Virus record (IMG/VR): IMGVR_UViG_3300033486_000001 | Coordinates: 11,317 to 75,316 of that record | DNA: 64,000 nucleotides | Reading direction: 5' to 3' (one strand) | Origin: a virus | Taxonomy: Duplodnaviria; Caudoviricetes | In this document: positions 1 to 64,000 of the stretch, piece after piece | Layout of the letters: each line of letters starts with the position of its first letter | Numbering within the stretch: the stretch's first letter is position 1 | The notes under the pieces: generated by a model | Databases searched by the model: none | Seen by the model: only the letters and a program-made list of their open reading frames with translations | Told to the model about the DNA's origin: nothing | Translations under genes and position numbers: made by a program

Positions 1-1
1 A

Positions 2-343
2 GATCATCGGGCGAAAATATCAGCCGCTCTGACCGGTACAGTTCGATACATCCCGTCAATTAAAACCAAAGAGAAAATATCTCAATCTCTGAAGGGGAGA
101 AAGGCGACTATCGAAGCGAGAATTAATCAGTCGCTTGCTCAAACAGGCAAGAGGCGCAGGTCTTATAAAAATAACACCTCTGGCGCCAAGGGGGTTTACT
201 GGAGCAAGGGGTGTTGTAAGTGGGTAGCTCAAGTCTCAATTAATGGAAAGCGGAAATATCTCGGGATTTTCGCCTCCAAGCAGGATGCCGTTGACGCTGT
301 TTCGGGGGTGATATGCGTTGACAAGTCCACTTCGACATCTTAG
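2..343 (+). CDS. C-terminal part of a NUMOD3-repeat + AP2-domain protein (homing endonuclease-like), 5' truncated by the window edge
   Basis: Frame 2 from base 2 reads DHRAKISAALTG..TKEKISQSLKGRK..ARINQSLAQTGK (NUMOD3-like repeats), then NNTSGAKGVYWSK..KWVAQVSINGKRKYLGIF (AP2-like), stop TAG at 341-343. Not in the ORF track because it has no start codon in the window. Confidence 0.75.
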   Translation, partial: DHRAKISAALTGTVRYIPSIKTKEKISQSLKGRKATIEARINQSLAQTGKRRRSYKNNTSGAKGVYWSKGCCKWVAQVSINGKRKYLGIFASKQDAVDAVSGVICVDKSTSTS

Positions 344-404
344 ACCGCTCGTCCGGCGAACGCTAAATTCAGGAAGAACTGGTTGCGCCGGGCTCAATGG
401 GGCG

Positions 405-851
405 TCACACCGTAGCGAGCACCTCCGGAGCGTCAGAGGCTTTCGCTCCCGGTCGCCACGAGTAAAACCCGCCGTACACCTCGGTCCATCGCTTCTCGGT
501 TCGTCCGGAAGTCTTGGTAGAGGTGGTGGTGGGCAGCCATTGGACCTTGAATACGGCACCGGAAATCTGGTATCGCATATCTGCAACCCAGTCTCGTGCG
601 GCTTCGTTGGCGCGCTCAAGAGCCGTGTCTGCACTCGAGAAGACAGAGTAAACCGCCAACGACTTCTTGTCGCCAGTGCCGGTCAAGACGCCCAAAACCT
701 TCTTGCCGCTAGCCGACAAGAATGCACACTGATGTAGGATGTGCTTCCACTTGGAGTCCACGTCGAACGACGCCGAAAATGTGCCGCCAGAAAAAACGAT
801 TGATTCGAATGTTCCTTCGATGTACGGGGCGATATTATATGAGTCACACAT
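405..851 (-). CDS. hypothetical protein
   Basis: ORF in the minus-strand gene run; GGAG RBS before ATG at 851 (MCDSY...). Confidence 0.6.
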   Translation of the reverse strand: MCDSYNIAPYIEGTFESIVFSGGTFSASFDVDSKWKHILHQCAFLSASGKKVLGVLTGTGDKKSLAVYSVFSSADTALERANEAARDWVADMRYQISGAVFKVQWLPTTTSTKTSGRTEKRWTEVYGGFYSWRPGAKASDAPEVLATV

Positions 852-1131
852 TGTTTGTCTCCAACTGAATTTCCGACGCAAGATCTACCACAGTTTCTGT
901 ACCGTCGGTCAAAAACGTTTGCCGACACTCTTCGGAACAAATCGGGGCGTCCGGACACTCGTCGATTACAGCCCGCCATCCGGTCCTCTTGTTGCAAACC
1001 AAACATGGATACCGTCTGCCAGTTTGCTGGATTTGTCCCTCATCTACATCTACCACGACCGGAGCCGCCGGCACAAAAAACTGCGGCCTAAATGCCAGCA
1101 TAACCTCAGGAAACCGCTCGTCAAATCGCAT
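844..1131 (-). CDS. hypothetical protein with CxxC...CxxxC motif
   Basis: ORF overlapping its neighbours in operon fashion; CLVC and CSEEC. Confidence 0.55.
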   Translation of the reverse strand: MRFDERFPEVMLAFRPQFFVPAAPVVVDVDEGQIQQTGRRYPCLVCNKRTGWRAVIDECPDAPICSEECRQTFLTDGTETVVDLASEIQLETNNV

Positions 1132-1612
1132 CTAGGTGGCTCAAGAGCTGGTTCAACATGACTTGTCGGTATTCTTCCATCTCTTCGTTGAGTGGGTCAA
1201 TAAAGTCCTTCTTCTCTCGGTCGAGGCGCACTCGCCCGCACTCATTCTCTTGGCTAGGCAGCGACGTTACCGGGTTGTCATTAGACGACCAAGTGAAGAT
1301 GATGGTAACCGGCTCGCCTTCAAAAACATATGGTGTGGCGTACAGCGTTCCATTCTCTTGGTCAAAACCAATCGACGGCTTACGCCCTTTGGCCCATGCC
1401 TCTTGAATCCTAACCGACTCGGACTTCAGAGAGTCGAAGAACTTCAGCGCCTCTTCTTCCGTCGGGACGTTGTTCGACTCTCGGATTTGGTTTTCTGTAC
1501 ACTTCGGGCAGTAGTCGCCACCACAGTCGTCATCCGACCATCCAAGAGTGTCGTCCACTTCCATCCTACATCCGTCGCACTGAGTGCGATTGTTCTCCCA
1601 GTTCAAACTCAC
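1121..1612 (-). CDS. hypothetical protein with N-terminal Zn-ribbon-like CDGC/CPKC
   Basis: ORF packing and Cys pairs. Confidence 0.55.
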   Translation of the reverse strand: MSLNWENNRTQCDGCRMEVDDTLGWSDDDCGGDYCPKCTENQIRESNNVPTEEEALKFFDSLKSESVRIQEAWAKGRKPSIGFDQENGTLYATPYVFEGEPVTIIFTWSSNDNPVTSLPSQENECGRVRLDREKKDFIDPLNEEMEEYRQVMLNQLLSHLDAI

Positions 1613-1621
1613 GGTAATCTC

Positions 1622-1882
1622 CTAAAAAGATGAAGTCGCCATCTTGCGTTGTGTAGCTTCTAGCACCAACACCCAACAATCTCCATCGTGCCTCATGTCT
1701 AGTGTCGCAAAAGGACTTCCGCCGCAATTGTGCAACATCGGGGTGTTGGCGATTTGTTGCAGCAGTTCGACCTGCTCGCGACGTGACTCCGGAGAGCCAT
1801 GAGCGCACGGCTCGGAGCGATACTCCAACGACACTTGCTCCAAGCCGCCGCCCAGGTCAGAGCGATGTAACGTCTTCTTCAC
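1622..1882 (-). CDS. hypothetical protein
   Basis: ORF packing; ATGA overlap with upstream gene. Confidence 0.45.
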   Translation of the reverse strand: MKKTLHRSDLGGGLEQVSLEYRSEPCAHGSPESRREQVELLQQIANTPMLHNCGGSPFATLDMRHDGDCWVLVLEATQRKMATSSF

Positions 1883-2070
1883 TCCTCATCCTCATCGTCA
1901 TCGTCGTCGCGAACGTCGTTCTCGTCGTCACTGCCTTCAAACTCCAGGCCGTTCGAAGCAAGCTCTTCGTTGAGGGTGAACAAGAACTCGTTCATAACGC
2001 CCTTCGAGGCCTTGGGGAGAACTGCAACGGCAACATCGCGGACAATAGAATCAAACTCGGAATGGGTCAT
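1879..2070 (-). CDS. small acidic hypothetical protein
   Basis: 63 aa ORF ending in DDENDVRDDDDDEDEE; GGAG RBS. Confidence 0.6.
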   Translation of the reverse strand: MTHSEFDSIVRDVAVAVLPKASKGVMNEFLFTLNEELASNGLEFEGSDDENDVRDDDDDEDEE

Positions 2071-2102
2071 TTTACAACTCCTTGGTTTTACTGCGTGTTT
2101 TG

Positions 2103-2438
2103 CTACTCGAAATAAGGTAGAAAGTGTATGCCATCTCCGAGTGTCTTTCCTTCGGGAGGGGTGGCGGTCGTCTCGTAGTTGCTCGTGGTCGCTGGAGCTG
2201 CATTGCCGATGGGCGTTTCTGGATACCCAAACCGAAGTTCCCGAATGGCTGCCGCATCATCGGTCGACACCAGCGGTAGCGCCAGGTTAATGAGTTGCTG
2301 GAGCTGCTTGAGTTCCGACTCCGAGACGAAAAGCGCATTTTGCATCTTACCTGCAACTTCCTTCTGCAGGGTGTAGGAAGGAGGGGCCACTGGCGTATTG
2401 CCACCGATGTCAGTTTGGTTTGTTCTGATCAGCTTCAT
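2103..2438 (-). CDS. hypothetical protein
   Basis: ORF packing; Thr/Pro-rich C-terminus. Confidence 0.5.
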   Translation of the reverse strand: MKLIRTNQTDIGGNTPVAPPSYTLQKEVAGKMQNALFVSESELKQLQQLINLALPLVSTDDAAAIRELRFGYPETPIGNAAPATTSNYETTATPPEGKTLGDGIHFLPYFE

Positions 2439-2439
2439 C

Positions 2440-2745
2440 CTACAACTCCTTCACGTAATTCGGAAAAACGAACAGCGGTCCAAAGGTGTACTCGATGTTC
2501 TTGGCGTCCGACAAGGTCCATTTTACATCCCACGGACACATCAGAAGAGGTGGATTGCCATCTCCAGACGCGGGAGCATAACACTTCTTGGTCCGCTTCA
2601 CTTGGTCGGCCGACCACTTATTCAACATATTCACCTTTTGGCACGCTGCAGACGCGGTGTCTACTACCCCGACCGTCCACTCGAGACGTTTGCTACGCCA
2701 AAACGACTTCCTCTTTCCAGTCACAGCCCACGCTTTGAGCTCCAT
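2440..2745 (-). CDS. hypothetical protein
   Basis: GGAGG RBS 5 nt before ATG at 2745, which overlaps the upstream TAA. Confidence 0.55.
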   Translation of the reverse strand: MELKAWAVTGKRKSFWRSKRLEWTVGVVDTASAACQKVNMLNKWSADQVKRTKKCYAPASGDGNPPLLMCPWDVKWTLSDAKNIEYTFGPLFVFPNYVKEL

Positions 2746-3530
2746 TATTTCCTCCAGGGGTGCCACGTTACGCCAGCGCCATACGAGATACCAATATTAC
2801 TTCCAGCCGTCAACCACACTTTAGGTCCCAACTCGAATTTCCCGAAGTCGTACGACACACCGGCCCCACCCAAAAATCCAGTCCCACCAACACCCAAGTC
2901 AAGTGTTCCGCCCAACTTCTCATACCACTTCGACTGCAACATTCTAGGATTCACTCCAGCCAAGCGGATGTTGATTCCAACATTCTCTTCCGATGACGTG
3001 ACATGCGACTCCCACGCCCCGTCGTCCTTCTGGCCGACCACCAGCGTCACTTGGAGGGGGCGTTTTTGTTGCACTTTCACGTAAGCCTCCGCCGGATTTG
3101 TCTTGGTCCAACCATCCACCCCAATATAACCAAAGTCCTTTGTAAAGTCAACTTGAACGCGACCTGGCTGCGTATCGTCAGTGTGCTGATTGGCATTAGC
3201 CAGACCCTCGTAGGCCTTTTTCCACTGTAGAGTCAAGGAGTTGGCCGTCAAGAGCGTCTCACCGGTCTTCTTGAGTTCGTCACCCAAGAGCTTGACTTGA
3301 ACGTCCTTCGAGTCCAGCAAAGACTGCAACTGCTCGTGCTCAACCATGAGCTTGCTATAAACCCCCGCCTGCACCTCGACGGTATGGTCTTTGTCGGCCA
3401 CGGCATTGCGCAGCGTTCGCAACTCGTTCTCGTAAGAGCAGCTCTTGATGCCGCCGAAGGCGAGCAAAACTACGATGGCCGCGAAGAGGCCGGTGGAGAT
3501 GTACTTAACTACGGTATCGGGGATTGTCAT
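2745..3530 (-). CDS. membrane-anchored coiled-coil protein with beta-rich C-terminus
   Basis: Start MTIPDT at 3530 (ATGA overlap); TM segment YISTGLFAAIVVLLAFGGI; heptad region; Gly/aromatic-rich beta-like C-terminus. Confidence 0.65.
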   Translation of the reverse strand: MTIPDTVVKYISTGLFAAIVVLLAFGGIKSCSYENELRTLRNAVADKDHTVEVQAGVYSKLMVEHEQLQSLLDSKDVQVKLLGDELKKTGETLLTANSLTLQWKKAYEGLANANQHTDDTQPGRVQVDFTKDFGYIGVDGWTKTNPAEAYVKVQQKRPLQVTLVVGQKDDGAWESHVTSSEENVGINIRLAGVNPRMLQSKWYEKLGGTLDLGVGGTGFLGGAGVSYDFGKFELGPKVWLTAGSNIGISYGAGVTWHPWRK

Positions 3531-3853
3531 AGTGACTTCCAAGCTACAACGCGCTCTCGGTCGTTGTGAATGTCGTGATCTTTGTGATCGTATGTGTTGC
3601 CACACGAGTCGACCCAGCCGCGGAGGAGGCCGTACCCGATTTGTGTTTCGTGGTAACAGTACGGCTTCAGCACTCGAATATACGCGGACTCCACCTCTGG
3701 AGCGCGCATATCGACGATACAGCACAGATAGTAGCCGTCTGACTCGAACACACCCTTCTCGTTCTTCACCTCGAGTACGCACTTGCTCTGGGGAAATTCC
3801 AAGGTTTCCCAAGTATCCGCACCGATAGCCTTCAACATCTCCACTTGATTCAT
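3527..3853 (-). CDS. hypothetical protein
   Basis: ORF packing. Confidence 0.55.
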   Translation of the reverse strand: MNQVEMLKAIGADTWETLEFPQSKCVLEVKNEKGVFESDGYYLCCIVDMRAPEVESAYIRVLKPYCYHETQIGYGLLRGWVDSCGNTYDHKDHDIHNDRERVVAWKSL

Positions 3854-3854
3854 A

Positions 3855-4409
3855 TCAGTCTCCCAAAATCGCGTCGATAAAGCCGGCCTTCAGCGCCTCT
3901 GCTGCCGTGAAGTATGTTTCTTTCTCGCACCACTTAGCCATTTGCTTCTCTGAAGCGCCGCTACGGCGAGCTAAGAGGCTTTGGTAGCGCCGATTAGACA
4001 GATTACACTCCTCATTGAGTCGATTGAGCCCCTTAGTGTCAATGTCATCGCCCGACATTGTCATGGTGGCATTATGCACCATCATCATGGCATTCGCCGT
4101 CATAATCCGCTTCTTCCCGGCCTGCAAGAGCACGGCTCCGATAGAATACACGCCACCGACGCCGAAAGTGGTGGTGGGGTTTTTGCAATTGTGAATCACG
4201 TCGTACAAACCCATGCCGGCGTCACTGTCGCCCCCAGGGGTCGAGATATGGACACCAATGGGACCTTTGGTCTCATCCAACATGAAAATTCCCGGTAGCA
4301 AGTCTTGAGCCAACTTATCTGAAATCGCGCCGAAGATGTAAACTCGGCGGGCGGAAAAGTCGATGCCAGAAGACTTGGCTGTATCTAGGCGCTGCGTCTT
4401 GGTAGTCAT
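3855..4409 (-). CDS. clpP: ClpP-family serine protease subunit
   Basis: RRVYIFGAI, ISTPGG, GGVYSIG (catalytic Ser), KRIMTANAMMMVHN (catalytic His). Confidence 0.88.
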   Translation of the reverse strand: MTTKTQRLDTAKSSGIDFSARRVYIFGAISDKLAQDLLPGIFMLDETKGPIGVHISTPGGDSDAGMGLYDVIHNCKNPTTTFGVGGVYSIGAVLLQAGKKRIMTANAMMMVHNATMTMSGDDIDTKGLNRLNEECNLSNRRYQSLLARRSGASEKQMAKWCEKETYFTAAEALKAGFIDAILGD

Positions 4410-4441
4410 AGACCTTCAATACCTCAAAATGGAATCAAACG

Positions 4442-5941
4442 TCAAGGGGCTAATTTTTCGTAAAATCGAATTTTCTCTGGAGGCACTGAACGACCCCGAA
4501 ACTCTCGGAACGCCTCCACAGCCTTGTGGCTAACGGACGACGATCCACGGTACGTGAATGCCCCCAAAAAGTCGGAGTGCGTCGTACATCGGTCGTAGTC
4601 GGTCTTGCACGTAACAGCCCATCCAGTGGAACTCGAACGAGACTTACAGATGTAATAAGTCAAGAAGCTGTTATTGGCGTCGTCGTCGGTACGGTTCAAG
4701 GTCAATACTGTAGCCGCGGATTGCATAATGCCGAAAGCTTCGTGCACGTCCTCCATGACCAATAGTCTTGTTTCATTCTTCTGGCTGCCGTGGCGCCGAT
4801 TCACCTTTGAACCTTCACGGTTTGTCTGTACTGCCACCAACACGGACATCTTGTGCTGAATGCCTATTTGAAGGAATTGGTTGTATACAATTGCTTGAAT
4901 ATGTCTGAGTTCCATGTGCCCCTTAGAGCCCACTTCAGACATGAGGTTGGCCGGATAGTCGTCGACCAACAGATCATACCCGCGTCCCGTGGCCAACCGC
5001 CTGTTTTCTTGGAACTTGTTGATGGTTGTGATGACCTCTTCCGCCGTCAGACCTGGGCGGTTGATTGGGATAAATGTAAGGTGCCTGCGGAGCATTTCTT
5101 CGTACGCCGCCATCATGGTCATCTTTTCGGGGTCTTGGTAGGCCCGTACCAGTTCCGGAGTAGTCATGGCTGTGAGACACCGCATGATTTTGTCTTGGAT
5201 TTCGTCTTCTGTACCTTCATGCGTCAGGAACAACACACCCTTGCCCTTGGCGACGTTGGCAACGGCTGTAGTCACAAGGGCTGACGTCTTGCCTGAGTTA
5301 ACAGAAGACATAAGTACAGTCATATGTCCGGGGAACAAGCATCCGCCGGTGGGGTACTTTGATAGCAACCGGTCGATCATCTCCGCACCAAAGGTCAGAG
5401 CCTGCCCGGAGTCTTGCTCTTGCCGGAGGATTTTTTCCCGGTAGTTATTGAAGCTGACTTCGCCCGTCTTCATGAACTGCACGTCGTGGTAGTCGGCTAT
5501 GAGCCGATTAAGGGCGCCAGCGGATTCGTCGAATTTTTGCAGATTGAACTGATTGATTGCTTTGGGTAGGCCGATTTGCAGCAATCGAGCCTTGATCCAG
5601 ACTTCCATCTCCGACAACAGCGGCTCGGGAGAATACGTAGTCCGCGACTGTTTGGCAATACCGGCGAGAGCTCGAGCTTGATTAGCTGTATGTGTGTCCA
5701 GTCGACCGATGTATTCGCTGTCGAGTAGTTCCGACATGGTGGGCATTCGCCCCCAACGCTTCCACCAAGACTTCGACGCGTCGAATACCTTGGCGGCCAC
5801 CGGGTCCGAGAACCAAGAAGCCTCAAGGCGGCTGATGACGGTCGAGTAGAACTTCTCGTCGCAGACCACATACCCCAAAACCGCTCGCTGCTTGTCGGGG
5901 CTAAACGGCAAAGACTGCGTGTCGATGGTACCTTCTGACAT
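4442..5941 (-). CDS. dnaB: replicative DnaB-like (SF4) DNA helicase
   Basis: Walker A SSVNSGKT, FLTHE, LLVDDY Walker B, QTNR, KSR; adjacent to primase. Confidence 0.85.
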   Translation of the reverse strand: MSEGTIDTQSLPFSPDKQRAVLGYVVCDEKFYSTVISRLEASWFSDPVAAKVFDASKSWWKRWGRMPTMSELLDSEYIGRLDTHTANQARALAGIAKQSRTTYSPEPLLSEMEVWIKARLLQIGLPKAINQFNLQKFDESAGALNRLIADYHDVQFMKTGEVSFNNYREKILRQEQDSGQALTFGAEMIDRLLSKYPTGGCLFPGHMTVLMSSVNSGKTSALVTTAVANVAKGKGVLFLTHEGTEDEIQDKIMRCLTAMTTPELVRAYQDPEKMTMMAAYEEMLRRHLTFIPINRPGLTAEEVITTINKFQENRRLATGRGYDLLVDDYPANLMSEVGSKGHMELRHIQAIVYNQFLQIGIQHKMSVLVAVQTNREGSKVNRRHGSQKNETRLLVMEDVHEAFGIMQSAATVLTLNRTDDDANNSFLTYYICKSRSSSTGWAVTCKTDYDRCTTHSDFLGAFTYRGSSSVSHKAVEAFREFRGRSVPPEKIRFYEKLAP

Positions 5942-6958
5942 TTAATGGGCTCCGAAGTGATTCTTGAGGAAAAACACGATTTGTGCTGGATTAAGAATGG
6001 GGGCTCGGTCGACTAGCCCCTTGACGTCCAGGATGGGCATATCGCCCAGGTCCTTGTAGGGCGCTGGCGGGCGGAGATCGTACAGTACGATGTCGGCTAG
6101 CGCCCTCCTGAGGCGATCTAGCTCCAAGTAAGCGTCCGGATCGAGGGCTAAGTACAGTTTCGTAATCCCGCAATTCCTCAAGAGTTGCAGCTGGCTATTG
6201 GCGACCGCTTTGCCCATTGCAGCGACGTTGCCTCCGCCGCCACAGTGCGCTTTAAGGGCGTCCATCGGACCTTCACATAAAATCGCCTGATCGCCGGTGA
6301 TGCGATCGGAGAACATCAAAGTCTGGTCGCGCTTGAGTTCTGGGTTGGTCAGCACCTTCAATGGGGACACCACTTTACGCAAACGTTCGTTCCAGTATGA
6401 CTTGTCGTTATCAATCAATCGAGACTGGTAACCCAATAAGTTGCCGCGAGAAATGACTGGGAACATCACCCGTCGTTCCGACGGCCAATACCGGATTGAA
6501 TATTCCATCGCCAAACCCATCGGGACACCTCTGGACTCCAAATATCTCACGCCGGGGGCCGCATCTTGACACTCCAGCGTCACAGAATCAGCGGGCCATT
6601 GCACTGTCTTGAGCGTTGGTTCTAGATCCATGTAGTCATCGTCATCATCGTCAGAGAAATCTTGCGCACCAACGCCTAAAATAAGGCCGGAACCTTGCGG
6701 CTCATCGTTATACAGCGCCTTACGTACTTCGCTGAGTCGGAGTCCGCACAAATCTGCTAGCGCGAACTCCGGCTTCCCTTGGTACCCTTCAATCTCGCGA
6801 CAGTACCAGCAAACAAACCGCCCGGACTGTCGCATCATATACATCTTGTCCGACTTGTTGCACTTCGGACATTCCATAATGAATGATTTTGAGTTGGTTT
6901 TGAAGTCGACACCGTGTGTTTGTAAAAGCTCTCGAATTTTAGGTTCAAGTGTCTGCAC
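5942..6958 (-). CDS. DNA primase (Zn-finger + TOPRIM)
   Basis: CPKC..CWYC zinc finger; ILCEGPMDAL and LALDPD TOPRIM motifs. Confidence 0.88.
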   Translation of the reverse strand: MQTLEPKIRELLQTHGVDFKTNSKSFIMECPKCNKSDKMYMMRQSGRFVCWYCREIEGYQGKPEFALADLCGLRLSEVRKALYNDEPQGSGLILGVGAQDFSDDDDDDYMDLEPTLKTVQWPADSVTLECQDAAPGVRYLESRGVPMGLAMEYSIRYWPSERRVMFPVISRGNLLGYQSRLIDNDKSYWNERLRKVVSPLKVLTNPELKRDQTLMFSDRITGDQAILCEGPMDALKAHCGGGGNVAAMGKAVANSQLQLLRNCGITKLYLALDPDAYLELDRLRRALADIVLYDLRPPAPYKDLGDMPILDVKGLVDRAPILNPAQIVFFLKNHFGAH

Positions 6959-6995
6959 GGTGTCGACCTCTCTTATCTATAGCGTTGAATTACGA

Positions 6996-7124
6996 TTACC
7001 GACGCCAGTACCAATCGCCCCACTTCTCGACGAGCCAGTATGTAAGGCCTACACCAATACTGGTCGCGAATAGCGCGACAAAGCCTAGTGCAATCAATAC
7101 TACGGCAATTATGTCTAGCGTCAC
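6996..7124 (-). CDS. 42-aa single-pass membrane protein
   Basis: GTG-start ORF MTLDIIAVVLIALGFVALFATSIGVGLTYWLVEKWGDWYWRR fills the gap; below the ORF-track size cutoff. Confidence 0.5.
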   Translation of the reverse strand: MTLDIIAVVLIALGFVALFATSIGVGLTYWLVEKWGDWYWRR

Positions 7125-7158
7125 GGTGTCGACTCCCTTAAGTTACGACTACTCTAAA

Positions 7159-7371
7159 TTAAAAAGCAAACGTCGGTGAACCGGGCTTAGACTTCCACGA
7201 CAAGTGGATCCACTTGGGCGGTACGTAGTGCGACACGCCCTTCTCATCTAGGATACGATGACCTCCAGATGCCGACACATTCAGTTCGAGGGGTTCGTTG
7301 ATAATGACCGTCGACTTGTCTGGAAACTCGTACGAACGGTAAATCTCGTGACTAATATCCTTAAATTCCAT
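7159..7371 (-). CDS. small conserved phage hypothetical protein
   Basis: MEFKDISHE..LNVSASGGHRILD..SHYVP..W; AGGA RBS. Confidence 0.65.
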   Translation of the reverse strand: MEFKDISHEIYRSYEFPDKSTVIINEPLELNVSASGGHRILDEKGVSHYVPPKWIHLSWKSKPGSPTFAF

Positions 7372-7385
7372 GATGTTGTCCTTTC

Positions 7386-8573
7386 TTACAGAACTACAGG
7401 GACTTTGGAAGGCTTGAGTATGCTCGATGCTTCCTCAGATGTGCCGAAATCCTCCGGAGCGGGGACTTCGTGGGCGTAATGTCCGGCCATGTCTCGCTTC
7501 TTGAGTTCGGTTACAATCCGAGTGCAAAGCTGCGGGTCCGACTTGAGAGCGGTGAGACACATTTCCTTACCGCGCCACTCTTGATCTTCGAAGTTGTACA
7601 TCACGTTGCTAGGCTTCGTGATGATACCACGAGCGACGCCAAGAAGGAAGACCTCTTCGTGGGTGTTGATGATCCCTTTGGCGTAATCCAAAGTGAACTC
7701 ACCAACACGCCCCTTGGGACCGAGCGAGGAATCCATCATCTTACAGCGGACTTTATGGCCCGTCTTCTCGGCATTACCTTGCATGTCCTCCAGGTTTGTG
7801 TCCTTGAAGTCGTTGCCCAGCAAGTCCTTCTTGGCGTCTGCCCCACCGGCCGGCGCAACGTACATGAAGTACTCACAGTGATGCTGCGTACCAAACGAGA
7901 CCCCAGGTCGAACCGCCGTGCTCTGTGACGTATGGACAATCGACGAACCGCCGGCCTTGGTGTCCATCTGAGCGCGGATGTGAGTGGTCAGAATCAAGCC
8001 AAAACGACACGCACGCTGGACGGGGAGGATACGCTTGAGTCCGCATCCGATGGTTAACGCGTCGTCGCCGATTTGCTGGGTCATAATGGAGGTGGCATTG
8101 CCAGCCCGTCGACCTTGAACACCATTGATGGAGTCGATAATGACCAACCCCAAGTCCATGCCGTCCTGCACTAGGGCTGCAAGCTCGGTCTCGATACGGT
8201 CAAAGATGTGGTCGGGCTGGTTGACTTCAAACGCCACGTACCGGTCGGCATCAATACCCCAAATCGCCTGGCGATCCGCACCGGACTGGGCTGCTTCACG
8301 AAATTCCGTGTTGAACTTCACGACCCAGCCGTTAGGATTGGTGCGGTGGAACTGCCCAGCCATAGAGTCGCAAATGACCGACTTGCCGCCACGGGGTGGT
8401 CCGTACAGGAGCAAGCTGAGTCCGCGCGGCAGCCCCTGACCATTTCCGAAAACGAAGTTGAGCGCCGGAGAGGGCGACTGGATGACGTCCGAATGAATGT
8501 CTCTTGCCCCCATAGAAGCCCCTGGGAGCTTCATGAGTTTTTCCATGAATCGTCGATTGTCTTTTGTAGCCAT
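7386..8573 (-). CDS. recA: RecA/UvsX-like recombinase
   Basis: SPSPALN, Walker A YGPPRGGKS, VIIDS Walker B, GRVGEFTLDYAKGI. Confidence 0.9.
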   Translation of the reverse strand: MATKDNRRFMEKLMKLPGASMGARDIHSDVIQSPSPALNFVFGNGQGLPRGLSLLLYGPPRGGKSVICDSMAGQFHRTNPNGWVVKFNTEFREAAQSGADRQAIWGIDADRYVAFEVNQPDHIFDRIETELAALVQDGMDLGLVIIDSINGVQGRRAGNATSIMTQQIGDDALTIGCGLKRILPVQRACRFGLILTTHIRAQMDTKAGGSSIVHTSQSTAVRPGVSFGTQHHCEYFMYVAPAGGADAKKDLLGNDFKDTNLEDMQGNAEKTGHKVRCKMMDSSLGPKGRVGEFTLDYAKGIINTHEEVFLLGVARGIITKPSNVMYNFEDQEWRGKEMCLTALKSDPQLCTRIVTELKKRDMAGHYAHEVPAPEDFGTSEEASSILKPSKVPVVL

Positions 8574-8576
8574 TGA

Positions 8577-9140
8577 TTACCTCTGAGTGCCCCAATAGGA
8601 TTCATTCGGGCCGACTGTTGGTGATGGATTGTATGTAGTTGGTAGGTTTGGATTTTGTCGTTGCATCGATGTATCTTGACCGAGCATCTTCTTGACTGCA
8701 TTGTACGCGTTCTCGAAAGCTCGTTTTTGGCCTTCGAGCGCTGCGATGTAGCATTGAGTTTGATTCACAAGTTCGAGTGCCTGTAAGTACTCTGGGTCGG
8801 AGTCCAAAAAGGCTTGTCGGATGTCTTCTGAGCCGAGGGGTGAGCGGGTGGTGGCCAACCCCTTCGCTTGAAGCATTGCCGGCAATCTGTCGAGCAGTAG
8901 AATGGCTCGAACGCTGTTGGCTTTGGTCTTGGCTTGAATCAGCTCGTACTCCAGCTTTGCAAGACATCTAGTGGTGTCGAGGTACGCCATATTGAATAGA
9001 GCCATGAGCTCTGGAGCTCGAGCTTGATTGCTATATGCGACCTCTGGAAGACGTTGTTGGGCGTATACGATTGTGGTCGTGTCGAGAATCAACGGATTCG
9101 CCGGGTCCGTCCGTGGGACGCTGATGATTTGAGTTTCCAT
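8577..9140 (-). CDS. putative UvsY-like recombination mediator
   Basis: Helical protein with FLDSDPEY..LE..Q.YI..LE....FENA pattern; lies between SSB and RecA/UvsX. Confidence 0.45.
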   Translation of the reverse strand: METQIISVPRTDPANPLILDTTTIVYAQQRLPEVAYSNQARAPELMALFNMAYLDTTRCLAKLEYELIQAKTKANSVRAILLLDRLPAMLQAKGLATTRSPLGSEDIRQAFLDSDPEYLQALELVNQTQCYIAALEGQKRAFENAYNAVKKMLGQDTSMQRQNPNLPTTYNPSPTVGPNESYWGTQR

Positions 9141-9151
9141 GTGACCTTAAC

Positions 9152-9176
9152 GGCGGGGGTGTTACCCCCCCCCGCC
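9152..9176 (-). terminator. GC-rich hairpin between SSB and the UvsY-like gene
   Basis: GGCGGGGG/CCCCCGCC inverted repeat in the intergenic gap; weak U-tract. Confidence 0.4.
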
Positions 9177-9189
9177 TATTGGTGTTGGA

Positions 9190-10434
9190 TTACTTCTTGT
9201 TGGCGTCTGGGAACATGGCCGCGAACTCGCTCGGATCAAGCGCCATCATTTCAGCGAAGCTCTTGCCACCGGGGATCGGGTTTGGGACCGGAACCGGGGA
9301 AGTCGCAACGACGGACTGGGTCACCGGCTGAGGGGCTGCAGCGGTGGCCTTATTGCGAGTCTCCATCTCTGCAACCATGCGGCGCAGACGGGTGAGCTCA
9401 TCCTCTTGAACGGGAGGAAGAACTGCCGGAGCGACAGGCGTTGGTGTCGGAGCCGCCACTGGGGCCGACACGGGGATCGCCACAGGAGGAGGCAACGGAG
9501 CGGGAGCAGGAGCCTGCATCTGCATCGTCATTGCCGGGGGAGGAGTACGACGCCCCGTCGAGCCAAACACAGATGAAACAATCGCCGCATTGCCGGTATT
9601 GTTGGCCAGCGTCAGAATCTGCTCGTAGGTCAGAGTCTTGTCGTCGTTGTATGTGCCGAGGTCGGGGCACTTCTCGAGGCCGGCGATATCCGAGCCATTC
9701 AGCGGCCCAGCCTTGTAGCGGAACGTTCCGCCGCCCGCACTCTCAGTCTCAATTTCGACCGAGTACTGGGTGGACCACTTCTGTCCTGTCCGTCGGAACT
9801 TGAACCAAACGCCAACGTTCGGGTCGAGTGCGGACACGCCGTTGTTGTCGGAACTGAACTTGTCCATGAGAACCGTCAGCGCCCCCTCCCGGCCCTTACT
9901 CCAGATCAGGCTGGGGGGAAGCTTCAGAATGCCCCACTCGCCGGCGATATTCTTGGCAAGCACGTAGTACTTGCGGTCGGTATAGAACTTGTCGACCAGC
10001 ACCGCCTGTGCCGATGTCTTGAGTGCGGTGGCCGCCTGATTCTTCGCTGCCTCCTCGGTGAGGCCTGGAGTCGCCGCCATCAGCCGCGCAGCACCAGCCG
10101 CGACCATGTCTTCCAGCTTCTTCTTCTCTGCGTCGATGCGAGTGCACTCAGGGCAGTCCTGCGTCACCATCTTGTTGCGATCGCGCTTGAAGATGCAGCG
10201 GAAGGGCTTCCACTTCGGCTTGGACGGGTCCTGCTCATTCGGAATGGTGTAACCCTGATGAAGCGAGTCGTAGGTGTACCACTTACCCGTCATGCGCTGA
10301 CTCTTGACGGGAGGGGCAATCCGGAAAACGCTAGGCTCCTTGTCTGAGATGGTGTGAAACTTGAAGCCGTACGATCCTGGGGCGGAGGGGGTACCGAAAA
10401 AGTCGTTGTTTGTCGGAAGTGTTTCGTTGGTCAT
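9190..10434 (-). CDS. single-stranded DNA-binding protein (gp32-like) with Pro/Ala-rich tail
   Basis: FRIAPP..LHQGY..CPEC..YYVLAKN..GILKLP..DPNVGVWFKFRRTG..TQYSV; replication-cluster context. Confidence 0.65.
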   Translation of the reverse strand: MTNETLPTNNDFFGTPSAPGSYGFKFHTISDKEPSVFRIAPPVKSQRMTGKWYTYDSLHQGYTIPNEQDPSKPKWKPFRCIFKRDRNKMVTQDCPECTRIDAEKKKLEDMVAAGAARLMAATPGLTEEAAKNQAATALKTSAQAVLVDKFYTDRKYYVLAKNIAGEWGILKLPPSLIWSKGREGALTVLMDKFSSDNNGVSALDPNVGVWFKFRRTGQKWSTQYSVEIETESAGGGTFRYKAGPLNGSDIAGLEKCPDLGTYNDDKTLTYEQILTLANNTGNAAIVSSVFGSTGRRTPPPAMTMQMQAPAPAPLPPPVAIPVSAPVAAPTPTPVAPAVLPPVQEDELTRLRRMVAEMETRNKATAAAPQPVTQSVVATSPVPVPNPIPGGKSFAEMMALDPSEFAAMFPDANKK

Positions 10435-10465
10435 TTGATTTTGCTCTTTTTGTTTTTGATTGTTT

Positions 10466-11188
10466 TTACTTCTCTTCTGCTACAGCTCGCTTAACTTCGT
10501 CCTTGGTGCAGCCAAGCGCCTCAAGCACGAACTCAAGACCTATTCTACCATTCGTCGCCACGGTCTTTGACGAGGCACCAACCAAGCGAGCCACATCTGA
10601 CGCCAGATTCTTTACTACGACAGGCTGGGTGCCGATGTCGTACTCGCCCTGCAAGGCAGACTGAACGATCTCGTGCATGACGTACTGAGCGACAAACTGG
10701 AGGCCTGGGGCACGATTAACGATGTCCGTGACGTACTTCAGGAGTGCATTGTAGTCTGCGATGACGGCAGGGGTATTCCAGTTCGGTGACTCAGCCCTGT
10801 ACATCCCCATCTCAGTCATCATGCTGCCGACTTCGTCCAACAGCATCGAGTAGTTGGTAAGACCGAACTGATTGACCCGGCCTTTATCCATCCCCTGCCA
10901 CACGTAGTCGGCGACACGTCGGTACACCACATCGCCGTTCACTACCAAAAACTCCCTCTTGGCTGCGATAGCGCAGAACTTCTCTGTGCCAGCGCCCTCT
11001 GGAATCACGACGGAAACGCCTCGACCGGCCAGTCCCATCACCTTGGCACGCAAGTCGGGGAGTTCGTCGCGTGTTCGCGACTGCATGGCCAGACGCCCGG
11101 CCATAGACCTCCAATCGCCCTCCACTGGTGTGTCTACGATTTGCTTCGCTTCACGGTACTTCTTCAATGCGTTCTGGAATTCGGTCAT
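10466..11188 (-). CDS. hypothetical protein, possibly a degenerate NMP/dephospho-CoA kinase fold
   Basis: Start MTEFQ at 11188 (ATGA overlap with dnaE stop). Confidence 0.6.
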   Translation of the reverse strand: MTEFQNALKKYREAKQIVDTPVEGDWRSMAGRLAMQSRTRDELPDLRAKVMGLAGRGVSVVIPEGAGTEKFCAIAAKREFLVVNGDVVYRRVADYVWQGMDKGRVNQFGLTNYSMLLDEVGSMMTEMGMYRAESPNWNTPAVIADYNALLKYVTDIVNRAPGLQFVAQYVMHEIVQSALQGEYDIGTQPVVVKNLASDVARLVGASSKTVATNGRIGLEFVLEALGCTKDEVKRAVAEEK

Positions 11189-14100
11189 TTCTCGTCCCCT
11201 TTGGTTGTTTCTGGTTTTGCAGCTCTTTGAATCAGCACGACATCGTCTAGTGTAACACCCTTGCCCGGCCTTCTTCGACAACAGCAAGCAGCGATGGAGC
11301 CGGACAAGTCTTCGTTGAATGGAGGAGGCGGCGTTCCGGTCTTGCCGGGCCACTTGACGGCCTTCACGATCGTACCTTCGACGTCGAACGTTAACTCCAC
11401 CGCCGACTTCTTCTTGGGCTCGCCTTCTTTGGCCTTCTTGTCTTCCCAACTCCAACGCCGCTCGGCCGTCAAAAACCCAATACAACTGAATACCACTTCT
11501 TCGCCTATGTCGGCTTGAATGACTTCCTCGACCAAATTGCCGTGCAGCAACGGGTATTCTGTCAATCCTTCGCGCATATTGAACGGGGTGTGGACGATGA
11601 ATGGGTCCTTGCCTTTGATGACGAATTTACGGTCTTGCTTGAGTTGATTCTCAACCAACGGAATCAAATCTTCGGACAGCGCCGGCAGAATCACCTTCTT
11701 GAACTGGTATTGCTCGAGTGGGGACAACGAACGAATTGCCGAGTCTTTCTTTTTGGTAGGCTTTTTCCCAGTGACCGCGAGGCACGCTGCAACGTCGGCT
11801 TGCTGCCACGCCACCAATTTTTGCTCCAGCGTCAGCGAGAACTCTTCACCGTTGATTTCGATGGGAGTGAATAGCGGATCCAAAGCTCCGGTTACAATCA
11901 AAGCAGTCATGGATTGACTGTTCAGGGCGCTTGTAGCAAGCCGACGAGAGGCCACCTCTTTGGTCTCCCCAGTCTTCTTGTCGGTCTTCACGCGGGTTAC
12001 ATTGGTGCCGTTGTCGACACGCCATTGGTGGCGACGTGTGGCGAGTTCTTCCAGTGTTTTGGCGGAAGCGAGAGCCATGAGTTGCTCTTGTGCCTTGTCA
12101 GCGACACCGCGTAACAAGTTGAACGGCGCTCTGATTTTGTCGCCTTCGATGACGAATCCGTCTCGAGACGCACCAAACTGGGGTAGCGCGACCATCTTGC
12201 TGCAATGGATCCACAACTTTTCGTTGATTTCATTGCGGTCTGCGTTGGTTAGAATAGCTGCCCACCACTCGAGCGGGTAGTGGTGCTTCAACCAAGCACA
12301 AGCGTATCCGATGACGGAGTAACAGTAGGCGTGACTTTTGTTAAAGCCGTAGCGACTCCAGGCATCAAGATTGTCCCACAATTTCTCACTTACACTTACA
12401 CCTAGTCGCTCCACTGCACCTCGCATGAAGATCTCTTTGTCTTTTGCGACTTTGGCCATCTGCTTCTTAGAGATGTGGACGCGAAACTCATCGGCTTCGG
12501 CACCGGTAGTGCCGCCAAGAGTTTGAAAGACACGCGTCAAACTCTCTTGGAAACACATAATGCCTTGCGTTTCCGGTACCAATTCGAGAAGGGCGGCATT
12601 GAGCTCGGGATCTCCATTCGGTTTACCTCCGCGAAGTCGGTGGGCGTACTCCACCATCATGTTGTGTCGTCCGCCTTTACCGTCTTCCACATAAGAGTCG
12701 AGACCGCCTGGGCGGTCCAAGGCGGTGAAAGTGGCCAAATCGAGGACAGAAGCCAATCCCTTGCGGCCGTTGCCGCGTTCGAAATCGAAGTACTTCAACC
12801 ACCGTCTAGCAGATGGCGGGTGGAATTGGAAGACGGTTTCAGTCTTGCCTTCTGAGATTTCCCTCAAAACACCCTGATCCTCAGGGAGATCCCAAATGTC
12901 ATGGAGTTGACCGTTTAGCGGCACACAGCGAAGGTGCGGCACGAAAATCCCATGGAGTTTAACTCCGGGGACATCCTCATCGGGCTCCAACTTCCTCCTG
13001 GACGGCGACCAATCGATATGCGGGGCGTGCCGGTCCTGTACCAAATGAATGGCGTGGGAAATGTCGTTGAGAATTTTGATGTTGAGGTAGTCAACCTTCA
13101 GCAGCCCCATTGCCTCGACGGCGTCTTTTGTGAATTGTGTACACCTCACGCCACCAATTGTGACGAGTGGGATGATGTCGGAGATTGGGGCATTATTCAC
13201 GACATACGCACACGCGTGACGGCCGCGCGATCTGGTTAGCCCTAAAGCTTTTTGAATGATATTCCACTCGGCCGGGTAAGTCTTGACAAAAGAAATCAGC
13301 GCTGGGTCGATCTCGATTTGTCCTTGCGTCCAGCTACCGTCGGAATTTTTGTAGCCGAAAACAAAGTCGTGGTCTTCAACCCCCTGTGGCGCTTCGGGGA
13401 ATTGCGACGTGATTTTGTTGATCTCGGACGGCACGTACCCATACTTGACACGGAAGACGTCCTTGGTAGCTGACCGCAACTTGAGTTTGTTGTCGGTGCT
13501 GATTTGCGCCACACACTCGCCGAACCGTTCCTTGAGCCAGCCTTTATTCGGGTTATTCGGGTCTACTAGTAAGTCTCTATCCCCTAGATCTTGGTCGACG
13601 TCGGGTAGTTTCCCTGACGCAATACGGGTAGGCGTCAAGAAGCGATCTAGACTAAGACCGGCCTTGATCGGATCAACGTGTGTAATGCCAAGTAGGTAGC
13701 TTGTATACACGCCCGCAGCCGAACCTCTTCCAACCCCAGACAACTTCCCATTGCGCGTGTACAAAGCACATACTTCTTCCAACATCTGAAAATATGGCAG
13801 TAGGTCTACGACACCGTTTTTGTGAAGCAACTCGATCTCTTGTTGCAAGCGCCCGAGGTGGGCCGCGTCATGGATGAGTCGCCCGTGCTTGGCGATGAGT
13901 TTGGCGGTGTGCTCTAACGTATTAGCCGGATAGAAGTTGGTCGGCAGCGCCTTCTGGGTGGTGAATTTGAAGTCGTGGAACCTCGCAGCCCAATCGTGGT
14001 TATTTTGCACCCAACCTTCGAATTCCGACTGACCAATCCCCATCCTATCTCGGAACCAGGCGCCGGCGGCGGCATTGTCGAGACGGTGGTATGAATTCGC

Positions 14101-15201
14101 CATCTTCCAGCCGCCGGACTGTGCCAAGCGCATGTCTTGGACGATTTTTTCATCAGGTGAGGTAAAGTGGCTGTCGTCACTACATAGGACTACATCACCC
14201 ATTTTCTGGGCGATCTGGTAGATGAATCGATTGACCCCCAACTGAACGTCTCCGTCAGGCGACCATGGGGAACAACTGTTCTTGATGAACCCCTCGCGCA
14301 AGTCCGCTGAAACCATCACCTTGGGTTCGGCCACATCGACAAATTTACGGTTTTGCATGACCTCCAAAATACGCTTGTGCTTGCTCAAATCCGCCTGAGC
14401 CAGACTTTCGGCCTTGAGTTCGCCTGCGTCGGTCTTGAGTTTCTTCCACACGGGGAACTTCTCTTCCGTGCCATCTTCGTACTTCACCCACACGCCAGAT
14501 TCCCAATTCTGATCGCAAGTGTGGGGGAACATCTCCACCAAAAAGTTGCCCGGCTTCACCAAGCCCCGGACGCGCTGGTAATACTTGATGGCGGTCTGCC
14601 AGTCGTTATGGACGAGCAAGTGTCGCCCCACCACGCCGATGAGGCAGCTCGAAGTCATCGTGACGTTCTTCGAGCCGAGTTCCTCGAGGTCTGCCCAGGT
14701 AAAAATCGGCTTGCGCTCCGAGCCGTGTTGCTCAGCCCTGAGGTCCGCCTTCGAAAGTAGCTTGACGGCCGTGAAGAACGCTTCTTGGTCCAAGAAGTGA
14801 AGCGTGCAATGAAGATACTTCAAGTGTTCCCAATATCCATACTCAGGCACGCAAAGCTGTTGATCCGCCTTGGGGAGCTTTTCGTAAGCCTTTTGGGTCA
14901 CGCGCTGGTTCGTGCGTTCGTTGCGGTAGCGCATCGCCCTTTGTACACCGGCCTGCTCTAAAATACTACATGAGTCATCTCTGACATATGCCTCTAACCC
15001 CAAGATCGGATTGAGTTTTCCGGCAAACCGCTTGTCCGACCGACATAGGTCGTACGCGCTCCGACACCCCTCGAGTGTCCCGTGGTCGGTGACCGTCAGG
15101 TGGCCGCTCCCAAGTTCTAGCTCCTTCTTGGCAAAAGCTTCCGGAGTGGCGGCCGAGTCGAAACTGTTTGGATGGCTATGAGGTGTCGGAAAGTTGTTCA
15201 T
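11185..15201 (-). CDS. dnaE: DNA polymerase III alpha subunit (DnaE-type, family C)
   Basis: PHP motifs PHSH, VTDHG, GLEAY; GRGSAAG; PDVDQD; LLKVDYL; GFNKSHA. Confidence 0.95.
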   Translation of the reverse strand: MNNFPTPHSHPNSFDSAATPEAFAKKELELGSGHLTVTDHGTLEGCRSAYDLCRSDKRFAGKLNPILGLEAYVRDDSCSILEQAGVQRAMRYRNERTNQRVTQKAYEKLPKADQQLCVPEYGYWEHLKYLHCTLHFLDQEAFFTAVKLLSKADLRAEQHGSERKPIFTWADLEELGSKNVTMTSSCLIGVVGRHLLVHNDWQTAIKYYQRVRGLVKPGNFLVEMFPHTCDQNWESGVWVKYEDGTEEKFPVWKKLKTDAGELKAESLAQADLSKHKRILEVMQNRKFVDVAEPKVMVSADLREGFIKNSCSPWSPDGDVQLGVNRFIYQIAQKMGDVVLCSDDSHFTSPDEKIVQDMRLAQSGGWKMANSYHRLDNAAAGAWFRDRMGIGQSEFEGWVQNNHDWAARFHDFKFTTQKALPTNFYPANTLEHTAKLIAKHGRLIHDAAHLGRLQQEIELLHKNGVVDLLPYFQMLEEVCALYTRNGKLSGVGRGSAAGVYTSYLLGITHVDPIKAGLSLDRFLTPTRIASGKLPDVDQDLGDRDLLVDPNNPNKGWLKERFGECVAQISTDNKLKLRSATKDVFRVKYGYVPSEINKITSQFPEAPQGVEDHDFVFGYKNSDGSWTQGQIEIDPALISFVKTYPAEWNIIQKALGLTRSRGRHACAYVVNNAPISDIIPLVTIGGVRCTQFTKDAVEAMGLLKVDYLNIKILNDISHAIHLVQDRHAPHIDWSPSRRKLEPDEDVPGVKLHGIFVPHLRCVPLNGQLHDIWDLPEDQGVLREISEGKTETVFQFHPPSARRWLKYFDFERGNGRKGLASVLDLATFTALDRPGGLDSYVEDGKGGRHNMMVEYAHRLRGGKPNGDPELNAALLELVPETQGIMCFQESLTRVFQTLGGTTGAEADEFRVHISKKQMAKVAKDKEIFMRGAVERLGVSVSEKLWDNLDAWSRYGFNKSHAYCYSVIGYACAWLKHHYPLEWWAAILTNADRNEINEKLWIHCSKMVALPQFGASRDGFVIEGDKIRAPFNLLRGVADKAQEQLMALASAKTLEELATRRHQWRVDNGTNVTRVKTDKKTGETKEVASRRLATSALNSQSMTALIVTGALDPLFTPIEINGEEFSLTLEQKLVAWQQADVAACLAVTGKKPTKKKDSAIRSLSPLEQYQFKKVILPALSEDLIPLVENQLKQDRKFVIKGKDPFIVHTPFNMREGLTEYPLLHGNLVEEVIQADIGEEVVFSCIGFLTAERRWSWEDKKAKEGEPKKKSAVELTFDVEGTIVKAVKWPGKTGTPPPPFNEDLSGSIAACCCRRRPGKGVTLDDVVLIQRAAKPETTKGDEK

Positions 15202-15213
15202 GAGTGTGTCTTT

Positions 15214-15411
15214 CTAGGTCTGTCGCTTACTGGCGTTGTCGTGGATCCACCAGACAAACGAGAACACTGCGACGATTATAGAGACGAGCAGGAGCCAATC
15301 GTACGCGCTAAAGGTGGGGAATACGACGCGCGAGTGAGTACCACTACACCTATGAGCTGTACCTGCAATAAGCGCCTGCTGCATAAGCAGCGTCGATGCG
15401 AAGATGGTCAT
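15214..15411 (-). CDS. small membrane protein
   Basis: GGAGG RBS before ATG at 15411; TM segment WLLLVSIIVAVFSFVWWI. Confidence 0.6.
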   Translation of the reverse strand: MTIFASTLLMQQALIAGTAHRCSGTHSRVVFPTFSAYDWLLLVSIIVAVFSFVWWIHDNASKRQT

Positions 15412-15430
15412 TTTGTTCCTCCAATGTGAA

Positions 15431-15460
15431 GACGCCCCGACCATACATCATCGGGGCGTC
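15431..15460 (-). terminator. perfect 10-bp hairpin, possible terminator
   Basis: GACGCCCCGA-N10-TCGGGGCGTC, intergenic. Confidence 0.5.
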
Positions 15461-15486
15461 GTTGGCAAGAGCTGGATTCACTCTTC

Positions 15487-15741
15487 TCACTTACGGGTGC
15501 TTCTGACCTTCTTCGTGTCACCGCCGTAGTACTTCTTCGTGGCTTCCATAAAGTTGGCGTATGCGACCCTACACATCCGATTGGCATCCATGGTCAAGGG
15601 GTCGTCTGCGACACTTCGGGTGGCATCCGGGACTATCGATATCTCTCGATAATACAGCACCATAGCTCGATGATACTCTGCATAAGCGTTGAAGTACTCT
15701 TGTGCAGCTTGGTGGTATTCGACTTCAGAGCGATGGCTCAT
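15487..15741 (-). CDS. hypothetical protein
   Basis: ORF packing. Confidence 0.55.
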   Translation of the reverse strand: MSHRSEVEYHQAAQEYFNAYAEYHRAMVLYYREISIVPDATRSVADDPLTMDANRMCRVAYANFMEATKKYYGGDTKKVRSTRK

Positions 15742-15965
15742 CGACTCACCTTCAGTTGACGGCGCAACTTCTCGATCACTCGAGCTTCCAACGTGTTGTA
15801 CTCCTCTTCCGTCATCATCAGCGACCTTGCAGCAACACTCGCAGGGACGCCGTCAGGAAACCGTGCCATGAGCTTGTTCAGCGAGTAGTCATAGCGTCGG
15901 TTGGAGATGAAGTCGGGGTCGTCCTGCAACTTCTTCTTAAAATCTTCAATTTGTGGGTCGGTCAT
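15738..15965 (-). CDS. small HTH protein resembling sigma-70 region 4
   Basis: VPASVAARSLMMTEEEYNTLEARVIEKLR resembles region-4 T..EIA..LG.S.E.V..IE.RAL.KLR. Confidence 0.5.
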   Translation of the reverse strand: MTDPQIEDFKKKLQDDPDFISNRRYDYSLNKLMARFPDGVPASVAARSLMMTEEEYNTLEARVIEKLRRQLKVSR

Positions 15966-17026
15966 AGTGGCTTCCAAAGGGGAATGATTTTGTCGAACTC
16001 TTTTGATTTGTCTGCATCAACACCAACATAAAGCCGTCTGTGATCGCCAAACTGGTGTCCGTCGACGCTCTCCCAGAGTTGCTGACTACAGTGCGAGGCG
16101 AAGTAACCAAGAGACTGAGAGTACTGGCCTCCAGGAAGCATCGCTCCGTTCGTAATTACTGTGGAATCCCCTACGTCTACGTCACAGGAAATGTGGACAT
16201 GTCCGCCACAAAACTGAGTCACGTCGGCGTTGTCGGGGTGCGCAGTACGAAACCTTCCAATTTGAGCCTCCAAGGCTCCGGTGCGGAGCAGCTTGCCTGG
16301 ATTGCCGAAATTGAAGATCGCATCGCCGTGTGTATAGAGCGACTTTTGTCCGAATTGAGAGCAAATGTAGAACGGACGGATGTGAGTTTCAACCCGGACA
16401 TTGGGGACGGCGCGGAAGGCGTAATACAGCGACCGATAAATGCGGTATTCATGGGAGTCGTATTTATCTTGTAGGGCGCGGTCTGGGTGGCGAGCGACGT
16501 CGCGTCCATGATTCCCTACAGCCGTATACACCACAACTTGGCGAAATTCCGTGGCGGCAAATTCCAGGGCATGGACTAGATGGTGCAAGGCTCGGTCGAA
16601 CTGTACCGTTACGTTGGCTGAAGACTGGGGGTCATGAATGTTGCCTTCAATAACATCGCCCAAGATGTGTACCGCCAAAGATGTGGCCTTGCGATGCTGT
16701 CGCTTGTAGTCCACCACTTGAGCGACAATAGCCGCCAATCGACGAGATTCTTCGATTGGGCCGTACGGATAACGCACTAATCGGCCATCCAACTCGGCCC
16801 CAAAGTGCATGTCCGACAACATCAAGTTCAGCCAGCGCTCCGTCCTAGCAGTCTTCTTGCCCTTATAGGTCGGAATCCAATTGCGCTGGGCAAACCGCCT
16901 GGAAATAACCTCCAGGCGATTAGCCATACACTCGTTCTTCGCCAAGCTCAGTGCCGCACTTTTGTCTTTCTTGAATTCCGCCTTTTTACGCAACTCATCG
17001 ATAAACGCATGTACGGCCGACGCCAT
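15962..17026 (-). CDS. calcineurin-like metallophosphoesterase
   Basis: SDMHFG, LGDVIEG, GNHGR, THGD, GHVH; start MASAV at 17026. Confidence 0.85.
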   Translation of the reverse strand: MASAVHAFIDELRKKAEFKKDKSAALSLAKNECMANRLEVISRRFAQRNWIPTYKGKKTARTERWLNLMLSDMHFGAELDGRLVRYPYGPIEESRRLAAIVAQVVDYKRQHRKATSLAVHILGDVIEGNIHDPQSSANVTVQFDRALHHLVHALEFAATEFRQVVVYTAVGNHGRDVARHPDRALQDKYDSHEYRIYRSLYYAFRAVPNVRVETHIRPFYICSQFGQKSLYTHGDAIFNFGNPGKLLRTGALEAQIGRFRTAHPDNADVTQFCGGHVHISCDVDVGDSTVITNGAMLPGGQYSQSLGYFASHCSQQLWESVDGHQFGDHRRLYVGVDADKSKEFDKIIPLWKPL

Positions 17027-17535
17027 TAGCTCTTCACCGCGGCGGGAGCGTTGCAATACACCGCCTCAACGCGAAGCTTGTCCTTGTTCTGGAGCTCCAT
17101 CTCGAAGCCCGCCGACTGTCCGAGCAACCCGGCGAGAAGAGTCTGCTCCATCTGCTTGGCCGGCAATGTAACGGGCTGCTGCGTCTTGAGTTGACCGTCC
17201 GCGCTGAACTGGTTGACAACCAACAGACTCTCGACCGTGATGGCGGGGTCGACAACCAGCGAGCCCTCGGCCAGAGCCGCCTCAATGGCCGCCTTCTGAG
17301 CCTTGGCGCGCTCCTCTTGCTGACGAGCCTGATGCGCGCCAATGGCCTGCTGAATGGCCTCCATACCGACCGTCTCGACGATGGCCGCAAGGAGCTGGTC
17401 GATCTGGTCGACGCGCTGAGTGAGCCCCTGCTCCTCCTTCGTTCCGAACAGGCTCGTCTCGATACGAGTGAGACGGGTCATTGCATCTGCAGCGCGCTTC
17501 GCATTTACTCGATTATCATTGCTAGGAATTACCAT
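17026..17535 (-). CDS. hypothetical coiled-coil protein
   Basis: ORF packing. Confidence 0.6.
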   Translation of the reverse strand: MVIPSNDNRVNAKRAADAMTRLTRIETSLFGTKEEQGLTQRVDQIDQLLAAIVETVGMEAIQQAIGAHQARQQEERAKAQKAAIEAALAEGSLVVDPAITVESLLVVNQFSADGQLKTQQPVTLPAKQMEQTLLAGLLGQSAGFEMELQNKDKLRVEAVYCNAPAAVKS

Positions 17536-17559
17536 TTTTGTTCTCCTTGGGGACTTCTA

Positions 17560-18411
17560 CTACGCGTTCTTTACCGCTGCATCCATCATTCGTGAGCTTG
17601 CTTCAGCCATTCTCGACGCCGTCATCTGAGAGGTCATTTCGATTTGACGAATTGATGTCGGGAATGGAATCGGCTGAATTGAACCCGTCGGTCGAGCCTG
17701 CTGGGTGAGGTCGACTACAACTTCCTTCTCGACTGTCTTGCCAGTGGACTGATCGACCATTGGCGCCATGACGGTTTTGGTAACTCGCTTGATTCCACCT
17801 ACTTGTTCCGTCTTCACGGGCGTCGGTGTTGGAGTTGGGGTCGGTGCCGGGGTTTGTGGGGCTGGCGTTGATGCCGACTGGACAACAGACTTGGCGGACA
17901 CCTTACGTAGCGCCGGCTTGGCTGGAACGTTCGCCTTCTTGAGTGTAGGGGCTACGGGCTCTGGAGTCGGCTCGGCTAGCGAGGGCTTCTTGGTGACCTT
18001 AGCCGCAATCGCCTTCAACGCACCAAACACCGCCGGGGCTGCCAGAGCCTTAAGTGCGGTAATTTCGGCCGGAGTAAACATGCCGTCAGTGTCAGTGTTT
18101 TCGACTCCAACAAGCTTAGACATGCGAGTTCTGACAAAATCTCGGATCTCTTTGTCGACTACAGCCGCCGCGGGGCCAGTGGAGTCGCTGAAGAAGGAGT
18201 CCATAGACAACACCAACCGGTAATACTGAGCGAGTTCAAGGCGAAATTCCACTTCCGCCATGGCTTGCTCATCGGTAGTTTCTGTTGTGTCAACTGCCGT
18301 CGGCTCGCTACGAGAAACTACGCGGACGTTCGGTCGCGGTCGGGGTGGAGCGGCCGATACATCCGGCGCGCTGTCGTTGTCGAGGTCTTCTAGATCAAAA
18401 TCGATTGACAA
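17560..18411 (-). CDS. hypothetical protein with acidic N-terminus and Pro/Thr-rich linker
   Basis: 283-aa ORF with RBS. Confidence 0.65.
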   Translation of the reverse strand: MSIDFDLEDLDNDSAPDVSAAPPRPRPNVRVVSRSEPTAVDTTETTDEQAMAEVEFRLELAQYYRLVLSMDSFFSDSTGPAAAVVDKEIRDFVRTRMSKLVGVENTDTDGMFTPAEITALKALAAPAVFGALKAIAAKVTKKPSLAEPTPEPVAPTLKKANVPAKPALRKVSAKSVVQSASTPAPQTPAPTPTPTPTPVKTEQVGGIKRVTKTVMAPMVDQSTGKTVEKEVVVDLTQQARPTGSIQPIPFPTSIRQIEMTSQMTASRMAEASSRMMDAAVKNA

Positions 18412-18420
18412 TTGGTTCTC

Positions 18421-18669
18421 CTAGATTTGAAATTCCAGTATACACGGTTTTACGGTGGTGTCAAGCGACTTTTGTGTTGGACGGCAAATCATCTCCGCCA
18501 AAATAACCGCGGCGACGTGCTCGGGCGACGACAATCGAGTTTTCTCGGCCGCCATATACGCCTTCAGCCACGGACTGATCATCGTACACCTCCAAAAAGT
18601 AAACGCCCCGAGTTGTCTGGTTCGTGGCGACACCGTGCTGCGCTCGTTAGAGCGGACAAAACACCACAT
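18421..18669 (-). CDS. hypothetical protein
   Basis: Short ORF filling the gap; start uncertain. Confidence 0.3.
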   Translation of the reverse strand: MWCFVRSNERSTVSPRTRQLGAFTFWRCTMISPWLKAYMAAEKTRLSSPEHVAAVILAEMICRPTQKSLDTTVKPCILEFQI

Positions 18670-18756
18670 CGCGACCGGAGGTTGGCTGCCTATACAAGAA
18701 ACAGCCAGGTGTGAACACGTAGAAGGTGTCGACCCGGTCGCGATGTGGTGTGAAAT

Positions 18757-19353
18757 TTAAACTCCAGTCGAACCGAGGCCGTTAGTACCACGGTCAGTTT
18801 CAGCTACTTCGGTAACTTCCACGCATTCCATCAACGATACTGGGGCGATTACGAGCTGAGCAATCCGATCGCCCGCCTTGATGTCCACCGTCCCGGGGCC
18901 GTGATTGATGAGAATCACCTTGACGTTGCCTGTGTAGGCTGTGTCGATGGTGCCGGGAGAATTCAGCACGGTCACGCCCTTCTTGGCCGCCAGGCCGCTA
19001 CGGGGGCGGACTTGCCCCTCGTATCCAGCCGGGAGTTCCAGCTGGATGCCCGTATCATACGCGTGAAACGCGCCTGGCGCAAGCGACAAGGTCTCGACCG
19101 AGACCAAATCGAGACCGGAATCGGTGGGGTGCGCTCGAGTAGGCTGAACTGCTGCCGGGTGAACCTTCTTGAATTTCAACGTAGCCCAATAGTGGCTGAC
19201 GGCCGATACACCGGTCGTGCGCGGAATTTCTCCGCCACACGGAGGGGCGGCGACAAACACTGTACTCGAATCACCAGTCGTGGTCGTGTTGCATGGTAAT
19301 TCGACGCAGGGATTGTATGTCACGGCGATCTGCTGGATGGTGGAATCGGACAT
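18757..19353 (-). CDS. dut: trimeric dUTPase with N-terminal extension
   Basis: DSGLDL, RSGLAAK, GTIDTAYTG, RIAQLV, RGTNGLGSTG; start MSDST at 19353 supported by GGAG RBS and promoter at 19381-19390. Confidence 0.92.
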   Translation of the reverse strand: MSDSTIQQIAVTYNPCVELPCNTTTTGDSSTVFVAAPPCGGEIPRTTGVSAVSHYWATLKFKKVHPAAVQPTRAHPTDSGLDLVSVETLSLAPGAFHAYDTGIQLELPAGYEGQVRPRSGLAAKKGVTVLNSPGTIDTAYTGNVKVILINHGPGTVDIKAGDRIAQLVIAPVSLMECVEVTEVAETDRGTNGLGSTGV

Positions 19354-19380
19354 TCGTAATTCTCCTTGTTTGGTTCCACC

Positions 19381-19390
19381 ATTGTACCAC
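19381..19390 (-). promoter_or_regulatory. extended -10 motif GTGGTACAAT
   Basis: Upstream of dut; member of the recurring motif. Confidence 0.55.
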
Positions 19391-19393
19391 GGA

Positions 19394-21259
19394 TTATTTG
19401 ATGGGGCAAGCGCCACCGGCGCATTCGCTGTCACCCAACTCGTCTCCGGCTCCGATCCCGTCGACTTTAATAGGCTTCACCTTCGGAGCCAGCTTCTCGA
19501 ACATTTCCTTGGAGATCGCCTCTTTGGGTGCCTGCTTAAATCCGTGGTCTGAATGGCAAAGAAAGCTGATAGTCTTGATGTACTTAAGATTTTCTCCAAG
19601 CCAAGCCTTGAGTTGGTTGAGTTCTTCCTTCTTGTAGTACACAGTAACCGAAATACTCTGGTCGGCCCAGTGTTTTTGTGCCATCTTGAGTACGTCCAAC
19701 TGCTTCCAGGTGTCCCACCCCTCGTCCGCCACCGGGGCGCCATCCGGAGCTTGCTCGTAAAAATCAACAACGACTGTGTTGTGATCGAAAGTTCCATCGA
19801 AACGTACGACAGGTTCAATGTGGTGGCCGGCAGCGGCGAGAAGGGGGATCATCGGGTCTGTAGCCGAAAAGCGGATGCGTTGAATGTAATAACGACTCCA
19901 AGCGGCATGGATCCCTTCATATCCCTTCATATCATACATCTTTGACACCGTTCCACTTGGCTTGATAGTGGTTGTCCGGACGCTCTTGGGGATGCCTAAT
20001 TCCTTACTGTACGAGACGTTCTCGTCTTGAATAGCTCTGTAAGCTACATCAAGGATCTCTGGAGAGAATAACGGACTTTGGAGACATCCTGTGATCCCAG
20101 TTCCAACCCGTCGATTCCTCTTGACGACTTCGTCACTCTTCTCGAGATGGTACGGAGCCATTGTCACACGCTTACCCCATCGGTGCATCAACCTCGACGC
20201 CTCAACGAATTCATCGACACCTGTAAGTCGGGGTAGGGCGATGTCTTGGAGATTGCACGGTTCTCCGTCTTCAAGACAAGCTTCCGCGCAGGGGTTGGTA
20301 CCAACCGCAGTGTCGGGTTGTAAATCACCCATGCGCGCGAACTTTTGAATGTTGGCGCGGTTGACGATGCCGAATGGCTCCCCGTTTTCATACGTCTTCC
20401 AAAAGAGCGGGTGCACATCCTCGATATCGTCGGCCACGACCGACAAATTCGCCATAGCGCGTTGGGTCGGGATGGGGCCGAGATCCCAACGCTTGGCTTT
20501 GAGGTACTCCTTATCCCAACAATCCCCAAGAACCAAAATGGCGCTGCGCCGCACGTTGCCGGCCACAACCATCTCACCGATGCAGCAAATGATGTCCATG
20601 GCATCTACTGGACGTACAGTCTTACCTTCACGTCGGCCCAACAAAGCGCACAACTTCTCAACCAAGGCGATCAAGGGCAGTGGGCCGCTCGCCGTGCCGC
20701 CAAATCCGTTGATCTTTTCCCCGTACCCACGAATACATACCGTACTGTAATCGAAACTGCGACCTGTAACAAAAAAGGACTCAAGTACGCGGCGGAGTAA
20801 TTCACACCAACCCTCTCGACTATCCGGCACGATGAATGAGGCGTCCTTGGTCGCCTTGTGTCGGATTACCACCCCCTTCTTGACGCGCGGTAGTTTAGAC
20901 ACGTATTTGTGCTCGACCGACAGCCCGACACCGCCACCCAACATGAGCAAGTCCTGGGCGTCTACAAAGTTCATCCAATTGTCGGCGCACTGAAACCAAC
21001 AATTCGTCAGGGCAGCTCCACCGACCACATCTTGGGCCTTGGCGCCGCTGAACCACCATCCGCGGCCAGCTGGCCCAGCCTTGCGCTCACTCAAGAAATA
21101 ACGCAAACGCTGAATCTCTTGGTCGGACACATTGAGTCCTCGTACGTTCCCGGCGATAACCCGCTCTACCGTTTGCGACCAATTCTCCACCATCCCGTTG
21201 TCGTTACGAGCGTATGTACGCTTGTAGACTACACTAGCTAGGTTGCTCATCGAGTTCAT
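19394..21259 (-). CDS. nrdJ: class II (adenosylcobalamin-dependent) ribonucleotide reductase
   Basis: YKRTYAR, PAGR, TNPCAE, TTIKPSGTVS, C-terminal CAGGACPIK; no small-subunit gene nearby. Confidence 0.92.
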   Translation of the reverse strand: MNSMSNLASVVYKRTYARNDNGMVENWSQTVERVIAGNVRGLNVSDQEIQRLRYFLSERKAGPAGRGWWFSGAKAQDVVGGAALTNCWFQCADNWMNFVDAQDLLMLGGGVGLSVEHKYVSKLPRVKKGVVIRHKATKDASFIVPDSREGWCELLRRVLESFFVTGRSFDYSTVCIRGYGEKINGFGGTASGPLPLIALVEKLCALLGRREGKTVRPVDAMDIICCIGEMVVAGNVRRSAILVLGDCWDKEYLKAKRWDLGPIPTQRAMANLSVVADDIEDVHPLFWKTYENGEPFGIVNRANIQKFARMGDLQPDTAVGTNPCAEACLEDGEPCNLQDIALPRLTGVDEFVEASRLMHRWGKRVTMAPYHLEKSDEVVKRNRRVGTGITGCLQSPLFSPEILDVAYRAIQDENVSYSKELGIPKSVRTTTIKPSGTVSKMYDMKGYEGIHAAWSRYYIQRIRFSATDPMIPLLAAAGHHIEPVVRFDGTFDHNTVVVDFYEQAPDGAPVADEGWDTWKQLDVLKMAQKHWADQSISVTVYYKKEELNQLKAWLGENLKYIKTISFLCHSDHGFKQAPKEAISKEMFEKLAPKVKPIKVDGIGAGDELGDSECAGGACPIK

Positions 21260-21282
21260 GATTTCTCCGTGCGAATGTCCTT

Positions 21283-21292
21283 AGTATACCAC
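21283..21292 (-). promoter_or_regulatory. extended -10 motif GTGGTATACT
   Basis: Intergenic, upstream of nrdJ. Confidence 0.6.
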
Positions 21293-21302
21293 CGGACGTT
21301 CG

Positions 21303-21998
21303 CTAGTTTTTGGTCTTTTTGGGTTTGTCAAACACGTCTTTGTTCGTCAGAACGTGGCAGCCCAGCAAAAACGCTTGCACTTGGCAATGTGCATCGGCGA
21401 TGTCGTCATCGCCCTTCTTAAAATCGGCGTCCCAAGTGAGATTACAATACGCCACGGCGATGCTCTTTTTGTCGATTTTGCCGTGGATGCACTTCTTGCG
21501 AAGCACTACCATGTGCGCATCCAGCTTAGCTTTGGCTTCTTTCTTGGAAGCGGCATCGCGTGCGGACTTCAATTCAGCCTTGAGGCGTTTTTGCTCCAAA
21601 AGGAGCAACTTGGATTGCTTCCGAGTCGTAGCCACGGACAAATCCAAAGTCTTGCGCCAATCCGACGTGTTGATGTAGTGGATTTTGACGGGGAATTTCA
21701 AGAGATTCTTGACTACGGTGTAGTGAATCATGTCGAGAATCTTCTGCGAGTGCCGACTGCCAAACCTGCTGGAGGTTTTGTTGATTTCCTCGATGACTAC
21801 GTCGGTTACATCGGGGTTTTTGGTGAGCAGCTCGGCTACTTGCTCACCGACATCGTCGGCGACCATAATGAAATTATGTGGATATTCCGCGACATCCCAC
21901 CCGATTCGCTTCGCAATGAGACCAGAAGACGTAGGGCGTCCATCAGTGAAGATGGCCCATCCAGTGGAGGTGCTGAGGTCGAGTCCAAGGATTGACAT
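21303..21998 (-). CDS. RuvC-like Holliday junction resolvase
   Basis: MSILGLDLSTSTGWA, VVIEE, DDIADA; basic helical insertion; start at 21998. Confidence 0.8.
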   Translation of the reverse strand: MSILGLDLSTSTGWAIFTDGRPTSSGLIAKRIGWDVAEYPHNFIMVADDVGEQVAELLTKNPDVTDVVIEEINKTSSRFGSRHSQKILDMIHYTVVKNLLKFPVKIHYINTSDWRKTLDLSVATTRKQSKLLLLEQKRLKAELKSARDAASKKEAKAKLDAHMVVLRKKCIHGKIDKKSIAVAYCNLTWDADFKKGDDDIADAHCQVQAFLLGCHVLTNKDVFDKPKKTKN

Positions 21999-22003
21999 GA
22001 GTG

Positions 22004-22582
22004 TTAGATTCCGGCGGACAGACCGGACAGAATTTTTCGGAGGTGAGCTATAAGAATCTCTTTGAGGCTCGCTACGACTAGTTCGGCTGTGGAATATTGC
22101 TCGAAGTACATGTTGAGTATCTGGATGTTGTTGACTGCGGCGATACGTAAGGCCTGCCCAGTGCCACCAGTCGGCCTGCCACCGGCCGTCCAACAAACCA
22201 CCGCCTGAACCGGAGATTGTAGGTCCAGACCGAGAACCTGTGCGCTGTTGCGCGCCATAAGCTTCCGAGCGCCGTCCTTTAGACGGTCCCACGTCGGATG
22301 GAACTGTCTAGCGTGCGCCATTAGTTCCGTCCAATTGTTGGGGACCACAAGTTGGCCTCCCAGTCTATTGGCCTGCTCTTCAAAGGAAGACCACGGGAGG
22401 TATGCCGTACAACATTGCGCGGCTCCACACTCGAAAGCTTGGTCTGCACCCGGAGCGTGTCCGGAACGGATTTGTATTTTGTTGGCCGCGCACCACTGGC
22501 CGATTTTTACCATCTCGGCCAAGATAGAGCCGGGTGTTTCTCTACTGCCGATGCCGGCGATTGCGAGTTGAGAGTCAAGCAT
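22004..22582 (-). CDS. SLOG-superfamily (DprA/Smf-like) protein
   Basis: IAGIGSRETP, IRSGHAPGADQAFECGA, ARNSAQVLG, GGTGQA. Confidence 0.75.
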   Translation of the reverse strand: MLDSQLAIAGIGSRETPGSILAEMVKIGQWCAANKIQIRSGHAPGADQAFECGAAQCCTAYLPWSSFEEQANRLGGQLVVPNNWTELMAHARQFHPTWDRLKDGARKLMARNSAQVLGLDLQSPVQAVVCWTAGGRPTGGTGQALRIAAVNNIQILNMYFEQYSTAELVVASLKEILIAHLRKILSGLSAGI

Positions 22583-22591
22583 GGTGACGCC

Positions 22592-22601
22592 ATTATACCA
22601 C
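22592..22601 (-). promoter_or_regulatory. extended -10 motif GTGGTATAAT
   Basis: 9 nt before the SLOG-gene ATG. Confidence 0.6.
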
Positions 22602-22620
22602 GCCCGACTCCCCTCCGAGA

Positions 22621-22992
22621 TTATTTCTCGGAGAGTTGCTCTCGTAGCGACTTGATTCGCTTGTCACAGTTCGGACTTGTAGCCAGTCCTATTCCATCAA
22701 TCAACACCCGACGAAGTGTACGAACTGTGTCGGTTCGAACAACTTCCATCGCCACGCCACTGACGCAAGGGGTGAGATCTAACAAATCTTCCACTTTTGT
22801 CCGCGAGTCGAGCTCGAGTTCGGCAAATACTGAATCTCCGATCCGAGATAGTGTGGCAACCCCTACGCGTCTGTCAACCTTAAAGTCCAGTGTGACCGGA
22901 ACTCTCCCTTTCTTCAGTTCGAGTCCCGTCGGATCAAATACCTCGCCAGAGGAGTCAGTTGTCCCATCGACTATTAGTACTAGAGCTTTCAT
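22621..22992 (-). CDS. degenerate prohead-protease-like protein
   Basis: TDSSGEVFDPTGLE parallels IDKSGEVLDVDGCD of the protease at 55889; position of the catalytic His reads LDF. Confidence 0.45.
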   Translation of the reverse strand: MKALVLIVDGTTDSSGEVFDPTGLELKKGRVPVTLDFKVDRRVGVATLSRIGDSVFAELELDSRTKVEDLLDLTPCVSGVAMEVVRTDTVRTLRRVLIDGIGLATSPNCDKRIKSLREQLSEK

Positions 22993-23038
22993 TTTTCACC
23001 TTATGGGTACTATTTTGTAGTTACTTCTACTACAACGA

Positions 23039-23305
23039 CTACGCCTTGCCGCGAGACTCAAGGACCGAGTACGCGTAACTAATGCGCAATCGGTTGGCCT
23101 TCGTCGCATCGGCGTATTGCTCCCCCGCCTGCTTCGCGATTTCCTTCTTCTCTGCAAGATCCATGTCGGCCTTCATGGCGGCGCGGTTCTCGTGCTCATT
23201 GATGGCGACTTCGGAGATCTTCTTTTTCACATCCTCATCGCTCATACCTTCGACGAGTTCCTTAAACTCGGGATCCAGATCTTCAAACGGGTTCTTCTTG
23301 GCCAT
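23039..23305 (-). CDS. hypothetical coiled-coil protein
   Basis: GGAG RBS; ORF packing. Confidence 0.65.
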   Translation of the reverse strand: MAKKNPFEDLDPEFKELVEGMSDEDVKKKISEVAINEHENRAAMKADMDLAEKKEIAKQAGEQYADATKANRLRISYAYSVLESRGKA

Positions 23306-23486
23306 TATTGTTCTCCTTGGTGGTTGCTACTAGTGTTGCATACAACTTGTCAATTTTTGTGTGCGCCTCTTCTATCGTATCTGCGGTCACCGTCAGTGAC
23401 AATCCATCCGTAGGTGGCACAATACCCCGACGAACAAGACTGAACGTTTGGACGGTGACGGAGACTTTCTTAGAGTTCTCGGACAT
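23283..23486 (-). CDS. hypothetical protein
   Basis: Start MSENS at 23486. Confidence 0.45.
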   Translation of the reverse strand: MSENSKKVSVTVQTFSLVRRGIVPPTDGLSLTVTADTIEEAHTKIDKLYATLVATTKENNNGQEEPV

Positions 23487-23685
23487 TGATCTTGAGGGCC
23501 TCGGGGAAACGGCTATGCGCGAACCGCCGAGCATCGGCAAGCGACGGGGTCGACAACGTCATGGACACGATAGTGGGGGTAACTCCATCGCCACAACAAG
23601 GAATGTCCAGAACGAGCATCTTATCGGTGCAACGACAATAGTCCGGCAAGTAAATCCCAACAGCAAAACGCTTCTTATCGGTCAT
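23470..23685 (-). CDS. hypothetical protein
   Basis: ORF packing; ATGA overlap. Confidence 0.45.
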   Translation of the reverse strand: MTDKKRFAVGIYLPDYCRCTDKMLVLDIPCCGDGVTPTIVSMTLSTPSLADARRFAHSRFPEALKINVREL

Positions 23686-25604
23686 TTGATTCTCGACTTT
23701 CCGTCTACGTATTCAACTTCGATGATTTGGTTAAACGCCTCTACAACCTCTGAAGTGTGGTCTACCACAAGTACTAGTCGATTACAAGCGTACTCTTTAA
23801 GCACTTCGAGTGCAGCCTCTTTCGTGGCTATTCCCTGACCATTCCAACACTCATCCAGACACAACCACCCGGGCACCACCCCACTCCTACGCTGGATTAC
23901 TGCACCTACCGCCAAGTCTACCACACCATCCAAAGAAGTGAACTGCCCGCCCGACAGCGTCTTGAGTTTGGCTTCCTTGCCGTCGACAAATACGGTAGTC
24001 AGAATGGCTTTGTTGACAACACCCTTTTGCGTTATAGTCTCGGTGGAAAAATGTACGGTCAAGTGAGATACGTTCGCCAGCCGGCCCAGTCGTTCATTGG
24101 CCTCGGCTTCGATCTCGGAGAGGACTTCTTCGAAAATAGCCCCCAGAAACCCTCGTGGACCCATGGCCGCGACGAAGTCTAGTTCGGCCGCCAGTTCCAC
24201 CCGAATTCGATTCAACTCGGTCTGGCGGGCTTGTAGGCGGTTCTGGTTTTGAGTCAAGGTGTCAGTAAATTGCTTACGCGACACTTCAATCCTAGCGTTG
24301 GACTGCTGGACGGACTTGATTTGGAATTCGATGCCGTTGATTTGCGACAACACTTCGGACTTTTGCTGCTTCAACGTCAAGACCTTTTCTTGTGCTTCCG
24401 TAACAGCCCCAGCGGCGGACTCCAAAGCTTTTTCGTGAATACGTCGATCCATCATCGAGATATTGTCCGAGAACTGGCGGATGAGAGGGTTTTCTGTGAA
24501 AATTTTGCGGAGTTCCTCTTCAAGAAGCGACTTCGACTTACAGATCTCTCCTGCAGCCGCAACACGCTTCTCAAGCTCTGCAATAGCTTGCTCGAGTTGC
24601 GTTGCGTATGCTTGCGACTGATCCCACGGACGCTGACAGGTAACACATGTACCTTGACGAGCATGTTCTAGTTGTGCGCGATTCTGGGCGATTTGAGCTA
24701 GGTCGTGGTTCTTCTGTGCTTCTGCCCTGACTACTACTTGCAGTTCTTGTCGAAGTTTCTCTTGCTTTTTTGAGAATTCACGACGAAGCTGCGCGTCCTC
24801 TTGACTCAACCGTTCACGATGAGACTGCGCGGCACGCAACAAATCGCGCATTTTGGTGAGTTCCGGATTCTGACTCGCTAGATCCTTAAGGCGTTCCGCA
24901 GTAGCCCAGGCATCCTGAACCCTTGAATCTAGGTCGTCTGCCACCAACCGAAGGGCCTCAGGCGAGGCTGGGATTTCTTGCGGTTGCGGCAGCCCCTTGA
25001 GCTGCTCCGCTAGCATCGCCACGGCGCCGGTCAGCTCCTTGCATCCAGCCTCTTCTGCGGCTATGGTCTGAGTCAATCGCTTTGCGGTTACTTCAGCCGA
25101 CTCCACGGCTCGTTCAATGTCCGTCAGACCTAGAATACTCGACAAGAATTCCTTCTTGCCTGCGTCGGCCAGTGACAAGAACACGCCGCGTGAATCTTGC
25201 GGGCGGTATGTGAGAGTCTGAAGGGTCTCTGTATCCAGACCGACGACTCGTCGAAGGTTCTCTGAAATCACTTTCGCGCCGGTGTAGTTTTTACCGGCAA
25301 TGACGATCGAGTTCTTCTTGCCGCGATGAATGACGACTTCACCTTCATCCGTGTCTAGGGCGAGTGTAACCTGAAGTGGCTCTTCCGTGTTCCAAGACTG
25401 CAAGTCCGTAGCCGACAGCGGGCACATGTCCAGAGCGTAACTGATAGCCAACAACAAAGTCGACTTTCCAGCGCCGCTAGAGTCGTGGGTAACAGGATTA
25501 CTTCCGCGAAGGAGGACAAGTCCAGACTCCGGAAAGTCCACTCGAGTCTCGTCGACGAACGATCGGAAGCTTTTGAGCTGGAGCCATTTTAGCTTGAGTG
25601 CCAT
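23682..25604 (-). CDS. sbcC: SbcC/Rad50/gp46-like ABC ATPase
   Basis: Walker A SGAGKST, coiled coil with CVTC zinc hook, LSGGQ signature, LCLDE, VVDH. Confidence 0.92.
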   Translation of the reverse strand: MALKLKWLQLKSFRSFVDETRVDFPESGLVLLRGSNPVTHDSSGAGKSTLLLAISYALDMCPLSATDLQSWNTEEPLQVTLALDTDEGEVVIHRGKKNSIVIAGKNYTGAKVISENLRRVVGLDTETLQTLTYRPQDSRGVFLSLADAGKKEFLSSILGLTDIERAVESAEVTAKRLTQTIAAEEAGCKELTGAVAMLAEQLKGLPQPQEIPASPEALRLVADDLDSRVQDAWATAERLKDLASQNPELTKMRDLLRAAQSHRERLSQEDAQLRREFSKKQEKLRQELQVVVRAEAQKNHDLAQIAQNRAQLEHARQGTCVTCQRPWDQSQAYATQLEQAIAELEKRVAAAGEICKSKSLLEEELRKIFTENPLIRQFSDNISMMDRRIHEKALESAAGAVTEAQEKVLTLKQQKSEVLSQINGIEFQIKSVQQSNARIEVSRKQFTDTLTQNQNRLQARQTELNRIRVELAAELDFVAAMGPRGFLGAIFEEVLSEIEAEANERLGRLANVSHLTVHFSTETITQKGVVNKAILTTVFVDGKEAKLKTLSGGQFTSLDGVVDLAVGAVIQRRSGVVPGWLCLDECWNGQGIATKEAALEVLKEYACNRLVLVVDHTSEVVEAFNQIIEVEYVDGKSRIK

Positions 25605-25811
25605 TTAGATCTTTCCAGCGTGGTGTGCAAAAGCACATCGGCGAACCCACCACCTATCCAACGATATCGAACCCTCTACGCATTTGGTGGGATGGTCCAT
25701 TTCCCACAAGTAGTATCCAGAGTCAAGCTGAATCACCCGATACCCATCGGGAAGTGGCTTGCACCGCGGCGGGAATTCGACAATCAGGTTGCCGTGTAGG
25801 TTTGTCGCCAT
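25605..25811 (-). CDS. hypothetical protein
   Basis: ORF packing. Confidence 0.5.
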   Translation of the reverse strand: MATNLHGNLIVEFPPRCKPLPDGYRVIQLDSGYYLWEMDHPTKCVEGSISLDRWWVRRCAFAHHAGKI

Positions 25812-25812
25812 T

Positions 25813-26037
25813 TTACTTGACCACCTTGCGTTCCGCCAGCATTTCTTGAATGCCGCTAAGTTGTTCTACCTTCCGGATCAACAATCCATTGTCTCGGACT
25901 TCTATCACACGTGCGGTCGTTTGGCTAGTGAATTTCTGACTGCCACCGCACTCACACTTCGCCAACTTAGGGCGTTGCGACAGCAGCGCCCGTTGGATCT
26001 TGTGACACTTCTTGCATTCCCAGTTATAGACGGGCAT
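25813..26037 (-). CDS. FmdB-like zinc-ribbon protein
   Basis: MPVYNWECKKC...KCECG. Confidence 0.7.
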   Translation of the reverse strand: MPVYNWECKKCHKIQRALLSQRPKLAKCECGGSQKFTSQTTARVIEVRDNGLLIRKVEQLSGIQEMLAERKVVK

Positions 26038-26104
26038 TTATTTGCTCCACAAGCGTTAAGTGGGAGGAGATCAATAAGGAAACCCTCCTTCCACTTCGTT
26101 CTGC

Positions 26105-27850
26105 TTAAACGTGATCGTCCGCGGGATTGTCGTTGACCGTCCGCATGTAATTCGCGCTGTCGCGAGCTTCGGCGTGATCCACTTCAGTATCACGGACGAA
26201 TACGCAAACGCCACCGCAAGTTCCGAGAAGTGACGCAATGGAGATAGAATTACGAATCGCCTCCAACACTGCCGGAACAGAGTCAAGAAGACCTTCCTTA
26301 AACGCGTCGACGTACTCTCCTTCCAGGATGTCGTAGACGGTCGACTTACTCCCGCGCATTGCAGAAATCAAACCTTCGACCTCGTCGATGTGGTATCCGG
26401 CGTTCATGTAAAGGCGGTTGATCGGCTCCTGCAACGATGGGACCAAAACTTCACGCAACATCGCATCGTGGGTCAAAAGCGACTGCAATTGCAGCAACAT
26501 CCACCCGCCAGCCGGAAGTGCCCCGTGCTCGATGGCGCCACGGACCGCGCAAATCGCATCGTCGACGCGGTCGCGCTTCTCGCGGAGCTCTCCACCACTC
26601 GCGCCAACGACAGTGAGGCGAGCAACGCCGCCGCTCACCTTCCCCAGGCGCTCGGAAACGATGTGCTGGTCCAACTTACTCAGTCCGCCGATTTCGAGCT
26701 GCTTCGAGAGCTGATCGACACGCTCCAACACGCGAAGCTCGTCGGCGAACCCAATGATCGTAGAACGGAACCGAGCCGCTTCGAACGCTGGCGTGTGCCC
26801 GAGGTCCTCGACTTGACCCTCCGACAATGGCTTGTTGATTGGGTCAAAGATGACACCACCGGTCACCGCCGCGAGGTCGGCTAAGAAATCGTACTGCCCC
26901 GACTGCATCTGGCTGAGAGGCGCGGTAAGCGGGTAGACGTTTAGCGAACCGGGTTCACGGAAGTTGACGGACAGATGCCCAAGTACGCTCTCTGAAACCC
27001 CGCACGACACGAACACGACATTCTGAGAAATTTGTCCGGCCTGTGCAGCTTGGATGATTTGATCGAACAACTTGAGCGCGTCGTAGATGTCGTTGAGCTT
27101 CCCGTGGTATAAGATGTACGACGGCTTCTCGAAGGAACAGAGTTGTCGAGAGACGTCGTTGATGAAGTTTTGGTAGAACTTACCGCACGCGTCTTCGTAC
27201 CCGGTGGAAATTTGATAGCCATCGATCTTGTCGACGCGATATCCCGCCGGACCACTCTCTTCGACCACTGTGATGTTACCTTTGTCGCCTGTTAGGTCGA
27301 AACATTCAAGTACGGCGTCCGCTAGCGCCTTGTCGCCGTTAGCCGATACCTTGGCGACGGCATGAAGAAGCTTACGCCCTTGCTTCGACGACAGAGACAC
27401 CTTTTTGGCGGACTTGTGGATGGCCGGCTCAATCGTATTCTTGAATGCCGCTTCAAGAGTGCGAACGACTCGCTGAGGAGAAACCTTCGGGTTTCGCTCG
27501 CAATACTCCTGCGTGTAACGAACAATAGCCTCCGCAAGAATTGCGCTCGAAGTCGTTCCGTCGCCGGCAGAAGCTGCAGTTCGGACGCTGCAGTCTCGAG
27601 CGGATTCCATAATGACTTGCTTGACGGAATCCTGGAATCCCATGTTGTTGAAGGCGGTTACCCCGTCCTTGCTCAAAAATGGAGGTAAAAGCTCCTCCTG
27701 CCGCTCAATTATAACAGACAGCCCACCAGGGCCAAGGGTGCTACCAACGAGGTCGGAGCACGTCTTCATGGTCTCACGGATGACTCGCTGCAGTTCCGGA
27801 CCACGAGTCAGCATTTTTTTGGGGGCAGATTTGGCTTTTTGGTGTTGCAT
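26105..27850 (-). CDS. groEL: group I chaperonin (GroEL-like)
   Basis: TLGPGG, SKDGVT, AGDGTTSS, RVDDAICAVRGAIEHGALPAGG; no GGM tail. Confidence 0.92.
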   Translation of the reverse strand: MQHQKAKSAPKKMLTRGPELQRVIRETMKTCSDLVGSTLGPGGLSVIIERQEELLPPFLSKDGVTAFNNMGFQDSVKQVIMESARDCSVRTAASAGDGTTSSAILAEAIVRYTQEYCERNPKVSPQRVVRTLEAAFKNTIEPAIHKSAKKVSLSSKQGRKLLHAVAKVSANGDKALADAVLECFDLTGDKGNITVVEESGPAGYRVDKIDGYQISTGYEDACGKFYQNFINDVSRQLCSFEKPSYILYHGKLNDIYDALKLFDQIIQAAQAGQISQNVVFVSCGVSESVLGHLSVNFREPGSLNVYPLTAPLSQMQSGQYDFLADLAAVTGGVIFDPINKPLSEGQVEDLGHTPAFEAARFRSTIIGFADELRVLERVDQLSKQLEIGGLSKLDQHIVSERLGKVSGGVARLTVVGASGGELREKRDRVDDAICAVRGAIEHGALPAGGWMLLQLQSLLTHDAMLREVLVPSLQEPINRLYMNAGYHIDEVEGLISAMRGSKSTVYDILEGEYVDAFKEGLLDSVPAVLEAIRNSISIASLLGTCGGVCVFVRDTEVDHAEARDSANYMRTVNDNPADDHV

Positions 27851-27875
27851 TAGGGCTCCTGTGAGAGTTTCTCTT

Positions 27876-27885
27876 AGTATACCAC
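27876..27885 (-). promoter_or_regulatory. extended -10 motif GTGGTATACT
   Basis: Intergenic, upstream of groEL. Confidence 0.6.
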
Positions 27886-27895
27886 AACGCCGAGA

Positions 27896-28180
27896 CTAGT
27901 ACCGATCTTGAATGACCTTTACGGCAGCGGAGATATCTAGGTCAGATATGTATTGCAACAAGAGATCAACAATAGTCTCGTAGTCGGGGGCAAGGAAACC
28001 TCTATCGTCTACAAGTATGCCCCCTTCAAGTCCACCTTGCAGGGCCATCAAGAGCGAGCTCTTCTTGTTTGCCACACACACATTCTCCTCGCCATACGGC
28101 CCGACCATGCCTTCTCGAAAGGAGCGGAGATATCGGTCTGGCAATACGGTTTTCTTTTTGGTGGTCATTACGCATACCAC
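27896..28180 (-). CDS. hypothetical protein
   Basis: ORF packing. Confidence 0.5.
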   Translation of the reverse strand: MVCVMTTKKKTVLPDRYLRSFREGMVGPYGEENVCVANKKSSLLMALQGGLEGGILVDDRGFLAPDYETIVDLLLQYISDLDISAAVKVIQDRY

Positions 28181-28740
28181 TTCTCGATGGCATTAAAAGC
28201 CTCAGAGATTTTGGGGTCTCCAATAAGCTTCAGTAGCAACTCGTCGGCTGTGACGTGGTCACCTTCTGGTTCTCCGTTGGGGTTGCTCTTCCATCCGGTC
28301 TTTGCATCGTAGACTGGAGCCATGCCCTGGAGTCGCTTCAGAATTTCAGCCTTATTCTTCTGTCGCAGACCGGCCATCTCACTCAAGCCTTCGACAGTCT
28401 CGCACATCTCGTTGAGCTCTAGATGTTGAGTGGCAAAATCTTCAGACAGCTCATCGTACTCCGCTCGCAACACCTTGTACTTTTTCTCTGCCTCTACCTG
28501 CTTGGTCCACAATTCCATCTCTTTTGGGGTCATTTTCTCAAGCCCTCTTTCAATCGACTCAAACGCTTCAGTTATTTCCGGGTCGTCAATCAAGCCCAAC
28601 AATATTCGAACGGCAAACGAGTAATCCCTCTTGGGGTTGCGCCCACACGTAGCTCCAGTACCGGTGTTACGGCCGTACGTGTAAGCCATATCTTGCAGCG
28701 GCTGCAAGATCGCATTACGTTTCTTCTTTTTGGGGCTCAT
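28168..28740 (-). CDS. hypothetical protein with an internal duplicated motif
   Basis: LLGLIDDPEITEAFESIE and LLKLIGDPKISEAFNAIEKWYA. Confidence 0.55.
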   Translation of the reverse strand: MSPKKKKRNAILQPLQDMAYTYGRNTGTGATCGRNPKRDYSFAVRILLGLIDDPEITEAFESIERGLEKMTPKEMELWTKQVEAEKKYKVLRAEYDELSEDFATQHLELNEMCETVEGLSEMAGLRQKNKAEILKRLQGMAPVYDAKTGWKSNPNGEPEGDHVTADELLLKLIGDPKISEAFNAIEKWYA

Positions 28741-29414
28741 TTTTTACCTGCCGTAGTCTTCTCGAGGATTTTGAGTAACGCTGCATCTACATCAACCGGC
28801 GACATCGACTTGATTTCTTTGGACTGCCCTTCAATTACCTCGCCCTTGTCCTCCGTACGATGCGTATGAAGAATCTCCCCCGACACGTTCTTATCCTTAT
28901 CCTGTCCGGTGAGACGAAGCAAGAGCTCCAGCGTTTGCTGGTACGCCTTCAGTGTCATTTGCCCCTTCAAGTCACCAAGGTCTTCTTCCTTACCGGTCTG
29001 CAAGAATCGGCGCAGCTTCTCTCCGTTCAACTTATTGAATGCGGCAGCCCACAAACTCACGAACTGAACCGACTCGAGCTGGCTCGCCTGCACGGTTTCG
29101 TGGATCCGCTCCACTAGACCTTCGGTGTAGTCCTTACGCTTGAGATCCCAATCATTATCCATCTTGGCGCGGACAATCATTCCCATCGTAAAAGATGGGT
29201 TCATCGCTTGGATGTCCTTAGTGGAACACCCGCGCAAATAGAGGTTGTAGAACTGCTGTGCGGTCGCAGGAGACACCGGCGGCTTGCCAGACGACATGTA
29301 CTCGAGGTACACTTCCTTTTCTTCCGGCTCCAAAGCCTCAAAACGCCCCTCGGCGGTATCGAGGTTTGCCATTTGCTTACGCGCCCTACGCTCCAAACGT
29401 GACTCACGCGCCAT
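28737..29414 (-). CDS. HTH-containing protein, possibly terminase small subunit-like
   Basis: FYNLYLRGCSTKDIQAMNP (HTH-like) followed by W..KR and a long helical region. Confidence 0.45.
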   Translation of the reverse strand: MARESRLERRARKQMANLDTAEGRFEALEPEEKEVYLEYMSSGKPPVSPATAQQFYNLYLRGCSTKDIQAMNPSFTMGMIVRAKMDNDWDLKRKDYTEGLVERIHETVQASQLESVQFVSLWAAAFNKLNGEKLRRFLQTGKEEDLGDLKGQMTLKAYQQTLELLLRLTGQDKDKNVSGEILHTHRTEDKGEVIEGQSKEIKSMSPVDVDAALLKILEKTTAGKK

Positions 29415-29631
29415 TTTTGACCTCCTGGACTTCTACTTGGTTGTATGGGGCGTGACACTCGTTACCGCTAGCAATCGACTCGTAGGTTTCCCACTCAACG
29501 TCTTCCGCGTCGTGCTCACCCCACACATTATATTTATCCCACGCCGCCGCCTTCGCCGAAGCTTTATTTTTCGCCTCTACCTTAAAAAGGAGTCGACCTG
29601 CGATAGGGATGGTCACGTAGTAAGTCTTCAT
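29404..29631 (-). CDS. hypothetical protein
   Basis: ORF packing. Confidence 0.55.
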   Translation of the reverse strand: MKTYYVTIPIAGRLLFKVEAKNKASAKAAAWDKYNVWGEHDAEDVEWETYESIASGNECHAPYNQVEVQEVKNGA

Positions 29632-30014
29632 GGAGTCCTCTTGATTGTTACTTTGGTATTTGGATTGAAACCAGCTAATGGATTCATATCAGACTTTGAA
29701 ACATCTTGCAAGCGTGTGCCACGATAAATCACTGTGCGAGCACGCTTGACCACCACCAACCACGCCTCGCCGAACAAATCCTGCACCGATCGCTCCAACC
29801 TGAATAGGAGCTGCGGTTTTTCGATATTCTTTTTTGGGGGCAAAGTCAATACGAACGTAATGGTCTGCTCGTCTTGGTCGACCACGATTTTGTGCTTGAC
29901 TGATTCCGGAAAAAACAACTTCGGCCACACGTTGATGGTCTTGAGTTGCCAATCCGCGATATGCAGGCCGGTGTTTGACAACAATCGCTGATGCTCGACA
30001 AGTTCTTGACTCAA
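29628..30014 (-). CDS. hypothetical protein
   Basis: ORF packing; ATGA overlaps. Confidence 0.55.
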   Translation of the reverse strand: MSQELVEHQRLLSNTGLHIADWQLKTINVWPKLFFPESVKHKIVVDQDEQTITFVLTLPPKKNIEKPQLLFRLERSVQDLFGEAWLVVVKRARTVIYRGTRLQDVSKSDMNPLAGFNPNTKVTIKRTP

Positions 30015-31009
30015 AGCAAACCTCCTAGTCGGTCCTGCACCATTTTCTCGAGAACTTCAGTTGAAGTCCCATGCTTTGCCTGGTACCCACCAACAAATGT
30101 CTTGATGGCAGCACCGATCCCCATGGACTCTCGTACTGCCGACTTCGCCGTGTTTACTGGAAAAGTTCTCACGCGACACCCACTCCACTTCGCACGTCGC
30201 TCTTGGATGAATTTGGCATCACCATGAATGTCGACGATGTAGCGCCACTTGGGATTGATTTCAAGTTGCAATGGATTCTCAATTCGGTCTTCGAATCGGA
30301 GGATCTTGTTACAAAACTGTTTGGTTTCTACGGATTTGATTACTTTGGCTCCCTTAGGTCCGAATTCAATTACGTTCACCGAGCGCTCGATGTTGGCGTC
30401 AGAGGCCGTGCGCCATCGTGGCGCTCCGGGGTAAAAAACGTCACAGCCGAACACTGCTAGGCCGTCAGAAACTTGGTCGAACCGGTATGGCGTATGCATG
30501 TGGCCGACGACAAAGCTTTTGTCCTGTACATCTTCCAACGAAGCAGCATCCGGAGCGTAAAAACCGTTGTCGTAGCGGGAACCTTGCACGGCTTGGTGTG
30601 CAACCACACACTTTGCGCTAGAACTTCGAACGGCACGCAAAAACGATTCGTTGTCGTGCGTATATGGCATGAACAACACGCCGTCTAGGTCCGTCGGCTT
30701 GTCTACCACTGTAATAGCATCGACGTGAGCCAACATCGAATGATTCGGACTAGAGCCCGCCGCCGCCAGATCGTGATTACCGACCAAAGCGATTACTGGG
30801 GTTGTATGGAGTGCAGCAAAAGCTTGTCGCCACCACGCCATCACTTCACAATTCACTAGCTTGTGGTTGTGATACTGATCGCCCAAGAAAATTACGGTGT
30901 CGACTTTTTCGTCGACAACGATCGGCAAAATACCGTCGATTAGAGCTTGGCAGTCGTCAAGTTCCCCTTCGACGGCATGCACGTCACCTATAACGAGAGA
31001 GCGCATCAT
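30011..31009 (-). CDS. sbcD: SbcD/Mre11/gp47-like nuclease
   Basis: VIGDVHA, FLGDQYH, VGNHD, AHQ, GHMH; partner SbcC nearby. Confidence 0.85.
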   Translation of the reverse strand: MMRSLVIGDVHAVEGELDDCQALIDGILPIVVDEKVDTVIFLGDQYHNHKLVNCEVMAWWRQAFAALHTTPVIALVGNHDLAAAGSSPNHSMLAHVDAITVVDKPTDLDGVLFMPYTHDNESFLRAVRSSSAKCVVAHQAVQGSRYDNGFYAPDAASLEDVQDKSFVVGHMHTPYRFDQVSDGLAVFGCDVFYPGAPRWRTASDANIERSVNVIEFGPKGAKVIKSVETKQFCNKILRFEDRIENPLQLEINPKWRYIVDIHGDAKFIQERRAKWSGCRVRTFPVNTAKSAVRESMGIGAAIKTFVGGYQAKHGTSTEVLEKMVQDRLGGLL

Positions 31010-31272
31010 TCCGCCTTCTTATACAAAGACATTTCGGCATAACGAATTTTCAATGAGCCTAACTCTACTAGAACTAGGTCTAGACTTTGTTCGGCCTTAA
31101 GGGCTCTGGACGTCCAGTCTAGCAAGACGCGCTCCATCTTTTGCTTAAACTCAGATGAACGCCTTTGCTCTTCATAGAGCTCCACCTCAAGTTCCTGGAA
31201 CTTCTGCTCCAGCCACGCAGAGTCTGTTCTCGCTTCACCTTCGCATGTTTCTCCTGCAGCGAGCGTGGTCAT
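31006..31272 (-). CDS. hypothetical coiled-coil protein
   Basis: ORF packing. Confidence 0.5.
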   Translation of the reverse strand: MTTLAAGETCEGEARTDSAWLEQKFQELEVELYEEQRRSSEFKQKMERVLLDWTSRALKAEQSLDLVLVELGSLKIRYAEMSLYKKAE

Positions 31273-31553
31273 TGTTTAGACCCAGCCTGCCCAAAGTAGT
31301 CCGAAACGTTTTGCGCCGCAACGCGGTTCGCCTCATCGGCGTTTGCCCTCATCAAGGTGTGCAACTGCGTAGCCTTTTGACACCAGTCGACAGGGCCGGC
31401 GTTTGCAGGAAGAGCCGATCGAACCAAATCGTCAAATTGTTTCGGAGAAGTACCGGTACTAAACAAGAGTGCTGTACGACGTATAGCGCAATACGTCTTT
31501 CGGTCAATGTCAATGGCGTTGTGGCCGGTCATTTTAACCCCTTGTCCGATCAA
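31269..31553 (-). CDS. hypothetical protein
   Basis: ORF packing. Confidence 0.5.
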   Translation of the reverse strand: MIGQGVKMTGHNAIDIDRKTYCAIRRTALLFSTGTSPKQFDDLVRSALPANAGPVDWCQKATQLHTLMRANADEANRVAAQNVSDYFGQAGSKQ

Positions 31554-31770
31554 TCAACTCGAGCAACTCTTCCTTGAGCATATCTACAGATACTCTGTCG
31601 TCACGACGATCAATTTCGAGCGAGTCAATTCGTTCAGTCAGAAGTCGGACGTGCGCCTTCGCTTCGTCAAGTTCAAGACGCAACATCTCGACTTCCGCCT
31701 CCATGCCGGAGACTTCCTTAAACGGAGGTGGCGGGTATGGCATCAACCTCGGAGGTGAAAATCGCATCAC
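31534..31770 (-). CDS. hypothetical coiled-coil protein
   Basis: ORF packing. Confidence 0.5.
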   Translation of the reverse strand: MMRFSPPRLMPYPPPPFKEVSGMEAEVEMLRLELDEAKAHVRLLTERIDSLEIDRRDDRVSVDMLKEELLELIDRTRG

Positions 31771-32222
31771 TTCGCCCCGATCGCGTCAGTGTAATTCCCG
31801 GATATGCTAGTCATACCATTGCCATCGACAAGAATCGCGGTAGGAACCAAGGTCATTCCACTGCCAGAAGTCTTGAGGGTCTGACGACTAGGAACGTTCA
31901 CATACAACTCCTCCACAAGCTGAATAAAATTCTTGGGGACCAGAATGAACGTCTTGTCGCCAATACTGTAGACGTCCTTGGCCCACTGCTGGGTGTACAA
32001 ATCTCCGCGCAACCACACCTTGACACCTGGAGCGTACTGCTCACAACCCTCTCCGGATGCAGGAAAGACCACTTCGAGTTGTTGCAGATCGATCTTGTTG
32101 GCGATTAGCACCATCCCTCCGACTACCTTCTTTTCGATGTGGCGGGCTGGGAATGGCGTACAAGCCACGAGGCCGTTGGTGGTAGAAATCGCAGACGTTT
32201 CATTTGTGGAACTGGTGGTCAT
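31767..32222 (-). CDS. GroES-like co-chaperonin
   Basis: IEKKVVGGMVLI (mobile loop, cf. EEKTAGGIIL), LEVVF, PGVKVWL, IGDKTFILVPKNFIQLVE (cf. DGEEYLILRESDILAV). Confidence 0.55.
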   Translation of the reverse strand: MTTSSTNETSAISTTNGLVACTPFPARHIEKKVVGGMVLIANKIDLQQLEVVFPASGEGCEQYAPGVKVWLRGDLYTQQWAKDVYSIGDKTFILVPKNFIQLVEELYVNVPSRQTLKTSGSGMTLVPTAILVDGNGMTSISGNYTDAIGAK

Positions 32223-33280
32223 GATAGCGTTATCCCTTTCAAGCGCAGCATCTTTTGCTCTACCACGGACAAACTCTTGAGTCCAGCATGAATTGTGGCC
32301 AGAGCCTGCGTCCGCTCGACAATCACGTCTGGACGGTGCTCTTCGTCATCCATGTAACACTCGAGAGTGGTATCGCCAGTCTCTTGGTCAACCGCGCAAT
32401 CACCTGAAACGTGGCTGGCTGCAGCAAGGAGGCCTTGGATTTCGGGGCCGGTCACATGGTATTTTTCCGGGATGTTTTCGTTGACGGCAGCTACAACCAG
32501 GTCGATATCGGCGTTCTTGTCGAGAAACCTGGAGGCCTTATGGGCACGATACACGCGTCGTGCGTCTACAGGCCATAGGTGCAAAAGTGTGGAATTGTAG
32601 GCCTCTATCCTATCTCCGCACATACGCCCGAGGGCGACGCTTCTGAATACTTTGTACGCGGCCAGTTCTTCCTCATTAGTCATGTTGTCGTGGGTATTGG
32701 GGTTAAATTTGTCAATCGCAACCTGTAACCCTATTGTATGGGTCTGTATTAGATCCAGGAACGACATGTGAGATCGAGGGGTTTGGTTCCAGAATGTGCG
32801 ACAATAGCTGATCGCCAAAGGCAGATTCATGGTCATGATTTCGACGCGCATTTTTTCGATTTCTCGGATGGTGGCGCGAATTTCAGGAGTCAATGTAGGT
32901 CCGGCGGAGTTCAACACCCACTTGGCAAATTGGTAATTCAGCTTGTATGGGTGCAGCCCAGCGCCATTCCGGTCCTTGAAGAGCTGCGAAATCTCAGCAG
33001 AAAAACGCTCTTGGCGCTCGCGGAAGAAGGGCCGACTCGAAAGAATATTCCGCTTCTCGGTGCAGATATATGTGATGAATGAGTCGTACACACTTGCACC
33101 GTAAACCTCCCACAATTGATCTTGAAGTTTCCGTTCAGAGGCGATAAGGGACTTCAACTGCCGACGCTGAGTGTGTAGGCGGTCGACTTCATCGGTTTTT
33201 GGGATTCGACCGATCGCTGCCGTCAAACTCTTGGCAAAGCTCTTAAAATAGACGTCGCTTGTGTCATAGCCACCAATCAT
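32219..33280 (-). CDS. RNA polymerase sigma-70 family factor
   Basis: Region 2 NLPLAISYCRTF..FLDLIQTHTIGLQVAIDKFNP; region 4 LKSLSVVEQKMLRL (appears truncated). Confidence 0.8.
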   Translation of the reverse strand: MIGGYDTSDVYFKSFAKSLTAAIGRIPKTDEVDRLHTQRRQLKSLIASERKLQDQLWEVYGASVYDSFITYICTEKRNILSSRPFFRERQERFSAEISQLFKDRNGAGLHPYKLNYQFAKWVLNSAGPTLTPEIRATIREIEKMRVEIMTMNLPLAISYCRTFWNQTPRSHMSFLDLIQTHTIGLQVAIDKFNPNTHDNMTNEEELAAYKVFRSVALGRMCGDRIEAYNSTLLHLWPVDARRVYRAHKASRFLDKNADIDLVVAAVNENIPEKYHVTGPEIQGLLAAASHVSGDCAVDQETGDTTLECYMDDEEHRPDVIVERTQALATIHAGLKSLSVVEQKMLRLKGITLS

Positions 33281-33314
33281 CTGTATTCTCGATTCTCTAT
33301 GCTACGTTATGACT

Positions 33315-34256
33315 CTAGTATACCACAAGCCATTCGAGAATCTTCTTGATGGTTCCAGCGCGATCTGCTTCGTACTCCGCCTCTGGGATTCTCAAGAGTT
33401 GAATGCCAGCTTCGGCGCATTGCTCGTTTTTACGTCGGTCTTTATCTTCGCTGCCCGGCAGTGAGTGCCAATATACCCCGTCGTACTCAATGGCTTTTTT
33501 GAGAGATGGGATGTAGATGTCGAGTTCAAGACGTTTGTAGCGTAAAACGCTTCTGACTCCACTGACCGCATCCGTATATTTTTCTTTGATGTCACTGAAG
33601 ATGGCTAACTCGGCCTTGGAGTGACGATGGGTGCAACGGGAACAACCTTGCGGCTTACCCGGCTTAGTCCTGTTATTCGGAGACGAAAACCATACGTGCC
33701 CTTTCGAACAAATCCACTTTCGCTTTTCTTTGGCTCCATAGGGGGTGTCGCAGAACCTCTCTTCGTTGTCTGGATGCCACTCTTTCTCTAGATGGGGAGC
33801 TTTTGTCGCCAACGAATTCGCGGCGGAGACTCGATGTCCGCTACATTCCGGACAACCACTACGGCTCTTTCCAGCTCTAGTACAGGGGACTGCCCACCAT
33901 ACGTGCCCTTTAGAGCACACCCACTCTCGCTTGGGCCACGAAGCTCTGGCAAACACGCCATCAAACGGCTCTGTATTGTTCGGTCCCCATTCCGACCTAA
34001 GCCAAGGGGCTTTTGTCGCCAAAGAGCGTTCGATTGGTACGATCTTAAAACACTCGCTACATCCAGTGCCTCTGTCACGTCTAATCCGTTTACGTACAGT
34101 TGCCTCCCATTTATGACCTAGAGGGCATATCCACAAACACTTCTCTTTGTAGACGAGTGTCACATCATCAAAACTGACAGTATTCTCCGGGCTCCACTCG
34201 GATCTCAAGTGGGGTGCCTTGATAGCCAACGAATTTGGTTTGCGGCCCGCCATCAC
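33315..34256 (-). CDS. tandem zinc-ribbon (3 repeats) + PD-(D/E)XK/DUF559-like endonuclease
   Basis: Repeats NSL..KAP.L..EW..N...W.C..GH.W.....R....GC..C; C-terminal SKAE..ELDIYIPSLKKAIEYDGVYWH. Confidence 0.8.
   Translation of the reverse strand: MMAGRKPNSLAIKAPHLRSEWSPENTVSFDDVTLVYKEKCLWICPLGHKWEATVRKRIRRDRGTGCSECFKIVPIERSLATKAPWLRSEWGPNNTEPFDGVFARASWPKREWVCSKGHVWWAVPCTRAGKSRSGCPECSGHRVSAANSLATKAPHLEKEWHPDNEERFCDTPYGAKEKRKWICSKGHVWFSSPNNRTKPGKPQGCSRCTHRHSKAELAIFSDIKEKYTDAVSGVRSVLRYKRLELDIYIPSLKKAIEYDGVYWHSLPGSEDKDRRKNEQCAEAGIQLLRIPEAEYEADRAGTIKKILEWLVVY
33317..33326 (-). promoter_or_regulatory. extended -10 motif GTGGTATACT
   Basis: Upstream of the sigma-factor gene, embedded in the last codons of the nuclease gene. 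Confidence 0.55.
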
Positions 34257-34441
34257 ACCGGCTCGAGTTCATCCCAACAAAACATACTGGTATTATCCCC
34301 GTCCGGCAGAGTGCACTTAACGATGCACGGGTATTCGTACCCGTAAGCGAAGTCGATAATGACCCCGACGACCCCGTAAAAAATCCCACCTTCACCGGTA
34401 TAGTTGATTCGGACTTTCGTGCCTATGTTAAGATTTTCCAT
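34253..34441 (-). CDS. small hypothetical protein (SH3-like beta fold?)
   Basis: ORF packing. Confidence 0.5.
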   Translation of the reverse strand: MENLNIGTKVRINYTGEGGIFYGVVGVIIDFAYGYEYPCIVKCTLPDGDNTSMFCWDELEPV

Positions 34442-34448
34442 GGTGGGC

Positions 34449-34811
34449 TCAATGTCCGAAGTTGCATCCGACCGCGTAGGTCTTATCGTCTGGGGCTACC
34501 ACCACCCGGTCCCAGCTTCCGCAACATCCATTCCTACGAGCCTTAACGTAAACTTCCGCCTGCTTGGGATTACCCAACTCGGCCCAGCGGTAATTATCTA
34601 CGCAATCCTCGTCCTCCATCTCGAGTTCGATGTAATTCTTCAGCCAATTGGCGATGTGCTGTTCCGGGGTAGCCGAGTACTGTTTAGTTTTCATGATGTC
34701 CATGTATCTCATTTTTGATTCACTGTCAAGTGCCGAAACACCTTCACTTGCTACGCGTTTGAAGGCATTCTGTCTCCCACGACCTCTTGAACTCATCTGC
34801 CGTTGCATCAA
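34449..34811 (-). CDS. hypothetical protein
   Basis: ORF packing; start uncertain. Confidence 0.45.
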   Translation of the reverse strand: MMQRQMSSRGRGRQNAFKRVASEGVSALDSESKMRYMDIMKTKQYSATPEQHIANWLKNYIELEMEDEDCVDNYRWAELGNPKQAEVYVKARRNGCCGSWDRVVVAPDDKTYAVGCNFGH

Positions 34812-34838
34812 CGGCTAGGGGGTTTTCTGGAGTCTCTC

Positions 34839-35234
34839 TCACTTGACCGACTCCTTGAATTCCTTCACGGTCATCTTGCCATACCCACCCAAACGAATAT
34901 ACAATTTCGTGGCCAGCGCTGTGTTCGGATTGTCTAGCACGAGCTCACGGATGTACTTGAGCGGATCAGGAGCGAGAATGTCCAATGCTTCTTCTGGTGA
35001 ATGAACGTTGGCCGCTACGGCTTCTCGGATCCGAAATTGGGGATGCCGAGCCCACCTTAACAACTTTTCTGGATCTGTCGATGAATCCACCGCCTCCACC
35101 GCCGCGACTTCATCTTCGTACAGATCCATCCATAAATTGACTGGAACTAATTGATAACGATACAAATAATCATTCTGAATGGTTTTGGGGAGCTTATCGA
35201 ATCTGTAGGGTCTTGTGACTCTTGTGCCGCTCAT
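34839..35234 (-). CDS. LRV/HEAT-like repeat protein, shared C-terminal tag family
   Basis: STDPEKL..RIREAVAAN..LVLDNPNT..GYGKMTVKEFKESVK. Confidence 0.7.
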   Translation of the reverse strand: MSGTRVTRPYRFDKLPKTIQNDYLYRYQLVPVNLWMDLYEDEVAAVEAVDSSTDPEKLLRWARHPQFRIREAVAANVHSPEEALDILAPDPLKYIRELVLDNPNTALATKLYIRLGGYGKMTVKEFKESVK

Positions 35235-35464
35235 AGCTTCACCGTTTTCTCTGATGGGACTCTCCACTCCACCAAGCCGCCCCCGCTAGGAGCCCACCGA
35301 GATTCAATCAAGCCAGCCTTCATAGCCGCCACCAAGAATCTCCACATGCGCGCCTTAGTGGCAGGACGCCAAGGTTCGGTTTCGGCGAGAACCCATAGTT
35401 GCTCGTACGTCAACCAAGGGAGACCGGCCATCCATTTGATACGTATGTCGTTGGAGTTGATCAT
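35231..35464 (-). CDS. hypothetical protein
   Basis: ORF packing. Confidence 0.5.
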   Translation of the reverse strand: MINSNDIRIKWMAGLPWLTYEQLWVLAETEPWRPATKARMWRFLVAAMKAGLIESRWAPSGGGLVEWRVPSEKTVKL

Positions 35465-35498
35465 AGTTTACTCCCCTTGCCCGAGATCCGAGAAAACG

Positions 35499-36635
35499 TC
35501 AAGGGGTTTGTAGCCACTCCAAGATTTTCTTGATGGTGCCATCCCGGTCGGCTTCGTATTCGGCTTCTGGGATTCTGAGGAGCTGGATTCCGACTTCGAT
35601 ACACTGTTCATTTTTATGGAGATCTGCACCCACTTTGTCGGGTAGCGAGTGCCAATACGTCCCGTCATACTCTATGGCTTTACGAAGTGATGGCACGTAA
35701 ATATCGAGCTCTAACCTTGTAGAGCGGAGTAGTCTACGTGCCCCATTGATTGTGTCGGGATACCTCTCTAAAACCAATTCGTATATGTCGAGTTCGGCCT
35801 TGGAGTGCTGTTTAGTACAACTTGGGCAGTTGCAACCCCTAGCTCTAGTTTTGGGAGACGTCTCCCATTCGTGTCCATAACGACAAATCCACCAAACTTC
35901 AATGTCCATTCCAATCGACAAAGACTCGAAGCTTCGTGTATTTTTGGTGGGGTGAAATTCAGATCTTAAGTTTGGGAACAGTACGGACAATGAGTTATTG
36001 TCTGTGACCCTCTTGCCGGTGCAAAAAGGACAACCGAGGCCCATTAAAGAGCGATGGTCGATGCTGTCGCTCCACGAATGGCCTTGGTCGCAAATCCACC
36101 AAACTTTCTTATTGGATGCAAAAGCTACTTGACTTGGAGAGAGTTTGTTTTTGGCCGAGTCCCATTGTATTGCGAGTCGAGGGTTTTTGGAACTGAGGGA
36201 GTTAAGATCCGATACGCGATTATGAGAACAGTAAGGGCACCCCTGCCCCAATGTTCTAGACGCCACTCTAGACTGCCACTCGTGTCCTAGTCGGCACATC
36301 CACCACACTTTTCTTCCAGAAGAAACCGTTAAAGACTCAAGTGGTGTCGAATTTTTAGGGGAGTATTCTCCCCGGAACTGAGGAAAAAGAACAGACAGAG
36401 AGTTCTTGTCGGTTACAAGTCGACCAGAACAATAGGGGCATCCGGTCGGATTTTTTGCTTTTGCTCTATTCTTTACAACAGACTCCCATTCATGTCCTTT
36501 ACTACAGATCCACCAAGCCAGCCTCTCCGAGCCGGCGCTATAGAAAGAGAAAGGGAGCACATTCTTAGTAGGATGAAATTCTGCACTCAACCAAGGAGCG
36601 ACAGAGGATAATGAGTTTGTAGGTAATTTGTCCAT
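35499..36635 (-). CDS. tandem zinc-ribbon (4 repeats) + PD-(D/E)XK/DUF559-like endonuclease
   Basis: Four NSL...WWIC..GH.W...GCP.C repeats; ELDIYVPSLRKAIEYDGTYWH. Confidence 0.8.
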   Translation of the reverse strand: MDKLPTNSLSSVAPWLSAEFHPTKNVLPFSFYSAGSERLAWWICSKGHEWESVVKNRAKAKNPTGCPYCSGRLVTDKNSLSVLFPQFRGEYSPKNSTPLESLTVSSGRKVWWMCRLGHEWQSRVASRTLGQGCPYCSHNRVSDLNSLSSKNPRLAIQWDSAKNKLSPSQVAFASNKKVWWICDQGHSWSDSIDHRSLMGLGCPFCTGKRVTDNNSLSVLFPNLRSEFHPTKNTRSFESLSIGMDIEVWWICRYGHEWETSPKTRARGCNCPSCTKQHSKAELDIYELVLERYPDTINGARRLLRSTRLELDIYVPSLRKAIEYDGTYWHSLPDKVGADLHKNEQCIEVGIQLLRIPEAEYEADRDGTIKKILEWLQTP

Positions 36636-36671
36636 ATCAAAACGCCTATCACTTACTCAATCTAAAGTCAA

Positions 36672-38156
36672 CTACATTTTGACGATTTTCACCGGTCCAT
36701 AAATGTCCTCAAAAATCCGCTTGCGAGCCAACGCGTGTGCGTGCACCGTACGGATGTTGGTCACGTCAAAGTCGATTATGTTGCAGGAAGTCTTGTTGAG
36801 AGGTTTGAAGGGGCGTGTGCAACGACCTACACCTTGGCGAACCTCCACTTCGGATTTGCCGCCTCGAAGGTAAAACATTGTCTTAACTGACTTGAAATCG
36901 GTGCCCGTCGCCACACACGATGTAGCCACAAGTATGGGGAATTCCGACGCATTAAATTGCTTGACAAGCAAATCGTTGTCACACTCATGGTACTTTTCCG
37001 GGACTTTCGACTTGTTATCGGCCAGAGGCCCGTGAGCGAAACGGCATTCGTGCTGAAAATGCGGAAGCAACTCGGCAAACTGAGAGACCTCGTCAACCAG
37101 TATCAAAACCTGATGTCCTGACACAGCAACACTCTGGTTGGCAATGACTGCGGCGCGCTTGAAAACTTCTGGGTTGTAAAAGAAATGCTTGCGGGTCATC
37201 TCGTTCGGATCGGCACTCTCAAACTCGACGTGTGACTGTACAGGAACCATGAAGAATACAGGTTTGGCGAGGTAGCCGCCGTCGACACCTTGACGTACAG
37301 TCAGTTCCAGAACGGTATGTCCGGTGAGAGAATCTAGGAGTTTTCCAGATCCGTCCCCACGAATTTGCGTGGCACTGAAATTGAATCGATAAGGCGCGTT
37401 CGCCATGACCCCAAGAGCTACATGACAGAAAGTCTGTGCAGCAATTGTATGCGACTCGTCTGTAATAAAAACCTCACACTTGGAAAGATCTTCCCATTCC
37501 TTCGAACCGACCTCAGCCCGAGTTAGAGACTGCCCAGTTCCGATTACGAACAACTTGTTGGACTCTTTTTTGCCTCCGTAGAATTTCCCAACGTACTTCT
37601 TGCCAAAGTGCTTGACGAAGTCCTCGTAGAGTTGCCCGGAAATGCTGGCAGAAGGTGCCATGATGACTGTCTTAAGCCCTAATGCTTTTGCAAGAAGTAG
37701 TACAATGTACGACTTGCCCGTACCCGTAGCTAATTCAACCCTCGCGTGCTTCGCTTCCAACAGCCGATCTCGCGCTTCGATTTGGTACGGATATGGCGTC
37801 CGGTCTGGCACCACAGCCCACGGGATGTTTTTGGGTTCCGGGTAAACCACCTTGTTGGTTACCGTGCAGCCGTATTTCGATTTTAAGGCCTCTAGCAGCC
37901 CGCTGTTGACGTAATGACGTCCGGACCCATCTCGGCTTAGGAGGCACACCTTCTGACTCGCCTGAAGCTCAGCCAGGCGGCTTGCGTACGCTTCCGGTCC
38001 GAACTTGTTGGCGTACCACGTCGCGTGCTGGAACTTCTTGAGTTCAAAAGCCACTGAAGTGTCGGTGTATGTAAGTTCCTCTTGAAGGGACTTCAGCTCC
38101 GACGGAGTCGCGTCGTCGACGTACAGCTTCGTGGGGGTTTCTAGGGTCAGTTTCAT
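36672..38156 (-). CDS. SF2 DExH helicase (UvsW-like)
   Basis: LATGTGKS, ITDESH, FSAT, QGVGRCTR; start MKLTL at 38156. Confidence 0.88.
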   Translation of the reverse strand: MKLTLETPTKLYVDDATPSELKSLQEELTYTDTSVAFELKKFQHATWYANKFGPEAYASRLAELQASQKVCLLSRDGSGRHYVNSGLLEALKSKYGCTVTNKVVYPEPKNIPWAVVPDRTPYPYQIEARDRLLEAKHARVELATGTGKSYIVLLLAKALGLKTVIMAPSASISGQLYEDFVKHFGKKYVGKFYGGKKESNKLFVIGTGQSLTRAEVGSKEWEDLSKCEVFITDESHTIAAQTFCHVALGVMANAPYRFNFSATQIRGDGSGKLLDSLTGHTVLELTVRQGVDGGYLAKPVFFMVPVQSHVEFESADPNEMTRKHFFYNPEVFKRAAVIANQSVAVSGHQVLILVDEVSQFAELLPHFQHECRFAHGPLADNKSKVPEKYHECDNDLLVKQFNASEFPILVATSCVATGTDFKSVKTMFYLRGGKSEVEVRQGVGRCTRPFKPLNKTSCNIIDFDVTNIRTVHAHALARKRIFEDIYGPVKIVKM

Positions 38157-38425
38157 TGCATAGCCTCCACAAAGTCGCCGAACGTCATACCGCTGTGTTC
38201 CGAATAGGTAGCGATCCATACCTTGAGGACACTCTTGATGTCAAATCCTTGCCAATCCGGAGAGTTGAGGAGCTCAATAAACTCGGATTCTCTGTGGAGA
38301 TCAAGGTTTTTAGCGTCTTCCGGTGTCATATCAAACAACCTCATAAAACAATGGCCGCTACAACACTTCGGAAGACTCTCGGCGTAAATAGCCAACGTGT
38401 TCGCCATATCGTAAAACGGGATCAT
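38153..38425 (-). CDS. hypothetical protein
   Basis: ORF packing; ATGA overlaps. Confidence 0.55.
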   Translation of the reverse strand: MIPFYDMANTLAIYAESLPKCCSGHCFMRLFDMTPEDAKNLDLHRESEFIELLNSPDWQGFDIKSVLKVWIATYSEHSGMTFGDFVEAMQ

Positions 38426-38994
38426 AGCAATCCAAACGCGTAGTTCTGAACAGCCAAAAGGCGTTCAGCAGGGGAACCACACAAATCGATGACCTTGAAC
38501 GGCGGGAGGCTCGACAGGAGAGCTGGGATTTGCTGCTGCACCAGGTCGGACTGAGCTTGAGAGTGAATCCGGTTCGGATCGGCGACGCCATTCCGTCGCA
38601 CAATCGGAGCCGCCAAAAAAGTCGCCGAAGTGATTTTAAGGGACCTGCGGATGTACTCTTGCACCTCCGACGCCGTACGAGTCTTGGTACCCATGTACAA
38701 CAGCGAATTGATGGGGCTGGAGTCCGAGATTACCAGAACATCGCAGCCGCAACTAGTCACGAGAGCCTCATCGACCTCGAGCTGCTGAACCATGATTTTG
38801 ACCTGATCCTTGTCCGTGAGGGTTGGGAACTGATTTGGGGAAAGCTTAAGTTGCACTTTCTTGCGTGCGATGTAAAGCCTGGCTTGCTCAGAACTGAGCT
38901 CGCAGCCGATGCCAGTTTCCTTGAGGCTCGAAAAGAGCATCGCCGCAGTGGTGGTTTTGCCGGAGGCAGGACATCCGATGAAATTGATGAGCAT
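38422..38994 (-). CDS. P-loop nucleotide kinase (AAA_28/NadR-like)
   Basis: MLINFIGCPASGKTT, EQAR, VISDSSPI, RIHS; start 38994 directly after promoter motif at 39001-39010. Confidence 0.75.
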   Translation of the reverse strand: MLINFIGCPASGKTTTAAMLFSSLKETGIGCELSSEQARLYIARKKVQLKLSPNQFPTLTDKDQVKIMVQQLEVDEALVTSCGCDVLVISDSSPINSLLYMGTKTRTASEVQEYIRRSLKITSATFLAAPIVRRNGVADPNRIHSQAQSDLVQQQIPALLSSLPPFKVIDLCGSPAERLLAVQNYAFGLL

Positions 38995-39000
38995 CCGACA

Positions 39001-39010
39001 ATGATACCAC
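39001..39010 (-). promoter_or_regulatory. extended -10 motif GTGGTATCAT
   Basis: 6 nt before ATG 38994; TTGGAT at 17-nt spacing. Confidence 0.55.
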
Positions 39011-39167
39011 GTCTTGAGGTAAAATCCAACCTGCTCGTTTAGAGGAACTTCGCTTGCTCTGAGGCTCTGAATCGTGTATTGAGGTTTCACGCGAATTCTT
39101 GTTGTATTTGAGACTCGTCTTCGTTGTCTTAAGGAACTGTTCAATGTCTTACATCATCCCACAATAC

Positions 39168-39552
39168 GTCGGTCGGCTGTCGTCGGCTTTTCTGCGACGA
39201 CGAAGTCGGTCGGCTTTTGTCGTGCCGTTGCTTTTCGACGAAGTCGGCTCAATCGCCGTCTTGACCGTCTTGTTCTCTTGTAGAAGTCTCTTGCTCTTCT
39301 AGGTAGTAGTGGTTACCTGGTGACGTAATGGTGTTGCGCTGGTGACTACACTTCGTGTGTTGGTGTTGCGCTGGTGACGTAATGGTGTTGCGCTGGTGAC
39401 GTAATGGTGTTGCGCTGGTGACTACATGTGTTGGTGTTGCGCTGGTGACTACACCCCATAACCATGCGATATTGCTATACTTTTGATGTCTTGTTTCCCC
39501 GGTGACGTAATGGTGTTGCGCTGGTGACTACACCCCATAACCATGCGATATT
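39168..39552. repeat. direct-repeat (iteron-like) cluster at the strand switch; putative replication origin
   Basis: Six exact copies of TGGTGTTGCGCTGGTGAC (39329, 39361, 39383, 39405, 39432, 39511), two copies of TACACCCCATAACCATGCGATATT, two copies of CGACGAAGTCGG (39198, 39236). Confidence 0.85.
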
Positions 39553-39629
39553 ACTGGGTGGTTGTTGTGGGCTGATTTTGAAGTTGAAGTTCACAGTTAG
39601 ATGATGTACAATGGAATAGTTGTTTGGTG

Positions 39630-39707
39630 GAAGTTTGCCGCCCTACTGCTGGTGTCCTTGTTCTCTTGTCCGGGGACTCTGGGTTGAACTTTAGGGCGGC
39701 AAACTTC
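39630..39707. repeat. perfect 16-bp inverted repeat with 46-bp spacer
   Basis: GAAGTTTGCCGCCCTA (39630-39645) / TAGGGCGGCAAACTTC (39692-39707). Confidence 0.85.
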
Positions 39708-39760
39708 TGCTTAACAATCGCCCGCTTCAACCGGGTGTCATTTAAGACAAGGGATTTAAA

Positions 39761-40651
39761 ATGTGTGAATCATCCTACAAAAAATTCGACGACACCCTAA
39801 AGGAACTTGCTCCCGACGAAGAAGGTAAGCGCACGTTTCTTCCGTTGTTGCCAGAGCATATGCGGCTACAAGCCAGCCTTTATCCGGCGATTGCCGACTT
39901 TCTATTTTCTGTTTATGGGCAAATCGATGTAGGACAAGAATGTTCTAAGCCGGCGCGCTGGCTTGACGGTTATAATGCTGGTCGCTATACCAAGAAGCTC
40001 ACTGATATGGGGTTGCTGGTCAAGCGCAACAGGAGATTGGTACTCCCACCGACCGACACGATGAAGTGGGTCCGGGTTCCCATCCGGTGGTTCAGGGATC
40101 CTTTGTGTGGAGTATCAACAACAGACATGCAACTTTTGCTGCATGTCATGCATTACACCATACCTGAAGTTGAACTAAGTCAAGCCCAATACGCCAAATG
40201 CATTAACGTCTCGAGATCCGCTATTACTCGGCGTCCTTCTGAGTTTTGGAAGCGCTACCGCGGAAACACTTATGTCGATAGTAACGGTTTCAAAAGCACT
40301 GCGACGCGATTTAATGTCATCGAGATGATGGTTGGGATGAACACAGACAAGTACGTGACTCCAACTCCGGAGAACCCTAAGGTAACGACCTACTTCGAAC
40401 CTGAGAGGATTCGAACATTACAGCCGAGACCCAAGGCTCCTCAGCCTCCAGCCGAGCCAGTGTGCGACTGGGCGAGGTTAGCTAAAGAGTCGGACGATCC
40501 TGGGATTCTGCGCGAGTGTCTTAGAACTGAAAAGTTCGAGGTTATATCTGATCTTTATATGATCAGGGGTAAGAAACCCAAAGAGATTTGTTGTGAAATT
40601 GAAGCGGCATTCGCAAAATTGAACCAGAGGGGTTATCGATATGGCACATAA
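39761..40651 (+). CDS. winged-HTH protein, putative replication initiator/origin-binding protein
   Basis: LSQAQYAKCINVSRSAITR HTH; first gene after the repeat cluster. Confidence 0.55.
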   Translation: MCESSYKKFDDTLKELAPDEEGKRTFLPLLPEHMRLQASLYPAIADFLFSVYGQIDVGQECSKPARWLDGYNAGRYTKKLTDMGLLVKRNRRLVLPPTDTMKWVRVPIRWFRDPLCGVSTTDMQLLLHVMHYTIPEVELSQAQYAKCINVSRSAITRRPSEFWKRYRGNTYVDSNGFKSTATRFNVIEMMVGMNTDKYVTPTPENPKVTTYFEPERIRTLQPRPKAPQPPAEPVCDWARLAKESDDPGILRECLRTEKFEVISDLYMIRGKKPKEICCEIEAAFAKLNQRGYRYGT

Positions 40652-42104
40652 TAAAGACACAGTCACGCGAGTCGACCGAAGAGGGTGGACAAACAAAGAA
40701 AGACCCCCTAAACCCGACCTGGCGGCCATCAGCCGTATGAAGGCTGAACAAGATCGCGCAAGGATCGAACAAATCAAACCCGCAGAGATCTCCCGTTCCG
40801 AGACTAAAATGGATAGTGGTTTTAGTCCCGTAGTTATTGATTCAAGTCACGACACCAAGAAGTGGACCTTCGAGCAATGGTCGCGCCAACTAGCCGAAGC
40901 GTCTCTCAAAGAGATTCCTACGAAGCGCGACATTCCGGTCGACACCGAGACCGTGTCTGCGATTTACGCGGCGATTGGCCGGCGTATGCAAAAGTATCTC
41001 AAGGACGGCTTGACGGGCATCTGGGCGAACCGACAAGAAACGTACGACAAGGTTGTCAGTATTTCAAACAAAGCGGCACAATGCGAGCGTTTGAGTCGGC
41101 GCCAGCTCTTTACATGGCTACCTGACGTTGTTGAATGCTTTTACGACGACGAAAGCGTCCATGATTTATTTGAAGAGATGGAAGAGGCCGGCGACAAAGG
41201 GCTTTCGGATGAAGCAATGGACGATTGGATTAACGATTCAACAATCAGGGCTGCCACCAAAGTTATGAGTGTCGTCCAAGAGGACCTGTACGAAACCATC
41301 GACAACTTTTGGAGTTACATCTCGGGTTACACAGTCAAGCTGCCTGAAATTGAGCGTGCGGTTATGGCGTTTAAGTTTGGTGCTTCGAAGTGTGACGAAT
41401 CCAACTTCCGAGAACTCGAGCTGAAAGGACTTGCAAAGTGTCTTGGTTCCATCAAGCCGGTAGATTACCGATGGGTCGAATCCATCGAGGATTTTCGGTC
41501 GCGAGCTTGGGCGATCATCGAAGAGCGACGTCGCCAGCAAGAAGTCGAAATCGTTGCATCAAAGGCAGAAGCCGAGGCCCATAAAGTCATTCTGGTTCCA
41601 TTGACGCCGCCCAAGGCTAGGCCTCTAGCGGAGATCCTGGCTGAGTTCCAGTCGTCCGTTGACTCTCATACGATTCCACCACCCGGTATTACGCCGGACG
41701 AGGTCTCAAAGTTGACCGATCCGACCAAACTCGAAGCGTGCTCGTACTCGACCGACCCAGACATCCTCATGGCCACATTCAATAACAAGAAGACTCCATG
41801 GTCTGCTTGCGACCGGTGTATGGAGAACAAGACTGTCTTCGAATTCTTTTGCAAGCAAGCCGATGGGCGCGTACCAACATCTCCGGTTCAAGTCGAGCCC
41901 GAGAAGCCAAAAGTCTCGGACCTCGAAATCGCGGTGACATCGACTGATCCTTGTGAATTAGAGCGCGTCGCTGTTACAACAAACGATCCGATTGTGAGGG
42001 TGGCCATCGTCGCCAACTGCAACGCGAGAAAAGACTTGAAAATGTGGTTGAAGGCGTGTAATAGTGGATTGCAGATGACCTTCAACGAATTCACTGGAGA
42101 GTAA
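40641..42104 (+). CDS. large hypothetical protein with C-terminal LRV-like repeats and tag
   Basis: STDPDIL, STDP..LERVA..DPIVRVAIVAN..LKMWL..QMTFNEF. Confidence 0.7.
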   Translation: MAHNKDTVTRVDRRGWTNKERPPKPDLAAISRMKAEQDRARIEQIKPAEISRSETKMDSGFSPVVIDSSHDTKKWTFEQWSRQLAEASLKEIPTKRDIPVDTETVSAIYAAIGRRMQKYLKDGLTGIWANRQETYDKVVSISNKAAQCERLSRRQLFTWLPDVVECFYDDESVHDLFEEMEEAGDKGLSDEAMDDWINDSTIRAATKVMSVVQEDLYETIDNFWSYISGYTVKLPEIERAVMAFKFGASKCDESNFRELELKGLAKCLGSIKPVDYRWVESIEDFRSRAWAIIEERRRQQEVEIVASKAEAEAHKVILVPLTPPKARPLAEILAEFQSSVDSHTIPPPGITPDEVSKLTDPTKLEACSYSTDPDILMATFNNKKTPWSACDRCMENKTVFEFFCKQADGRVPTSPVQVEPEKPKVSDLEIAVTSTDPCELERVAVTTNDPIVRVAIVANCNARKDLKMWLKACNSGLQMTFNEFTGE

Positions 42105-42107
42105 AAC

Positions 42108-42311
42108 ATGACACCAGAAGAGTTGGCGAAAGAGTTGGCGGAAGTCCGCGCGAAGTTTGCCGGCGGAGTTGGACTGAGTAAGGCGACTGACCGCGAGTTG
42201 TCATTGATTTTGAGTTGTCCGATTGAAGGCGACTTGATCTCCATGAAGTCCGCTGTCCATTGGCGCGACCTGTCAAAGAATGGCCCTTTCGACGTCGAGA
42301 AAAACAAGTGA
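42108..42311 (+). CDS. hypothetical protein
   Basis: GGAG RBS; GTGA overlap with next gene. Confidence 0.5.
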   Translation: MTPEELAKELAEVRAKFAGGVGLSKATDRELSLILSCPIEGDLISMKSAVHWRDLSKNGPFDVEKNK

Positions 42312-43012
42312 CTAAATTAGAGCAAGCTAGCGATCCAAACACTCCTGCCGATGTGTTGATCGACATCATTAGTGACGCGCGAAGAGGCCCCCAATTTGGA
42401 GACTCTTGGGGTGCTAGTTCAATCGCGGCTCGCCACAGGAATCTACCAGCGAGTGTAGTGGAAGAAATAGCCAAGAATGGATGTAGCTCTATCAAATATG
42501 ATGCTGCAATGAACCCGAATATGTCGCAGTCGGCGTTCGAACTCTTTGCACAAAACAAGTCTTTGTGGGGTAATTTGGTTTTGAACCCGAGTACGCCATT
42601 ACATTTTTTGATTAGAGTGGTTAGAGAGGGTTACTTAAGGGACTGGCAGCACTGCAATAATGCAGATATATGTAATGTCGCTCGCAGCCTTCGAGCACCT
42701 ATTTCTATTTTGATGGAACTAGCTAAAGATCCTCATCCAATGGTGAGGGCGGACTTGACACAAAATCCCAACACCCCGGAATGGTTATTGTGGCAGTTGG
42801 CGGCAGATCAAGATGCCCAAGTAAGGTGCTACGTGTGTTACCGCCCAAATTTGCCGCTCAACCTCTATATTCAACTTGCCCAAAGAGAAGAAAATACGAC
42901 GGTGCTGGAGTGGATGTCGGATAGCCCGCACACACCAATCAAGATGAAGGTGTGGCTACAGTCTTATCGCGACTCCATGTCTTTGGAGGAATTTTTGGAG
43001 GCAACCAAGTGA
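42308..43012 (+). CDS. LRV-repeat protein with C-terminal tag
   Basis: ASDPNTP, AMNPNMS, VLNPSTP, TQNPNTP repeats; ends TPIKMKVWLQSYRDSMSLEEFLEATK; GTG start at 42308. Confidence 0.8.
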   Translation: MTKLEQASDPNTPADVLIDIISDARRGPQFGDSWGASSIAARHRNLPASVVEEIAKNGCSSIKYDAAMNPNMSQSAFELFAQNKSLWGNLVLNPSTPLHFLIRVVREGYLRDWQHCNNADICNVARSLRAPISILMELAKDPHPMVRADLTQNPNTPEWLLWQLAADQDAQVRCYVCYRPNLPLNLYIQLAQREENTTVLEWMSDSPHTPIKMKVWLQSYRDSMSLEEFLEATK

Positions 43013-43281
43013 CTCAACTAGAGCAAGATCTTAAAGAATTGGAGCTCAATCCTTCACGGTTGAAGTGGGTTATACAGTGTGCTGGTCGGGCGGATCGAGA
43101 TTGCATCGCTCGATACACTACCGATCTTCAGGTTCTAGAAATACTCGCTCGAGATAAGGATGGTCAAGTGCGTGGTTCTGTAGCAGCGAACATCAATACC
43201 CCACCTCCCATTAAAGCGTGGCTGACGTCTGGGTATCGTGAAACCATGTCGTTGGAAGAATTTTTGGAGGTTACAAAGTGA
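43009..43281 (+). CDS. LRV-repeat protein with C-terminal tag
   Basis: VRGSVAANINTPPPIKAWLTSGYRETMSLEEFLEVTK; GTG start overlapping the previous TGA. Confidence 0.75.
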   Translation: MTQLEQDLKELELNPSRLKWVIQCAGRADRDCIARYTTDLQVLEILARDKDGQVRGSVAANINTPPPIKAWLTSGYRETMSLEEFLEVTK

Positions 43282-43589
43282 CCTCCTTGGGGCAAGCCAG
43301 ACACCAGGACACTTCAGTGGAGGAGCTGGAGTCACTCTCATGGCACATAAATTGTAATGTTCGTATTGCTGTAGCTGGGAATTGCCGGACCCCCACCAAA
43401 GCTCTTGTGCAACTAGCTAGAAGTTCTTTCTCTCCAATGCCACATCGCGCGTTGAGAGAGGCTCTTCGGGATCTTCGTTCGGCGTTGATTTGTAACCCCA
43501 ACACCCCTCTGGGCGTCAAGATGTGGTTGTTGGATGGTTATAGTGGCATGTCTTTGGAGGATTTTTTGGAGGCGACCAATGCCGACTAA
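43278..43589 (+). CDS. LRV-repeat protein with C-terminal tag
   Basis: VRIAVAGN, NPNTPLGVKMWLLDGYSGMSLEDFLEATNAD. Confidence 0.75.
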   Translation: MTSLGQARHQDTSVEELESLSWHINCNVRIAVAGNCRTPTKALVQLARSSFSPMPHRALREALRDLRSALICNPNTPLGVKMWLLDGYSGMSLEDFLEATNAD

Positions 43590-43665
43590 TATGTTGATTA
43601 TTGTAGGGGTTGTGGTGATGTTGGCGGTAGTCACGGAGTTTTGGCGCAGGAGGAGCTTGACGTAG
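43579..43665 (+). CDS. 28-aa membrane peptide
   Basis: MPTNMLIIVGVVVMLAVVTEFWRRRSLT; GGAGG RBS inside the upstream tag. Confidence 0.4.
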   Translation: MPTNMLIIVGVVVMLAVVTEFWRRRSLT

Positions 43666-43704
43666 AGGTGGGGTTATGGTAGGAGTTGGGAGAAAGGAGT
43701 ACTT

Positions 43705-44832
43705 ATGGATCTCAAACCGAATTCATTGACTATTAAGGCGCCGCACTTGAGATCCGAGTGGAGTTCGGAGAATACCGTCAATTTTGACGATGTGTCGTAT
43801 GGTTCACAAACCAAATACAAGTGGGTGTGCGTAAACGGACACAAATGGGAGGCGTCTCCTAACAGGAGAACTGACAAGGGGCGGCGAGGGTGTTCGCGGT
43901 GCCCTAGGAACTCTTTGGCTGAGAAAGCTTCGCAGATGGCTTGCGAGTGGCATTCAGACAATCCTAAGAGGTTCCATGAGGTGTCATTCGGGTCTGTCGT
44001 GAAGTACAAGTGGATATGCGTCAAATGCCAGCACATATGGGTCGCGTCCCCCAACAGCAGGACTCACCTCAAGAGACCAACCGGATGTCCCGAGTGCTTT
44101 AAGAGAGTTACTGATGCTAACTCACTAGCGACGAAAGCACCCCACTTGAAGCTTGAGTGGCATTCGAGTAACTCCAAACAATTCCACGAAGTCCATTGTG
44201 GATCCAATGATTTGTACATGTGGATATGCCGACTTGGGCATACCTGGACCACGACACCGAACCATCGAACAAAGGTCGGCAGGAAAAGTGGATGTCCGGA
44301 CTGCGCTCACAGACGTGTTTCAGAACTCAACTCCTTAGCGACAAAAGCTCCGTGGTTGGAAAAAGAGTGGCACTTTAGCAACAAAAAGAAGTTCCATGAG
44401 GTGGCGTACGCTTCACCCACTAAATACACGTGGATTTGCGCCAAAGGACATACCTGGGACGCACAGTGTGGTAGCCGGACACGCAAGAACTCTACTGGAT
44501 GCCCAGAGTGTCATTGTTCGACTTCAAGGGCTGAGCAAGCCATTTTTTGTGTCGTTAAGGAAAAATATCAAGATGCCGTCAACAAAACACGTGGTTTGCT
44601 TCGCTCCAAAACACTCGAACTCGATATTTACATTCCATCGCTCAAGAAGGCGATTGAATACGATGGGACCTATTGGCACTCGTTCCCTGGAGCTATAGAG
44701 CGGGATGTCAGAAAAAATCAGCAGTGTATCGAGGTCGGAATTCAGCTCCTCAGAGTTTCCGATCAAGAGTATGAAGCGGATCGCGAAGGTACTGTCGCCA
44801 AGGTTCTTGCTTGGCTTGAGGGCAATCTTTGA
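43705..44832 (+). CDS. tandem zinc-ribbon (4 repeats) + PD-(D/E)XK/DUF559-like endonuclease
   Basis: Four NSL..KAP..EW..W.C..GH.W..GC..C repeats; ELDIYIPSLKKAIEYDGTYWH; directly upstream of terminase. Confidence 0.8.
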   Translation: MDLKPNSLTIKAPHLRSEWSSENTVNFDDVSYGSQTKYKWVCVNGHKWEASPNRRTDKGRRGCSRCPRNSLAEKASQMACEWHSDNPKRFHEVSFGSVVKYKWICVKCQHIWVASPNSRTHLKRPTGCPECFKRVTDANSLATKAPHLKLEWHSSNSKQFHEVHCGSNDLYMWICRLGHTWTTTPNHRTKVGRKSGCPDCAHRRVSELNSLATKAPWLEKEWHFSNKKKFHEVAYASPTKYTWICAKGHTWDAQCGSRTRKNSTGCPECHCSTSRAEQAIFCVVKEKYQDAVNKTRGLLRSKTLELDIYIPSLKKAIEYDGTYWHSFPGAIERDVRKNQQCIEVGIQLLRVSDQEYEADREGTVAKVLAWLEGNL

Positions 44833-44835
44833 TGC

Positions 44836-46722
44836 ATGCCCTATTCCGAACACGAAATGCGCCGCATGCTCTTTACGGTCTGTTCAACCAAAGAGCACTT
44901 GTCCAGGTGGGTGCAAACTTTTTTGGGGTTGGACTTCCCCAGTTCAATCGTATTGGAAGAGTCGAACAGCTCCCCTATGGACGCACTGTGGTTGTTGTAT
45001 AGCAAAGCTATCTCAAACGACGATGAGAATTTCGCTCGTTGTATGAGCTATGCAGCCCGCGGGTCATTTAAGACCCTCTCTGCGTCAGTTCTCGAAGTGG
45101 CCTTGGCTCTACATACACCCCGCAACATAGCCCATCTAGCTGCGACCACTGATCAATCGGGAAAGGCTCAGCAGTACGTGAGGGGGTTCTTCAGCAAGCC
45201 CTACCTTTGCGATTTCCGCCAAGGACAGAACATCAAGCGCATCGACATATGTCGATTTAGCAATGACCGAGGAATTCACCTCTCCGAAAAAGAGTGGCAA
45301 ATCCTAGATGACTCGGAAAAGCGATTTTTCGAGCGACACGACAACTACATACAAATCATTACACTCACCCTACAAGGTGCGAATAGTGCACACACAGAAC
45401 TACTTGTAGTAGACGAAGTCGATACCGTGCCAGTGCAAAACCGTGGAGCCTACGAAGAGGCTAAGTCGATTCCTGACCCGCGCAACGGCCTAAACCCTAT
45501 CACTCTACTGACTTCGACCCGTAAGTTCTCATATGGACTTGTCCAGAAAGAGCTCGATGAGGCGGCCAAGACAGGGCTAAGGGCGTACCACTGGACCGCC
45601 GTGGATGTCGTACAAGCGTGTGAGCCTGAGCGACACCACCCGGAACTACCAAAGGTGCAGCTTTACGTCAATGACGCTGAGTTGACCACCGTAAACGAAG
45701 AGGCTTACTCCAAATTCGATGCGGCGATGCAAGAGAAGTTCACTAAGCATGAAGGGTTCGGCGGTTGCGCGGCATGCTCGCTGTTTTCGGTATGTAAGTC
45801 TCGGCTAGCCACACATCAAGCCTCGAAATCCCCGTTGCTGAAGCCGATCCCGTGGCTGCGCAACCGCATGAAGGAGTTTTCCACCTCGATGGCCCTGACG
45901 CAGCTTATGTGTCGTCAGCCAGATTCCACTGGTTTGATTTACCCAAAGCTTGACCGAGCCATCCACGTCAAGACTGCCTCGGAAATCGCCCAGATGGTTA
46001 CCGGGAGGACTTGTCCACCTGGGATGGACAAAGGCACGCTTTTGAGGATCTTGGTGGACCGCGGGTGTAAGTTTTACACGGGCATGGACTTCGGCTTCAC
46101 ACACCCTTTTTCTTGTGTCACCATGGCCGTGTGGGGGCAAAACGCATTTGTTGTGGACTGTGTCTCCCGATCTGGACTGGAGTTGGATGACAAAGTAGCA
46201 GTATGCGAACACCTACGTGTACTGAATCCTACGATTCACGCCGACACCGAGGCCCCGGCGGATATTGAAACGTTCAAGCGACGCGGTTTTCAAATGCGCG
46301 GCGCCATCAAAGGTCGTGGTAGCGTCAAGTCCGGCATAGAAATCGTACGGATGAAGATGCAGCCAGCCCTCGGCTCCCCGACGTTGTTCTTTTTGAGCGG
46401 AGATCCGGACGTGGAGTTCGCATTCCAGCAGCTCAAAATGTACCACTTTATCACCGACGAAGCCGGCAACATCGCAGACGAGCCAGAAAAAGTCGACGAT
46501 GACTCATGTGACGCGTTGCGTTACGGTATCGTAGGTACTTTCGCACCCAATCACAAAATCGGCCTACCGCAAAACCCGAACAATCCAGCACCTTCGGAAT
46601 ACCAAGCCGCTCCGGGTCGCCCCCAGTGGATGAATGACCACATCGCCAAACTATTAGACGGTGGAGACCTTTCTTCATCGAACAAACCGGTCAAGAAGGG
46701 GAATTTTCACTTTCAGCAATAA
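44836..46722 (+). CDS. terL: terminase large subunit
   Basis: AARGSFKT Walker A, LVVDEVD Walker B, TSTRK, GMDFGFTHP nuclease motif, DDSCDALRY. Confidence 0.9.
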   Translation: MPYSEHEMRRMLFTVCSTKEHLSRWVQTFLGLDFPSSIVLEESNSSPMDALWLLYSKAISNDDENFARCMSYAARGSFKTLSASVLEVALALHTPRNIAHLAATTDQSGKAQQYVRGFFSKPYLCDFRQGQNIKRIDICRFSNDRGIHLSEKEWQILDDSEKRFFERHDNYIQIITLTLQGANSAHTELLVVDEVDTVPVQNRGAYEEAKSIPDPRNGLNPITLLTSTRKFSYGLVQKELDEAAKTGLRAYHWTAVDVVQACEPERHHPELPKVQLYVNDAELTTVNEEAYSKFDAAMQEKFTKHEGFGGCAACSLFSVCKSRLATHQASKSPLLKPIPWLRNRMKEFSTSMALTQLMCRQPDSTGLIYPKLDRAIHVKTASEIAQMVTGRTCPPGMDKGTLLRILVDRGCKFYTGMDFGFTHPFSCVTMAVWGQNAFVVDCVSRSGLELDDKVAVCEHLRVLNPTIHADTEAPADIETFKRRGFQMRGAIKGRGSVKSGIEIVRMKMQPALGSPTLFFLSGDPDVEFAFQQLKMYHFITDEAGNIADEPEKVDDDSCDALRYGIVGTFAPNHKIGLPQNPNNPAPSEYQAAPGRPQWMNDHIAKLLDGGDLSSSNKPVKKGNFHFQQ

Positions 46723-46980
46723 GCGCTTGACAATCCCAACACTCCGGATGAGGTGTTTGTCGCGGCGTGCAACGATGAGGACTGGAGGGTCCGTTGTCGT
46801 GCCGCCAAGAAGGCTAGATCGGTCGACATTTTACTCAAATTAGCCGAAGATGAGGACGAGAGTGTTCTTGAGGAAGTATACGGGCACAAGAACTGTCCTC
46901 CTGCTGTCAGAATGTGGTTGACCACCGAATACGGATATAGTATGTCTCTAAAGGAATTCCTGGATGCGATGAAGTCGTAA
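46723..46980 (+). CDS. LRV-repeat tag-family ORF in frame with the terL stop
   Basis: After the terL TAA the same frame continues ALDNPNTPDEVF..VRCRAA..CPPAVRMWLTTEYGYSMSLKEFLDAMKS; first start codon is GTG at 46753. Confidence 0.6.
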   Translation, partial: ALDNPNTPDEVFVAACNDEDWRVRCRAAKKARSVDILLKLAEDEDESVLEEVYGHKNCPPAVRMWLTTEYGYSMSLKEFLDAMKS

Positions 46981-47022
46981 CTCCATATGGTACAATGGTC
47001 GCTAGAACGGAATCTTGACCAT

Positions 47023-48003
47023 ATGGATGCATTCTTAAACACGACCTTTCAAATTCAGGCTTACGCCGACCGTCCGGCCAACTCCAATCCGCGTCTGCGT
47101 GCGGTTGATTGGCGCCGGGATCTCTCCGGCCAAGCCGTATCTAACCCCAAGTCTGAATCCGTACAGCTTGTAGCCGGGGAAACTCGTACGCTCTTCAATG
47201 GACTTCGTACGACGACCTTGGACGGCACCACGGCGTTTACGATGTCGCTGTCGACTCTCGAGTCCGGCCGCTACCGCTTCACCAAAGTCGCTGGAACTGA
47301 CCCGAGTCTTCGCCCCAGCCGAGGGCTTACGCTCAATACAGTTGCTGTCACTGCCGTGGCGTTGGCCAACGGTTCGCTGACAATGACTGTACCCGGACCA
47401 GCCGCTTTCACCGGTGTCGTGGCTGGTGACATCGTGTTTGTCCCCAACACCAATACCGGTGACGCCGCCAACGTTTTCTCGATCTCTAATAGCGGATATT
47501 GGGTTGTGATGGCGGTGCTGTCTCCGCAGTCCCTGAGTCTCACCCGCCTCCCCGGCGCTTCCTTCGAGGGTGTGAGCGAAGTCGTAACGTTGACGTCTAA
47601 TGCGCAACTCCGAGCTTATTCTGCAGCCGGAGTGCAAGTCGATGACTCGGTGTCGATTTCGGCTGGATTCGCCACGGCCACGCAAAAGACATACGATGTA
47701 GTGGCCGTCACAGACACCTTCTTTGAAGTGCGCAGTTCACTCCCGCTCCCCCTTGAGTCGTCCGTCATCCCGACCGCGGTCGGCCTGGTGTTCTACTCCA
47801 GCGCGAAGAATTTCTTGTACGTTGAAGGCGACCAAGAGTTTGTAATCCGCCTCAACGGCTCTACGGACTCGACACAGCGAGTCTCACCGGTGTCGGCCGG
47901 AGAAATCCCCGGAGCATATTTCAAGAACGGTCCGACTTGGTCGCTGGCTGTAGTTAATATGTCTTCCACGTTGCTCAATTTGATGGTAATCGGAGCCGAA
48001 TGA
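47023..48003 (+). CDS. putative virion structural protein
   Basis: Beta-rich Thr/Ser/Val composition; between terminase and portal; promoter-like TGGTACAAT upstream. Confidence 0.6.
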   Translation: MDAFLNTTFQIQAYADRPANSNPRLRAVDWRRDLSGQAVSNPKSESVQLVAGETRTLFNGLRTTTLDGTTAFTMSLSTLESGRYRFTKVAGTDPSLRPSRGLTLNTVAVTAVALANGSLTMTVPGPAAFTGVVAGDIVFVPNTNTGDAANVFSISNSGYWVVMAVLSPQSLSLTRLPGASFEGVSEVVTLTSNAQLRAYSAAGVQVDDSVSISAGFATATQKTYDVVAVTDTFFEVRSSLPLPLESSVIPTAVGLVFYSSAKNFLYVEGDQEFVIRLNGSTDSTQRVSPVSAGEIPGAYFKNGPTWSLAVVNMSSTLLNLMVIGAE

Positions 48004-51000
48004 TGAAAACTACCATATCCGACTTGCTCGCTCCAGCCATCACGGTCCCCGTCAAGGCTAAGCGGACTTACGCCATCGAGGCCGTTGACAAAACCCCGAA
48101 CGACAACGCCTATGAAGCCCTGAACAAGTCTTTGATGTCGCTGGATGGAGAAAAGGATCAGCCAGTCCAACGTCTAGCGTTCGAAATTGATCCGGTCACC
48201 GGACAGAGTGTTTATGCATCACTGTACCGACCTAAGCAAAAAGGGCTGTCTGACATCATCCTGAAGCGGCTGTCGGTCCAGGCCTCTATCGTAGCGTCTA
48301 TTACTAACGCCCGCGGCAATCACGTGTCCGCCTTCGGTCGCCCACAGCCAGATCGTTTTTCCACCGGCTTTAAGATCAAGCCAAACCCGAAACATGTAGA
48401 GAAGCTCAGTCAAGAAGAAAAAGAAGAGCTCCAGCATCGCATCGGTAAGGCCGAGAAGTTGATGTTGACGTGTGGAAAGAAGTCTGACGGCGACAGCACC
48501 AAAGATCTTTCTTTCTCTCAGTTTTTGTTCATGACTACGCGCAACGCACTAATTTTCGGGCGTGTTGCCGTGGAAGCGATTCCGGACGGGGAGGACAAGT
48601 TCCACTCGTTCCGACCGATCGATGCTGGGACGATTTATTTCTCGACAGCACAAAAAGAGGCCGCCGACAACGTACGGCGTCAAGCACAAAACTTGCTGGC
48701 GCGCCTCAAGAATGAAGCTCCTCAAAATTTCATAGATTCCAAGGGGCGCAACGTAGACGAGCTCTTCGGAAGTGATGAATATGCTTGGGTCCAGGTCATC
48801 AACGACATCCCACGGCAGTTCTTCACAGCAAAAGAGTGTCTGGTTCATAACTTTTATCCGGTCACCGACATCGAACAAGTCGGATATCCGCTGACACCTC
48901 TGGACACTGTAGTTTCGGATGTCACGACTTTCATCAACATCACCACACACAACCGGTTGTTCTTCCAGAGTGGTCGCGCAAGCCGTGGCGCAGTGGTGTT
49001 GCAATCTGACGACATCGACGATATCGATTTGCAGCATATTCGCCAGCAATTTCAAGCGAACATCAATGGCGTTGGGAACTCGTGGCGCACTCCGATGTTC
49101 AAAGTCGGTAAGGACGACAAGGTTGACTGGTTTAGTATTGACTCCAATGCCCGGGATCAAGAATTTCAGTACCTCAGCGATTCAAATGCACGCACTATTT
49201 TGAGTGGATTTCAGGTATCTCCTGAGGAAATCAGCGGGTACGGGCACCTCTCGAGGGGCACCAATAGTCAGGCGTTAAGTGAGTGTTTTGACCCGTCGAG
49301 CTACCTCTGGACAAACACGGGACTTCGCACCGCAGAAAGTATTTTGGGGGACGAACAGGAAACTCCACTTCAGATCTGGACGGGTTCGGATTGGCAGAAC
49401 GCCCGGTTGTTTCGCACTGGAGAAAAAGAACTAGTCGAAACCCATGTCAATGGGTACAGTATCAAAACATCTCCAGATCACCGATTCCGCGTTTTGTCGG
49501 AATCCGGAGAATTGATTTGGAAGAAGCAGCAGGAGCTCTGTACCGGCGATTTGTTGGTTATGAACGCAAAGCCGGTTCCTGGAGCGCCGGAACTAATCCC
49601 CTCTTTCCGTGGTCAAAAACTGACTGTCGAGATGGTGGAGCTTTTGGGGTGGATGACCGGTGACGGCTCTTTGGTCGGACCTCGGAAGCGCATTGGTGGG
49701 TATTTGAAGCTGTTTTACCATCCGGTTCGTGAGCGCGAAATCTGGGATCGACACGCCCAGCTCCTATCGGACTTCGGGTTCAACGTCAAACATCATGAAC
49801 GTCAAATCAGCGAAGAGGAAGTCGAGAAGATCAAAGCCCAGAGAGGTTTCGCTTCGGTAGCGTCTAGTCGGATAACTAATACCGTTTATGACACCGAATT
49901 CGTGGGGTGGCTGCATGGATTGGGGTGTGGGTATAGTCATGAAGGCAAGACAATCCCGCCAATATTCCATGTTCTCCCTGTTGAGTATCGTCAGGCGTTC
50001 CTTCGAGGGCTTTTCTCGGCTGACGGTCATACGCCCCAAGGCGGAGCTGTGGTGTTGACCATACAAGATGACCGAACGAGAGAGCAAGCCCGTCAAATGC
50101 TATTGGGGTTGGGTATCAGGACGCTTGGGTGTGATGGTATTTTGAGAGAGAGTCTTGGTCAAGGTAAGGTGTTTAGCCACAAGCTGTTTATCAAAGATCG
50201 CAATTTATTCTGGGAGCAGATCGGCTTCATCCAGCCACACAAGATCGCCCGTCGAACACCTCAGAAGTTCGCGCGTGGTTTTGTTCCAGTGTCATTGGCT
50301 TCTAAGTTGCTTGCTCCGGTCATCGAGTCCGCTATTTTTGCCGGATGGGACAAAAAGACTAAAGATAATATCAGGGGTTGCGCTGGAGCATACTCCGCTC
50401 CTCGACATATCACCTGGAGACAATTACGTTTGGTGTTGGAGCAAGCCCTGGGAGCAGCGCCGTCTTGGTTGACGGACTATCACCTGGAGCCAGTGACTGA
50501 TTTGATTGCACATCAGTCCAAGATGTTGATGGTTGACGTTGAGGTCTTTGATTCACGGCATGCACAGATTCTCCAGGGTTTTCAAGTACACAACTCGAAC
50601 AACGAATATGTGCTCGAAGCACACCGAGACACCGGCATTCGCCCCCTGCTTTGGCAAATGCAAACATTCATCAACGACCGCATCTTCCCGTTGATCGACG
50701 CGGAACTCGCTAAGATCTGCACATTCGAATTCGTCGGACTCGACGCCGAGACGGCCGAAAAAGAGACGACGCGCCTACAAACGGACGCCACCGTCCACAT
50801 GACGTACGACCAAATCCTCCAGAAGGTCGAAAAGAAGCCGCTCGGGGCCAAGTGGGGCGGTACTTTCCCTCTCAACCCAGCCTTCCAACAAATCTTGGAC
50901 AGGTACATGACGGTCGGTCAGATTCTCGAGGGGTTTTTCGGCGTCGCGGGCGCCGGCAAGGACCCCCGCCTTGACTACTGCCGTGATGAGTATTGGTTCC

Positions 51001-51422
51001 GACAGGTTGACGTCCTTAATCAGAAGCAGCAACTCGAACAGCAGACCCAGATGCAAGCCCAACAAGCGGCTCAAGGTGCTCAACAATCCGGAAATTCCGG
51101 ACAGTTGCCACAAGGCTCTACAGTCCCCCAAGGCGACCAACAGCCTGCACCCCAGCAAGATGCCAACCAATCCCAGAACGCGCCACAGCAAGCTCCACAG
51201 CCCCAGCAAGACCCGAACCAACCCGACCTCTCTACCGGAATTGACCAGCTCGCAGGGATTTTGAACAAGTCTGAGAGCCAACTCCCCGTCTCGAAGCGGC
51301 ACCTGTTGGCGCAGCAACGATTGTTTATCTCGCACGCCATGTCGGCGCTAGAAGAAGAGTCGAAACTAGCCATCAAAGAAATTTCGGGAATCGCCAAACA
51401 GCACATTGCGCCGACCAAGTAG
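48000..51422 (+). CDS. portal protein (intein-containing, Gln-rich C-terminus)
   Basis: FRPIDAGTI, FFQSGRASRG, DQEFQYL, GIRPLL..IND.I; position between terminase and protease. Confidence 0.85.
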   Translation: MMKTTISDLLAPAITVPVKAKRTYAIEAVDKTPNDNAYEALNKSLMSLDGEKDQPVQRLAFEIDPVTGQSVYASLYRPKQKGLSDIILKRLSVQASIVASITNARGNHVSAFGRPQPDRFSTGFKIKPNPKHVEKLSQEEKEELQHRIGKAEKLMLTCGKKSDGDSTKDLSFSQFLFMTTRNALIFGRVAVEAIPDGEDKFHSFRPIDAGTIYFSTAQKEAADNVRRQAQNLLARLKNEAPQNFIDSKGRNVDELFGSDEYAWVQVINDIPRQFFTAKECLVHNFYPVTDIEQVGYPLTPLDTVVSDVTTFINITTHNRLFFQSGRASRGAVVLQSDDIDDIDLQHIRQQFQANINGVGNSWRTPMFKVGKDDKVDWFSIDSNARDQEFQYLSDSNARTILSGFQVSPEEISGYGHLSRGTNSQALSECFDPSSYLWTNTGLRTAESILGDEQETPLQIWTGSDWQNARLFRTGEKELVETHVNGYSIKTSPDHRFRVLSESGELIWKKQQELCTGDLLVMNAKPVPGAPELIPSFRGQKLTVEMVELLGWMTGDGSLVGPRKRIGGYLKLFYHPVREREIWDRHAQLLSDFGFNVKHHERQISEEEVEKIKAQRGFASVASSRITNTVYDTEFVGWLHGLGCGYSHEGKTIPPIFHVLPVEYRQAFLRGLFSADGHTPQGGAVVLTIQDDRTREQARQMLLGLGIRTLGCDGILRESLGQGKVFSHKLFIKDRNLFWEQIGFIQPHKIARRTPQKFARGFVPVSLASKLLAPVIESAIFAGWDKKTKDNIRGCAGAYSAPRHITWRQLRLVLEQALGAAPSWLTDYHLEPVTDLIAHQSKMLMVDVEVFDSRHAQILQGFQVHNSNNEYVLEAHRDTGIRPLLWQMQTFINDRIFPLIDAELAKICTFEFVGLDAETAEKETTRLQTDATVHMTYDQILQKVEKKPLGAKWGGTFPLNPAFQQILDRYMTVGQILEGFFGVAGAGKDPRLDYCRDEYWFRQVDVLNQKQQLEQQTQMQAQQAAQGAQQSGNSGQLPQGSTVPQGDQQPAPQQDANQSQNAPQQAPQPQQDPNQPDLSTGIDQLAGILNKSESQLPVSKRHLLAQQRLFISHAMSALEEESKLAIKEISGIAKQHIAPTK
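49284..50594 (+). mobile_element. intein (437 aa) with LAGLIDADG homing endonuclease
   Basis: Starts LSE|CFDPSS; block B TSPDHRF; LLGWMTGDG and FLRGLFSADG; ends FQVHN|SNNEY (+1 Ser). Confidence 0.92.
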
Positions 51423-51440
51423 GTGCGGTAAACGGGTGGG

Positions 51441-52052
51441 ATGAAAATCATACCTCCTTCAGCAGAACTCGTTTGGATCACCCCTAATGCCGCGCAAGTC
51501 ATTGAGATGGCTGCGCGCAAATGCTATGCTTCCGAAGGTCAGTATGACCCCGCCCGTACGGCCGATTTTTTAGACCGAGTAATCAACCAAAAGCACCATG
51601 AAAGCGTCATGGAGCACGCTAGTGCTTGCTTCGACATCACCACCGACCGTGGGGTGATGGCCGAACTCACGCGTCATCGCCTTGCTAGTTTTTCGGTGCA
51701 GTCAACGAGGTACTGTTCATATAACAAAAGTAAATTCGGTAGTCAAATCGAGGTGTTGGAACCGCCAGATCTTTCGTCTGAGATGAGGGTTATTTGGACC
51801 CAAGCCATGGAAGCTTCCGAAAGAGCTTACATGCAGATGTTGGAATTTGGAGCACAACCGCAAATTGCGCGCTCGGTACTCCCCAACGGCCTTGCAACCC
51901 ACATGCGAGTCACCGCCAACTTCCGTGAATGGCGCCACATCTTCTCTCTCCGGACGGACAAGGCGGCGCATCCGCAAATCCGTGAGGCTATGGAGATGGT
52001 GCAGGATTCCATGGCGATGCACGTCCCAGAGTTGTTCGGTTTCGAGTTTTAG
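51441..52052 (+). CDS. thyX: FAD-dependent thymidylate synthase
   Basis: HESVMEH, ELTRHRLASFSVQSTRY, ARSVLPN, NFREWRH. Confidence 0.95.
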   Translation: MKIIPPSAELVWITPNAAQVIEMAARKCYASEGQYDPARTADFLDRVINQKHHESVMEHASACFDITTDRGVMAELTRHRLASFSVQSTRYCSYNKSKFGSQIEVLEPPDLSSEMRVIWTQAMEASERAYMQMLEFGAQPQIARSVLPNGLATHMRVTANFREWRHIFSLRTDKAAHPQIREAMEMVQDSMAMHVPELFGFEF

Positions 52053-52056
52053 TTCC

Positions 52057-52088
52057 TTGACATCGGAACCCAACCCGCGGTAATACTC
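52057..52088 (+). promoter_or_regulatory. promoter-like element, copy 1
   Basis: TTGACATC-N5-CCAACCCGCGGTAATACTC. Confidence 0.65.
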
Positions 52089-52120
52089 GCCGTCAAACAC
52101 GCAATATAGAGGTCGTCCAA

Positions 52121-52369
52121 ATGACTAAGACAACTAAAACCGTTGCTGAGCACTACCCCTTGGGTACTCGCCTGATGCACCCCTCCTACCCTTGGAGTGT
52201 GTGGACCGTGAGCGAGGTGCGCGTGACCATTGACGGAGCCGGACACCACGTGGACTACGCGTTGGAGGGTACGGAGGTGCGTGGCGCGGCTCGCTGGTCG
52301 GCGGCGGAGATGTTCGTGCCAGCACCCGATGAATCGGCCTTTGAATCTCCCCACTACTTCGCCGACTAA
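52121..52369 (+). CDS. hypothetical protein
   Basis: GAGG RBS; flanked by the two promoter copies. Confidence 0.55.
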   Translation: MTKTTKTVAEHYPLGTRLMHPSYPWSVWTVSEVRVTIDGAGHHVDYALEGTEVRGAARWSAAEMFVPAPDESAFESPHYFAD

Positions 52370-52377
52370 ATCGGCCA

Positions 52378-52409
52378 TTGACATCACCATCCAACCCGCG
52401 GTAATACTC
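52378..52409 (+). promoter_or_regulatory. promoter-like element, copy 2
   Basis: TTGACATC-N5-CCAACCCGCGGTAATACTC, identical apart from the N5. Confidence 0.65.
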
Positions 52410-52446
52410 ATCCCATCAACGCAGTCCAAATCACGGAGAAAACACT

Positions 52447-53562
52447 TTGGCTACCATTGAAGTCGACAAGAACGATAAGTCTCTCGGCTATGACACGCTG
52501 AATCTCACTCAGGCGGCAAAGGCTCTGAAGTACTCGCTTGTGTCCAATCAGCCCATCAATCTCATCGGGCCTCCTGGCATCGGTAAGACGGCAATCGTGG
52601 CGGCTGCTATTGAAGGGCTCGACATGTCGCTTCTTACGTTCATCTTGTCATTGTGCGATCCTACAGACATCGGCGGGATGCCGGTGGTTGGGGTCAAGTG
52701 TGTCAATCGGATCCCCTTCGAGGCTCTCAAGATGGCTTGCGATGCACCACACGCACTCTTCTTTGACGAACTTACATGTGCACCGCCGCCAGTGCAGGCC
52801 GCTTCGCTTCGCGTCATTCTTGAGCGCTACGTCGGAGACTACAAGCTCCACCCCGGAACTCGCATCATCGCTGCGTCCAACCCGCCGGATCAGGCGGCTG
52901 GCGGGTACGAACAGTCTCTCCCCCTCCTCAGCCGTCTTACCCAAATCAAGGTGCTGCCTACCGTTGAAGAGGTACAAAATTACTTCTTCCAGCTTGGGTC
53001 CGAGGGTTCGACGTTGCGGACGTTGGCTGTCGACTTCGCAGCCACGCTGGAGATGGCTCCGGACTTGCTGGCTCTTGAGCCACCATCCGGTACTGTGGCA
53101 TCCGGCAAGCCATGGGGTAACCCTCGCTCGTATGAGCGCGGACTGAAGGTGTGCGCCTCCGCCATCGACGGTGGCGAGTCTGACACCAGTCCGATTTTTG
53201 CGGCGTGTCTTAGTGGCAACGTGGGGGACGACGCTGCTGCAGGTTTCATGACCATCCGCAAGATTCGCGATCAGCTCCCCTCCAAGAAGGAGATCGAAGC
53301 CAACCCCATGTCGGCGAAGCTCCCACAGGACGTCAACTCAGCCATCGCGGTGTTGGGCGTCCTCGCGCAGGTCTGCCAGACCGACCCCTGCCCAGCCAAC
53401 ATCTATGCCGACCGTCTTCAGCACGAGGTTCGCATGGCCGCCACGCGATCTCTCGGCCGCTACAAGATGAGCGATTACACCAAGTCGCCGTATTACAAGG
53501 AAGGTATCGCCGCCAGGAATCGTCTGTTGCAGACCCTTGGCAAGGCGATGAACAACCTCTGA
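52447..53562 (+). CDS. MoxR-like AAA+ ATPase
   Basis: GPPGIGKT, LFFDEL, IIAASNP, LLSRL, NPRSYE. Confidence 0.88.
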   Translation: MATIEVDKNDKSLGYDTLNLTQAAKALKYSLVSNQPINLIGPPGIGKTAIVAAAIEGLDMSLLTFILSLCDPTDIGGMPVVGVKCVNRIPFEALKMACDAPHALFFDELTCAPPPVQAASLRVILERYVGDYKLHPGTRIIAASNPPDQAAGGYEQSLPLLSRLTQIKVLPTVEEVQNYFFQLGSEGSTLRTLAVDFAATLEMAPDLLALEPPSGTVASGKPWGNPRSYERGLKVCASAIDGGESDTSPIFAACLSGNVGDDAAAGFMTIRKIRDQLPSKKEIEANPMSAKLPQDVNSAIAVLGVLAQVCQTDPCPANIYADRLQHEVRMAATRSLGRYKMSDYTKSPYYKEGIAARNRLLQTLGKAMNNL

Positions 53563-53601
53563 GTCGTTGACACTCAATTCGAATCCAAGTAAGGGTACCA
53601 C

Positions 53602-54825
53602 ATGTCAAACGCCACCATCGAGCGCTGCAAAGCCAACGTAGCTATGCTGGGGTTCATGCACCCGGCATTCCTAATGATCCACGCCCAAATCCGTGACAAA
53701 TACCGTATCGTTACGGCGGAGCAGGGGTACGGGACGATGGCAATGACATCGACGGGCTCCATCCTAGTCAACGAGAAGTTCGCCGCGAGTCTCAAGTCGG
53801 ATGAACTGCAAGGGGTATTGGCGCACGAGATGTTGCACTTGGTGTTAGGACATTGCCGCGCGAGCAACCGAGATCCATGGATCTTTAACGTCGCACAAGA
53901 CATGGTTATAAATGCGGCACTACGCAAGGACGGCATTAAACTCACACAGAGTGCCTTGTATCCGCCATCAGAATACACCGGTGACCTCTTCTCGGAGGCC
54001 GTGTACGAGTGGCTGGTGAAGAATCCACAGCATTTGCCCCAAAAAAAGAAGTGCGATAAGTGTAATGGAACCGGCAAGAAGTCGGATGGCACTGATTGCG
54101 ATTGCGATCAACAAGGAGACGCCGGAGCTGGTTGCGGCGTCGTTAATGAGGACGACTCAAATCCCGACAAACCGGACTGGAAGAAAATCTCCACTCAGGC
54201 TCGTATGCTTGCTCGCTCGGCCGGGATGGGCTCGTCTGCCATTGCAGCTCTTTTGGCTCCTAGAGTAGCGAAAATCGACTTCAAGCGCGTGATTCGACAC
54301 GGTTTTGAGGTGACTTCTTCTCGACAGCGTCGTGATTTTCAAACCTATGCGAAGCGCAATCGCCGCTCACCACCACAAGGTATTCAATTGCCAGGCTGGA
54401 CCGGGAATACGCCGTCCGTCTCAGTGGTGGTTGACGCTTCTGGCAGTATGGATCGTGAGTGGATCAACGTCATTGCCGCCGAAACTATCTCGCTCATGAG
54501 GACTTTTACCGGCGTCAAGGTGTTCCTGGCGGTGCACACGTCGGAATTGGTGTGGGCGGGGTGGCTGAACTCGAACGACACCTGGAAACTGAGTGAGGCC
54601 TTTGGCTTCAGCGGTGGGACAGACCCACAGCCGGCGTACGACGCCGTCCAGAAGGCTACTAAAGGTAGGTGTGACAATTTGATTCACTTCACCGACACGG
54701 AATTCGGATCTGAGTGGCCTGCCGTGCCAGCGAGGCATCTTATTGTAGGGGCTTTTGGTAGGAACATCTCCACCAAGCCGCCCCCTGGATCTCAGGTCAT
54801 TCTTTGTGATATGGGTGACCGATGA
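53602..54825 (+). CDS. metallopeptidase-like (HExxH) + vWA domain protein (DUF2201-type)
   Basis: VLAHEMLH, FNVAQDMVIN, VVDASGSM, GGTD, FTD. Confidence 0.85.
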   Translation: MSNATIERCKANVAMLGFMHPAFLMIHAQIRDKYRIVTAEQGYGTMAMTSTGSILVNEKFAASLKSDELQGVLAHEMLHLVLGHCRASNRDPWIFNVAQDMVINAALRKDGIKLTQSALYPPSEYTGDLFSEAVYEWLVKNPQHLPQKKKCDKCNGTGKKSDGTDCDCDQQGDAGAGCGVVNEDDSNPDKPDWKKISTQARMLARSAGMGSSAIAALLAPRVAKIDFKRVIRHGFEVTSSRQRRDFQTYAKRNRRSPPQGIQLPGWTGNTPSVSVVVDASGSMDREWINVIAAETISLMRTFTGVKVFLAVHTSELVWAGWLNSNDTWKLSEAFGFSGGTDPQPAYDAVQKATKGRCDNLIHFTDTEFGSEWPAVPARHLIVGAFGRNISTKPPPGSQVILCDMGDR

Positions 54826-55523
54826 ACCTCAAATTGAGCAGCGATTTTCATGACTACTATGATCACTTCTTCGATCTGAATGCCGAGCACACCCTCAGCC
54901 GCCGCATGACTGACGGCCCGAACAAGATCGAATCGTTCAAGCTTCTGACCTTGATGGGCATCAAGACGCCGATTTACGGCATGGTTTCGGACCTGTATGC
55001 TGACATGGTCGCCAAGTTCGGCGGCGTAGATGCAATCAAGAAGGATTCACACGACGAAGTGGTAGAATTGGTGGTGTACACCGACATTAACTCCCACGCC
55101 GGAGAAGGCAAAGTCAAGGTTTCAGTCAAGGAGGCCGTCGAGAAGTATCCGAACCACTTCGCCGTCCAATACATCCCGAATACCACCCAGATGTTCAAGG
55201 GCCGCTCGGAGAGGTTGCTTCAGATTGGTCGCAGGCGCATTTGGATGGAATATGTTTCCAAGGATAACTGGCAGTCGAACTGTGGTGACGTCAAGATTTC
55301 TTTGATCGCAGATGTCAAAATCGCCAACAACGACTTGGCTGAAATTCAACTGCCGCTGTACGCCATCGATTTTGTGGTGGCAGGCCGAGAGCGATTGGCT
55401 GTCGACTTCAACGTTGCACCTGGGTTGAAAGGAACCCCTGTGCAAGACCTGATTAAAAGTCAAGAAGTCGTCCGGCTCATCAAAGATCGTGCAATGGACA
55501 TTTTTGGTGTTCCGAGGTTCTGA
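54822..55523 (+). CDS. RimK-like ATP-grasp protein
   Basis: HAGEGK, VQYIP, WQSN, AIDFV..LAVDFNVAPGLKG (cf. RimK GVD..VMEVNASPGLEG). Confidence 0.55.
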   Translation: MNLKLSSDFHDYYDHFFDLNAEHTLSRRMTDGPNKIESFKLLTLMGIKTPIYGMVSDLYADMVAKFGGVDAIKKDSHDEVVELVVYTDINSHAGEGKVKVSVKEAVEKYPNHFAVQYIPNTTQMFKGRSERLLQIGRRRIWMEYVSKDNWQSNCGDVKISLIADVKIANNDLAEIQLPLYAIDFVVAGRERLAVDFNVAPGLKGTPVQDLIKSQEVVRLIKDRAMDIFGVPRF

Positions 55524-55526
55524 CTC

Positions 55527-55536
55527 GTGGTATAAT
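55527..55536 (+). promoter_or_regulatory. extended -10 motif GTGGTATAAT
   Basis: Intergenic, upstream of 55561. Confidence 0.6.
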
Positions 55537-55560
55537 AGCCATATCAACCAAGGAGTTGTA

Positions 55561-55854
55561 ATGACTATTGAGAATTCGGAAGTAATCCATTCCTGGAAGT
55601 CTAGCGGTAGTGTGTTTCTCGATGAGGTCGGTTTTCTCAAGCCGGGAAAGGCTCTCTATTTGTACAGCACTCCACCCGGAGCGATGTCAGAGTATATGGA
55701 GGGTGAAGCTCCCGTTGGACAGGCTGGGATTGCTGCTGTCATTTCGGATGATCTCCTTGAGGGTCGGATTTTGTACGCCATCTTGATGTCGCCACAAGAC
55801 ATTAAGGCATACAGGGATGAATGTGTCGCGAAAGAGACTATCAAGCTAGGGTAA
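55561..55854 (+). CDS. hypothetical protein
   Basis: GTGGTATAAT promoter and AGGAG RBS before ATG at 55561. Confidence 0.6.
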   Translation: MTIENSEVIHSWKSSGSVFLDEVGFLKPGKALYLYSTPPGAMSEYMEGEAPVGQAGIAAVISDDLLEGRILYAILMSPQDIKAYRDECVAKETIKLG

Positions 55855-55888
55855 GCGTCTTCAACCCAATCTTGCATGAGAGGTCTTC

Positions 55889-58033
55889 ATGCAAGCTTTG
55901 GCCAAAAATGCCGCACCAGCACCCGTCACGGAAGATGACACCATCATCGATGGCGTTCTTGCGTCAGAAGCGATCGACAAGTCCGGTGAAGTGCTTGATG
56001 TGGATGGCTGCGACATCACTGAATTCGATGAAGGTCGCGGACTCATCAATTACGAGCACAAGGACACCGGCCCGCAAGACATCATCGGAAAGATCCTTTA
56101 CGCCAAGAAAATCTTTTCCGCCAAAGATTGCATTAACGATCGTCAACGCAAGTACTGGGATGACCTCAAGCTTCCACTGATTTACGGCATCGTACGTCTA
56201 GCTGATGGAAGTGGACACTCTGGCGCCATCGCCGCCGCCGCCCGCATCCGCGACGACGTCAAACACAAAGAGCAGTCCAGGTGGGGCTTCTCGATTGAAG
56301 GTACGACCATCAAGCGCGATACCAAGACAGGCCGACTTCTGGTTTCCATCGCCAAACGATGTGCGCTCACCTTCAAACCGTGCAACGAAAGCGCCGCAAC
56401 AGGACTCATCTTTGACCCAGGCGCCAAGTCCGACTTGTTCCGCACTGCACCGTCAGAAGCTGCCTTTGTTGGCGGAGAAGAACTCGCCAAGACCTTCGCG
56501 GCTGGATCTATGGACGTCGCTCCATCGCAACTCACGGGTAATGCAGCGCTAGCGGTAGAAGACTTGGGTACCAGAGGCAAGCTGAGGTGGGCGCTGAGTA
56601 AGTGGGATCGCAAAACCCCACTTAAGTCGTTTCTCAAAATGCAAATGCCTGAGGCGGATCCGGCCTACCTAGACAATTTTGCCGACATGGCGGAGCGGTA
56701 CACAATCCGCAAGGCGCAAGAGTTGGCCGTCAAGAAGCACCTAGTCAAGTCTGTGGCTACAAAGGTGCTCGCGAAGGCGATCGACCAACACCGGGCAGAC
56801 GCTAAGGCGGCGATCATTGCCAAGATGGATTTGATGGGGGTTGAACTCCTAGAAGCCCTACAAAAAGCCGATCCACCCAAACCCGCGCCGTCAAGGGTGG
56901 GGCCGGTCGTTCGCAAGGCATCACCTCCAGAACCTGAAACTGTTACATTCAACGGTCGCACCGTCAAGCCGGGATTTGCTATCGCCGGTGAAGGCGACAA
57001 AAAGCAGCATCTACGCGTTCTCGAGCACACCCCGGAACACCTGATCGCCATCCCTAAAGAGAAAATCGGCGGCTGGCAAGCGTCGGATCTGCTCAAGCTT
57101 CCGCGCAACAAGGTCCCGGGCAATATCTGGATGACCCGCCCGCCGGAATACGTCAATACCCCAGCTGTAATCGATTCGAAAACCCACGGGTTGGTCGATT
57201 ACACCCACCACCCAGAAGTCCACGCGTTAATCCACGGTCTGGATATGGGTCAAGCAATCAAAACTGGTACGGTAGGCATGAAGGCGAAAGCCGGGCAAGC
57301 CGGCTGGGCGAAGAATGCTCAAGGTAAGCAAGTGTACGTCAAGCGAGACGACAACGAACGTCCCTTCGGAGAATCCAAGCGTGAGGCGCTGTACCACAAC
57401 CTCGCCAAAGACTTTTATGGGATGGGGAGGTACGTTACACCGACCGCTGCAGTGGTACACCCGACTACTGGACAACACTACACGGTGGTGGAACACACAC
57501 CGGGCGAGCACTTCAAGCACGGCGAGGGGCATCCGGAGATGTTGCAGAACTTGGCAGATAGCGGAGAACTCCACAAACTCGCCATCATGAACTCCATAGC
57601 ACATAATAACGATCGCCATCAGTTCAACTATATGCTTGATGACAAGGGCGGGATTAAGCTGATCGATCACGGATTGACTTTTAGTGCCGGAGGAGACAGC
57701 AAAGCTCCGACTACACCGCACTATCTGATAGATGGCGCAGGAAAACTCCCTAACCATCCAGAGGCGCAGAAGTGGGCTAACAAACTACTACACCCAGAAG
57801 CCCAAAAATGGCTGCCTAGGATGAACGTCCTCGTTCACCCTGAAGCCCAAAAGTGGTTAAGCAAACTCAAGCCGGCTGAGCTGGAACGCCAGATGAGTCA
57901 ACACGGTGTCCCACCAGAGTTCGTCCAAGAAGCGTCCAGACGTTTACAGGCGATTCAAAAACACGCTCAAGTCAATCCGAAAGCTAAGTTGTATCAGGCC
58001 TTGAACGCCCCCTTCGAAGGTGGTACAAAGTAA
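55889..58033 (+). CDS. prohead protease fused to a HipA/PI3K-like kinase domain
   Basis: N-terminus IDKSGEVLDVDG, INYEH (H57), GFSIEG (S135); C-terminus VYVKR (K485), REAL, NDRHQFN (D575), LIDHG (D593). Confidence 0.85.
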   Translation: MQALAKNAAPAPVTEDDTIIDGVLASEAIDKSGEVLDVDGCDITEFDEGRGLINYEHKDTGPQDIIGKILYAKKIFSAKDCINDRQRKYWDDLKLPLIYGIVRLADGSGHSGAIAAAARIRDDVKHKEQSRWGFSIEGTTIKRDTKTGRLLVSIAKRCALTFKPCNESAATGLIFDPGAKSDLFRTAPSEAAFVGGEELAKTFAAGSMDVAPSQLTGNAALAVEDLGTRGKLRWALSKWDRKTPLKSFLKMQMPEADPAYLDNFADMAERYTIRKAQELAVKKHLVKSVATKVLAKAIDQHRADAKAAIIAKMDLMGVELLEALQKADPPKPAPSRVGPVVRKASPPEPETVTFNGRTVKPGFAIAGEGDKKQHLRVLEHTPEHLIAIPKEKIGGWQASDLLKLPRNKVPGNIWMTRPPEYVNTPAVIDSKTHGLVDYTHHPEVHALIHGLDMGQAIKTGTVGMKAKAGQAGWAKNAQGKQVYVKRDDNERPFGESKREALYHNLAKDFYGMGRYVTPTAAVVHPTTGQHYTVVEHTPGEHFKHGEGHPEMLQNLADSGELHKLAIMNSIAHNNDRHQFNYMLDDKGGIKLIDHGLTFSAGGDSKAPTTPHYLIDGAGKLPNHPEAQKWANKLLHPEAQKWLPRMNVLVHPEAQKWLSKLKPAELERQMSQHGVPPEFVQEASRRLQAIQKHAQVNPKAKLYQALNAPFEGGTK

Positions 58034-58035
58034 CC

Positions 58036-59223
58036 ATGGACGCTTCCAACATCATAATGGTGTATCAGACCCACCCGCACGAATCGGGTGAAATCCATCA
58101 CGTTCTTGTGGCTAAACTCCTGCAAGTTCCTGGCCAGACCACGGTTTTGGAGGATCACACCCCGGATCACACATTCGATGAGGCTGCTGTAGATCCAGTC
58201 GCGCTAACCTCGAAGCTTAATGCAGCTCGCCGTTCGATGTACTTCAAGGTGTGCACACTTCAAGAACTCAACGAGGGTGAATACCCGGAACTTTTGTCGG
58301 AGGCGTTGCTGCCGCCAGCACACGGTCCCGAGTCTCGGTTCGATTATTTCCGCATTGGAATGCCGCAGCCGCAGATGTTGGAGTTCTATGAAGGTGAAGG
58401 TCATTTGGACGGACACCCATTGTCGGATGAAGAACTACAGCTCATCCACTCGAACATTGAGCAGGGTTTGGCGTCGCTCTCGTACCACAAGGACGAGCCT
58501 GAGTTGATTTCGAAGTCGGAGGACCTGGCGAAGGTCGAGCCTGGTCTGGAGGCAGCACTAGGTGGCCTCAGGGCTGCAGTGGCAGCTGGCCATGTGCACC
58601 CGGATGTTCTCAAGACACTGTCCGGGCATATTTTCAAGGATACCATGGTGCCTACATTAGGCAACAAGGTAGCATACGCAGACTTCCTTACCCGCCCGAA
58701 AGAGGGGGTTCATATTCGACTCGATGGGTCAAAATTCGGCGGCATCAATAAGCGCGCCGGATTTGAAACCGGCAACGAAGCGATTAAGTCTATGTTCGGT
58801 GCCGTTCGCTCAGCCCTCGACGAGAGTGTGGGACGGAAGCACGCCAAAGCCTTCAGGATCGGTGGGGATGAAGCGAGTCTTTTTGTACCCACCATTGAGC
58901 ACGCGGCTATGTTTCATCGCGCCCTTAAGCGCCATCTCGACGCTCTACCGTTAGTGGCCGGACAGAAGTTGGCGTTTGACATGGGTGTAGGTAAGACGCC
59001 AGAGGCTGCAGAGCAAGGTCTAATCAAGGCCAAGACGCATGGGAAGTCGATGAACTATCCACTACACGAGTTGCGCACACATGCCTACATCAATATCCCA
59101 GGACACGAAGGGCATTTACCTACAGAGATAGAGCAGCCTCCGAAGACTCCAGCGCCGACACCGACTCCGGCACAGCCAACGGAGAAGCCCGCCGAGCCAG
59201 CCACTTCAAAACCTGTTGGGTAG
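58036..59223 (+). CDS. GGDEF-like nucleotide cyclase domain protein in the head module
   Basis: DTMVPTLGNK, RLDGSKFGGIN (D230, N238), GFETGN (N247), FRIGGDEA (G276-A280), FDMGVG. Confidence 0.75.
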   Translation: MDASNIIMVYQTHPHESGEIHHVLVAKLLQVPGQTTVLEDHTPDHTFDEAAVDPVALTSKLNAARRSMYFKVCTLQELNEGEYPELLSEALLPPAHGPESRFDYFRIGMPQPQMLEFYEGEGHLDGHPLSDEELQLIHSNIEQGLASLSYHKDEPELISKSEDLAKVEPGLEAALGGLRAAVAAGHVHPDVLKTLSGHIFKDTMVPTLGNKVAYADFLTRPKEGVHIRLDGSKFGGINKRAGFETGNEAIKSMFGAVRSALDESVGRKHAKAFRIGGDEASLFVPTIEHAAMFHRALKRHLDALPLVAGQKLAFDMGVGKTPEAAEQGLIKAKTHGKSMNYPLHELRTHAYINIPGHEGHLPTEIEQPPKTPAPTPTPAQPTEKPAEPATSKPVG

Positions 59224-59238
59224 TTCCATGGGCCCCGT

Positions 59239-59274
59239 CGTTAATTAAAAAATCCGACACTTTTTTAACTAACG
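59239..59274. terminator. AT-rich hairpin between convergent transcription units
   Basis: CGTTAATTAAAAAA-tccgacac-TTTTTTAACTAACG, 14-bp stem with one mismatch. Confidence 0.5.
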
Positions 59275-59299
59275 CCAGCTCTTAGTAAAGTGGCCTTTA

Positions 59300-59572
59300 T
59301 TAAGACCGCCGGGCTTTTTCGCAAGTCTTACATCGCGACTGGTGCTTGTTGAAATGTAATAACTCGACTTCCACTGAGTGGCACGTGGAGCACTCCTTGA
59401 GCCCCATGGCGCGCATGCACTGCCTGCAAATGCCGTTACACCCGCAATGCGCCGGTAGATGGCATTCCTTGCACATGGTGATGTGAAAACCTTTGGATAC
59501 CGCCAGTTGATTCCGCTTGCAACGTAAGCAGGTTCGGCCGGGGTATGTGTCGTGACATGTGCGGCATCTCAT
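59300..59572 (-). CDS. Cys-rich putative zinc-finger protein
   Basis: Multiple CxxC pairs; ATGA overlap with the tnpB stop. Confidence 0.55.
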   Translation of the reverse strand: MRCRTCHDTYPGRTCLRCKRNQLAVSKGFHITMCKECHLPAHCGCNGICRQCMRAMGLKECSTCHSVEVELLHFNKHQSRCKTCEKARRS

Positions 59573-60675
59573 TGAGCCGCCTCGAGGAATTCTTTAGACT
59601 TATAACAGGTAGCCTCAACACTTCCGATCAATACCGACCCGGCTCCTTCTGCAAGGGCTTGGTGTTGCAAGCCGCGTTGCAAGATGTTGATTGCTGAGTT
59701 CACATCCCTGTCAAGGAATGCCCCACAATCGCACATCCATTCACGCTTATTCAAACCCGCCAATCCTCTCGGACCGGACTTTAGTCCACAAATGTGGCAA
59801 GTTTGGGTTGTAAAACTTTCGTCGACTTCCTTGTATATCGCGCCATTCCCAATGGACTTGTAGCGCAACATCTTACGGAAGTTAGACCAACCTACGTCAA
59901 GAACCGACTTGGCCATGGTGGTCTGAGACAATTTGCTAGATGAAACGTCTCCTACGAAAATATGGTTGTACTTCTTTGTGACGTCATTGGACAACTTGTG
60001 ATGAAAGTCTTTGCGGACATCCTTAATCTTTTGGTGAATTTTGCGGACTTGCTTGCGCTTGTTGGCGCGTTGCGCGATCGCGAGTTTACGGGCGTATTTA
60101 GACAATATGCGCGGATTGGCGATTTTAGTGCCATCAGAAAACGTAGCGAAGTTTTTGAGGCCGAGGTCGATGCCTACCGATGCGTCGCCGCTGCGCAATG
60201 AGGTTTCTGGGAGTTCAATGACAACATTCAGAAACCATCGTCCTTGCGAATCTTGGCTGAAACTGGAGCCGTACAGAATCCTTGCTTCTGTCGGAAGCGG
60301 ACGATCTGAGAATACTCGGAAGACGTGTCCCATAAAAACAAAGCTGCCGTCCCGATATTTTAAGGCAGCCGCCTTCATTGGAATCCACCCTAGACTTTTC
60401 TTCCCGCGCCACTTCAGCCAACGCTTATTACACTTAGCGCGACTTTGAACGTATTGTCTAGCTATTGCTTGAATCGAGTCGGAGTGTAGTCCGAGTTCCT
60501 TGGAACTCCCCGCCGTGAGGTGGTTCAAATCGAACTCGCCGAGCCATTTGCGACGAGCCTTAACTGCTTGCTGCTGCACATTGTTACAGTAGTTCCACAC
60601 AAAGTTGACCTTACGGGCGAGTCCGTTAAGAAACCCTTCGTAAGACTTGACTCTGTAGTGGTAGGTGAGTTGCAT
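59569..60675 (-). CDS. tnpB: TnpB RNA-guided endonuclease (IS200/IS605/IS607 family), no transposase adjacent
   Basis: VNFVWN, GRWFLNV, RuvC-I GIDLG, RuvC-II region FVGDV, VDESFTTQTCHIC, RuvC-III DRDVNSAINIL; ATG start at 60675. Confidence 0.92.
   Translation of the reverse strand: MQLTYHYRVKSYEGFLNGLARKVNFVWNYCNNVQQQAVKARRKWLGEFDLNHLTAGSSKELGLHSDSIQAIARQYVQSRAKCNKRWLKWRGKKSLGWIPMKAAALKYRDGSFVFMGHVFRVFSDRPLPTEARILYGSSFSQDSQGRWFLNVVIELPETSLRSGDASVGIDLGLKNFATFSDGTKIANPRILSKYARKLAIAQRANKRKQVRKIHQKIKDVRKDFHHKLSNDVTKKYNHIFVGDVSSSKLSQTTMAKSVLDVGWSNFRKMLRYKSIGNGAIYKEVDESFTTQTCHICGLKSGPRGLAGLNKREWMCDCGAFLDRDVNSAINILQRGLQHQALAEGAGSVLIGSVEATCYKSKEFLEAAQ
59573..59800 (-). ncRNA. predicted TnpB omega/reRNA (scaffold overlapping the tnpB 3' end, plus guide); boundaries approximate
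   Basis: TnpB omegaRNAs are known to overlap the 3' end of tnpB; segment 59614-59597 matches 60804-60821 at 16/18 nt. Confidence 0.45.
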
Positions 60676-60683
60676 TGACGATA

Positions 60684-60712
60684 CGTATACCACTCCGGTC
60701 CGCCACCGTCAA
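60684..60712 (-). promoter_or_regulatory. sigma70-like promoter of tnpB
   Basis: TTGACG-17 nt-(GTGG)TATACG, 8 nt before the ATG. Confidence 0.6.
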
Positions 60713-60801
60713 CCCACAAAACGCAAAAAGTGGGACTTTTCCATCCAACTCAACCATTAATACGTACCAAAGTTCAGACCTACGGGTCAAGGAGTACCAT
60801 A

Positions 60802-61248
60802 ATGGCTACCTGCTACAAGTCGGAAGTCCTCGCCGCGCAACTCAAGGACAATCTCTCGAAGTTCTTCGCCACCGTTTCTGAAGTTCTGTACCACACCGAT
60901 GGCACCCCCTATGTCACCGTCGGCGCAATGACCACGGGCACGCAGTCGGCTCTCGTTCGCATTTTCGCAGTTCAGCCCCTGGGTGTTGATGGCCTTGGCC
61001 AGACCCCTCGAAGCTTCGGCCCGAACTCGGTCCAAATTGCACTCGAGACGAGCGCAACCGCAAACCTCGCATTCCTCACTGCGGCCAACTCGGCGCTTCT
61101 TCTCCTTGAGGCCGGCAAGACTGGCGCCAAGGTTGAGTTGTACATGCGCGCAACTGGCACGCCTCCTGCCATCACAGACATCGTTGCAGGCAACCTGAAG
61201 GCGGAGTGGTACACCTCGACGAAGTGGAAGATGGCGTCCGCGAGCTAA
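60802..61248 (+). CDS. putative virion head protein, first gene of the scaffold-capsid unit
   Basis: AAGGAG RBS before ATG at 60802 (MATCYKSEVL); composition and position. Confidence 0.7.
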   Translation: MATCYKSEVLAAQLKDNLSKFFATVSEVLYHTDGTPYVTVGAMTTGTQSALVRIFAVQPLGVDGLGQTPRSFGPNSVQIALETSATANLAFLTAANSALLLLEAGKTGAKVELYMRATGTPPAITDIVAGNLKAEWYTSTKWKMASAS

Positions 61249-61273
61249 CCCCACGGAAGCTCTAGGAGAAACC

Positions 61274-62206
61274 ATGAAGATTAAAGAATCAGAACTCAAA
61301 GCAATTCTTGATGAGGTCGCAGCCGACCTCAGCAAGTGCTTCGAGGAAGAGAAAGAAAAGCTGACCAAGTCTTTTCCGGAAGGTAGCGCGTCCGAGGGCT
61401 CGTCTAGTTCAGACGAGAGCTCGAAGCCTGCAATCCCGGAAGGTAGCTCGTCTGAAGGCTCGTCTAGCTCGGATGAGGACTCGAAGGCTGACGGTTCTGT
61501 TCCTCCCCCGCCCCCAGCAGCTTCGCCTAGCCCAGCGGCTTCGCCGAGCGCGACAGCACCAGTTGCACCTCCTGCAGCACCGCCCGTAGCCGACCCGGCA
61601 GCTCCTGCCGCCGACGCCACGGCAGTTACGCCGGAAGTGTTGCACTCTGAGTATCTCAAGATGATGCAAGAGGATCCCGCACAGTTCGCGATGCACGTGC
61701 AGGCACTTGACGCAGTGAAGGCCGCAACAGCAGGCACTTCGCCTAGTCCCTCCCCCGCTCCCACAGCCCCAGTTGCTCCTCCTACGGATACACTGAAGGC
61801 AGAACTTCCCGCCAGCCCAGAACGAGCCGGTGGCGTCAAAGTGGAAGCCGTCCACAAGTCGGAGGATGTAAGCCGGTTTGAGTCGCTCATGAAGTCCTAT
61901 GAGTCGAAGGTAGCAGAACTCGAAGCCAAGCTCAAGAGCCAGGCTGATGAGCAAGTTGCCGTACAGCAAGTGTTGACCCGTATCGTCGAGCGCCCCATGC
62001 GCAAGTCGATCGAGTCAATTGCACAAGTCAGCTCGCCCGTCAAGGCAGTCGACGTGAGCAAGATGTCTAAAGAGTCCATCTCGACACGCCTCAGCGCCGC
62101 AGCACGAACCAACCTCAAGAAGTCCGATCGCAGTCTCATCAACGCTTACTACGGCGGGGAAGCCAAGCTCGAGCAGCTGGCCCACCTTCTCGAAGAAGTC
62201 AAGTAG
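61274..62206 (+). CDS. capsid scaffolding protein
   Basis: Low-complexity Ser/Pro/Ala, coiled coil, many xxK|S motifs; directly upstream of MCP. Confidence 0.65.
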   Translation: MKIKESELKAILDEVAADLSKCFEEEKEKLTKSFPEGSASEGSSSSDESSKPAIPEGSSSEGSSSSDEDSKADGSVPPPPPAASPSPAASPSATAPVAPPAAPPVADPAAPAADATAVTPEVLHSEYLKMMQEDPAQFAMHVQALDAVKAATAGTSPSPSPAPTAPVAPPTDTLKAELPASPERAGGVKVEAVHKSEDVSRFESLMKSYESKVAELEAKLKSQADEQVAVQQVLTRIVERPMRKSIESIAQVSSPVKAVDVSKMSKESISTRLSAAARTNLKKSDRSLINAYYGGEAKLEQLAHLLEEVK

Positions 62207-62230
62207 TACCAAGTTTTAAGGAGAATTACC

Positions 62231-63622
62231 ATGTCAGAAGTTACCCAAGCACTACTCAAGTCGTTGGAAGCCGGCAATTACGACGCGGCTCCCTCTACCC
62301 TTACGCAGGGCGCAGCACTCCAGCGTGAGGATCTCACCCCCATGATGGTCAATTTGTGCTTCGAAGACCAACACGTCAAGTTGCAGAACAAGCTGACCGT
62401 CAAGAAGGTGAAGAGCCTGATGTCGCAGTTCAACCGCACTCTGAGCTACGGCCAGATGGGCGACAGCGCGCAGCTCGAAGGCGCCGTTGGCCAAGACGAC
62501 AACGCAGACTACGTGAGAATTACAGTCCCGATGGCGTTCTACGCTCAGGTCCGACGCGTGTCTTACGCTTCGACCTTGATTGAGACGGCAGACGGCGTTG
62601 ATGCTCAGACGCGCGCTTCCGAAGCAGCAGCAATGGTCATCAAGGGCGACGTTGAGTTCGATTGCTTCCGCGGTATGGAAGGCTTCTCGAACGCAGGCGT
62701 TTTCGATGGCAATGAAATGGCTCAGCCTATGGTCCCCGGCATGAAGGGCCTGGATCAGCAGATTCGTTCGAGCGATTCCGAGCGTAATGCACACGATCTG
62801 ATGTTCGGCGAGTACGGCGCTGATGACTCGGTTGTCATCAACGGCGGCAGCTACCTCAGCCAGACCAACGTTGAGGACGCAACCCTCCGCAGCAGCATGA
62901 ACTGGGGCAATGCGACCAAGTTCCTGCTCGATCCCAAGACCCTCTCGGCGTACAACCTGATCACCCTCGGCAAGGAGCGCATCAACCTCGGCTCCACGGC
63001 GCAGGATGTCACTGGTTCAGAGCTTCGACGGCAGTTCACGTCGAGCGGCACTGCAACGTTCGAGCCCAGCCGCTTCCTCTCCGGCAAGACCAAGCCCAAG
63101 AATCCGAAGCAGGGTGGTCCCTCGGCTCCTGCCGCTGTGACTGCTACCCCTGCGGGCAGCACCACCAGCTTCCCCGCTGGCGATTACTGGTACTTCGTGA
63201 CCAGCGTCAACGAGATGGGCGAGTCTCCTCGCACTGCCATCGCAGCAGCAGCAACTGTTGCGGCGGCCGGCCAGGTCACCCTCTCCATCACCTCGCCTGG
63301 TACGGGCACGGTTCGTTACTTCAACGTGTACCGTAGCGTTGCCGGTGGAAGTCTCGCTTCGTGTAAGTTCATCGGCCGCGTGGCTGTGAGCAACACGGGC
63401 ACCACAAGCTACCTCGATCTAAACAATAGGAATCCGGCGTATACGACTGGATTCCTCGTGGACTTCGACTCGATGGACCTTGCCGAATTGGCCTCGTATT
63501 CGAAAGTTAAGCTGGCTATTCAGGACCTGAGCTTCCCTGAGGCTCACCTCCGATTCCTCGCTCTCCGAGTCTTCAAGCCCCGCGTCAACGTGCTCGTCGA
63601 CAACCTGATGGGTCGTAACTAA
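62231..63622 (+). CDS. major capsid protein (SPO1/Herelleviridae-like)
   Basis: LLKSLEAG..GAALQREDL, LEG..DYVR.TV.MAFY..RRVS, FN3-like insertion PSAPAAVTAT..YWYFVTSVN..FNVYRS. Confidence 0.85.
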   Translation: MSEVTQALLKSLEAGNYDAAPSTLTQGAALQREDLTPMMVNLCFEDQHVKLQNKLTVKKVKSLMSQFNRTLSYGQMGDSAQLEGAVGQDDNADYVRITVPMAFYAQVRRVSYASTLIETADGVDAQTRASEAAAMVIKGDVEFDCFRGMEGFSNAGVFDGNEMAQPMVPGMKGLDQQIRSSDSERNAHDLMFGEYGADDSVVINGGSYLSQTNVEDATLRSSMNWGNATKFLLDPKTLSAYNLITLGKERINLGSTAQDVTGSELRRQFTSSGTATFEPSRFLSGKTKPKNPKQGGPSAPAAVTATPAGSTTSFPAGDYWYFVTSVNEMGESPRTAIAAAATVAAAGQVTLSITSPGTGTVRYFNVYRSVAGGSLASCKFIGRVAVSNTGTTSYLDLNNRNPAYTTGFLVDFDSMDLAELASYSKVKLAIQDLSFPEAHLRFLALRVFKPRVNVLVDNLMGRN

Positions 63623-63645
63623 GTAGAATCGTTGAAGTAATTCAT

Positions 63646-63681
63646 GGACCCCCGAGAGAAATCTCGGGGGTCTTGTCGTTT
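63646..63681 (+). terminator. rho-independent terminator after MCP
   Basis: GACCCCCGAGA-GAAA-TCTCGGGGGTC followed by TTGTCGTTT. Confidence 0.8.
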
Positions 63682-63691
63682 CTGTAGGGGT

Positions 63692-63701
63692 GTGGTATAG
63701 T
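63692..63701 (+). promoter_or_regulatory. extended -10 motif GTGGTATAGT
   Basis: 7 nt before ATG 63709; TTGTCG at 17-nt spacing. Confidence 0.55.
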
Positions 63702-63708
63702 GCCAAGT

Positions 63709-63966
63709 ATGAACATTGGTAGACCTCGACAGTTCTCGGAGGAGTTCCGACAACAAATTCTGGCGCTACGCCGATCCGGGATGAGCATTGTCGAAGTCGG
63801 CCTACAACTAGGCATCAACAAGAAGAGCGTCGTCTATTTGACACCTCCAGAGTTTCTCGAGGAAGTGTCTCGACATGCGAATACGCCACCTTTGGTAAAA
63901 GCGTGGTTGACTTCCGGATACAACAAGAGTATGACTCTGGAAGAATTCTTGGAGGTCACAAAATGA
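63709..63966 (+). CDS. HTH protein with the shared C-terminal tag
   Basis: RQFSEEFRQQILALRRSGMSIVEVGLQLGINKKSV (HTH); ends ANTPPLVKAWLTSGYNKSMTLEEFLEVTK. Confidence 0.7.
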   Translation: MNIGRPRQFSEEFRQQILALRRSGMSIVEVGLQLGINKKSVVYLTPPEFLEEVSRHANTPPLVKAWLTSGYNKSMTLEEFLEVTK

Positions 63967-64000
63967 TTAAACTAACCAGTCAAGAGTCGTCGATTTTGGT

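What the first reader, a model, noticed from the sequence alone, without database searches (positions are those of the whole stretch)
55889..58033. Prohead protease fused to a HipA/PI3K-like kinase, a probable capsid-packaged effector
Seen: an intact Herelleviridae-type protease N-terminus (INYEH H57, GFSIEG S135), then a linker rich in L-x-K|S/A/T motifs (ELAK|TF, PLK|SF, HLVK|SV, VLAK|AI, ALQK|AD), then a kinase with the full catalytic set (VYVKR K485, REAL, NDRHQFN D575, LIDHG D593). Established: prohead proteases are enclosed in the prohead and self-process, and MuF-type head proteins are known to carry toxin domains. Inference: the protease serves as a packaging handle, and the kinase is released during maturation and ejected to phosphorylate host or defence proteins at the start of infection. 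I do not recall this protease-kinase fusion being characterised.
Basis: partly seen in the sequence, partly recalled or inferred. Interest (0 to 1): 0.82.

Follow-up and report, generated by a model that had tools for sequence, protein, structure and literature searches.

The report
Phage head protease carrying a kinase
In this uncultured relative of Myxococcus phage Mx1, the enzyme that matures the virus head is one chain with a copy of the capsid protein's N-terminal arm and an apparently active PI4-kinase-like enzyme, so the kinase is probably loaded into the head, though delivery to the next host is untested.

Summary
ORF 55889-58033 (+) is an intact 714-residue protein in a Herelleviridae-like head module of a ~160-kb Mx1-like phage, held as a 75-kb IMG/VR contig.

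- **Residues 16-179:** a capsid-maturation serine protease. The best fold match is T4 gp21 (Z 11.0), it is homologous to SPO1 gp3.2, and H57 and S135 are invariant.
- **Residues 198-226:** a copy of the major capsid protein's N-terminus. It starts at a conserved L-x-K| site. This is the position after which a deposited mature Staphylococcus-phage capsid protein chain begins.
- **Residues 228-345:** a helical linker with about six times more [LIVM]xK[SAT] motifs than chance predicts.
- **Residues 351-420:** a small beta domain.
- **Residues 430-710:** a kinase closest to type II PI4-kinase (Z 17.4). HipA is more distant (Z 10.5). K485, D575, R576, H577 and D593 are invariant, and E499 and N580 nearly so.

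The fusion is the rule in this protease clade: 114 of the relatives I fetched have it, including Mx1. The same kinase also occurs alone in replication modules and at the end of polyvalent-type giant proteins.

Loading into the prohead and release by self-cleavage are well supported inferences. Retention, ejection and the substrate are untested. I found no paper describing this. This scan has already noted the same design on other DNA.

The parts
55889..58033 (+). Whole gene: prohead protease - capsid-arm copy - helical linker - beta domain - PI4K-like kinase (714 aa, P0001)
   Evidence: Intact ORF. Mx1 homologue of 1239 aa annotated 'putative prohead protease'. 114 fetched relatives share protease plus kinase.
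55934..56425 (+). Capsid-maturation serine protease domain, residues 16-179 (H57, S135)
   Evidence: AF2 model pLDDT >90 over this part. T4 gp21 5jbl Z 11.0, rmsd 2.6, 127 aa; VZV protease Z 9.6. HCMV assemblin Foldseek probability 1.0. phrog_1028 E 2e-7. SPO1 gp3.2 E 2.8e-15. H57 and S135 invariant.
56480..56566 (+). Copy of the capsid protein's N-terminal arm, residues 198-226, opening with the conserved site ELAK201|T
   Evidence: An HMM built only from protease linkers hits capsid-protein N-termini (window E 1.3e-12; L008, L005, Mx1) and nothing else in the window. Lies in the disordered stretch 182-223 of the model. K201 32/33, E224 31/33, D225 32/33. Same pairing in SPO1.
56570..56923 (+). 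Helical linker, residues 228-345: small helical module 228-252, then one long helix 258-326; rich in [LIVM]xK[SAT]
   Evidence: Secondary structure. Motif count 6 against 1.07 expected. In 35 short-form relatives, 122 observed against 32 expected.
56939..57148 (+). Small all-beta domain, residues 351-420, fold not assigned
   Evidence: Seven strands at pLDDT 79-97. Conserved in 73 of the full-architecture relatives and in some stand-alone kinases. Barely covered by the fold-search rows.
57176..58018 (+). PI3K/PI4K-type kinase domain, residues 430-710 (K485, E499, D575-R-H-x-x-N580, D593)
   Evidence: PI4K II alpha 4pla Z 17.4, 239 aa; CtkA Z 13.6; Fam20 13.4; HipT 11.7; HipA 10.5. PI3K p110 Foldseek E 1e-5. 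Pfam PF00454 21.4 bits, below the 27.1 cut-off. Catalytic loop aligns to p110 alpha DRHxxN...IDFG. Residue conservation.
57755..57856 (+). Three copies of HPEAQKW (residues 623, 635, 650); only the third matches the family's conserved HPEA..W
   Evidence: The first two copies lie in the low-confidence loop, model residues 277-303. H650, P651, A653 and W656 are conserved.
62231..63622 (+). Major capsid protein (463 aa); residues 7-35 (62249-62335) carry the original of the arm motif, ALLK10|SLEAG...
   Evidence: phrog_752 E 1e-43. 50% identical to the Mx1 capsid protein, 25-27% to the SPO1 group. Alignment. PDB capsid chains 9vel, 5lii, 9row.
58036..59223 (+). GGDEF-like protein (395 aa) that starts 3 nt after the kinase stop; conserved partner gene
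   Evidence: Pfam GGDEF E 2e-4 here, stronger in relatives. The same position is kept in Mx1, L007 and L008. The whole protein is fused to the protease handle in P0032.

Best explanation
This is the phage's own head-maturation protease (T4 gp21 / SPO1 gp3.2 type), extended at its C-terminus with enzyme cargo. Shown: the domain identities, the conserved catalytic residues of both enzymes, the copy of the capsid protein's N-terminal arm directly after the protease domain, the motif-rich linker, and conservation of the design. Inferred, step by step: (1) Because the protease must enter the prohead to cut the capsid protein, the fused kinase enters with it (about 0.85). (2) After assembly the protease cuts after the conserved Lys that opens the arm motif, K10 in the capsid protein and K201 in itself, and probably at further L-x-K sites in the linker. 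This frees either a ~56-kDa fragment (202-714) that begins with a capsid-arm look-alike, or a ~41-kDa beta-plus-kinase core (about 0.7). (3) The folded kinase, which has no such sites, is too large to leave a closed shell. It stays with the DNA, is ejected into the next host, and acts there as a ready-made kinase on host or defence targets (about 0.4). The substrate is unknown. A protein substrate is more likely than a lipid one, given relatives such as CtkA, Fam20, HipA/HipT and actin-fragmin kinase.
For: Protease fold and family. Position between portal and capsid genes, conserved in Mx1 and in metagenomic relatives. Kinase fold and catalytic set. Arm copy shared only by the protease linker and the capsid N-terminus; also in SPO1. 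A Staphylococcus-phage-type capsid protein is deposited both as 463 aa (5lii_P) and as 439 aa (9row_B). The shorter chain starts at S25, directly after VVK24, which is the column of K10 and K201 here. [LIVM]xK[SAT] is 6 against 1.07 expected in the linker and 0 in 346-714. In 35 relatives it is 122 against 32 in linkers, 19 against 25 in kinase parts and 8 against 20 in protease domains. The fusion is the norm: 33 of 36 protease-based hits and 114 fetched proteins carry the kinase, always at the C-terminus. The handle can carry other cargo: a ~500-aa insert in long forms, and the whole GGDEF protein in P0032. The same kinase family ends giant NUDIX/ParB/GNAT proteins of the polyvalent type, and the fold occurs in phage proteins named portal or ADP-ribosyltransferase.
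Against: There are no virion proteomics or N-terminal data for this phage or for Mx1, and I found no paper on the protein. The scissile bond is inferred. An alternative cut at the conserved E224|D225, with Glu at P1 as in T4 gp21, is not excluded. The 439-aa PDB chain is a depositor's sequence, not a cleavage assay. Stand-alone members of the kinase family sit in replication and repair modules after an SbcC-like ATPase, not in head modules, so the kinase's job is not tied to the capsid. One relative has lost the kinase. The motif counts come from related sequences, not independent events. This protein is below Pfam's own cut-off for PF00454.
Confidence: 0.6

Rival explanations
1. The kinase works in the producing cell or inside the prohead and is then destroyed. 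As part of the late-made fusion it phosphorylates host proteins late in infection, or head, scaffold or portal proteins during assembly. It does not travel to the next host.
For: Stand-alone relatives are encoded in replication and repair modules, so the enzyme can act in the cytoplasm. Prohead proteases of other phages digest themselves after use (established knowledge for HK97 gp4 and T4 gp21, from memory). No data show the kinase in virions.
Against: The beta-plus-kinase part has none of the linker's candidate sites (0 against 1.1 expected here; 19 against 25 across relatives), while the linker is packed with them. That pattern fits release of an intact domain rather than degradation. Fusing to an enclosed protease would remove the enzyme from the cytoplasm. 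The C-terminal position is strictly kept.
Confidence: 0.2
2. The domain is a lipid or small-molecule kinase rather than a protein kinase. Like its closest structural relative, type II PI4-kinase, it might modify a membrane lipid at entry, a nucleotide, or a modified DNA base, possibly together with the neighbouring GGDEF-like enzyme.
For: The best fold match is PI4K II alpha, well above the protein kinases (Z 17.4 against 13.6). The Pfam family is PI3_PI4_kinase. A GGDEF-type nucleotide cyclase is a conserved neighbour and is once fused to the same handle. MavQ, a bacterial lipid kinase, is also on the list (Z 9.7).
Against: Phosphoinositides are rare in bacteria (general knowledge). Many members of this fold group are protein kinases: CtkA, Fam20, HipA/HipT, actin-fragmin kinase, CotH and the PIKKs. 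No lipid-binding element was identified. A shared fold does not give the substrate.
Confidence: 0.12
3. The kinase-like domain is catalytically dead or only binds nucleotide. It serves as a structural, scaffold-like or capsid-docking extension of the protease.
For: Herpesvirus and several phage proteases are fused to scaffold proteins (established knowledge). A long helix precedes the domain. This protein is below the Pfam cut-off.
Against: All residues needed for phosphotransfer are invariant or nearly so across relatives at 29-50% identity. The same holds in stand-alone and polyvalent-protein versions that have no protease. A separate 310-aa gene sits in the scaffold position before the capsid gene (SPO1 comparison).
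Confidence: 0.06

Closest known systems
Myxococcus phage Mx1 'putative prohead protease' (OR576727.2, WNM70322.1, 1239 aa)
   Same: Same order of parts: protease (34% identity, E 2e-52), arm motif, linker, kinase (26%, E 6e-26). Same neighbours: portal upstream, GGDEF-type 'nucleotide cyclase' downstream, then the capsid protein.
   Different: Mx1 carries about 500 extra residues between the linker and the kinase, as do most relatives. Its GGDEF partner is split into two genes of 150 and 243 aa. The record names only the protease. I found no paper on the protein.
Bacillus phage SPO1 gp3.2 head maturation protease (Herelleviridae) and T4 gp21
   Same: Same protease fold and His/Ser pair. SPO1 gp3.2 also has ...LDK|SLEAG... 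after its protease domain, matching ...LNK|ALEAG... at the N-terminus of its capsid protein gp6.1.
   Different: SPO1 gp3.2 ends about 60 residues after the motif (256 aa) and carries no enzyme cargo. T4 gp21 cuts after Glu (from memory), whereas the evidence here points to Lys.
Type II phosphatidylinositol 4-kinase (PI4K II alpha, 4pla/4hnd) and Pfam PF00454
   Same: Best fold match (Z 17.4, 239 aa, rmsd 3.5). Shared catalytic loop D-R-H-x-x-N and I-D-x-G.
   Different: 12-13% identity. This protein is below the Pfam cut-off. It is a phage protein with a preceding beta domain. A lipid substrate is unlikely but untested.
Packaged phage effectors: T4 Alt and internal proteins, MuF-toxin fusions, polyvalent proteins (Iyer et al. 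2017, PMC5512222)
   Same: The logic is the same: an enzyme tied to a head-assembly element, processed by the head protease, carried with the DNA. Members of this kinase family end NUDIX/ParB_N/GNAT giant proteins of that type.
   Different: Here the handle is the maturation protease itself, at the N-terminus. [quoted passage not shown] There is no MuF domain.
Herpesvirus pUL26-type protease-scaffold polyprotein
   Same: N-terminal assemblin-fold protease, a self-cleaved release site, and a C-terminal passenger that enters the procapsid with it (fold; the rest is established knowledge).
   Different: The passenger here is an enzyme, not the scaffold. A separate gene occupies the scaffold position.
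HipA/HipT toxin kinases
   Same: Same broad fold group, and Asp/Asn catalytic residues (Z 10.5-11.7).
   Different: No HipA Pfam hit. Weaker fold match than PI4K II, CtkA and Fam20. No antitoxin-type partner was seen.

Membership tests
Capsid-maturation serine protease, assemblin / T4 gp21 fold (SPO1 gp3.2 type) | Assemblin-type fold | tested here: met
   T4 gp21 5jbl Z 11.0, rmsd 2.6, 127 of 165 aa; VZV protease Z 9.6. These are the only two chains at Z 8 or more. All top Foldseek rows are herpesvirus proteases or gp21.
Capsid-maturation serine protease, assemblin / T4 gp21 fold (SPO1 gp3.2 type) | Conserved His then Ser catalytic residues | tested here: met
   H57 and S135 are invariant in 33 sequences. 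They align with NFDH and GFSVEG of SPO1 gp3.2.
Capsid-maturation serine protease, assemblin / T4 gp21 fold (SPO1 gp3.2 type) | Match to a curated family model | tested here: inconclusive
   phrog_1028 'head maturation protease' E 2e-7, but only over residues 131-170. No Pfam protease family at E up to 1. My own HMM hits SPO1 gp3.2 at E 2.8e-15.
Capsid-maturation serine protease, assemblin / T4 gp21 fold (SPO1 gp3.2 type) | Gene lies in the head module between portal and capsid genes, and is the only protease of this type there | tested here: met
Capsid-maturation serine protease, assemblin / T4 gp21 fold (SPO1 gp3.2 type) | Cleaves the capsid protein and itself | not testable with these tools
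   Only indirect: shared arm motif and the 439-aa mature chain of a related capsid protein.
PI3K/PI4K-type kinase (Pfam PF00454) | Reaches Pfam's gathering score | tested here: not met
   21.4 bits against 27.1. Relatives do reach it: P0030 30.2, P0029 27.5, P0058 36.6, P0068 and P0061 36.9.
PI3K/PI4K-type kinase (Pfam PF00454) | Catalytic loop DRHxxN and metal-binding Asp of IDxG (DFG equivalent) | tested here: met
   D575, R576, H577, N580 and D593 are invariant or nearly so. They align to p110 alpha GDRHNSN...IDFG.
PI3K/PI4K-type kinase (Pfam PF00454) | ATP-binding Lys and helix-C Glu | tested here: met
   K485 invariant, E499 in at least 90% of sequences. Assignment is by position in the fold and conservation, not by inspecting coordinates.
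PI3K/PI4K-type kinase (Pfam PF00454) | Two-lobed kinase fold of the PI3K/PI4K type | tested here: met
   Model pLDDT 86, pTM 0.87. PI4K II alpha Z 17.4. PI3K p110 probability 1.0.
PI3K/PI4K-type kinase (Pfam PF00454) | Phosphoinositide kinase activity | not testable with these tools
   The substrate cannot be read from the fold.
HipA-family toxin kinase | Match to HipA family models | tested here: not met
   No HipA family among Pfam hits at E up to 1.
HipA-family toxin kinase | Closest fold relative is HipA | tested here: not met
   HipA Z 10.1-10.5 and HipT Z 11.7, against PI4K II alpha 17.4, CtkA 13.6 and Fam20 13.4.
Packaged effector fusions (MuF-toxin / polyvalent proteins) | Effector enzyme fused to a head-assembly element | tested here: met
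   Architecture. The handle is the protease rather than MuF.
Packaged effector fusions (MuF-toxin / polyvalent proteins) | MuF (SPP1 gp7-like) domain | tested here: not met
   No such Pfam or PHROG hit.
Packaged effector fusions (MuF-toxin / polyvalent proteins) | Presence in the virion and delivery to the host | not testable with these tools
   Needs virion proteomics and infection experiments.

The most novel reading that the evidence does not exclude
The maturation protease, together with a look-alike of the capsid protein's N-terminal arm, is a general loading device. The arm copy docks cargo on the inner capsid wall in place of a real arm. The protease then trims the linker. A set of signalling-type enzymes (PI4K-like kinase, the GGDEF-type cyclase next door, and the ~500-aa insert of long forms) is injected with the DNA to rewire or disarm the host in the first seconds of infection. 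This would be a protease-based counterpart of T4's capsid-targeting sequence, used by hundreds of uncultured large phages and testable in Mx1 with Myxococcus xanthus.
Probability: 0.35. Interest if true: 0.8.

Novelty: new variant of a known kind. Interest (0 to 1): 0.62.

Why it matters
Phages are known to carry ready-made proteins into the host, such as T4 Alt and internal proteins, N4 RNA polymerase and MuF-toxin fusions. A kinase carried on the head protease itself has not been described in the papers I could search. If the kinase is delivered, it would be a pre-formed phosphorylation weapon acting before any phage gene is expressed. It could plausibly target defence or signalling proteins in hosts such as myxobacteria, which are rich in Ser/Thr kinase signalling. 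The design is common: over a thousand 50%-identity clusters carry the kinase domain, and the fusion was present in 114 of the relatives I fetched. It has a cultured representative, Mx1, and a clear set of point mutants to make. The capsid-arm copy also gives a concrete, testable rule for how Herelleviridae-type proteases recognise their cut sites.

Tried and rejected
- **HipA membership:** rejected. No family hit, and the fold match is weaker than to PI4K II, CtkA and Fam20.
- **PDB sequence search:** with the single protein it gave only chance hits to trypanosome surface glycoproteins. With the family profile it gave only the short catalytic-loop match to PI3K/PI4K at E about 0.02.
- **Megablast against phages:** nothing for 5 kb around the gene. 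tblastn found only Mx1.
- **The search for related loci with the kinase alignment:** returned one close relative only, because few peptide patterns were usable.
- **The ~500-aa insert of long forms:** no Pfam, PDB-sequence or ESM-Atlas assignment. By eye it has an HhH-GPD-like stretch (VPGLA.KTARY...VPDTHF), but I could not test this.
- **Kinase clade of the 2017 polyvalent-protein survey:** it is a different clade.
- **Shared module between the GGDEF neighbour or other head-module proteins and the linker, beta domain or arm motif:** none found; all E above 0.1, except a marginal whole-protein linker hit (E 0.0065, no single stretch below 0.1) in the mCpol/DUF5661 protein of the unrelated locus L012.
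- **Literature on the cleavage site of Herelleviridae capsid proteins:** not found among the held papers. The Lys site rests on the PDB chain lengths and on my memory that about 23 residues are removed in A511- and phi812-type phages.
- **Cut at E224|D225:** considered because the fold is gp21-like. Kept as an alternative but ranked below K201|T202.
Full report
**What is there.** The window is most of a 75.3-kb IMG/VR virus contig judged about 46% complete. That implies a genome near 160 kb, like Myxococcus phage Mx1 (169.6 kb), which is the only cultured phage with a detectable homologue. ORF 55889-58033 (+) is intact and encodes 714 residues, with a GAGAGG ribosome-binding site 6 nt upstream.

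It lies in a head module. The order is large terminase 44836-46722, portal 48000-51422 (interrupted by an intein with a LAGLIDADG domain), ThyX, a MoxR-type ATPase, a DUF2201 metallopeptidase/VWA protein, this gene, a GGDEF-like gene starting 3 nt after its stop, and the major capsid protein at 62231-63622.

**N-terminal part.** Curated libraries say little: phrog_1028 'head maturation protease' at E 2e-7 over 40 residues, and no Pfam protease family.

An AlphaFold2 model of residues 1-345, built on 33 relatives, is confident over residues 19-175. Compared with all PDB representatives, it matches the T4 capsid assembly protease gp21 best (5jbl, Z 11.0, rmsd 2.6 over 127 of 165 residues). Varicella-zoster protease follows (Z 9.6), and nothing else reaches Z 8. 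Foldseek's list is filled by herpesvirus assemblins and gp21.

H57 and S135 are invariant in 33 sequences and align with the NFDH and GFSVEG motifs of SPO1 gp3.2. That SPO1 protein is the annotated head maturation protease of the type Herelleviridae phage, and my family HMM finds it at E 2.8e-15. The capsid protein is likewise 25-27% identical to SPO1-group capsid proteins.

**C-terminal part.** The model of residues 341-714 has mean pLDDT 86 and pTM 0.87. Foldseek puts PI3-kinase catalytic domains first (E 1e-5, probability 1.0).

The search independent of Foldseek ranks the matches as follows:

| Match | Z |
|---|---|
| Type II PI4-kinase alpha (4pla, 239 residues, rmsd 3.5) | 17.4 |
| Helicobacter secreted kinase CtkA | 13.6 |
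| Fam20 | 13.4 |
| HipT | 11.7 |
| Actin-fragmin kinase | 11.6 |
| CotH | 10.8 |
| HipA | 10.5 |

Pfam's PI3_PI4_kinase hits residues 560-604 at 21.4 bits, below the 27.1 cut-off. Relatives do pass it, with up to 36.9 bits.

K485, D575, R576, H577 and D593 are invariant, and E499 and N580 nearly so, across relatives down to 29% identity. The family profile aligns its DRHxxN...IDHG with p110 alpha's DRHNSN...IDFG. So the kinase fold and a complete catalytic set are confirmed. The family is PI3K/PI4K-like rather than HipA. A well-predicted seven-strand beta domain (residues 351-420) precedes the kinase and remains unassigned.

**The link between the two enzymes.** Aligning the capsid proteins of this phage, Mx1 and a metagenomic relative showed that their N-termini (here ALLK|SLEAGNYDAAPSTLTQGAALQREDLT, residues 7-35) look like the stretch that follows the protease domain (EELAK|TFAAGSMDVAPSQLTGNAALAVEDLG, residues 198-226).

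I tested this with an HMM built only from the protease linkers of 33 relatives. It hits the capsid N-termini of the window (E 1.3e-12), of two metagenomic relatives and of Mx1 (E 3e-8), and nothing else in the window's six frames. In the model this stretch is disordered (residues 182-223, pLDDT below 50). SPO1 shows the same pairing: protease ...LDK|SLEAGYEVDP... and capsid protein ...LNK|ALEAGHTVNP.... The arm copy is therefore an old feature of this protease type, not of the kinase fusion.

Where is the cut? The PDB holds a Staphylococcus-phage capsid protein of this family twice: as 463 residues (5lii_P) and as 439 residues (9row_B). In the alignments the shorter chain starts at S25, directly after VVK24, in the same column as K10 of the window's capsid protein and K201 of the protease-kinase. 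This fits my memory that about 23 residues are removed from A511- and phi812-type capsid proteins.

K201 is conserved in 32 of 33 sequences. E224 and D225, at the end of the motif, are equally conserved and remain an alternative cut site of the T4 type.

**Linker.** After the arm copy come a small helical module and one 69-residue helix. [LIVM]xK[SAT] occurs six times in residues 181-345 against 1.07 expected from shuffles (none of 5000 shuffles reach six), and not once in 346-714.

In 35 short-form relatives the counts are as follows:

| Region | Observed | Expected |
|---|---|---|
| Linker | 122 | 32 |
| Beta-plus-kinase part | 19 | 25 |
| Protease domain | 8 | 20 |

The sequences are related, so this is a pattern, not a probability. 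It is the pattern expected if the linker is cut up and the two folded enzymes are spared. K275 (IRK|A, 30 of 33) is a second conserved candidate.

**How common is it.** A word-based search found 36 relatives. A profile of the kinase domain against 1.84 billion cluster representatives found 1028 clusters at E up to 1e-3 and 519 at E up to 1e-10.

I scored all fetched proteins with my own domain HMMs. 114 have protease plus kinase, and the kinase always ends the protein, usually within 50 residues of the C-terminus. The gap between linker and kinase is either about 110-150 residues (short forms such as this one) or about 560-670 residues (long forms such as Mx1).

A search seeded with the protease and linker alone returned 36 proteins, of which 33 carry the kinase. 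The order portal, small gene, protease-kinase, GGDEF protein, two small genes, capsid protein is kept in Mx1 and in two metagenomic contigs.

One relative (P0032) has the protease, linker and beta domain joined in frame to the entire GGDEF protein, starting at that protein's own first Met, with the kinase gone. So the handle can carry other cargo, and the kinase can be lost.

**The kinase outside the head module.** About 60 fetched proteins are stand-alone kinases of 340-500 residues. In three separate contigs of 150-175-kb phages the stand-alone kinase gene follows an SbcC-like ATPase gene. It lies among DnaE-type polymerase, RecA, Mre11-like phosphoesterase and dUTPase genes.

Others are the last domain of 2000-2500-residue proteins with NUDIX, ParB_N, DUF3293, HEAT or GNAT domains. 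That is the make-up of the 'polyvalent proteins' that Iyer et al. proposed to be packaged and injected (PMC5512222). That paper describes a different kinase clade and finds assemblin-type peptidases only at C-termini.

Among predicted viral structures, the fold also turns up in phage proteins named portal, ADP-ribosyltransferase and Nudix, and in haloarchaeal tailed viruses. These are fold-level leads only.

**Most likely mechanism.** The shown facts are the domain identities, the conserved active sites, the arm copy, the motif distribution and the conserved architecture. The rest is inferred:

1. A prohead protease has to be enclosed in the prohead, so the fused kinase is enclosed too.
2. After assembly the protease cuts after the Lys that opens the arm motif, both in the capsid protein and in itself, and probably cuts the linker further. 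This frees a fragment that either starts with a capsid-arm look-alike (202-714, about 56 kDa) or is the bare beta-plus-kinase core (about 41 kDa).
3. A folded domain of that size cannot leave a closed shell. It would stay with the DNA and be ejected, as T4 Alt and the internal proteins are, and act as a pre-made kinase.

I put these steps at about 0.85, 0.7 and 0.4. The arm copy may also dock the fragment where real capsid arms bind. The substrate is open. Bacterial and secreted relatives of this fold are mostly protein kinases, but the nearest structure is a lipid kinase.

**Rivals.**
- The kinase acts only in the producing cell or inside the prohead and is then degraded.
- It is a lipid or small-molecule kinase, perhaps working with the GGDEF neighbour.
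- It is a dead structural module. This is unlikely, given the invariant catalytic residues in fused, free and polyvalent forms.

**Novelty.** Mx1's record calls the protein only 'putative prohead protease'. Automatic names such as 'PI3K/PI4K catalytic domain-containing protein' exist for uncultured phage proteins. I found no paper on the fusion, on Mx1 virion proteins, or on a capsid-carried kinase.

Earlier notes of this scan describe the same design in several other genomes, and follow-up agents reached similar readings. I reached the arm-copy result before reading them, and they are not independent evidence. I class it as a new variant of a known kind: head-loaded enzyme cargo, with the maturation protease as the handle.

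Noticed in passing
window 58036-59223 (+): A GGDEF-like protein (395 aa, RIGGDEA) starts 3 nt after the kinase stop. It is a conserved partner in Mx1, L007 and L008. In Mx1 it is split into 150-aa and 243-aa genes. In P0032 it is fused whole to the protease handle in place of the kinase. It may be a second head-loaded enzyme.
   Followed up: partly
window 57755-57856 (+), residues 623-656: HPEAQKW occurs three times within 34 residues. Only the third copy matches the family's conserved HPEA..W. The first two fill a low-confidence loop of the kinase C-lobe, so this looks like a recent local duplication.
   Followed up: partly
L003 2944-4185; L010 10001-11308; L011 10001-11305: Stand-alone kinases of the same family always follow an SbcC/Rad50-like ATPase gene in replication and repair modules of other large phages. 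The pairing recalls PIKK kinases working with Mre11-Rad50 and may hint at the target pathway.
   Followed up: no
P0004-P0023 and Mx1 (L001 7953-11672), about residues 300-800: Long forms carry a conserved ~500-aa insert between linker and kinase. By eye it contains an HhH-GPD-like stretch (VPGLA.KTARY...VPDTHF.RY). Pfam, PDB sequence search and ESM Atlas gave nothing. An earlier scan note calls it DNA-glycosylase-like.
   Followed up: partly
window 48000-51422 (+): The portal gene (1140 aa) is interrupted by an intein with a LAGLIDADG endonuclease domain (Pfam Intein_splicing, LAGLIDADG_3; portal matches on both sides).
   Followed up: no
window 51441-54825 (+): ThyX, a MoxR-type AAA ATPase and a DUF2201 metallopeptidase/VWA protein sit between the portal and protease genes. 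Mx1 and other relatives have only a small gene at this position.
   Followed up: no
P0030 (L007 10001-12190) residues 239-283; L012 17307-18404: In one short-form relative the capsid-arm copy is replaced by a Pfam DUF5661 module (E 5e-13). The same DUF5661 occurs in an mCpol/GGDEF-like protein near a polyvalent kinase protein, so it may be another docking or processing module.
   Followed up: no
window 59569-60693 (-): A 374-aa ORF on the opposite strand interrupts the head operon between the GGDEF gene and the genes before the capsid gene. I did not test it.
   Followed up: no

Follow-up and report, generated by a model that had tools for sequence, protein, structure and literature searches.

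The window analyzed here, a 64,000-nt stretch of DNA (IMGVR_UViG_3300033486_000001, positions 11,317-75,316; all coordinates below are window positions), belongs to a large phage akin to Myxococcus phage Mx1. Within its head module we identified a cyclase-like gene, and on our best reading it encodes a "polyvalent protein" type of cyclase, processed by the protease and delivered in the capsid. Judging from its structural model, the product is a real but unusual GGDEF-type nucleotide cyclase, with activity predicted. The capsid protease probably trims it, after which it would be packed in the capsid and reach the next host by injection. The full proposal, in which Mx1-like phages make a GGDEF precursor that is cut by the capsid protease, packaged, and injected as a cyclase with c-di-GMP as its default product, strikes us as about evenly balanced.

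A cyclase-like gene in the head module

The cyclase-like gene is translationally coupled to the gene upstream (stop codon TAA at 58031-58033, ATG at 58036), and its product comprises an N-terminal domain, a linker, two helices, a GGDEF domain, and a tail (Table 1). The preliminary description had placed it in the head module, and a search for homologs in phage head modules bore this out: the relatives show the same gene order throughout. In all loci, which belong to Mx1-like phages of ~165-170 kb, the GGDEF gene lies between portal/protease and scaffold/MCP (major capsid protein) genes. Every locus reaching far enough has the order protease gene, GGDEF gene, ~148-aa gene, scaffold, and MCP.

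Table 1 Features of the cyclase-like gene and its head-module neighbors
Feature	Position	Strand	Basis
Protease/kinase-like gene, 714 aa	55889..58033	+	PHROG 1028, fold, Pfam PI3_PI4_kinase
Cyclase-like gene (N-domain + linker + GGDEF), 395 aa	58036..59223	+	Open frame
N-domain, alpha/beta, residues 1-153, conserved VLEDH motif	58036..58494	+	AF2 pLDDT ~85-90
Disordered linker EPELISKSEDLAKV, residues 154-167	58495..58536	+	pLDDT <50, motif conservation
Two helices ahead of GGDEF core, residues 168-200	58537..58635	+	Secondary structure, VIA alignments
GGDEF domain, residues 201-355	58636..59100	+	Pfam, HMMER, fold comparison
Disordered C-terminal tail rich in Pro/Thr/Ala, residues 356-395	59101..59220	+	pLDDT 45-54
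Conserved head-module gene, ~148 aa	60802..61248	+	Follows GGDEF gene in all relatives
Scaffold-like protein, 310 aa	61274..62206	+	Low-complexity acidic/Pro-rich region, coiled coil
Major capsid protein, 463 aa	62231..63622	+	PHROG 752, E 1e-43

Mx1 was found by protein-level search only; megablast of the phage collection with positions 55000-64000 as query found nothing. Its "nucleotide cyclase" WNM70324.1, so far annotated only (PMC10720576), is the orthologue of the window protein (36% identity over 80% of the query) and likewise lies between a "putative prohead protease" and the major capsid protein. In Mx1, WNM70324.1 and the upstream hypothetical protein WNM70323.1 are split halves encoded by separate, coupled genes, with the break exactly at the linker.

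The upstream protein begins with an assemblin/T4 gp21-like prohead protease domain (residues ~12-176), whose H57, H110, and S135 are invariant (alignment A2). The protein matches PHROG 1028 (E 2e-7), and fold alone identified the protease: the N-terminus drew no match in Pfam scans or in a profile search of the PDB, while structural comparison matched it to 5jbl (Z 9.5), the VZV protease (7.8), and the HCMV protease (6.3), the next unrelated structure scoring 4.8. At its end lies a PI3/PI4-kinase-like catalytic core, NDRHQFN...IDHG (nt 57566-57700); the score against Pfam PI3_PI4_kinase is 21.4 bits, and that of one relative (P0112) is 37.6 bits. Downstream of the GGDEF gene, ATG 60802 is likely the true start of the ~148-aa gene.

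The GGDEF domain and its catalytic residues

Fold prediction, proposed as a check in the preliminary description, returned a GGDEF fold. The AF2 model has pLDDT >90 across residues 205-355, and its residues 194-362 match diguanylate cyclases (DgcZ, WspR, PleD, and others) at Z 17-18 (VIA), fitting the solved structures with an rmsd of 1.7-2.8 Å over 140-155 residues. Foldseek agreed (E ~1e-7, probability 1.0). A class III cyclase identity was set aside (Z ~12 vs 17-18), as was an mCpol/Cas10 palm cyclase identity (Z 11.7 for mCpol 9mnr); the window protein had no mCpol Pfam match at E up to 0.1. Sequence searches were less sensitive: phmmer against PDB sequences found nothing better than E 0.5-0.8, and the score against Pfam GGDEF (PF00990) was 21.6-22.8 bits (E 1.9e-4 at 21.6 bits), just below the gathering cut-off of 23.8 bits. 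That cut-off is passed by four of five related phage genomes, the orthologues in Mx1 and three complete relatives scoring 34-39 bits, and by all 10 of 10 long relatives (26.6-53.8 bits).

The preliminary description had also noted PleD-like residue spacing, and an HMMER alignment to WspR agrees: D230, N238, N247, and R-x-GGDE fall on the matching positions of the canonical pattern, D-x-D-x-F-K-x-x-N-D...G-D...R-x-GGEEF. By this spacing we take D230 (GAT, 58723), N238 (AAT, 58747), N247 (AAC, 58774), and R274 (58855) to be the equivalents of PleD D327, N335, D344, and R366. The metal-binding Asp, general-base Glu, and phosphate-binding Lys of PleD (D327, E371, and K442) have their counterparts in D230, E279, and K333. 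The signature loop, RIGGDEA (residues 274-280, nt 58855-58875; GGDEA at nt 58861-58875), retains the preceding Arg and four of the five signature residues, the fifth being Ala rather than Phe. An RxxD I-site is absent, with RKHA at residues 267-270 instead. Across the close family (alignment A1), D230, R274, G276, G277, D278, E279, and K333 (59032) are invariant.

Selection on the gene is strong. The protein has 23 close homologue clusters, and whole-gene dN/dS is ~0.06-0.07 for the window gene against loci L041 and L042; in the Asn/GGDEA subclade it is ~0.06, indicating strong purifying selection. The C-terminal tail evolves faster than both folded domains (dN/dS ~0.27-0.30 in two of three pairwise comparisons) and is variable or missing among relatives (alignment A1).

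The window protein thus shares with canonical diguanylate cyclases (PleD, WspR, DgcZ; PF00990) the fold, the metal Asp, the Asn335 equivalent, the R-x-GGDE loop with its general-base Glu, the phosphate Lys, and the stalk helices. Residues 168-200 align with the stalk/alpha0 helices of these enzymes, and VIA alignments to DgcR, DgcB, and WspR start at model residues 176-199. Unlike them, it carries Asn where they read guanine and Gly where they have K332, with a Lys following four residues on; its loop is GGDEA instead of GGDEF, NK takes the place of NRR, and the I-site is missing. Where canonical enzymes have a sensory or receiver domain, this protein has an N-domain known from phages only and a linker that looks cleavable, and its family sits in phage head modules.

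The full catalytic set is kept by 73 of 118 representatives and is missing in the other 45 (~38%), many of which have GGD[KRNGS]F, without the general-base Glu. Since these members still keep the fold, the N-domain, and the gene position, the conserved role of the family may not require catalysis. The protein could then be a non-catalytic occupant of the capsid whose GGDEF fold has a structural or assembly role, or binds nucleotides or DNA, within the head or within an ejected protein mass. Degenerate GGDEF domains do serve as binding modules, as in FimX and LapD, and both are among the structural matches of our model. The gene is also a fixed core member of the head block in every relative, and the window protein departs from the canon at three pocket positions and the fifth motif residue. 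This alternative is a real rival, although we consider it unlikely. In the window protein's own subclade, the metal, phosphate, and general-base residues are invariant under strong purifying selection, most representatives retain the whole set, and the domains fused to relatives (kinase, GNAT, and PBECR5 nuclease) are effector enzymes rather than structural modules.

Asn247 and the nucleotide pocket

Of the pair that reads guanine, the Asn335 equivalent is present as N238, while the Asp344 equivalent is Asn247, as the preliminary description had stated. Gly replaces Lys at the PleD K332 position and a Lys recurs one helical turn on, as K239, which suggests that the pocket was remodelled rather than abandoned. 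Among the 15 representatives with Asn, G235 and K239 each occur in 11 and F243 in 10; the same G-K-F pocket is found with Asp too. Across the 118 representatives, the specificity position is Asp in 92, a state that includes Mx1, Asn in 15, and Thr in 2. With Asp and Asn as the sole residues used in the close family, this position is under constraint. As for the middle residue of the motif, Asp is present in 109 of 118 and Glu in none; GGEEF is never used.

Such a pocket raises the possibility that the packaged cyclase makes an adenine-containing dinucleotide (3',3'-cGAMP or c-di-AMP) instead of c-di-GMP. This was the reading preferred in the preliminary description, and it is nested within our own. 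Asp is the standard partner of the guanine Watson-Crick edge, whereas Asn pairs with adenine (N1...H-N, N6-H...O); guanine-Asn Watson-Crick pairs number 0 in 446 structures, and exchanging Asp for Asn converts GTPases to XTPases (PMC3201857). The same position determines the product of Hypr GGDEFs (PMC6456294, PMC9140294), whose natural Ser/Thr variants occur solely in a GGDEF, not a GGEEF, background (PMC6456294), the only background in our family. The coincidence of Asn with the coordinated G235/K239/F243 change and the confinement of the close family to two residues also favor it, and a new product from the Asn pocket appears plausible on chemical analogy. A literature search turned up no biochemistry for a GGDEF with Asn at this position.

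Phylogeny weighs on the other side. Asp and Asn have interchanged at least five times among 37 close relatives, including between sister pairs (P0013 and P0014; P0019 and L018). Because the same G-K-F pocket accommodates either residue, this pattern resembles near-neutral drift rather than a fixed new specificity. Asn can, moreover, still accept one hydrogen bond from guanine N1-H. Altered specificity is therefore a tentative and, on present evidence, rather doubtful interpretation. The preliminary description had also pointed to Hypr GGDEFs with Ser at this position. In these enzymes (Geobacter GacA and Bdellovibrio Bd0367, makers of 3',3'-cGAMP) the variation does fall on the same position, and the window protein shares the Asp at the central motif position (D278) and an exclusively GGDEF background. 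It differs, however, in having Asn rather than Ser/Thr and no receiver domain, and in that its state is not fixed in the lineage. A residue gained or lost this often cannot be equated with a fixed Ser/Thr signature. From the alignments, Asn is a minority, repeatedly toggling state rather than a family hallmark.

A conserved linker with candidate cleavage sites

The linker carries twin hydrophobic-x-Lys motifs, ISK/SEDLAK/V (slashes follow K160 at 58513-58515 and K166 at 58531-58533), which are candidate sites for the prohead protease. These sites, already marked as candidates in the preliminary description, fall on the most conserved part of a segment predicted to be disordered. K166 is invariant and L164 nearly so in alignment A1, and for each of K160, E162, L164, and K166, the residue is retained by 75-82 of the ~90 representatives in which the column is filled. 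This conservation is far more than expected by chance.

Similar motifs occur elsewhere in the head module. The upstream protein has an ELAK/TF site after its protease domain and then repeats the N-arm motif of the MCP (nt 56474-56578), and the scaffold-like protein has LTK/SF and VHK/SED. The MCP N-terminus, ...ALLK/SLEAGNYDAAPSTL, is variable before the Lys and conserved after it in all relatives. In its strict form, hydrophobic-x-K-[SA]-E-[ED], the motif is nearly confined to scaffolds and the linkers of GGDEF proteins. Counting every conserved Lys with a hydrophobic residue at -2 did not discriminate, as such sites are frequent within folded domains too, and this generic measure was dropped. 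The informative evidence is the stricter motif together with its position and context; the argument for cleavage does not stand on statistics alone. The prohead proteases of T4 and giant phages such as SPN3US and phiKZ cleave after Glu, whereas the candidate motif here is hydrophobic-x-Lys.

The N-domain family and its fusions

The N-domain ahead of the linker, described at the outset as unknown, has no Pfam, PHROG, or named ESM Atlas relative. An ESM Atlas search with this domain gave no feature match, and its structural neighbors had TM scores of at most 0.5. PHROGs likewise contain no family for the 395-aa protein. In a VIA search with the whole model, the matches were all taken up by the GGDEF domain. 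The N-domain profile (A3) recovered 310 representative clusters at 50% identity. Among the best 150 of these, 119 have N-domain and GGDEF together and 31 the N-domain alone, nearly all of the latter being short stand-alone forms, as in Mx1. Given this almost exclusive tie to GGDEF, capsid targeting need not be the function of the N-domain. Cellular genomes essentially lack the family: a scan of cellular contigs yielded mostly unrelated GGDEFs and one true member, in a MAG contig. Complete phage genomes carry one GGDEF gene each, and no EAL gene was found in them.

In 23 of the best 150 representatives (~15%), protease and N-domain form one polypeptide: 22 are Protease-Ndom-GGDEF fusions (loci L023 and L025, for example) and one more is Protease-Ndom. 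The fusion P0112 adds a PI3/PI4-kinase domain, and other members add PBECR5, GNAT, DUF3626, or fvmX5 domains. The preliminary description had proposed that the protein acts with the adjacent kinase-like gene product, and a functional tie gains support because relatives carry protease, N-domain, GGDEF, and PI3/PI4-kinase in one polypeptide.

These architectures recall the polyvalent proteins that Iyer, Burroughs, Anand, de Souza, and Aravind (2017) described from phages and conjugative elements. Polyvalent proteins are predicted virion-delivered multi-effector polypeptides encoded beside virion genes, whose components include GGDEF, kinase, GNAT, PBECR, and assemblin-like peptidase; appended domains such as PBECR5, GNAT, DUF3626, and fvmX5 are typical of them (PMC5512222). 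Relatives of the window protein show such fusions, and the window locus is late/virion-placed with a processing peptidase of assemblin/gp21 fold. Here, however, neighboring genes linked by translational coupling mostly encode the effectors separately; the assemblin-like protease lies at the N-terminus, whereas polyvalent proteins are reported to have it always at the C-terminus; and the kinase is PI3/PI4-like rather than of the truncated Ser/Thr kinase clade (PMC5512222). In the polyvalent-protein paper we found no description of a dedicated N-domain with a twin-Lys linker (PMC5512222). A parallel for the processing is offered by the T4 Alt/internal proteins, which become part of the procapsid, are shortened by the gp21-type protease at short consensus sites, and leave with the ejected DNA (PMC5512222). 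Ejection proteins of giant phages such as SPN3US/phiKZ are also procapsid cargo that such a protease trims at a short consensus before ejection with the DNA (PMC10052503, PMC7411985). Unlike the cargo of T4, SPN3US, and phiKZ, the cargo here is a predicted cyclic-dinucleotide synthase. On these grounds virion delivery of the GGDEF protein is well motivated, and we infer it.

The same gene position would also suit a late cytoplasmic cyclase that is not packaged, is co-transcribed with head genes for timing, and raises dinucleotide levels in the producing cell, perhaps to modify pili or surface polysaccharide, to exclude superinfecting phages, or to set the time of lysis. A late-operon position is by itself no proof of packaging, and GGDEF genes are annotated outside head modules in Bacillus phage G (gp350), SP-15, and Bordetella phage CN1. 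We nonetheless regard this account as improbable: it sits poorly with the recurrent fusion to a prohead protease, which must be inside the procapsid, with a conserved, cleavable-looking linker that shares motifs with scaffold and MCP, and with fusions to polyvalent-protein domains. The preliminary description had further suggested a GTP sink or decoy, here a producer of decoy nucleotides against host CBASS or type III CRISPR rather than a lifestyle signal, but the points in its favor (no RxxD I-site and hence no product inhibition; a M. xanthus CBASS/type III-B island that blocks Mx4 and does not restrict Mx1 (PMC11506125); an Acb5-like gene nearby in one relative; mCpol as a palm-domain cyclase able to make decoy nucleotides (PMC12657218)) are purely circumstantial and none is specific, the domain is far closer to diguanylate cyclases than to mCpol, and no link between the gene and a defence system was found, so that we consider the idea highly improbable.

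Discussion

For the protease-processed, capsid-delivered cyclase, the analysis shows the fold, the residue inventory, the synteny, the fusions, the motif conservation, and the purifying selection. We infer that the protein is packaged, where exactly it is cut, that it is catalytically active, what it makes, and what it targets in the host, and propose the following course. The GGDEF precursor would be translated together with the prohead protease/kinase-like protein and enter the procapsid, where the prohead protease would cut the linker after K160 and/or K166. The cut would free the N-domain from a mature fragment (residues ~167-395) composed of stalk helices and GGDEF domain, which would accompany the DNA on its entry into the next host cell. 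As a dimer, the fragment would there join two purine NTPs to form a cyclic dinucleotide, by default c-di-GMP, although the Asn247 pocket may also admit ATP. Lacking an I-site, the proposed cyclase would be free of product feedback. Host second-messenger signalling would thus be rewired from the first minutes of infection, alongside a co-delivered kinase-like domain. Our literature search found no virion proteome or N-terminal mapping of Mx1-like phages.

A more elaborate version, which we think quite unlikely, treats the precursor as a zymogen. The N-domain would keep the cyclase silent in the producing cell, and the protease would free it in the capsid, so that the injected enzyme would be immediately active. 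Asp/Asn toggling between phage lineages would then switch the product between c-di-GMP and an adenine-containing dinucleotide, in an arms race with host circuits such as the myxobacterial cGAMP/c-di-GMP lifestyle circuits or CBASS.

Cyclic dinucleotides govern motility, surface polysaccharides, development, and anti-phage immunity. We know of no phage shown experimentally to inject a cyclic-dinucleotide synthase, nor of any experimentally shown example of such an enzyme being packaged. For the protease-processed, capsid-delivered cyclase that we favor, the genomic context tells more than the Asn residue does. The natural Asp/Asn series in orthologous proteins is nevertheless a ready-made experiment on substrate choice by GGDEF domains, and the twin hydrophobic-x-Lys motifs provide a candidate cleavage code for the prohead protease of Mx1-like phages. 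The N-domain/GGDEF family is large, phage-restricted, and physically tied to the capsid protease. One member, Mx1, can be cultivated, and its host, Myxococcus xanthus, is genetically tractable, so that direct tests of a virion-delivered second-messenger enzyme are within reach.

Domain layout, fold and active site

The gene lies on an IMG/VR viral contig of 75.3 kb (estimated completeness ~46%), of which the window covers 64 kb. Its ORF starts 2 nt past the stop of the 714-aa gene upstream, and the ribosome-binding site, GAAGGTGG, falls within that gene. Pfam matched GGDEF to residues 223-307 (E 1.9e-4) at 21.6 bits, slightly lower than the cut-off of 23.8 bits, and PHROGs held no family for the protein. 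We modeled it with AF2 using 22 homologues as input (mean pLDDT 83). The modeled core matched solved diguanylate cyclases (DgcZ, WspR, PleD, DgcB and others; Z 17-18, rmsd 1.7-2.8 Å over 140-155 residues), with lower scores for class III cyclases (~Z 12) and Panoptes mCpol (Z 11.7), and Foldseek agreed with the diguanylate cyclase match. The predicted fold is thus that of a GGDEF domain, as the preliminary description had proposed.

PleD equivalences were derived from a HMMER alignment to WspR and canonical motif spacing, and the codons were checked. We take D230, N238 and N247 to be PleD D327, N335 and D344, and R274, G276-G277-D278-E279-A280 and K333 to be R366, GGEEF and K442. D230, N238, G242, G246, R274, G276, G277, D278, E279 and K333 were invariant among 23 aligned clusters. 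The GGDEF domain has no RxxD I-site, residues 267-270 reading RKHA. The residues originally described were right in every detail, judging by the Pfam and fold matches, the WspR alignment and the codons.

Features of the head module and domains of the GGDEF protein (nucleotides of the window unless residues are stated)
Feature	Position	Strand	Remarks
HNH/homing-endonuclease-like gene	43705-44832	+	PHROG 559, E 1.5e-39; directly upstream of large terminase gene
Large terminase	44836-46722	+	PHROG similarity confined to C-terminal half
Portal	48000-51422	+	1140 aa; similarity in residues 87-415 and 878-977
Portal-protease interval	51441-54825	+	ThyX (Thy1; 157.9 bits) and the two genes below
MoxR/CobS-like AAA ATPase	52447-53562	+	
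DUF2201 metallopeptidase/VWA protein	53602-54825	+	
Large partner protein	55889-58033	+	Counterpart of the 665-1340-aa protein
MCP N-arm motif copy	56474-56578	+	In partner protein
GGDEF-protein ORF	58036-59223	+	395 aa
N-domain	residues 1-153		alpha/beta (AF2)
Linker	residues 154-167		Low confidence (AF2)
Two helices	residues 168-200		AF2
GGDEF-type core	residues about 205-355		pLDDT >90 (AF2)
C-terminal tail	after GGDEF core		Disordered, Pro/Thr-rich (AF2)
Solo TnpB	59569-60693	-	OrfB_IS605 + Cas12f1-like TNB; PHROG 506, E 1e-68
MCP N-arm motif	62231-62340		In MCP

A conserved family in phage head modules

A word-indexed search recovered 23 homologue clusters (34-99% identity), most of them already assigned to Pfam GGDEF. 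Cellular genomes were nearly devoid of the family (a single member, in a MAG contig), and the only isolate with a homologue was Myxococcus phage Mx1, whose genome is 169.6 kb. In Mx1, the N-domain is a 150-aa hypothetical protein and the GGDEF part is annotated as a 243-aa "nucleotide cyclase"; their separate genes overlap by one base and divide exactly at the linker. The paper announcing the Mx1 genome describes no functional experiments. GGDEF genes occur exactly once per genome in the complete relatives, and no EAL gene was found in any of them. Purifying selection on the gene is strong: comparing the window's gene with two relatives of the Asn/GGDEA subclade gave dN/dS of ~0.06-0.07 in both folded domains, an approximate ratio given saturated dS.

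Across JGI, ENA, Logan and IMG/VR (contigs up to 165-171 kb), every locus extending far enough showed the same gene order: portal, a large protein (665-1340 aa), the GGDEF protein, a ~148-aa protein, a scaffold-like protein and a 460-470-aa MCP. This constant order bears out the head-module location claimed for the gene and places its homologues in phage head modules as well.

The window's module also contains additional elements. TnpB separates the GGDEF gene from the ~148-aa head gene. Relatives mostly have ~300-500 nt of intergenic DNA there (up to ~2 kb in a few), and TnpB appears to have been inserted into the head operon. The portal, about 696 aa in relatives, is divided by an insert (residues about 469-707) that matches Intein_splicing and LAGLIDADG_3 and is probably a homing-endonuclease intein. 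A weak Intein_splicing match (E 1.3e-3, residues 500-907) in P0150, a 1672-aa representative protein combining protease, N-domain and GGDEF, suggests that inteins may invade the cargo polyprotein as well. The portal-protease interval holds only two small genes in relatives such as L005, a related locus (Logan SRR29078206). Downstream of its MCP (15969-20972), L005 encodes HopBF1_kinase-like genes, a ribosomal L12-like gene and an Acb5 (anti-CBASS) family gene; these phages thus devote genes beside the head module to host signalling and anti-defence.

Association with a prohead protease and kinase

Sequence searches with the N-terminus of the upstream partner found no protease family. Its first ~180 residues contain invariant H57, H110 and S135, and their AF2 model best matched the T4 prohead protease gp21 (5jbl, Z 9.5), followed by assemblins of VZV (Z 7.8), HCMV (Z 6.3) and KSHV (Z 4.6; next unrelated chain, Z 4.8). 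PHROG 1028 ("head maturation protease") also matches the protein (E 2e-7). The C-terminal part has a PI3/PI4-kinase-type catalytic core, NDRHQFN...IDHG, scoring 21.4 bits in the window and 37.6 bits, exceeding the cut-off, in the relative P0112; the adjacent kinase of the preliminary description is therefore real.

Searching 1.84 billion representative proteins with an N-domain-only profile yielded 310 clusters at E <=1e-3 (252 at E <=1e-10). Among the best 150 of the 310, the N-domain was joined to GGDEF in 97, and protease, N-domain and GGDEF formed one polypeptide in 22, a form exemplified by loci L023 and L025; one had protease and N-domain, and 31 had the N-domain alone, nearly all of 146-236 aa and either split as in Mx1 or truncated. 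P0112 (1704 aa) unites protease, N-domain, GGDEF and PI3/PI4-kinase, and other members add a PBECR5 nuclease, two GNATs, DUF3626 or fvmX5. Since the N-domain almost never occurs without GGDEF, it appears to be the cyclase's own partner (a pro-domain, chaperone or regulator) and not a tag that directs proteins to the capsid in general. Prohead proteases act in the procapsid interior, and the cyclase is repeatedly made within a protease polyprotein; the N-domain/GGDEF unit is therefore very likely procapsid cargo. These fused architectures are those of polyvalent proteins, which are predicted to be delivered with the virion and whose components include GGDEF, kinases, GNATs, PBECR domains and assemblin-like peptidases (Iyer et al. 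2017, PMC5512222).

Although predicted to be disordered, the linker is among the best-conserved stretches of the protein (consensus [ILVM]-x-K-[MAS]-E ... L-x-K-[AIS]-[ED]-P), with K160, E162, L164 and K166 each present in 75-82 of ~90 representatives (filled columns only). Similar sites occur in other head proteins: the MCP begins with a variable-length stretch ending in L-x-K before a conserved [AS]-[LM]-E-A-G-N-Y, and the scaffold has one about 30 residues in, often as a tandem pair. The strict motif hydrophobic-x-K-[SA]-E-[ED] was found in 7 scaffolds and 7 GGDEF linkers, against 2 occurrences in all other head-module proteins examined; a looser hydrophobic-x-Lys count did not discriminate. 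Together, the conserved disordered linker, the like sites and the restriction of the strict motif give good grounds to infer cleavage after K160 and/or K166, and the Mx1 gene split is consistent with two mature products. Just past the protease domain, the partner has another such site, E-L-A-K|T-F-A-A-G, after which it repeats the MCP N-arm motif (AG-x-x-D/N-x-AP-S-x-L-T-x-G-x-AL-x-x-EDL), a copy kept in most aligned relatives. This copy may dock the kinase-bearing fragment inside the shell or serve as a shared protease recognition element.

Base specificity and catalysis

Of 118 representative GGDEF domains, 92 carry Asp as the D344-equivalent residue, 15 carry Asn, 2 Thr and 2 Glu. Asp is the usual residue for reading the Watson-Crick edge of guanine, and the pairing partner of Asn is adenine; guanine-Asn Watson-Crick pairs numbered 0 in 446 complexes, and Asp to Asn converts GTPases into XTPases (PMC3201857). 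In Hypr GGDEFs, Ser/Thr at this position decides between cGAMP and c-di-GMP, and these variants are confined to a GGDEF rather than GGEEF background (PMC6456294, PMC9140294); the present family likewise has GGDEF (109/118) and never GGEEF. This chemistry, precedent and background make an altered or widened purine preference plausible. Asn is accompanied by G235 (for the K332 lysine) in 11 of 15 cases, K239 (for D336) in 11 and F243 (for H340) in 10. The pocket lysine has apparently shifted by one helical turn, which speaks for a reshaped site over a dead one. The identical pocket also occurs with Asp, and a tree of 37 close relatives requires at least 5-6 D/N changes, some between sister sequences. 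With the residue toggling repeatedly, a stable new specificity is less probable than originally assumed, and we consider a change of base specificity through the Asn pocket unlikely, chemically reasonable as it is.

A conserved non-catalytic role in the head, though likewise not the more probable reading, is a serious rival. The whole catalytic inventory is invariant in the window's own subclade; however, only 73 of the 118 representatives retain an intact catalytic set, and many of the others read GGD[K/R/N/G/S]F and thus lack the general-base Glu. The reading we favor, with middling confidence, is a capsid-packaged, protease-processed GGDEF cyclase co-delivered with a kinase-like effector, a split version of a polyvalent protein. 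The earlier interpretation is thus supported in part, with its head module and adjacent kinase kept.

Mx1 evades the CBASS/type III island of M. xanthus (PMC11506125); we found no connection between the GGDEF gene and this escape. Proteins of this kind have already been predicted computationally. This one has an unusually clear, testable anatomy, and Mx1 and M. xanthus offer a cultivable model for the family.

Follow-up and report, generated by a model that had tools for sequence, protein, structure and literature searches.

A phage TnpB cassette with a putative guide matching the start of a neighboring head-module gene: a candidate free-standing RNA-guided homing or exclusion nuclease

The window analyzed here is a 64,000-nucleotide stretch (positions 11,317 to 75,316) of a 75-kb IMG/VR phage contig, IMGVR_UViG_3300033486_000001, which is estimated to represent 46% of its genome. 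The phage is uncultured, comes from a wetland, and has a genome of roughly 160 kb. Within the window, a minus-strand tnpB open reading frame (ORF) lies between a Cys-rich gene on the same strand and a divergently oriented gene for a conserved 148-amino-acid (aa) protein (Table 1). The 148-aa gene is located upstream of a scaffold-like gene and the gene for the major head protein (phrog_752, 1e-43) and is the first gene of that block or operon. The tnpB ORF spans the putative guide-RNA scaffold and the guide in frame and ends in a TGA that overlaps the ATG of the Cys-rich gene. No consensus promoter was called in the divergent region between tnpB and the 148-aa gene, and no DNA match was found in the INPHARED phage collection. 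As a first-pass annotation of this DNA had noted, there is no adjacent transposase gene; a Y1 transposase TnpA (PF01797) is absent from the whole 75-kb contig, which covers about 46% of the genome. A complete but unrelated IS605 element is present in a related phage.

Table 1. Features of the tnpB locus and the neighboring head-module gene, in window coordinates
Feature	Position	Strand	Remarks
Cys-rich gene, 90 aa	59300..59572	-	ATG overlaps the tnpB stop (ATGA)
tnpB ORF, 368 aa	59569..60675	-	ATG at 60675; ORF-finder GTG at 60693
Remnant 3' end of displaced 114/135-aa accessory gene	59569..59593	-	KEFLEAAQ-stop plus ribosome-binding site of the next gene; near-identical to L092 and L002
Guide template	59597..59613	-	Copy of codons 2-7 of the 148-aa gene
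3' part of omegaRNA scaffold	59614..59800	-	Overlaps end of tnpB ORF; putative, from fold and conservation
RuvC-III D-R-D motif, residues 322-324	59704..59712	-	Invariant in 46/46 relatives
Zinc finger CxxC...CxC	59725-59799	-	Invariant in 46/46 relatives
Substitute Glu, residue 286	59818..59820	-	V-D-E just before zinc finger; invariant in 46/46 relatives
Gly at canonical RuvC-II Glu position, residue 242	59950..59952	-	V-G-D; aligns with catalytic Glu of the GTEHL motif of ISDra2 TnpB
RuvC-I Asp, residue 170	60166..60168	-	In GIDLG; invariant in 46/46 relatives of the family alignment
Divergent promoter/leader region	60676..60801	.	60700-60801 common to tnpB-less relatives
ATG of 148-aa gene, inferred target-adjacent motif (TAM)	60802..60804	+	ATG directly precedes target in empty sites of two sibling elements
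148-aa head-module gene	60802..61248	+	Conserved, function not assigned; synteny in 9 relatives
Target-like site	60805..60820	+	2 mismatches to guide, at guide positions 9 and 12

The tnpB product matches PF07282 (Cas12f1-like TNB; 4e-19) and PF01385 (OrfB_IS605; 4e-15), both above the curated cutoffs, as well as phrog_506 (2e-68) and the TnpB structures 8BF8/8EXA/8H1J in the PDB (2e-21). Its active site departs from the canonical RuvC D-E-D triad: the RuvC-I Asp and the DRD motif are present, and the Glu position is occupied by Gly. This V-G-D reading of RuvC-II had been made correctly from the sequence and had been taken as a reason to doubt cleavage, a doubt that the family comparison resolves. 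In sequence alignments, Gly is found at this position in all 42 relatives scored, and the substitute Glu is present in every one of 46. TnpB clades of the rearranged RIIr type are known to replace the RuvC-II Glu, by Gly in the largest group, and to carry a conserved substitute Glu, and some of these branches are virus specific (Altae-Tran 2023, PMC10691335). The V-G-D site is thus best regarded as a family-wide rearranged active site rather than an inactivated one, and the rearranged form is presumably active. A loss of RuvC catalytic residues of the TldR type is not observed; Asp, substitute Glu, DRD, and zinc finger are all kept.

Comparison with relatives lacking tnpB delimits the cassette. 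Two such relatives, L002 and L092 (148-aa proteins 81% and 88% identical to that of the window, respectively), carry a minus-strand accessory gene of 114 or 135 aa in its place. Homology to the tnpB-less relatives resumes at 60700, about 24 bases upstream of the tnpB ATG, leaving almost no left end, and on the other side at about 59593, where the final codons of the accessory gene persist; the L092 accessory protein ends with the same eight residues, KEFLEAAQ. About 350 bp, or most of the accessory gene, was replaced by the cassette. From these breakpoints, the cassette therefore consists of tnpB, its scaffold, and a 17- to 18-base copy of the start of the neighboring 148-aa gene, set in the shell of the displaced gene. 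In more distant relatives, with major head proteins about 50% identical, the gene order is the same but tnpB is absent. Neither hallmark of a mobile IS200/IS605 element was seen: there is no TnpA on the same replicon, as far as the 75-kb contig extends, and no left end abutting a TAM with a deletion-free insertion. Judged from its sequence, the cassette is an immobilized TnpB-omegaRNA element without a transposase and essentially without a left end.

The guide was located by comparing the window with three sibling elements (L003, L004, and L005) that share approximately 80% DNA identity with it and lie in other phage contexts. The consensus fold of the scaffold over the four elements comprises 53 pairs, 5 of them with compensatory changes; no Rfam omegaRNA family matched (E up to 5). 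Similarity among the four runs through the structured 3' region and stops at a common 12-base terminus at 59614, past which their sequences are unrelated, so that a conserved scaffold is followed by a different 3' sequence in each of four contexts, as in TnpB systems. In more distant relatives, the usual right-end terminus can be aligned base for base with these final 12 bases of the scaffold. Because scaffold conservation ends at 59614, the guide starts at 59613. No variable sites were found at 59597-59700 across the strain contigs compared. The scaffold pattern is absent from GTDB genomes and, in IMG/VR, occurs only at the four known loci.

The guide matches the start of the 148-aa gene. The first-pass annotation had drawn attention to two 18-mers, at 59614-59597 on the minus strand and at 60804-60821 on the plus strand, and these read as claimed: 16 of 18 bases are identical, both differences are synonymous third positions (TGT/TGC and TAT/TAC), and the chance of 2e-8 per position is arithmetically correct. 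Its placement of the guide at the 3' tail of tnpB is independently supported by the scaffold comparison, which moves the guide start one base inside the 18-mer and supplies the right end that it had not recognized in canonical form. Its further claim that the similarity continues codon by codon past the 18-mer does not hold: the stretch 59593-59569 does not come from the neighboring gene, and the resemblance of EFLEAAQ to EVLAAQ was rejected as an extension of the match, since it is explained by the remnant of the displaced accessory gene. Instead of following the right end, the matched gene is found past the opposite end of the cassette, at a distance of 105 bp and in inverted orientation; none of the L003, L004, and L005 guides matches a second site within its own locus. 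That the window was searched after the fact speaks for a chance resemblance, but the 16-base guide with at most two mismatches occurs twice in the window against 0.02 occurrences expected from shuffles, the match begins at codon 2 of the gene and, on the tnpB side, at the guide start that was derived independently, and it recurs in a second species, L093. Chance is effectively refuted. Identity at the base level, third positions included, demonstrates common descent of the two stretches, not convergence.

The sibling elements place this match in a known register. The right ends of L003, L004, and L005 terminate in GTG, TTG, and TTG, respectively, and these three bases double as the start codon of a downstream co-directional gene, with codons 2-7 serving as the guide; an independent gene caller likewise places the start of the L004-type downstream gene there (L106). 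Empty sites are available for two of the guides. At L076, in the phage carrying L005, the 20 bases after an ATG match the L004 guide perfectly, and in the window's own ClpP-like gene, the L003 guide has a perfect match at 4406-4387, directly after an ATG at 4409-4407. The flanks at this ClpP-like site are identical to those of L003, and the insertion is therefore polymorphic among near-identical strains. For L005, the nearest relative available for defining an empty site is only 52% identical. Because the subfamily elements sit at the ATG of a gene with codons 2-7 as their guide, ATG is likely their TAM, as judged from two empty sites only, and an inserting element likely replaces it by TTG or GTG. 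Landing on an ATG and supplying a TTG or GTG start would be a compact example of a selfish element limiting harm to its carrier. The window guide matches the 148-aa gene in the register of its siblings, immediately after the ATG, and the window's right end terminates in GAG, with no start codon there.

The probable source of the guide is a former canonical insertion at the ATG of the 148-aa gene, from which the guide would have been carried along as flank. Alternatively, the guide may derive from a canonical insertion inside the displaced gene, where, in the tnpB-less relatives, the same five bases come after an (A/G)TG, but that origin leaves the next 12 bases unexplained because they match the 148-aa gene at 10 to 11 of 12 positions. 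On paper, neither an inversion between two arms nor a single inversion from a canonical insertion gives the present order with an intact 148-aa gene. When the left end was locally aligned with the gene start in reverse complement, the score did not exceed those of unrelated pairs.

The arrangement has persisted across strains and species. It is present in 13 contigs of the window's species from several wetland samples, in which the target occurs in three haplotypes, and the guide is identical in every carrier contig of the species that reaches it. The second species, L093, shares this arrangement, the junction of guide and remnant, and the read-through ORF, with a 148-aa protein 82% identical and a TnpB 79% identical to those of the window. 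Between the two species, tnpB has a dN of 0.147 and a dS of 1.53, which is saturated, for a dN/dS of 0.10; within the window's species, the ratio is 0.09 at a dS of 0.21. Fifteen of the 17 guide bases are kept between the species, compared with 38% identity in the tail after the guide, 46% in the left-end stretch, and 69% in the leader. By our own arithmetic, the neutral chance of keeping 15/17 guide bases ranges from about 1e-5 (at the dS of tnpB) to 5e-3 (at that of the 148-aa gene). Purifying selection on a nuclease with a fixed guide suggests that acting on guide-like sequences is its selected function.

These values bear on whether the guide does anything at present. The element could once have sat at the ATG of the 148-aa gene and moved away with 17 to 18 flanking bases, leaving a guide with no targeting role. 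The junction of right end and guide in the same register as in the canonical siblings fits this history, as does the length of the captured piece, which falls within the 15- to 21-bp cutting distance of ISDra2 TnpB (PMC8612924), and no susceptible allele was found. A useless nuclease and its guide should decay, however, and here tnpB has held a dN/dS of 0.1 at saturated dS and the guide has stayed at 15/17 next to a decayed tail; we regard such a purely historical footprint as unlikely. As an origin, it is compatible with a present function and is therefore no true alternative to one.

Conservation of the guide stretch could also reflect translation. The two bases at which the guides of the two species differ are both third codon positions in the translated tail, a pattern that constraint at the peptide level would also give. 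Under this explanation, the stretch would be kept for the C-terminal tail A-T-C-Y-K-S of TnpB, with ribosomes carried on to the Cys-rich gene, whose start overlaps. In both species, the usual tnpB stop has been lost and the ORF continues in frame up to the TGA that overlaps the next ATG, and in L093, the stretch can also be read as a TTG-started mini-ORF. Translational coupling requires an open frame and no particular sequence, though, and the residues after the guide are not conserved, which together make this account very improbable.

In every carrier, the guide meets an imperfect copy of its target. Counting guide positions from 59613, the carrier's own allele mismatches the guide at positions 9 and 12 in this window and in L099, at position 12 in haplotype 2 (five contigs), and at position 6 in haplotype 3 (five contigs); in L093, the own allele differs from the L093 guide at position 6. 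All 13 carriers and L093 thus differ from their guide by one or two synonymous bases, always within positions 1-12, and the tnpB-less L002 and L092 alleles have three seed mismatches to the window guide, at positions 3, 6, and 9. Cutting by ISDra2 TnpB is abolished when double mismatches fall within positions 1-12 (PMC10097598). The carrier mismatches could be ordinary synonymous drift. In a first strain comparison, the first 33 bases of the 148-aa gene held 7 of its 15 variable sites; with more strains, diversity proved patchy, with about seven mosaic patches in 5.4 kb, of which the 5' end of the gene is one. This diversity is not specific to the target, and a hypervariable target was dropped as specific evidence. 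Alleles matching either guide perfectly, which the first-pass annotation had proposed to look for in relatives, were found in none of IMG/VR, the JGI metagenomes, the GTDB genomes, and the protein-derived contigs, and the covered contigs of four wetland DNA runs showed known alleles only and no tnpB-less joint.

The same mismatches weigh against an RNA-guided regulator. Such a complex would resemble TldR: it would bind, but not cut, the start of the 148-aa gene in the carrier itself and so tune the head operon, from this gene to the downstream scaffold and capsid genes. The target does lie at the start codon of the first gene of the operon, and the two mismatches of the window's haplotype would be rU-dG wobbles, the grounds on which self-regulation had been offered as a second option before. 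Against this, the haplotypes differ in their targets without any compensating change in the guide, which stays invariant. The haplotype 3 and L093 mismatches are C-A and A-G, so that two of the four mismatch types are no wobbles, and both lie at position 6 of the seed. In contrast to TldR, the TnpB of the window keeps conserved catalytic residues, and its nuclease site is not dead. Regulation of the carrier's own gene is accordingly disfavored, and we consider it quite unlikely.

The best reading of the cassette, held with roughly even confidence, is a free-standing RNA-guided nuclease for homing or exclusion. It is favored because tnpB is under long-term purifying selection, the guide is conserved in two species, and all carriers are seed mismatched; it is also supported by the intact catalytic set in its rearranged RIIr form. 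It fits the constrained nature of the target, which is a start codon and the codons right after it in a conserved gene, at 105 bp from the cassette, and the canonical targeting of vacant alleles by siblings in the same phage population. Homing or interference with a recoded own allele was the other option of the first-pass annotation; of the two, it fits these observations best, and the perfectly matching allele that it would call for in other phages was not found in the collections scanned. Slightly more tentatively, we suggest that the guide has moved from the element's own insertion joint to the ATG-TAM start region of the adjacent head gene, such that the cassette would invade or damage matching phages whatever accessory gene they carry there, while carriers survive by synonymous seed mismatches.

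Cleavage, homing, and immunity, all of which we infer, could be connected as follows. After the cassette replaced most of the small accessory gene beside the head module, the TnpB-RNA complex would cut the start of the 148-aa gene in co-infecting related phages with a guide-matching allele. If the break were repaired from the carrier genome, the rival phage would acquire the mismatched, immune allele of the carrier together with the nearby cassette; without such repair, it would simply be damaged. The carriers themselves would be protected by the synonymous mismatches in the first 12 guide positions.

TnpB restores its own transposon by cutting the vacant joint. If the homing or exclusion reading is true, guides can be retargeted in nature, in this case onto a neighboring essential gene, and RNA-guided nucleases can act as free-standing homing endonucleases in phage competition. 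It would also mean that a start codon can serve as a TAM, which ties the target to a site that the prey cannot lose. The system is directly testable, as it consists of one protein, one RNA of approximately 200 bases, and four natural alleles distinguished by single synonymous bases.

Among known systems, the IS200/IS605 TnpB-omegaRNA elements of the ISDra2 and IS608 type are the closest relatives: they encode the same protein family, and their guide RNA extends over the 3' end of tnpB with the guide directly after the right end. TnpB-driven homing has been described for these elements (Karvelis 2021, PMC8612924; Meers 2023, 10.1101/2023.03.14.532601). The siblings L003 and L004 conform to them, with a canonical layout and vacant sister-phage alleles that match the guides perfectly. 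Unlike these elements, the window cassette has no TnpA on its contig and no recognizable left end, its guide matches an inverted gene past its other end instead of its own insertion joint, and its target is present in the carrier itself, in mismatched form. In having Gly for the canonical RuvC-II Glu and an invariant substitute Glu downstream, its TnpB resembles the RIIr enzymes (PMC10691335).

In genomic layout, the cassette resembles the free-standing homing endonucleases of T-even phages, such as SegF, SegG, and MobE (PMC13565253). There, too, a nuclease gene is wedged between conserved genes, the target lies about 100 bp away in an adjacent conserved gene, and the carrier allele differs by a few substitutions; here, the target is 105 bp from the cassette edge, with one or two synonymous differences in the 13 carriers and L093. 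The two are not homologous, and recognition in the window system would be by guide RNA rather than by protein. A 2026 review treats the copying of TnpB after cleavage of homologous co-infecting phage DNA as theoretical (PMC13565253), and we found no described case of TnpB acting on co-infecting phages in the literature. Finally, prophage-encoded TldR (PMC10705468) is likewise a phage-borne TnpB relative with a guide that matches a site off its own locus near a gene start. TldR, however, has lost its catalytic residues and has a guide that matches its target well, whereas the TnpB of the window keeps its catalytic set and always meets its own site mismatched.

Right ends in this TnpB family are the source of the translation start for the gene on which the element has landed. 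Within the close subfamily, which includes sibling elements in other phage contexts, the terminal TTG or GTG of the right end is the supplied start. Among the distant relatives L033/L054, L026, L035, and L037, an apparent ribosome-binding site and ATG lie within the last scaffold hairpin, an arrangement that would produce N-terminal fusions.

The tnpB ORF of the window lacks the stop codon kept by its siblings; reading continues through the scaffold and guide, and the ORF now ends at the stop codon that once closed the displaced gene. The cassette of L093, a second phage species, has likewise lost its stop and reads through to a TGA overlapping the ATG of the Cys-rich gene. This shared arrangement suggests that translational coupling to the Cys-rich gene has been preserved in both phages. 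The displaced gene is a member of a family of small paralogous proteins with the shared ending ...NTPPLVK-WL...-M(S/T)L-EFL, which occurs in several copies per phage. Genes neighboring this family in L106 give faint LRV-repeat matches.

The sibling element L003 occupies exactly the start of a ClpP-like gene, whereas the window is empty at this site and the flanks of the two are identical. Insertion at the ClpP-like gene is therefore polymorphic among near-identical strains. Relative to the window, L003 is missing 32 bases of the empty site, comprising the ribosome-binding site and ATG. Separately, a loose end at window position 59636 in the wetland DNA sequencing run X2 leads to a further subfamily member. 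Its scaffold terminus is unchanged, but the guide after it differs again, so the phages of this community have additional insertion sites.

Coordinates of features at TnpB elements, their target sites, and the head module
Feature	Location	Strand	Remarks
Displaced gene's TGA overlapping ATG of Cys-rich gene	window 59569-59575		ATGA
ClpP-like gene start	window 4387-4409	-	Perfect target of L003 guide; ATG at 4409-4407
Right ends supplying terminal TTG/GTG (siblings)	L003 5071; L004 5063; L005 5060		
Apparent ribosome-binding site and ATG	L033/L054, L026, L035, L037		~60-90 bases past DRD (RuvC-III) motif
Family member ending ...M(S/T)L-EFL	window 63700-63966	+	
Family members ending ...M(S/T)L-EFL	L002 5538-5882; L004 3231-3527; L092 434-841		L002 and L092, tnpB-less relatives
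714-aa protein	window 55889-58033		Weak head-maturation-protease and weak PI3/PI4-kinase-like matches
395-aa protein	window 58036-59223		Next after 714-aa protein; sub-threshold GGDEF match
Complete IS605	L091 1043-2416		

Strain differences across window positions 58310-63700 are strongly patchy: blocks of 10-25% divergence are interspersed with long stretches of identity, the pattern expected if phages that occur together recombine often. Relatives retain both the 714-aa and the 395-aa protein in their head modules.

L091, the phage of the tnpB-less relative L002, carries an IS605 that is complete but unrelated. Its Y1 TnpA and its 401-aa TnpB, which has a canonical Glu, are oriented divergently. 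The element adjoins a large ribonucleotide-reductase-like ORF, which appears to contain an intein.
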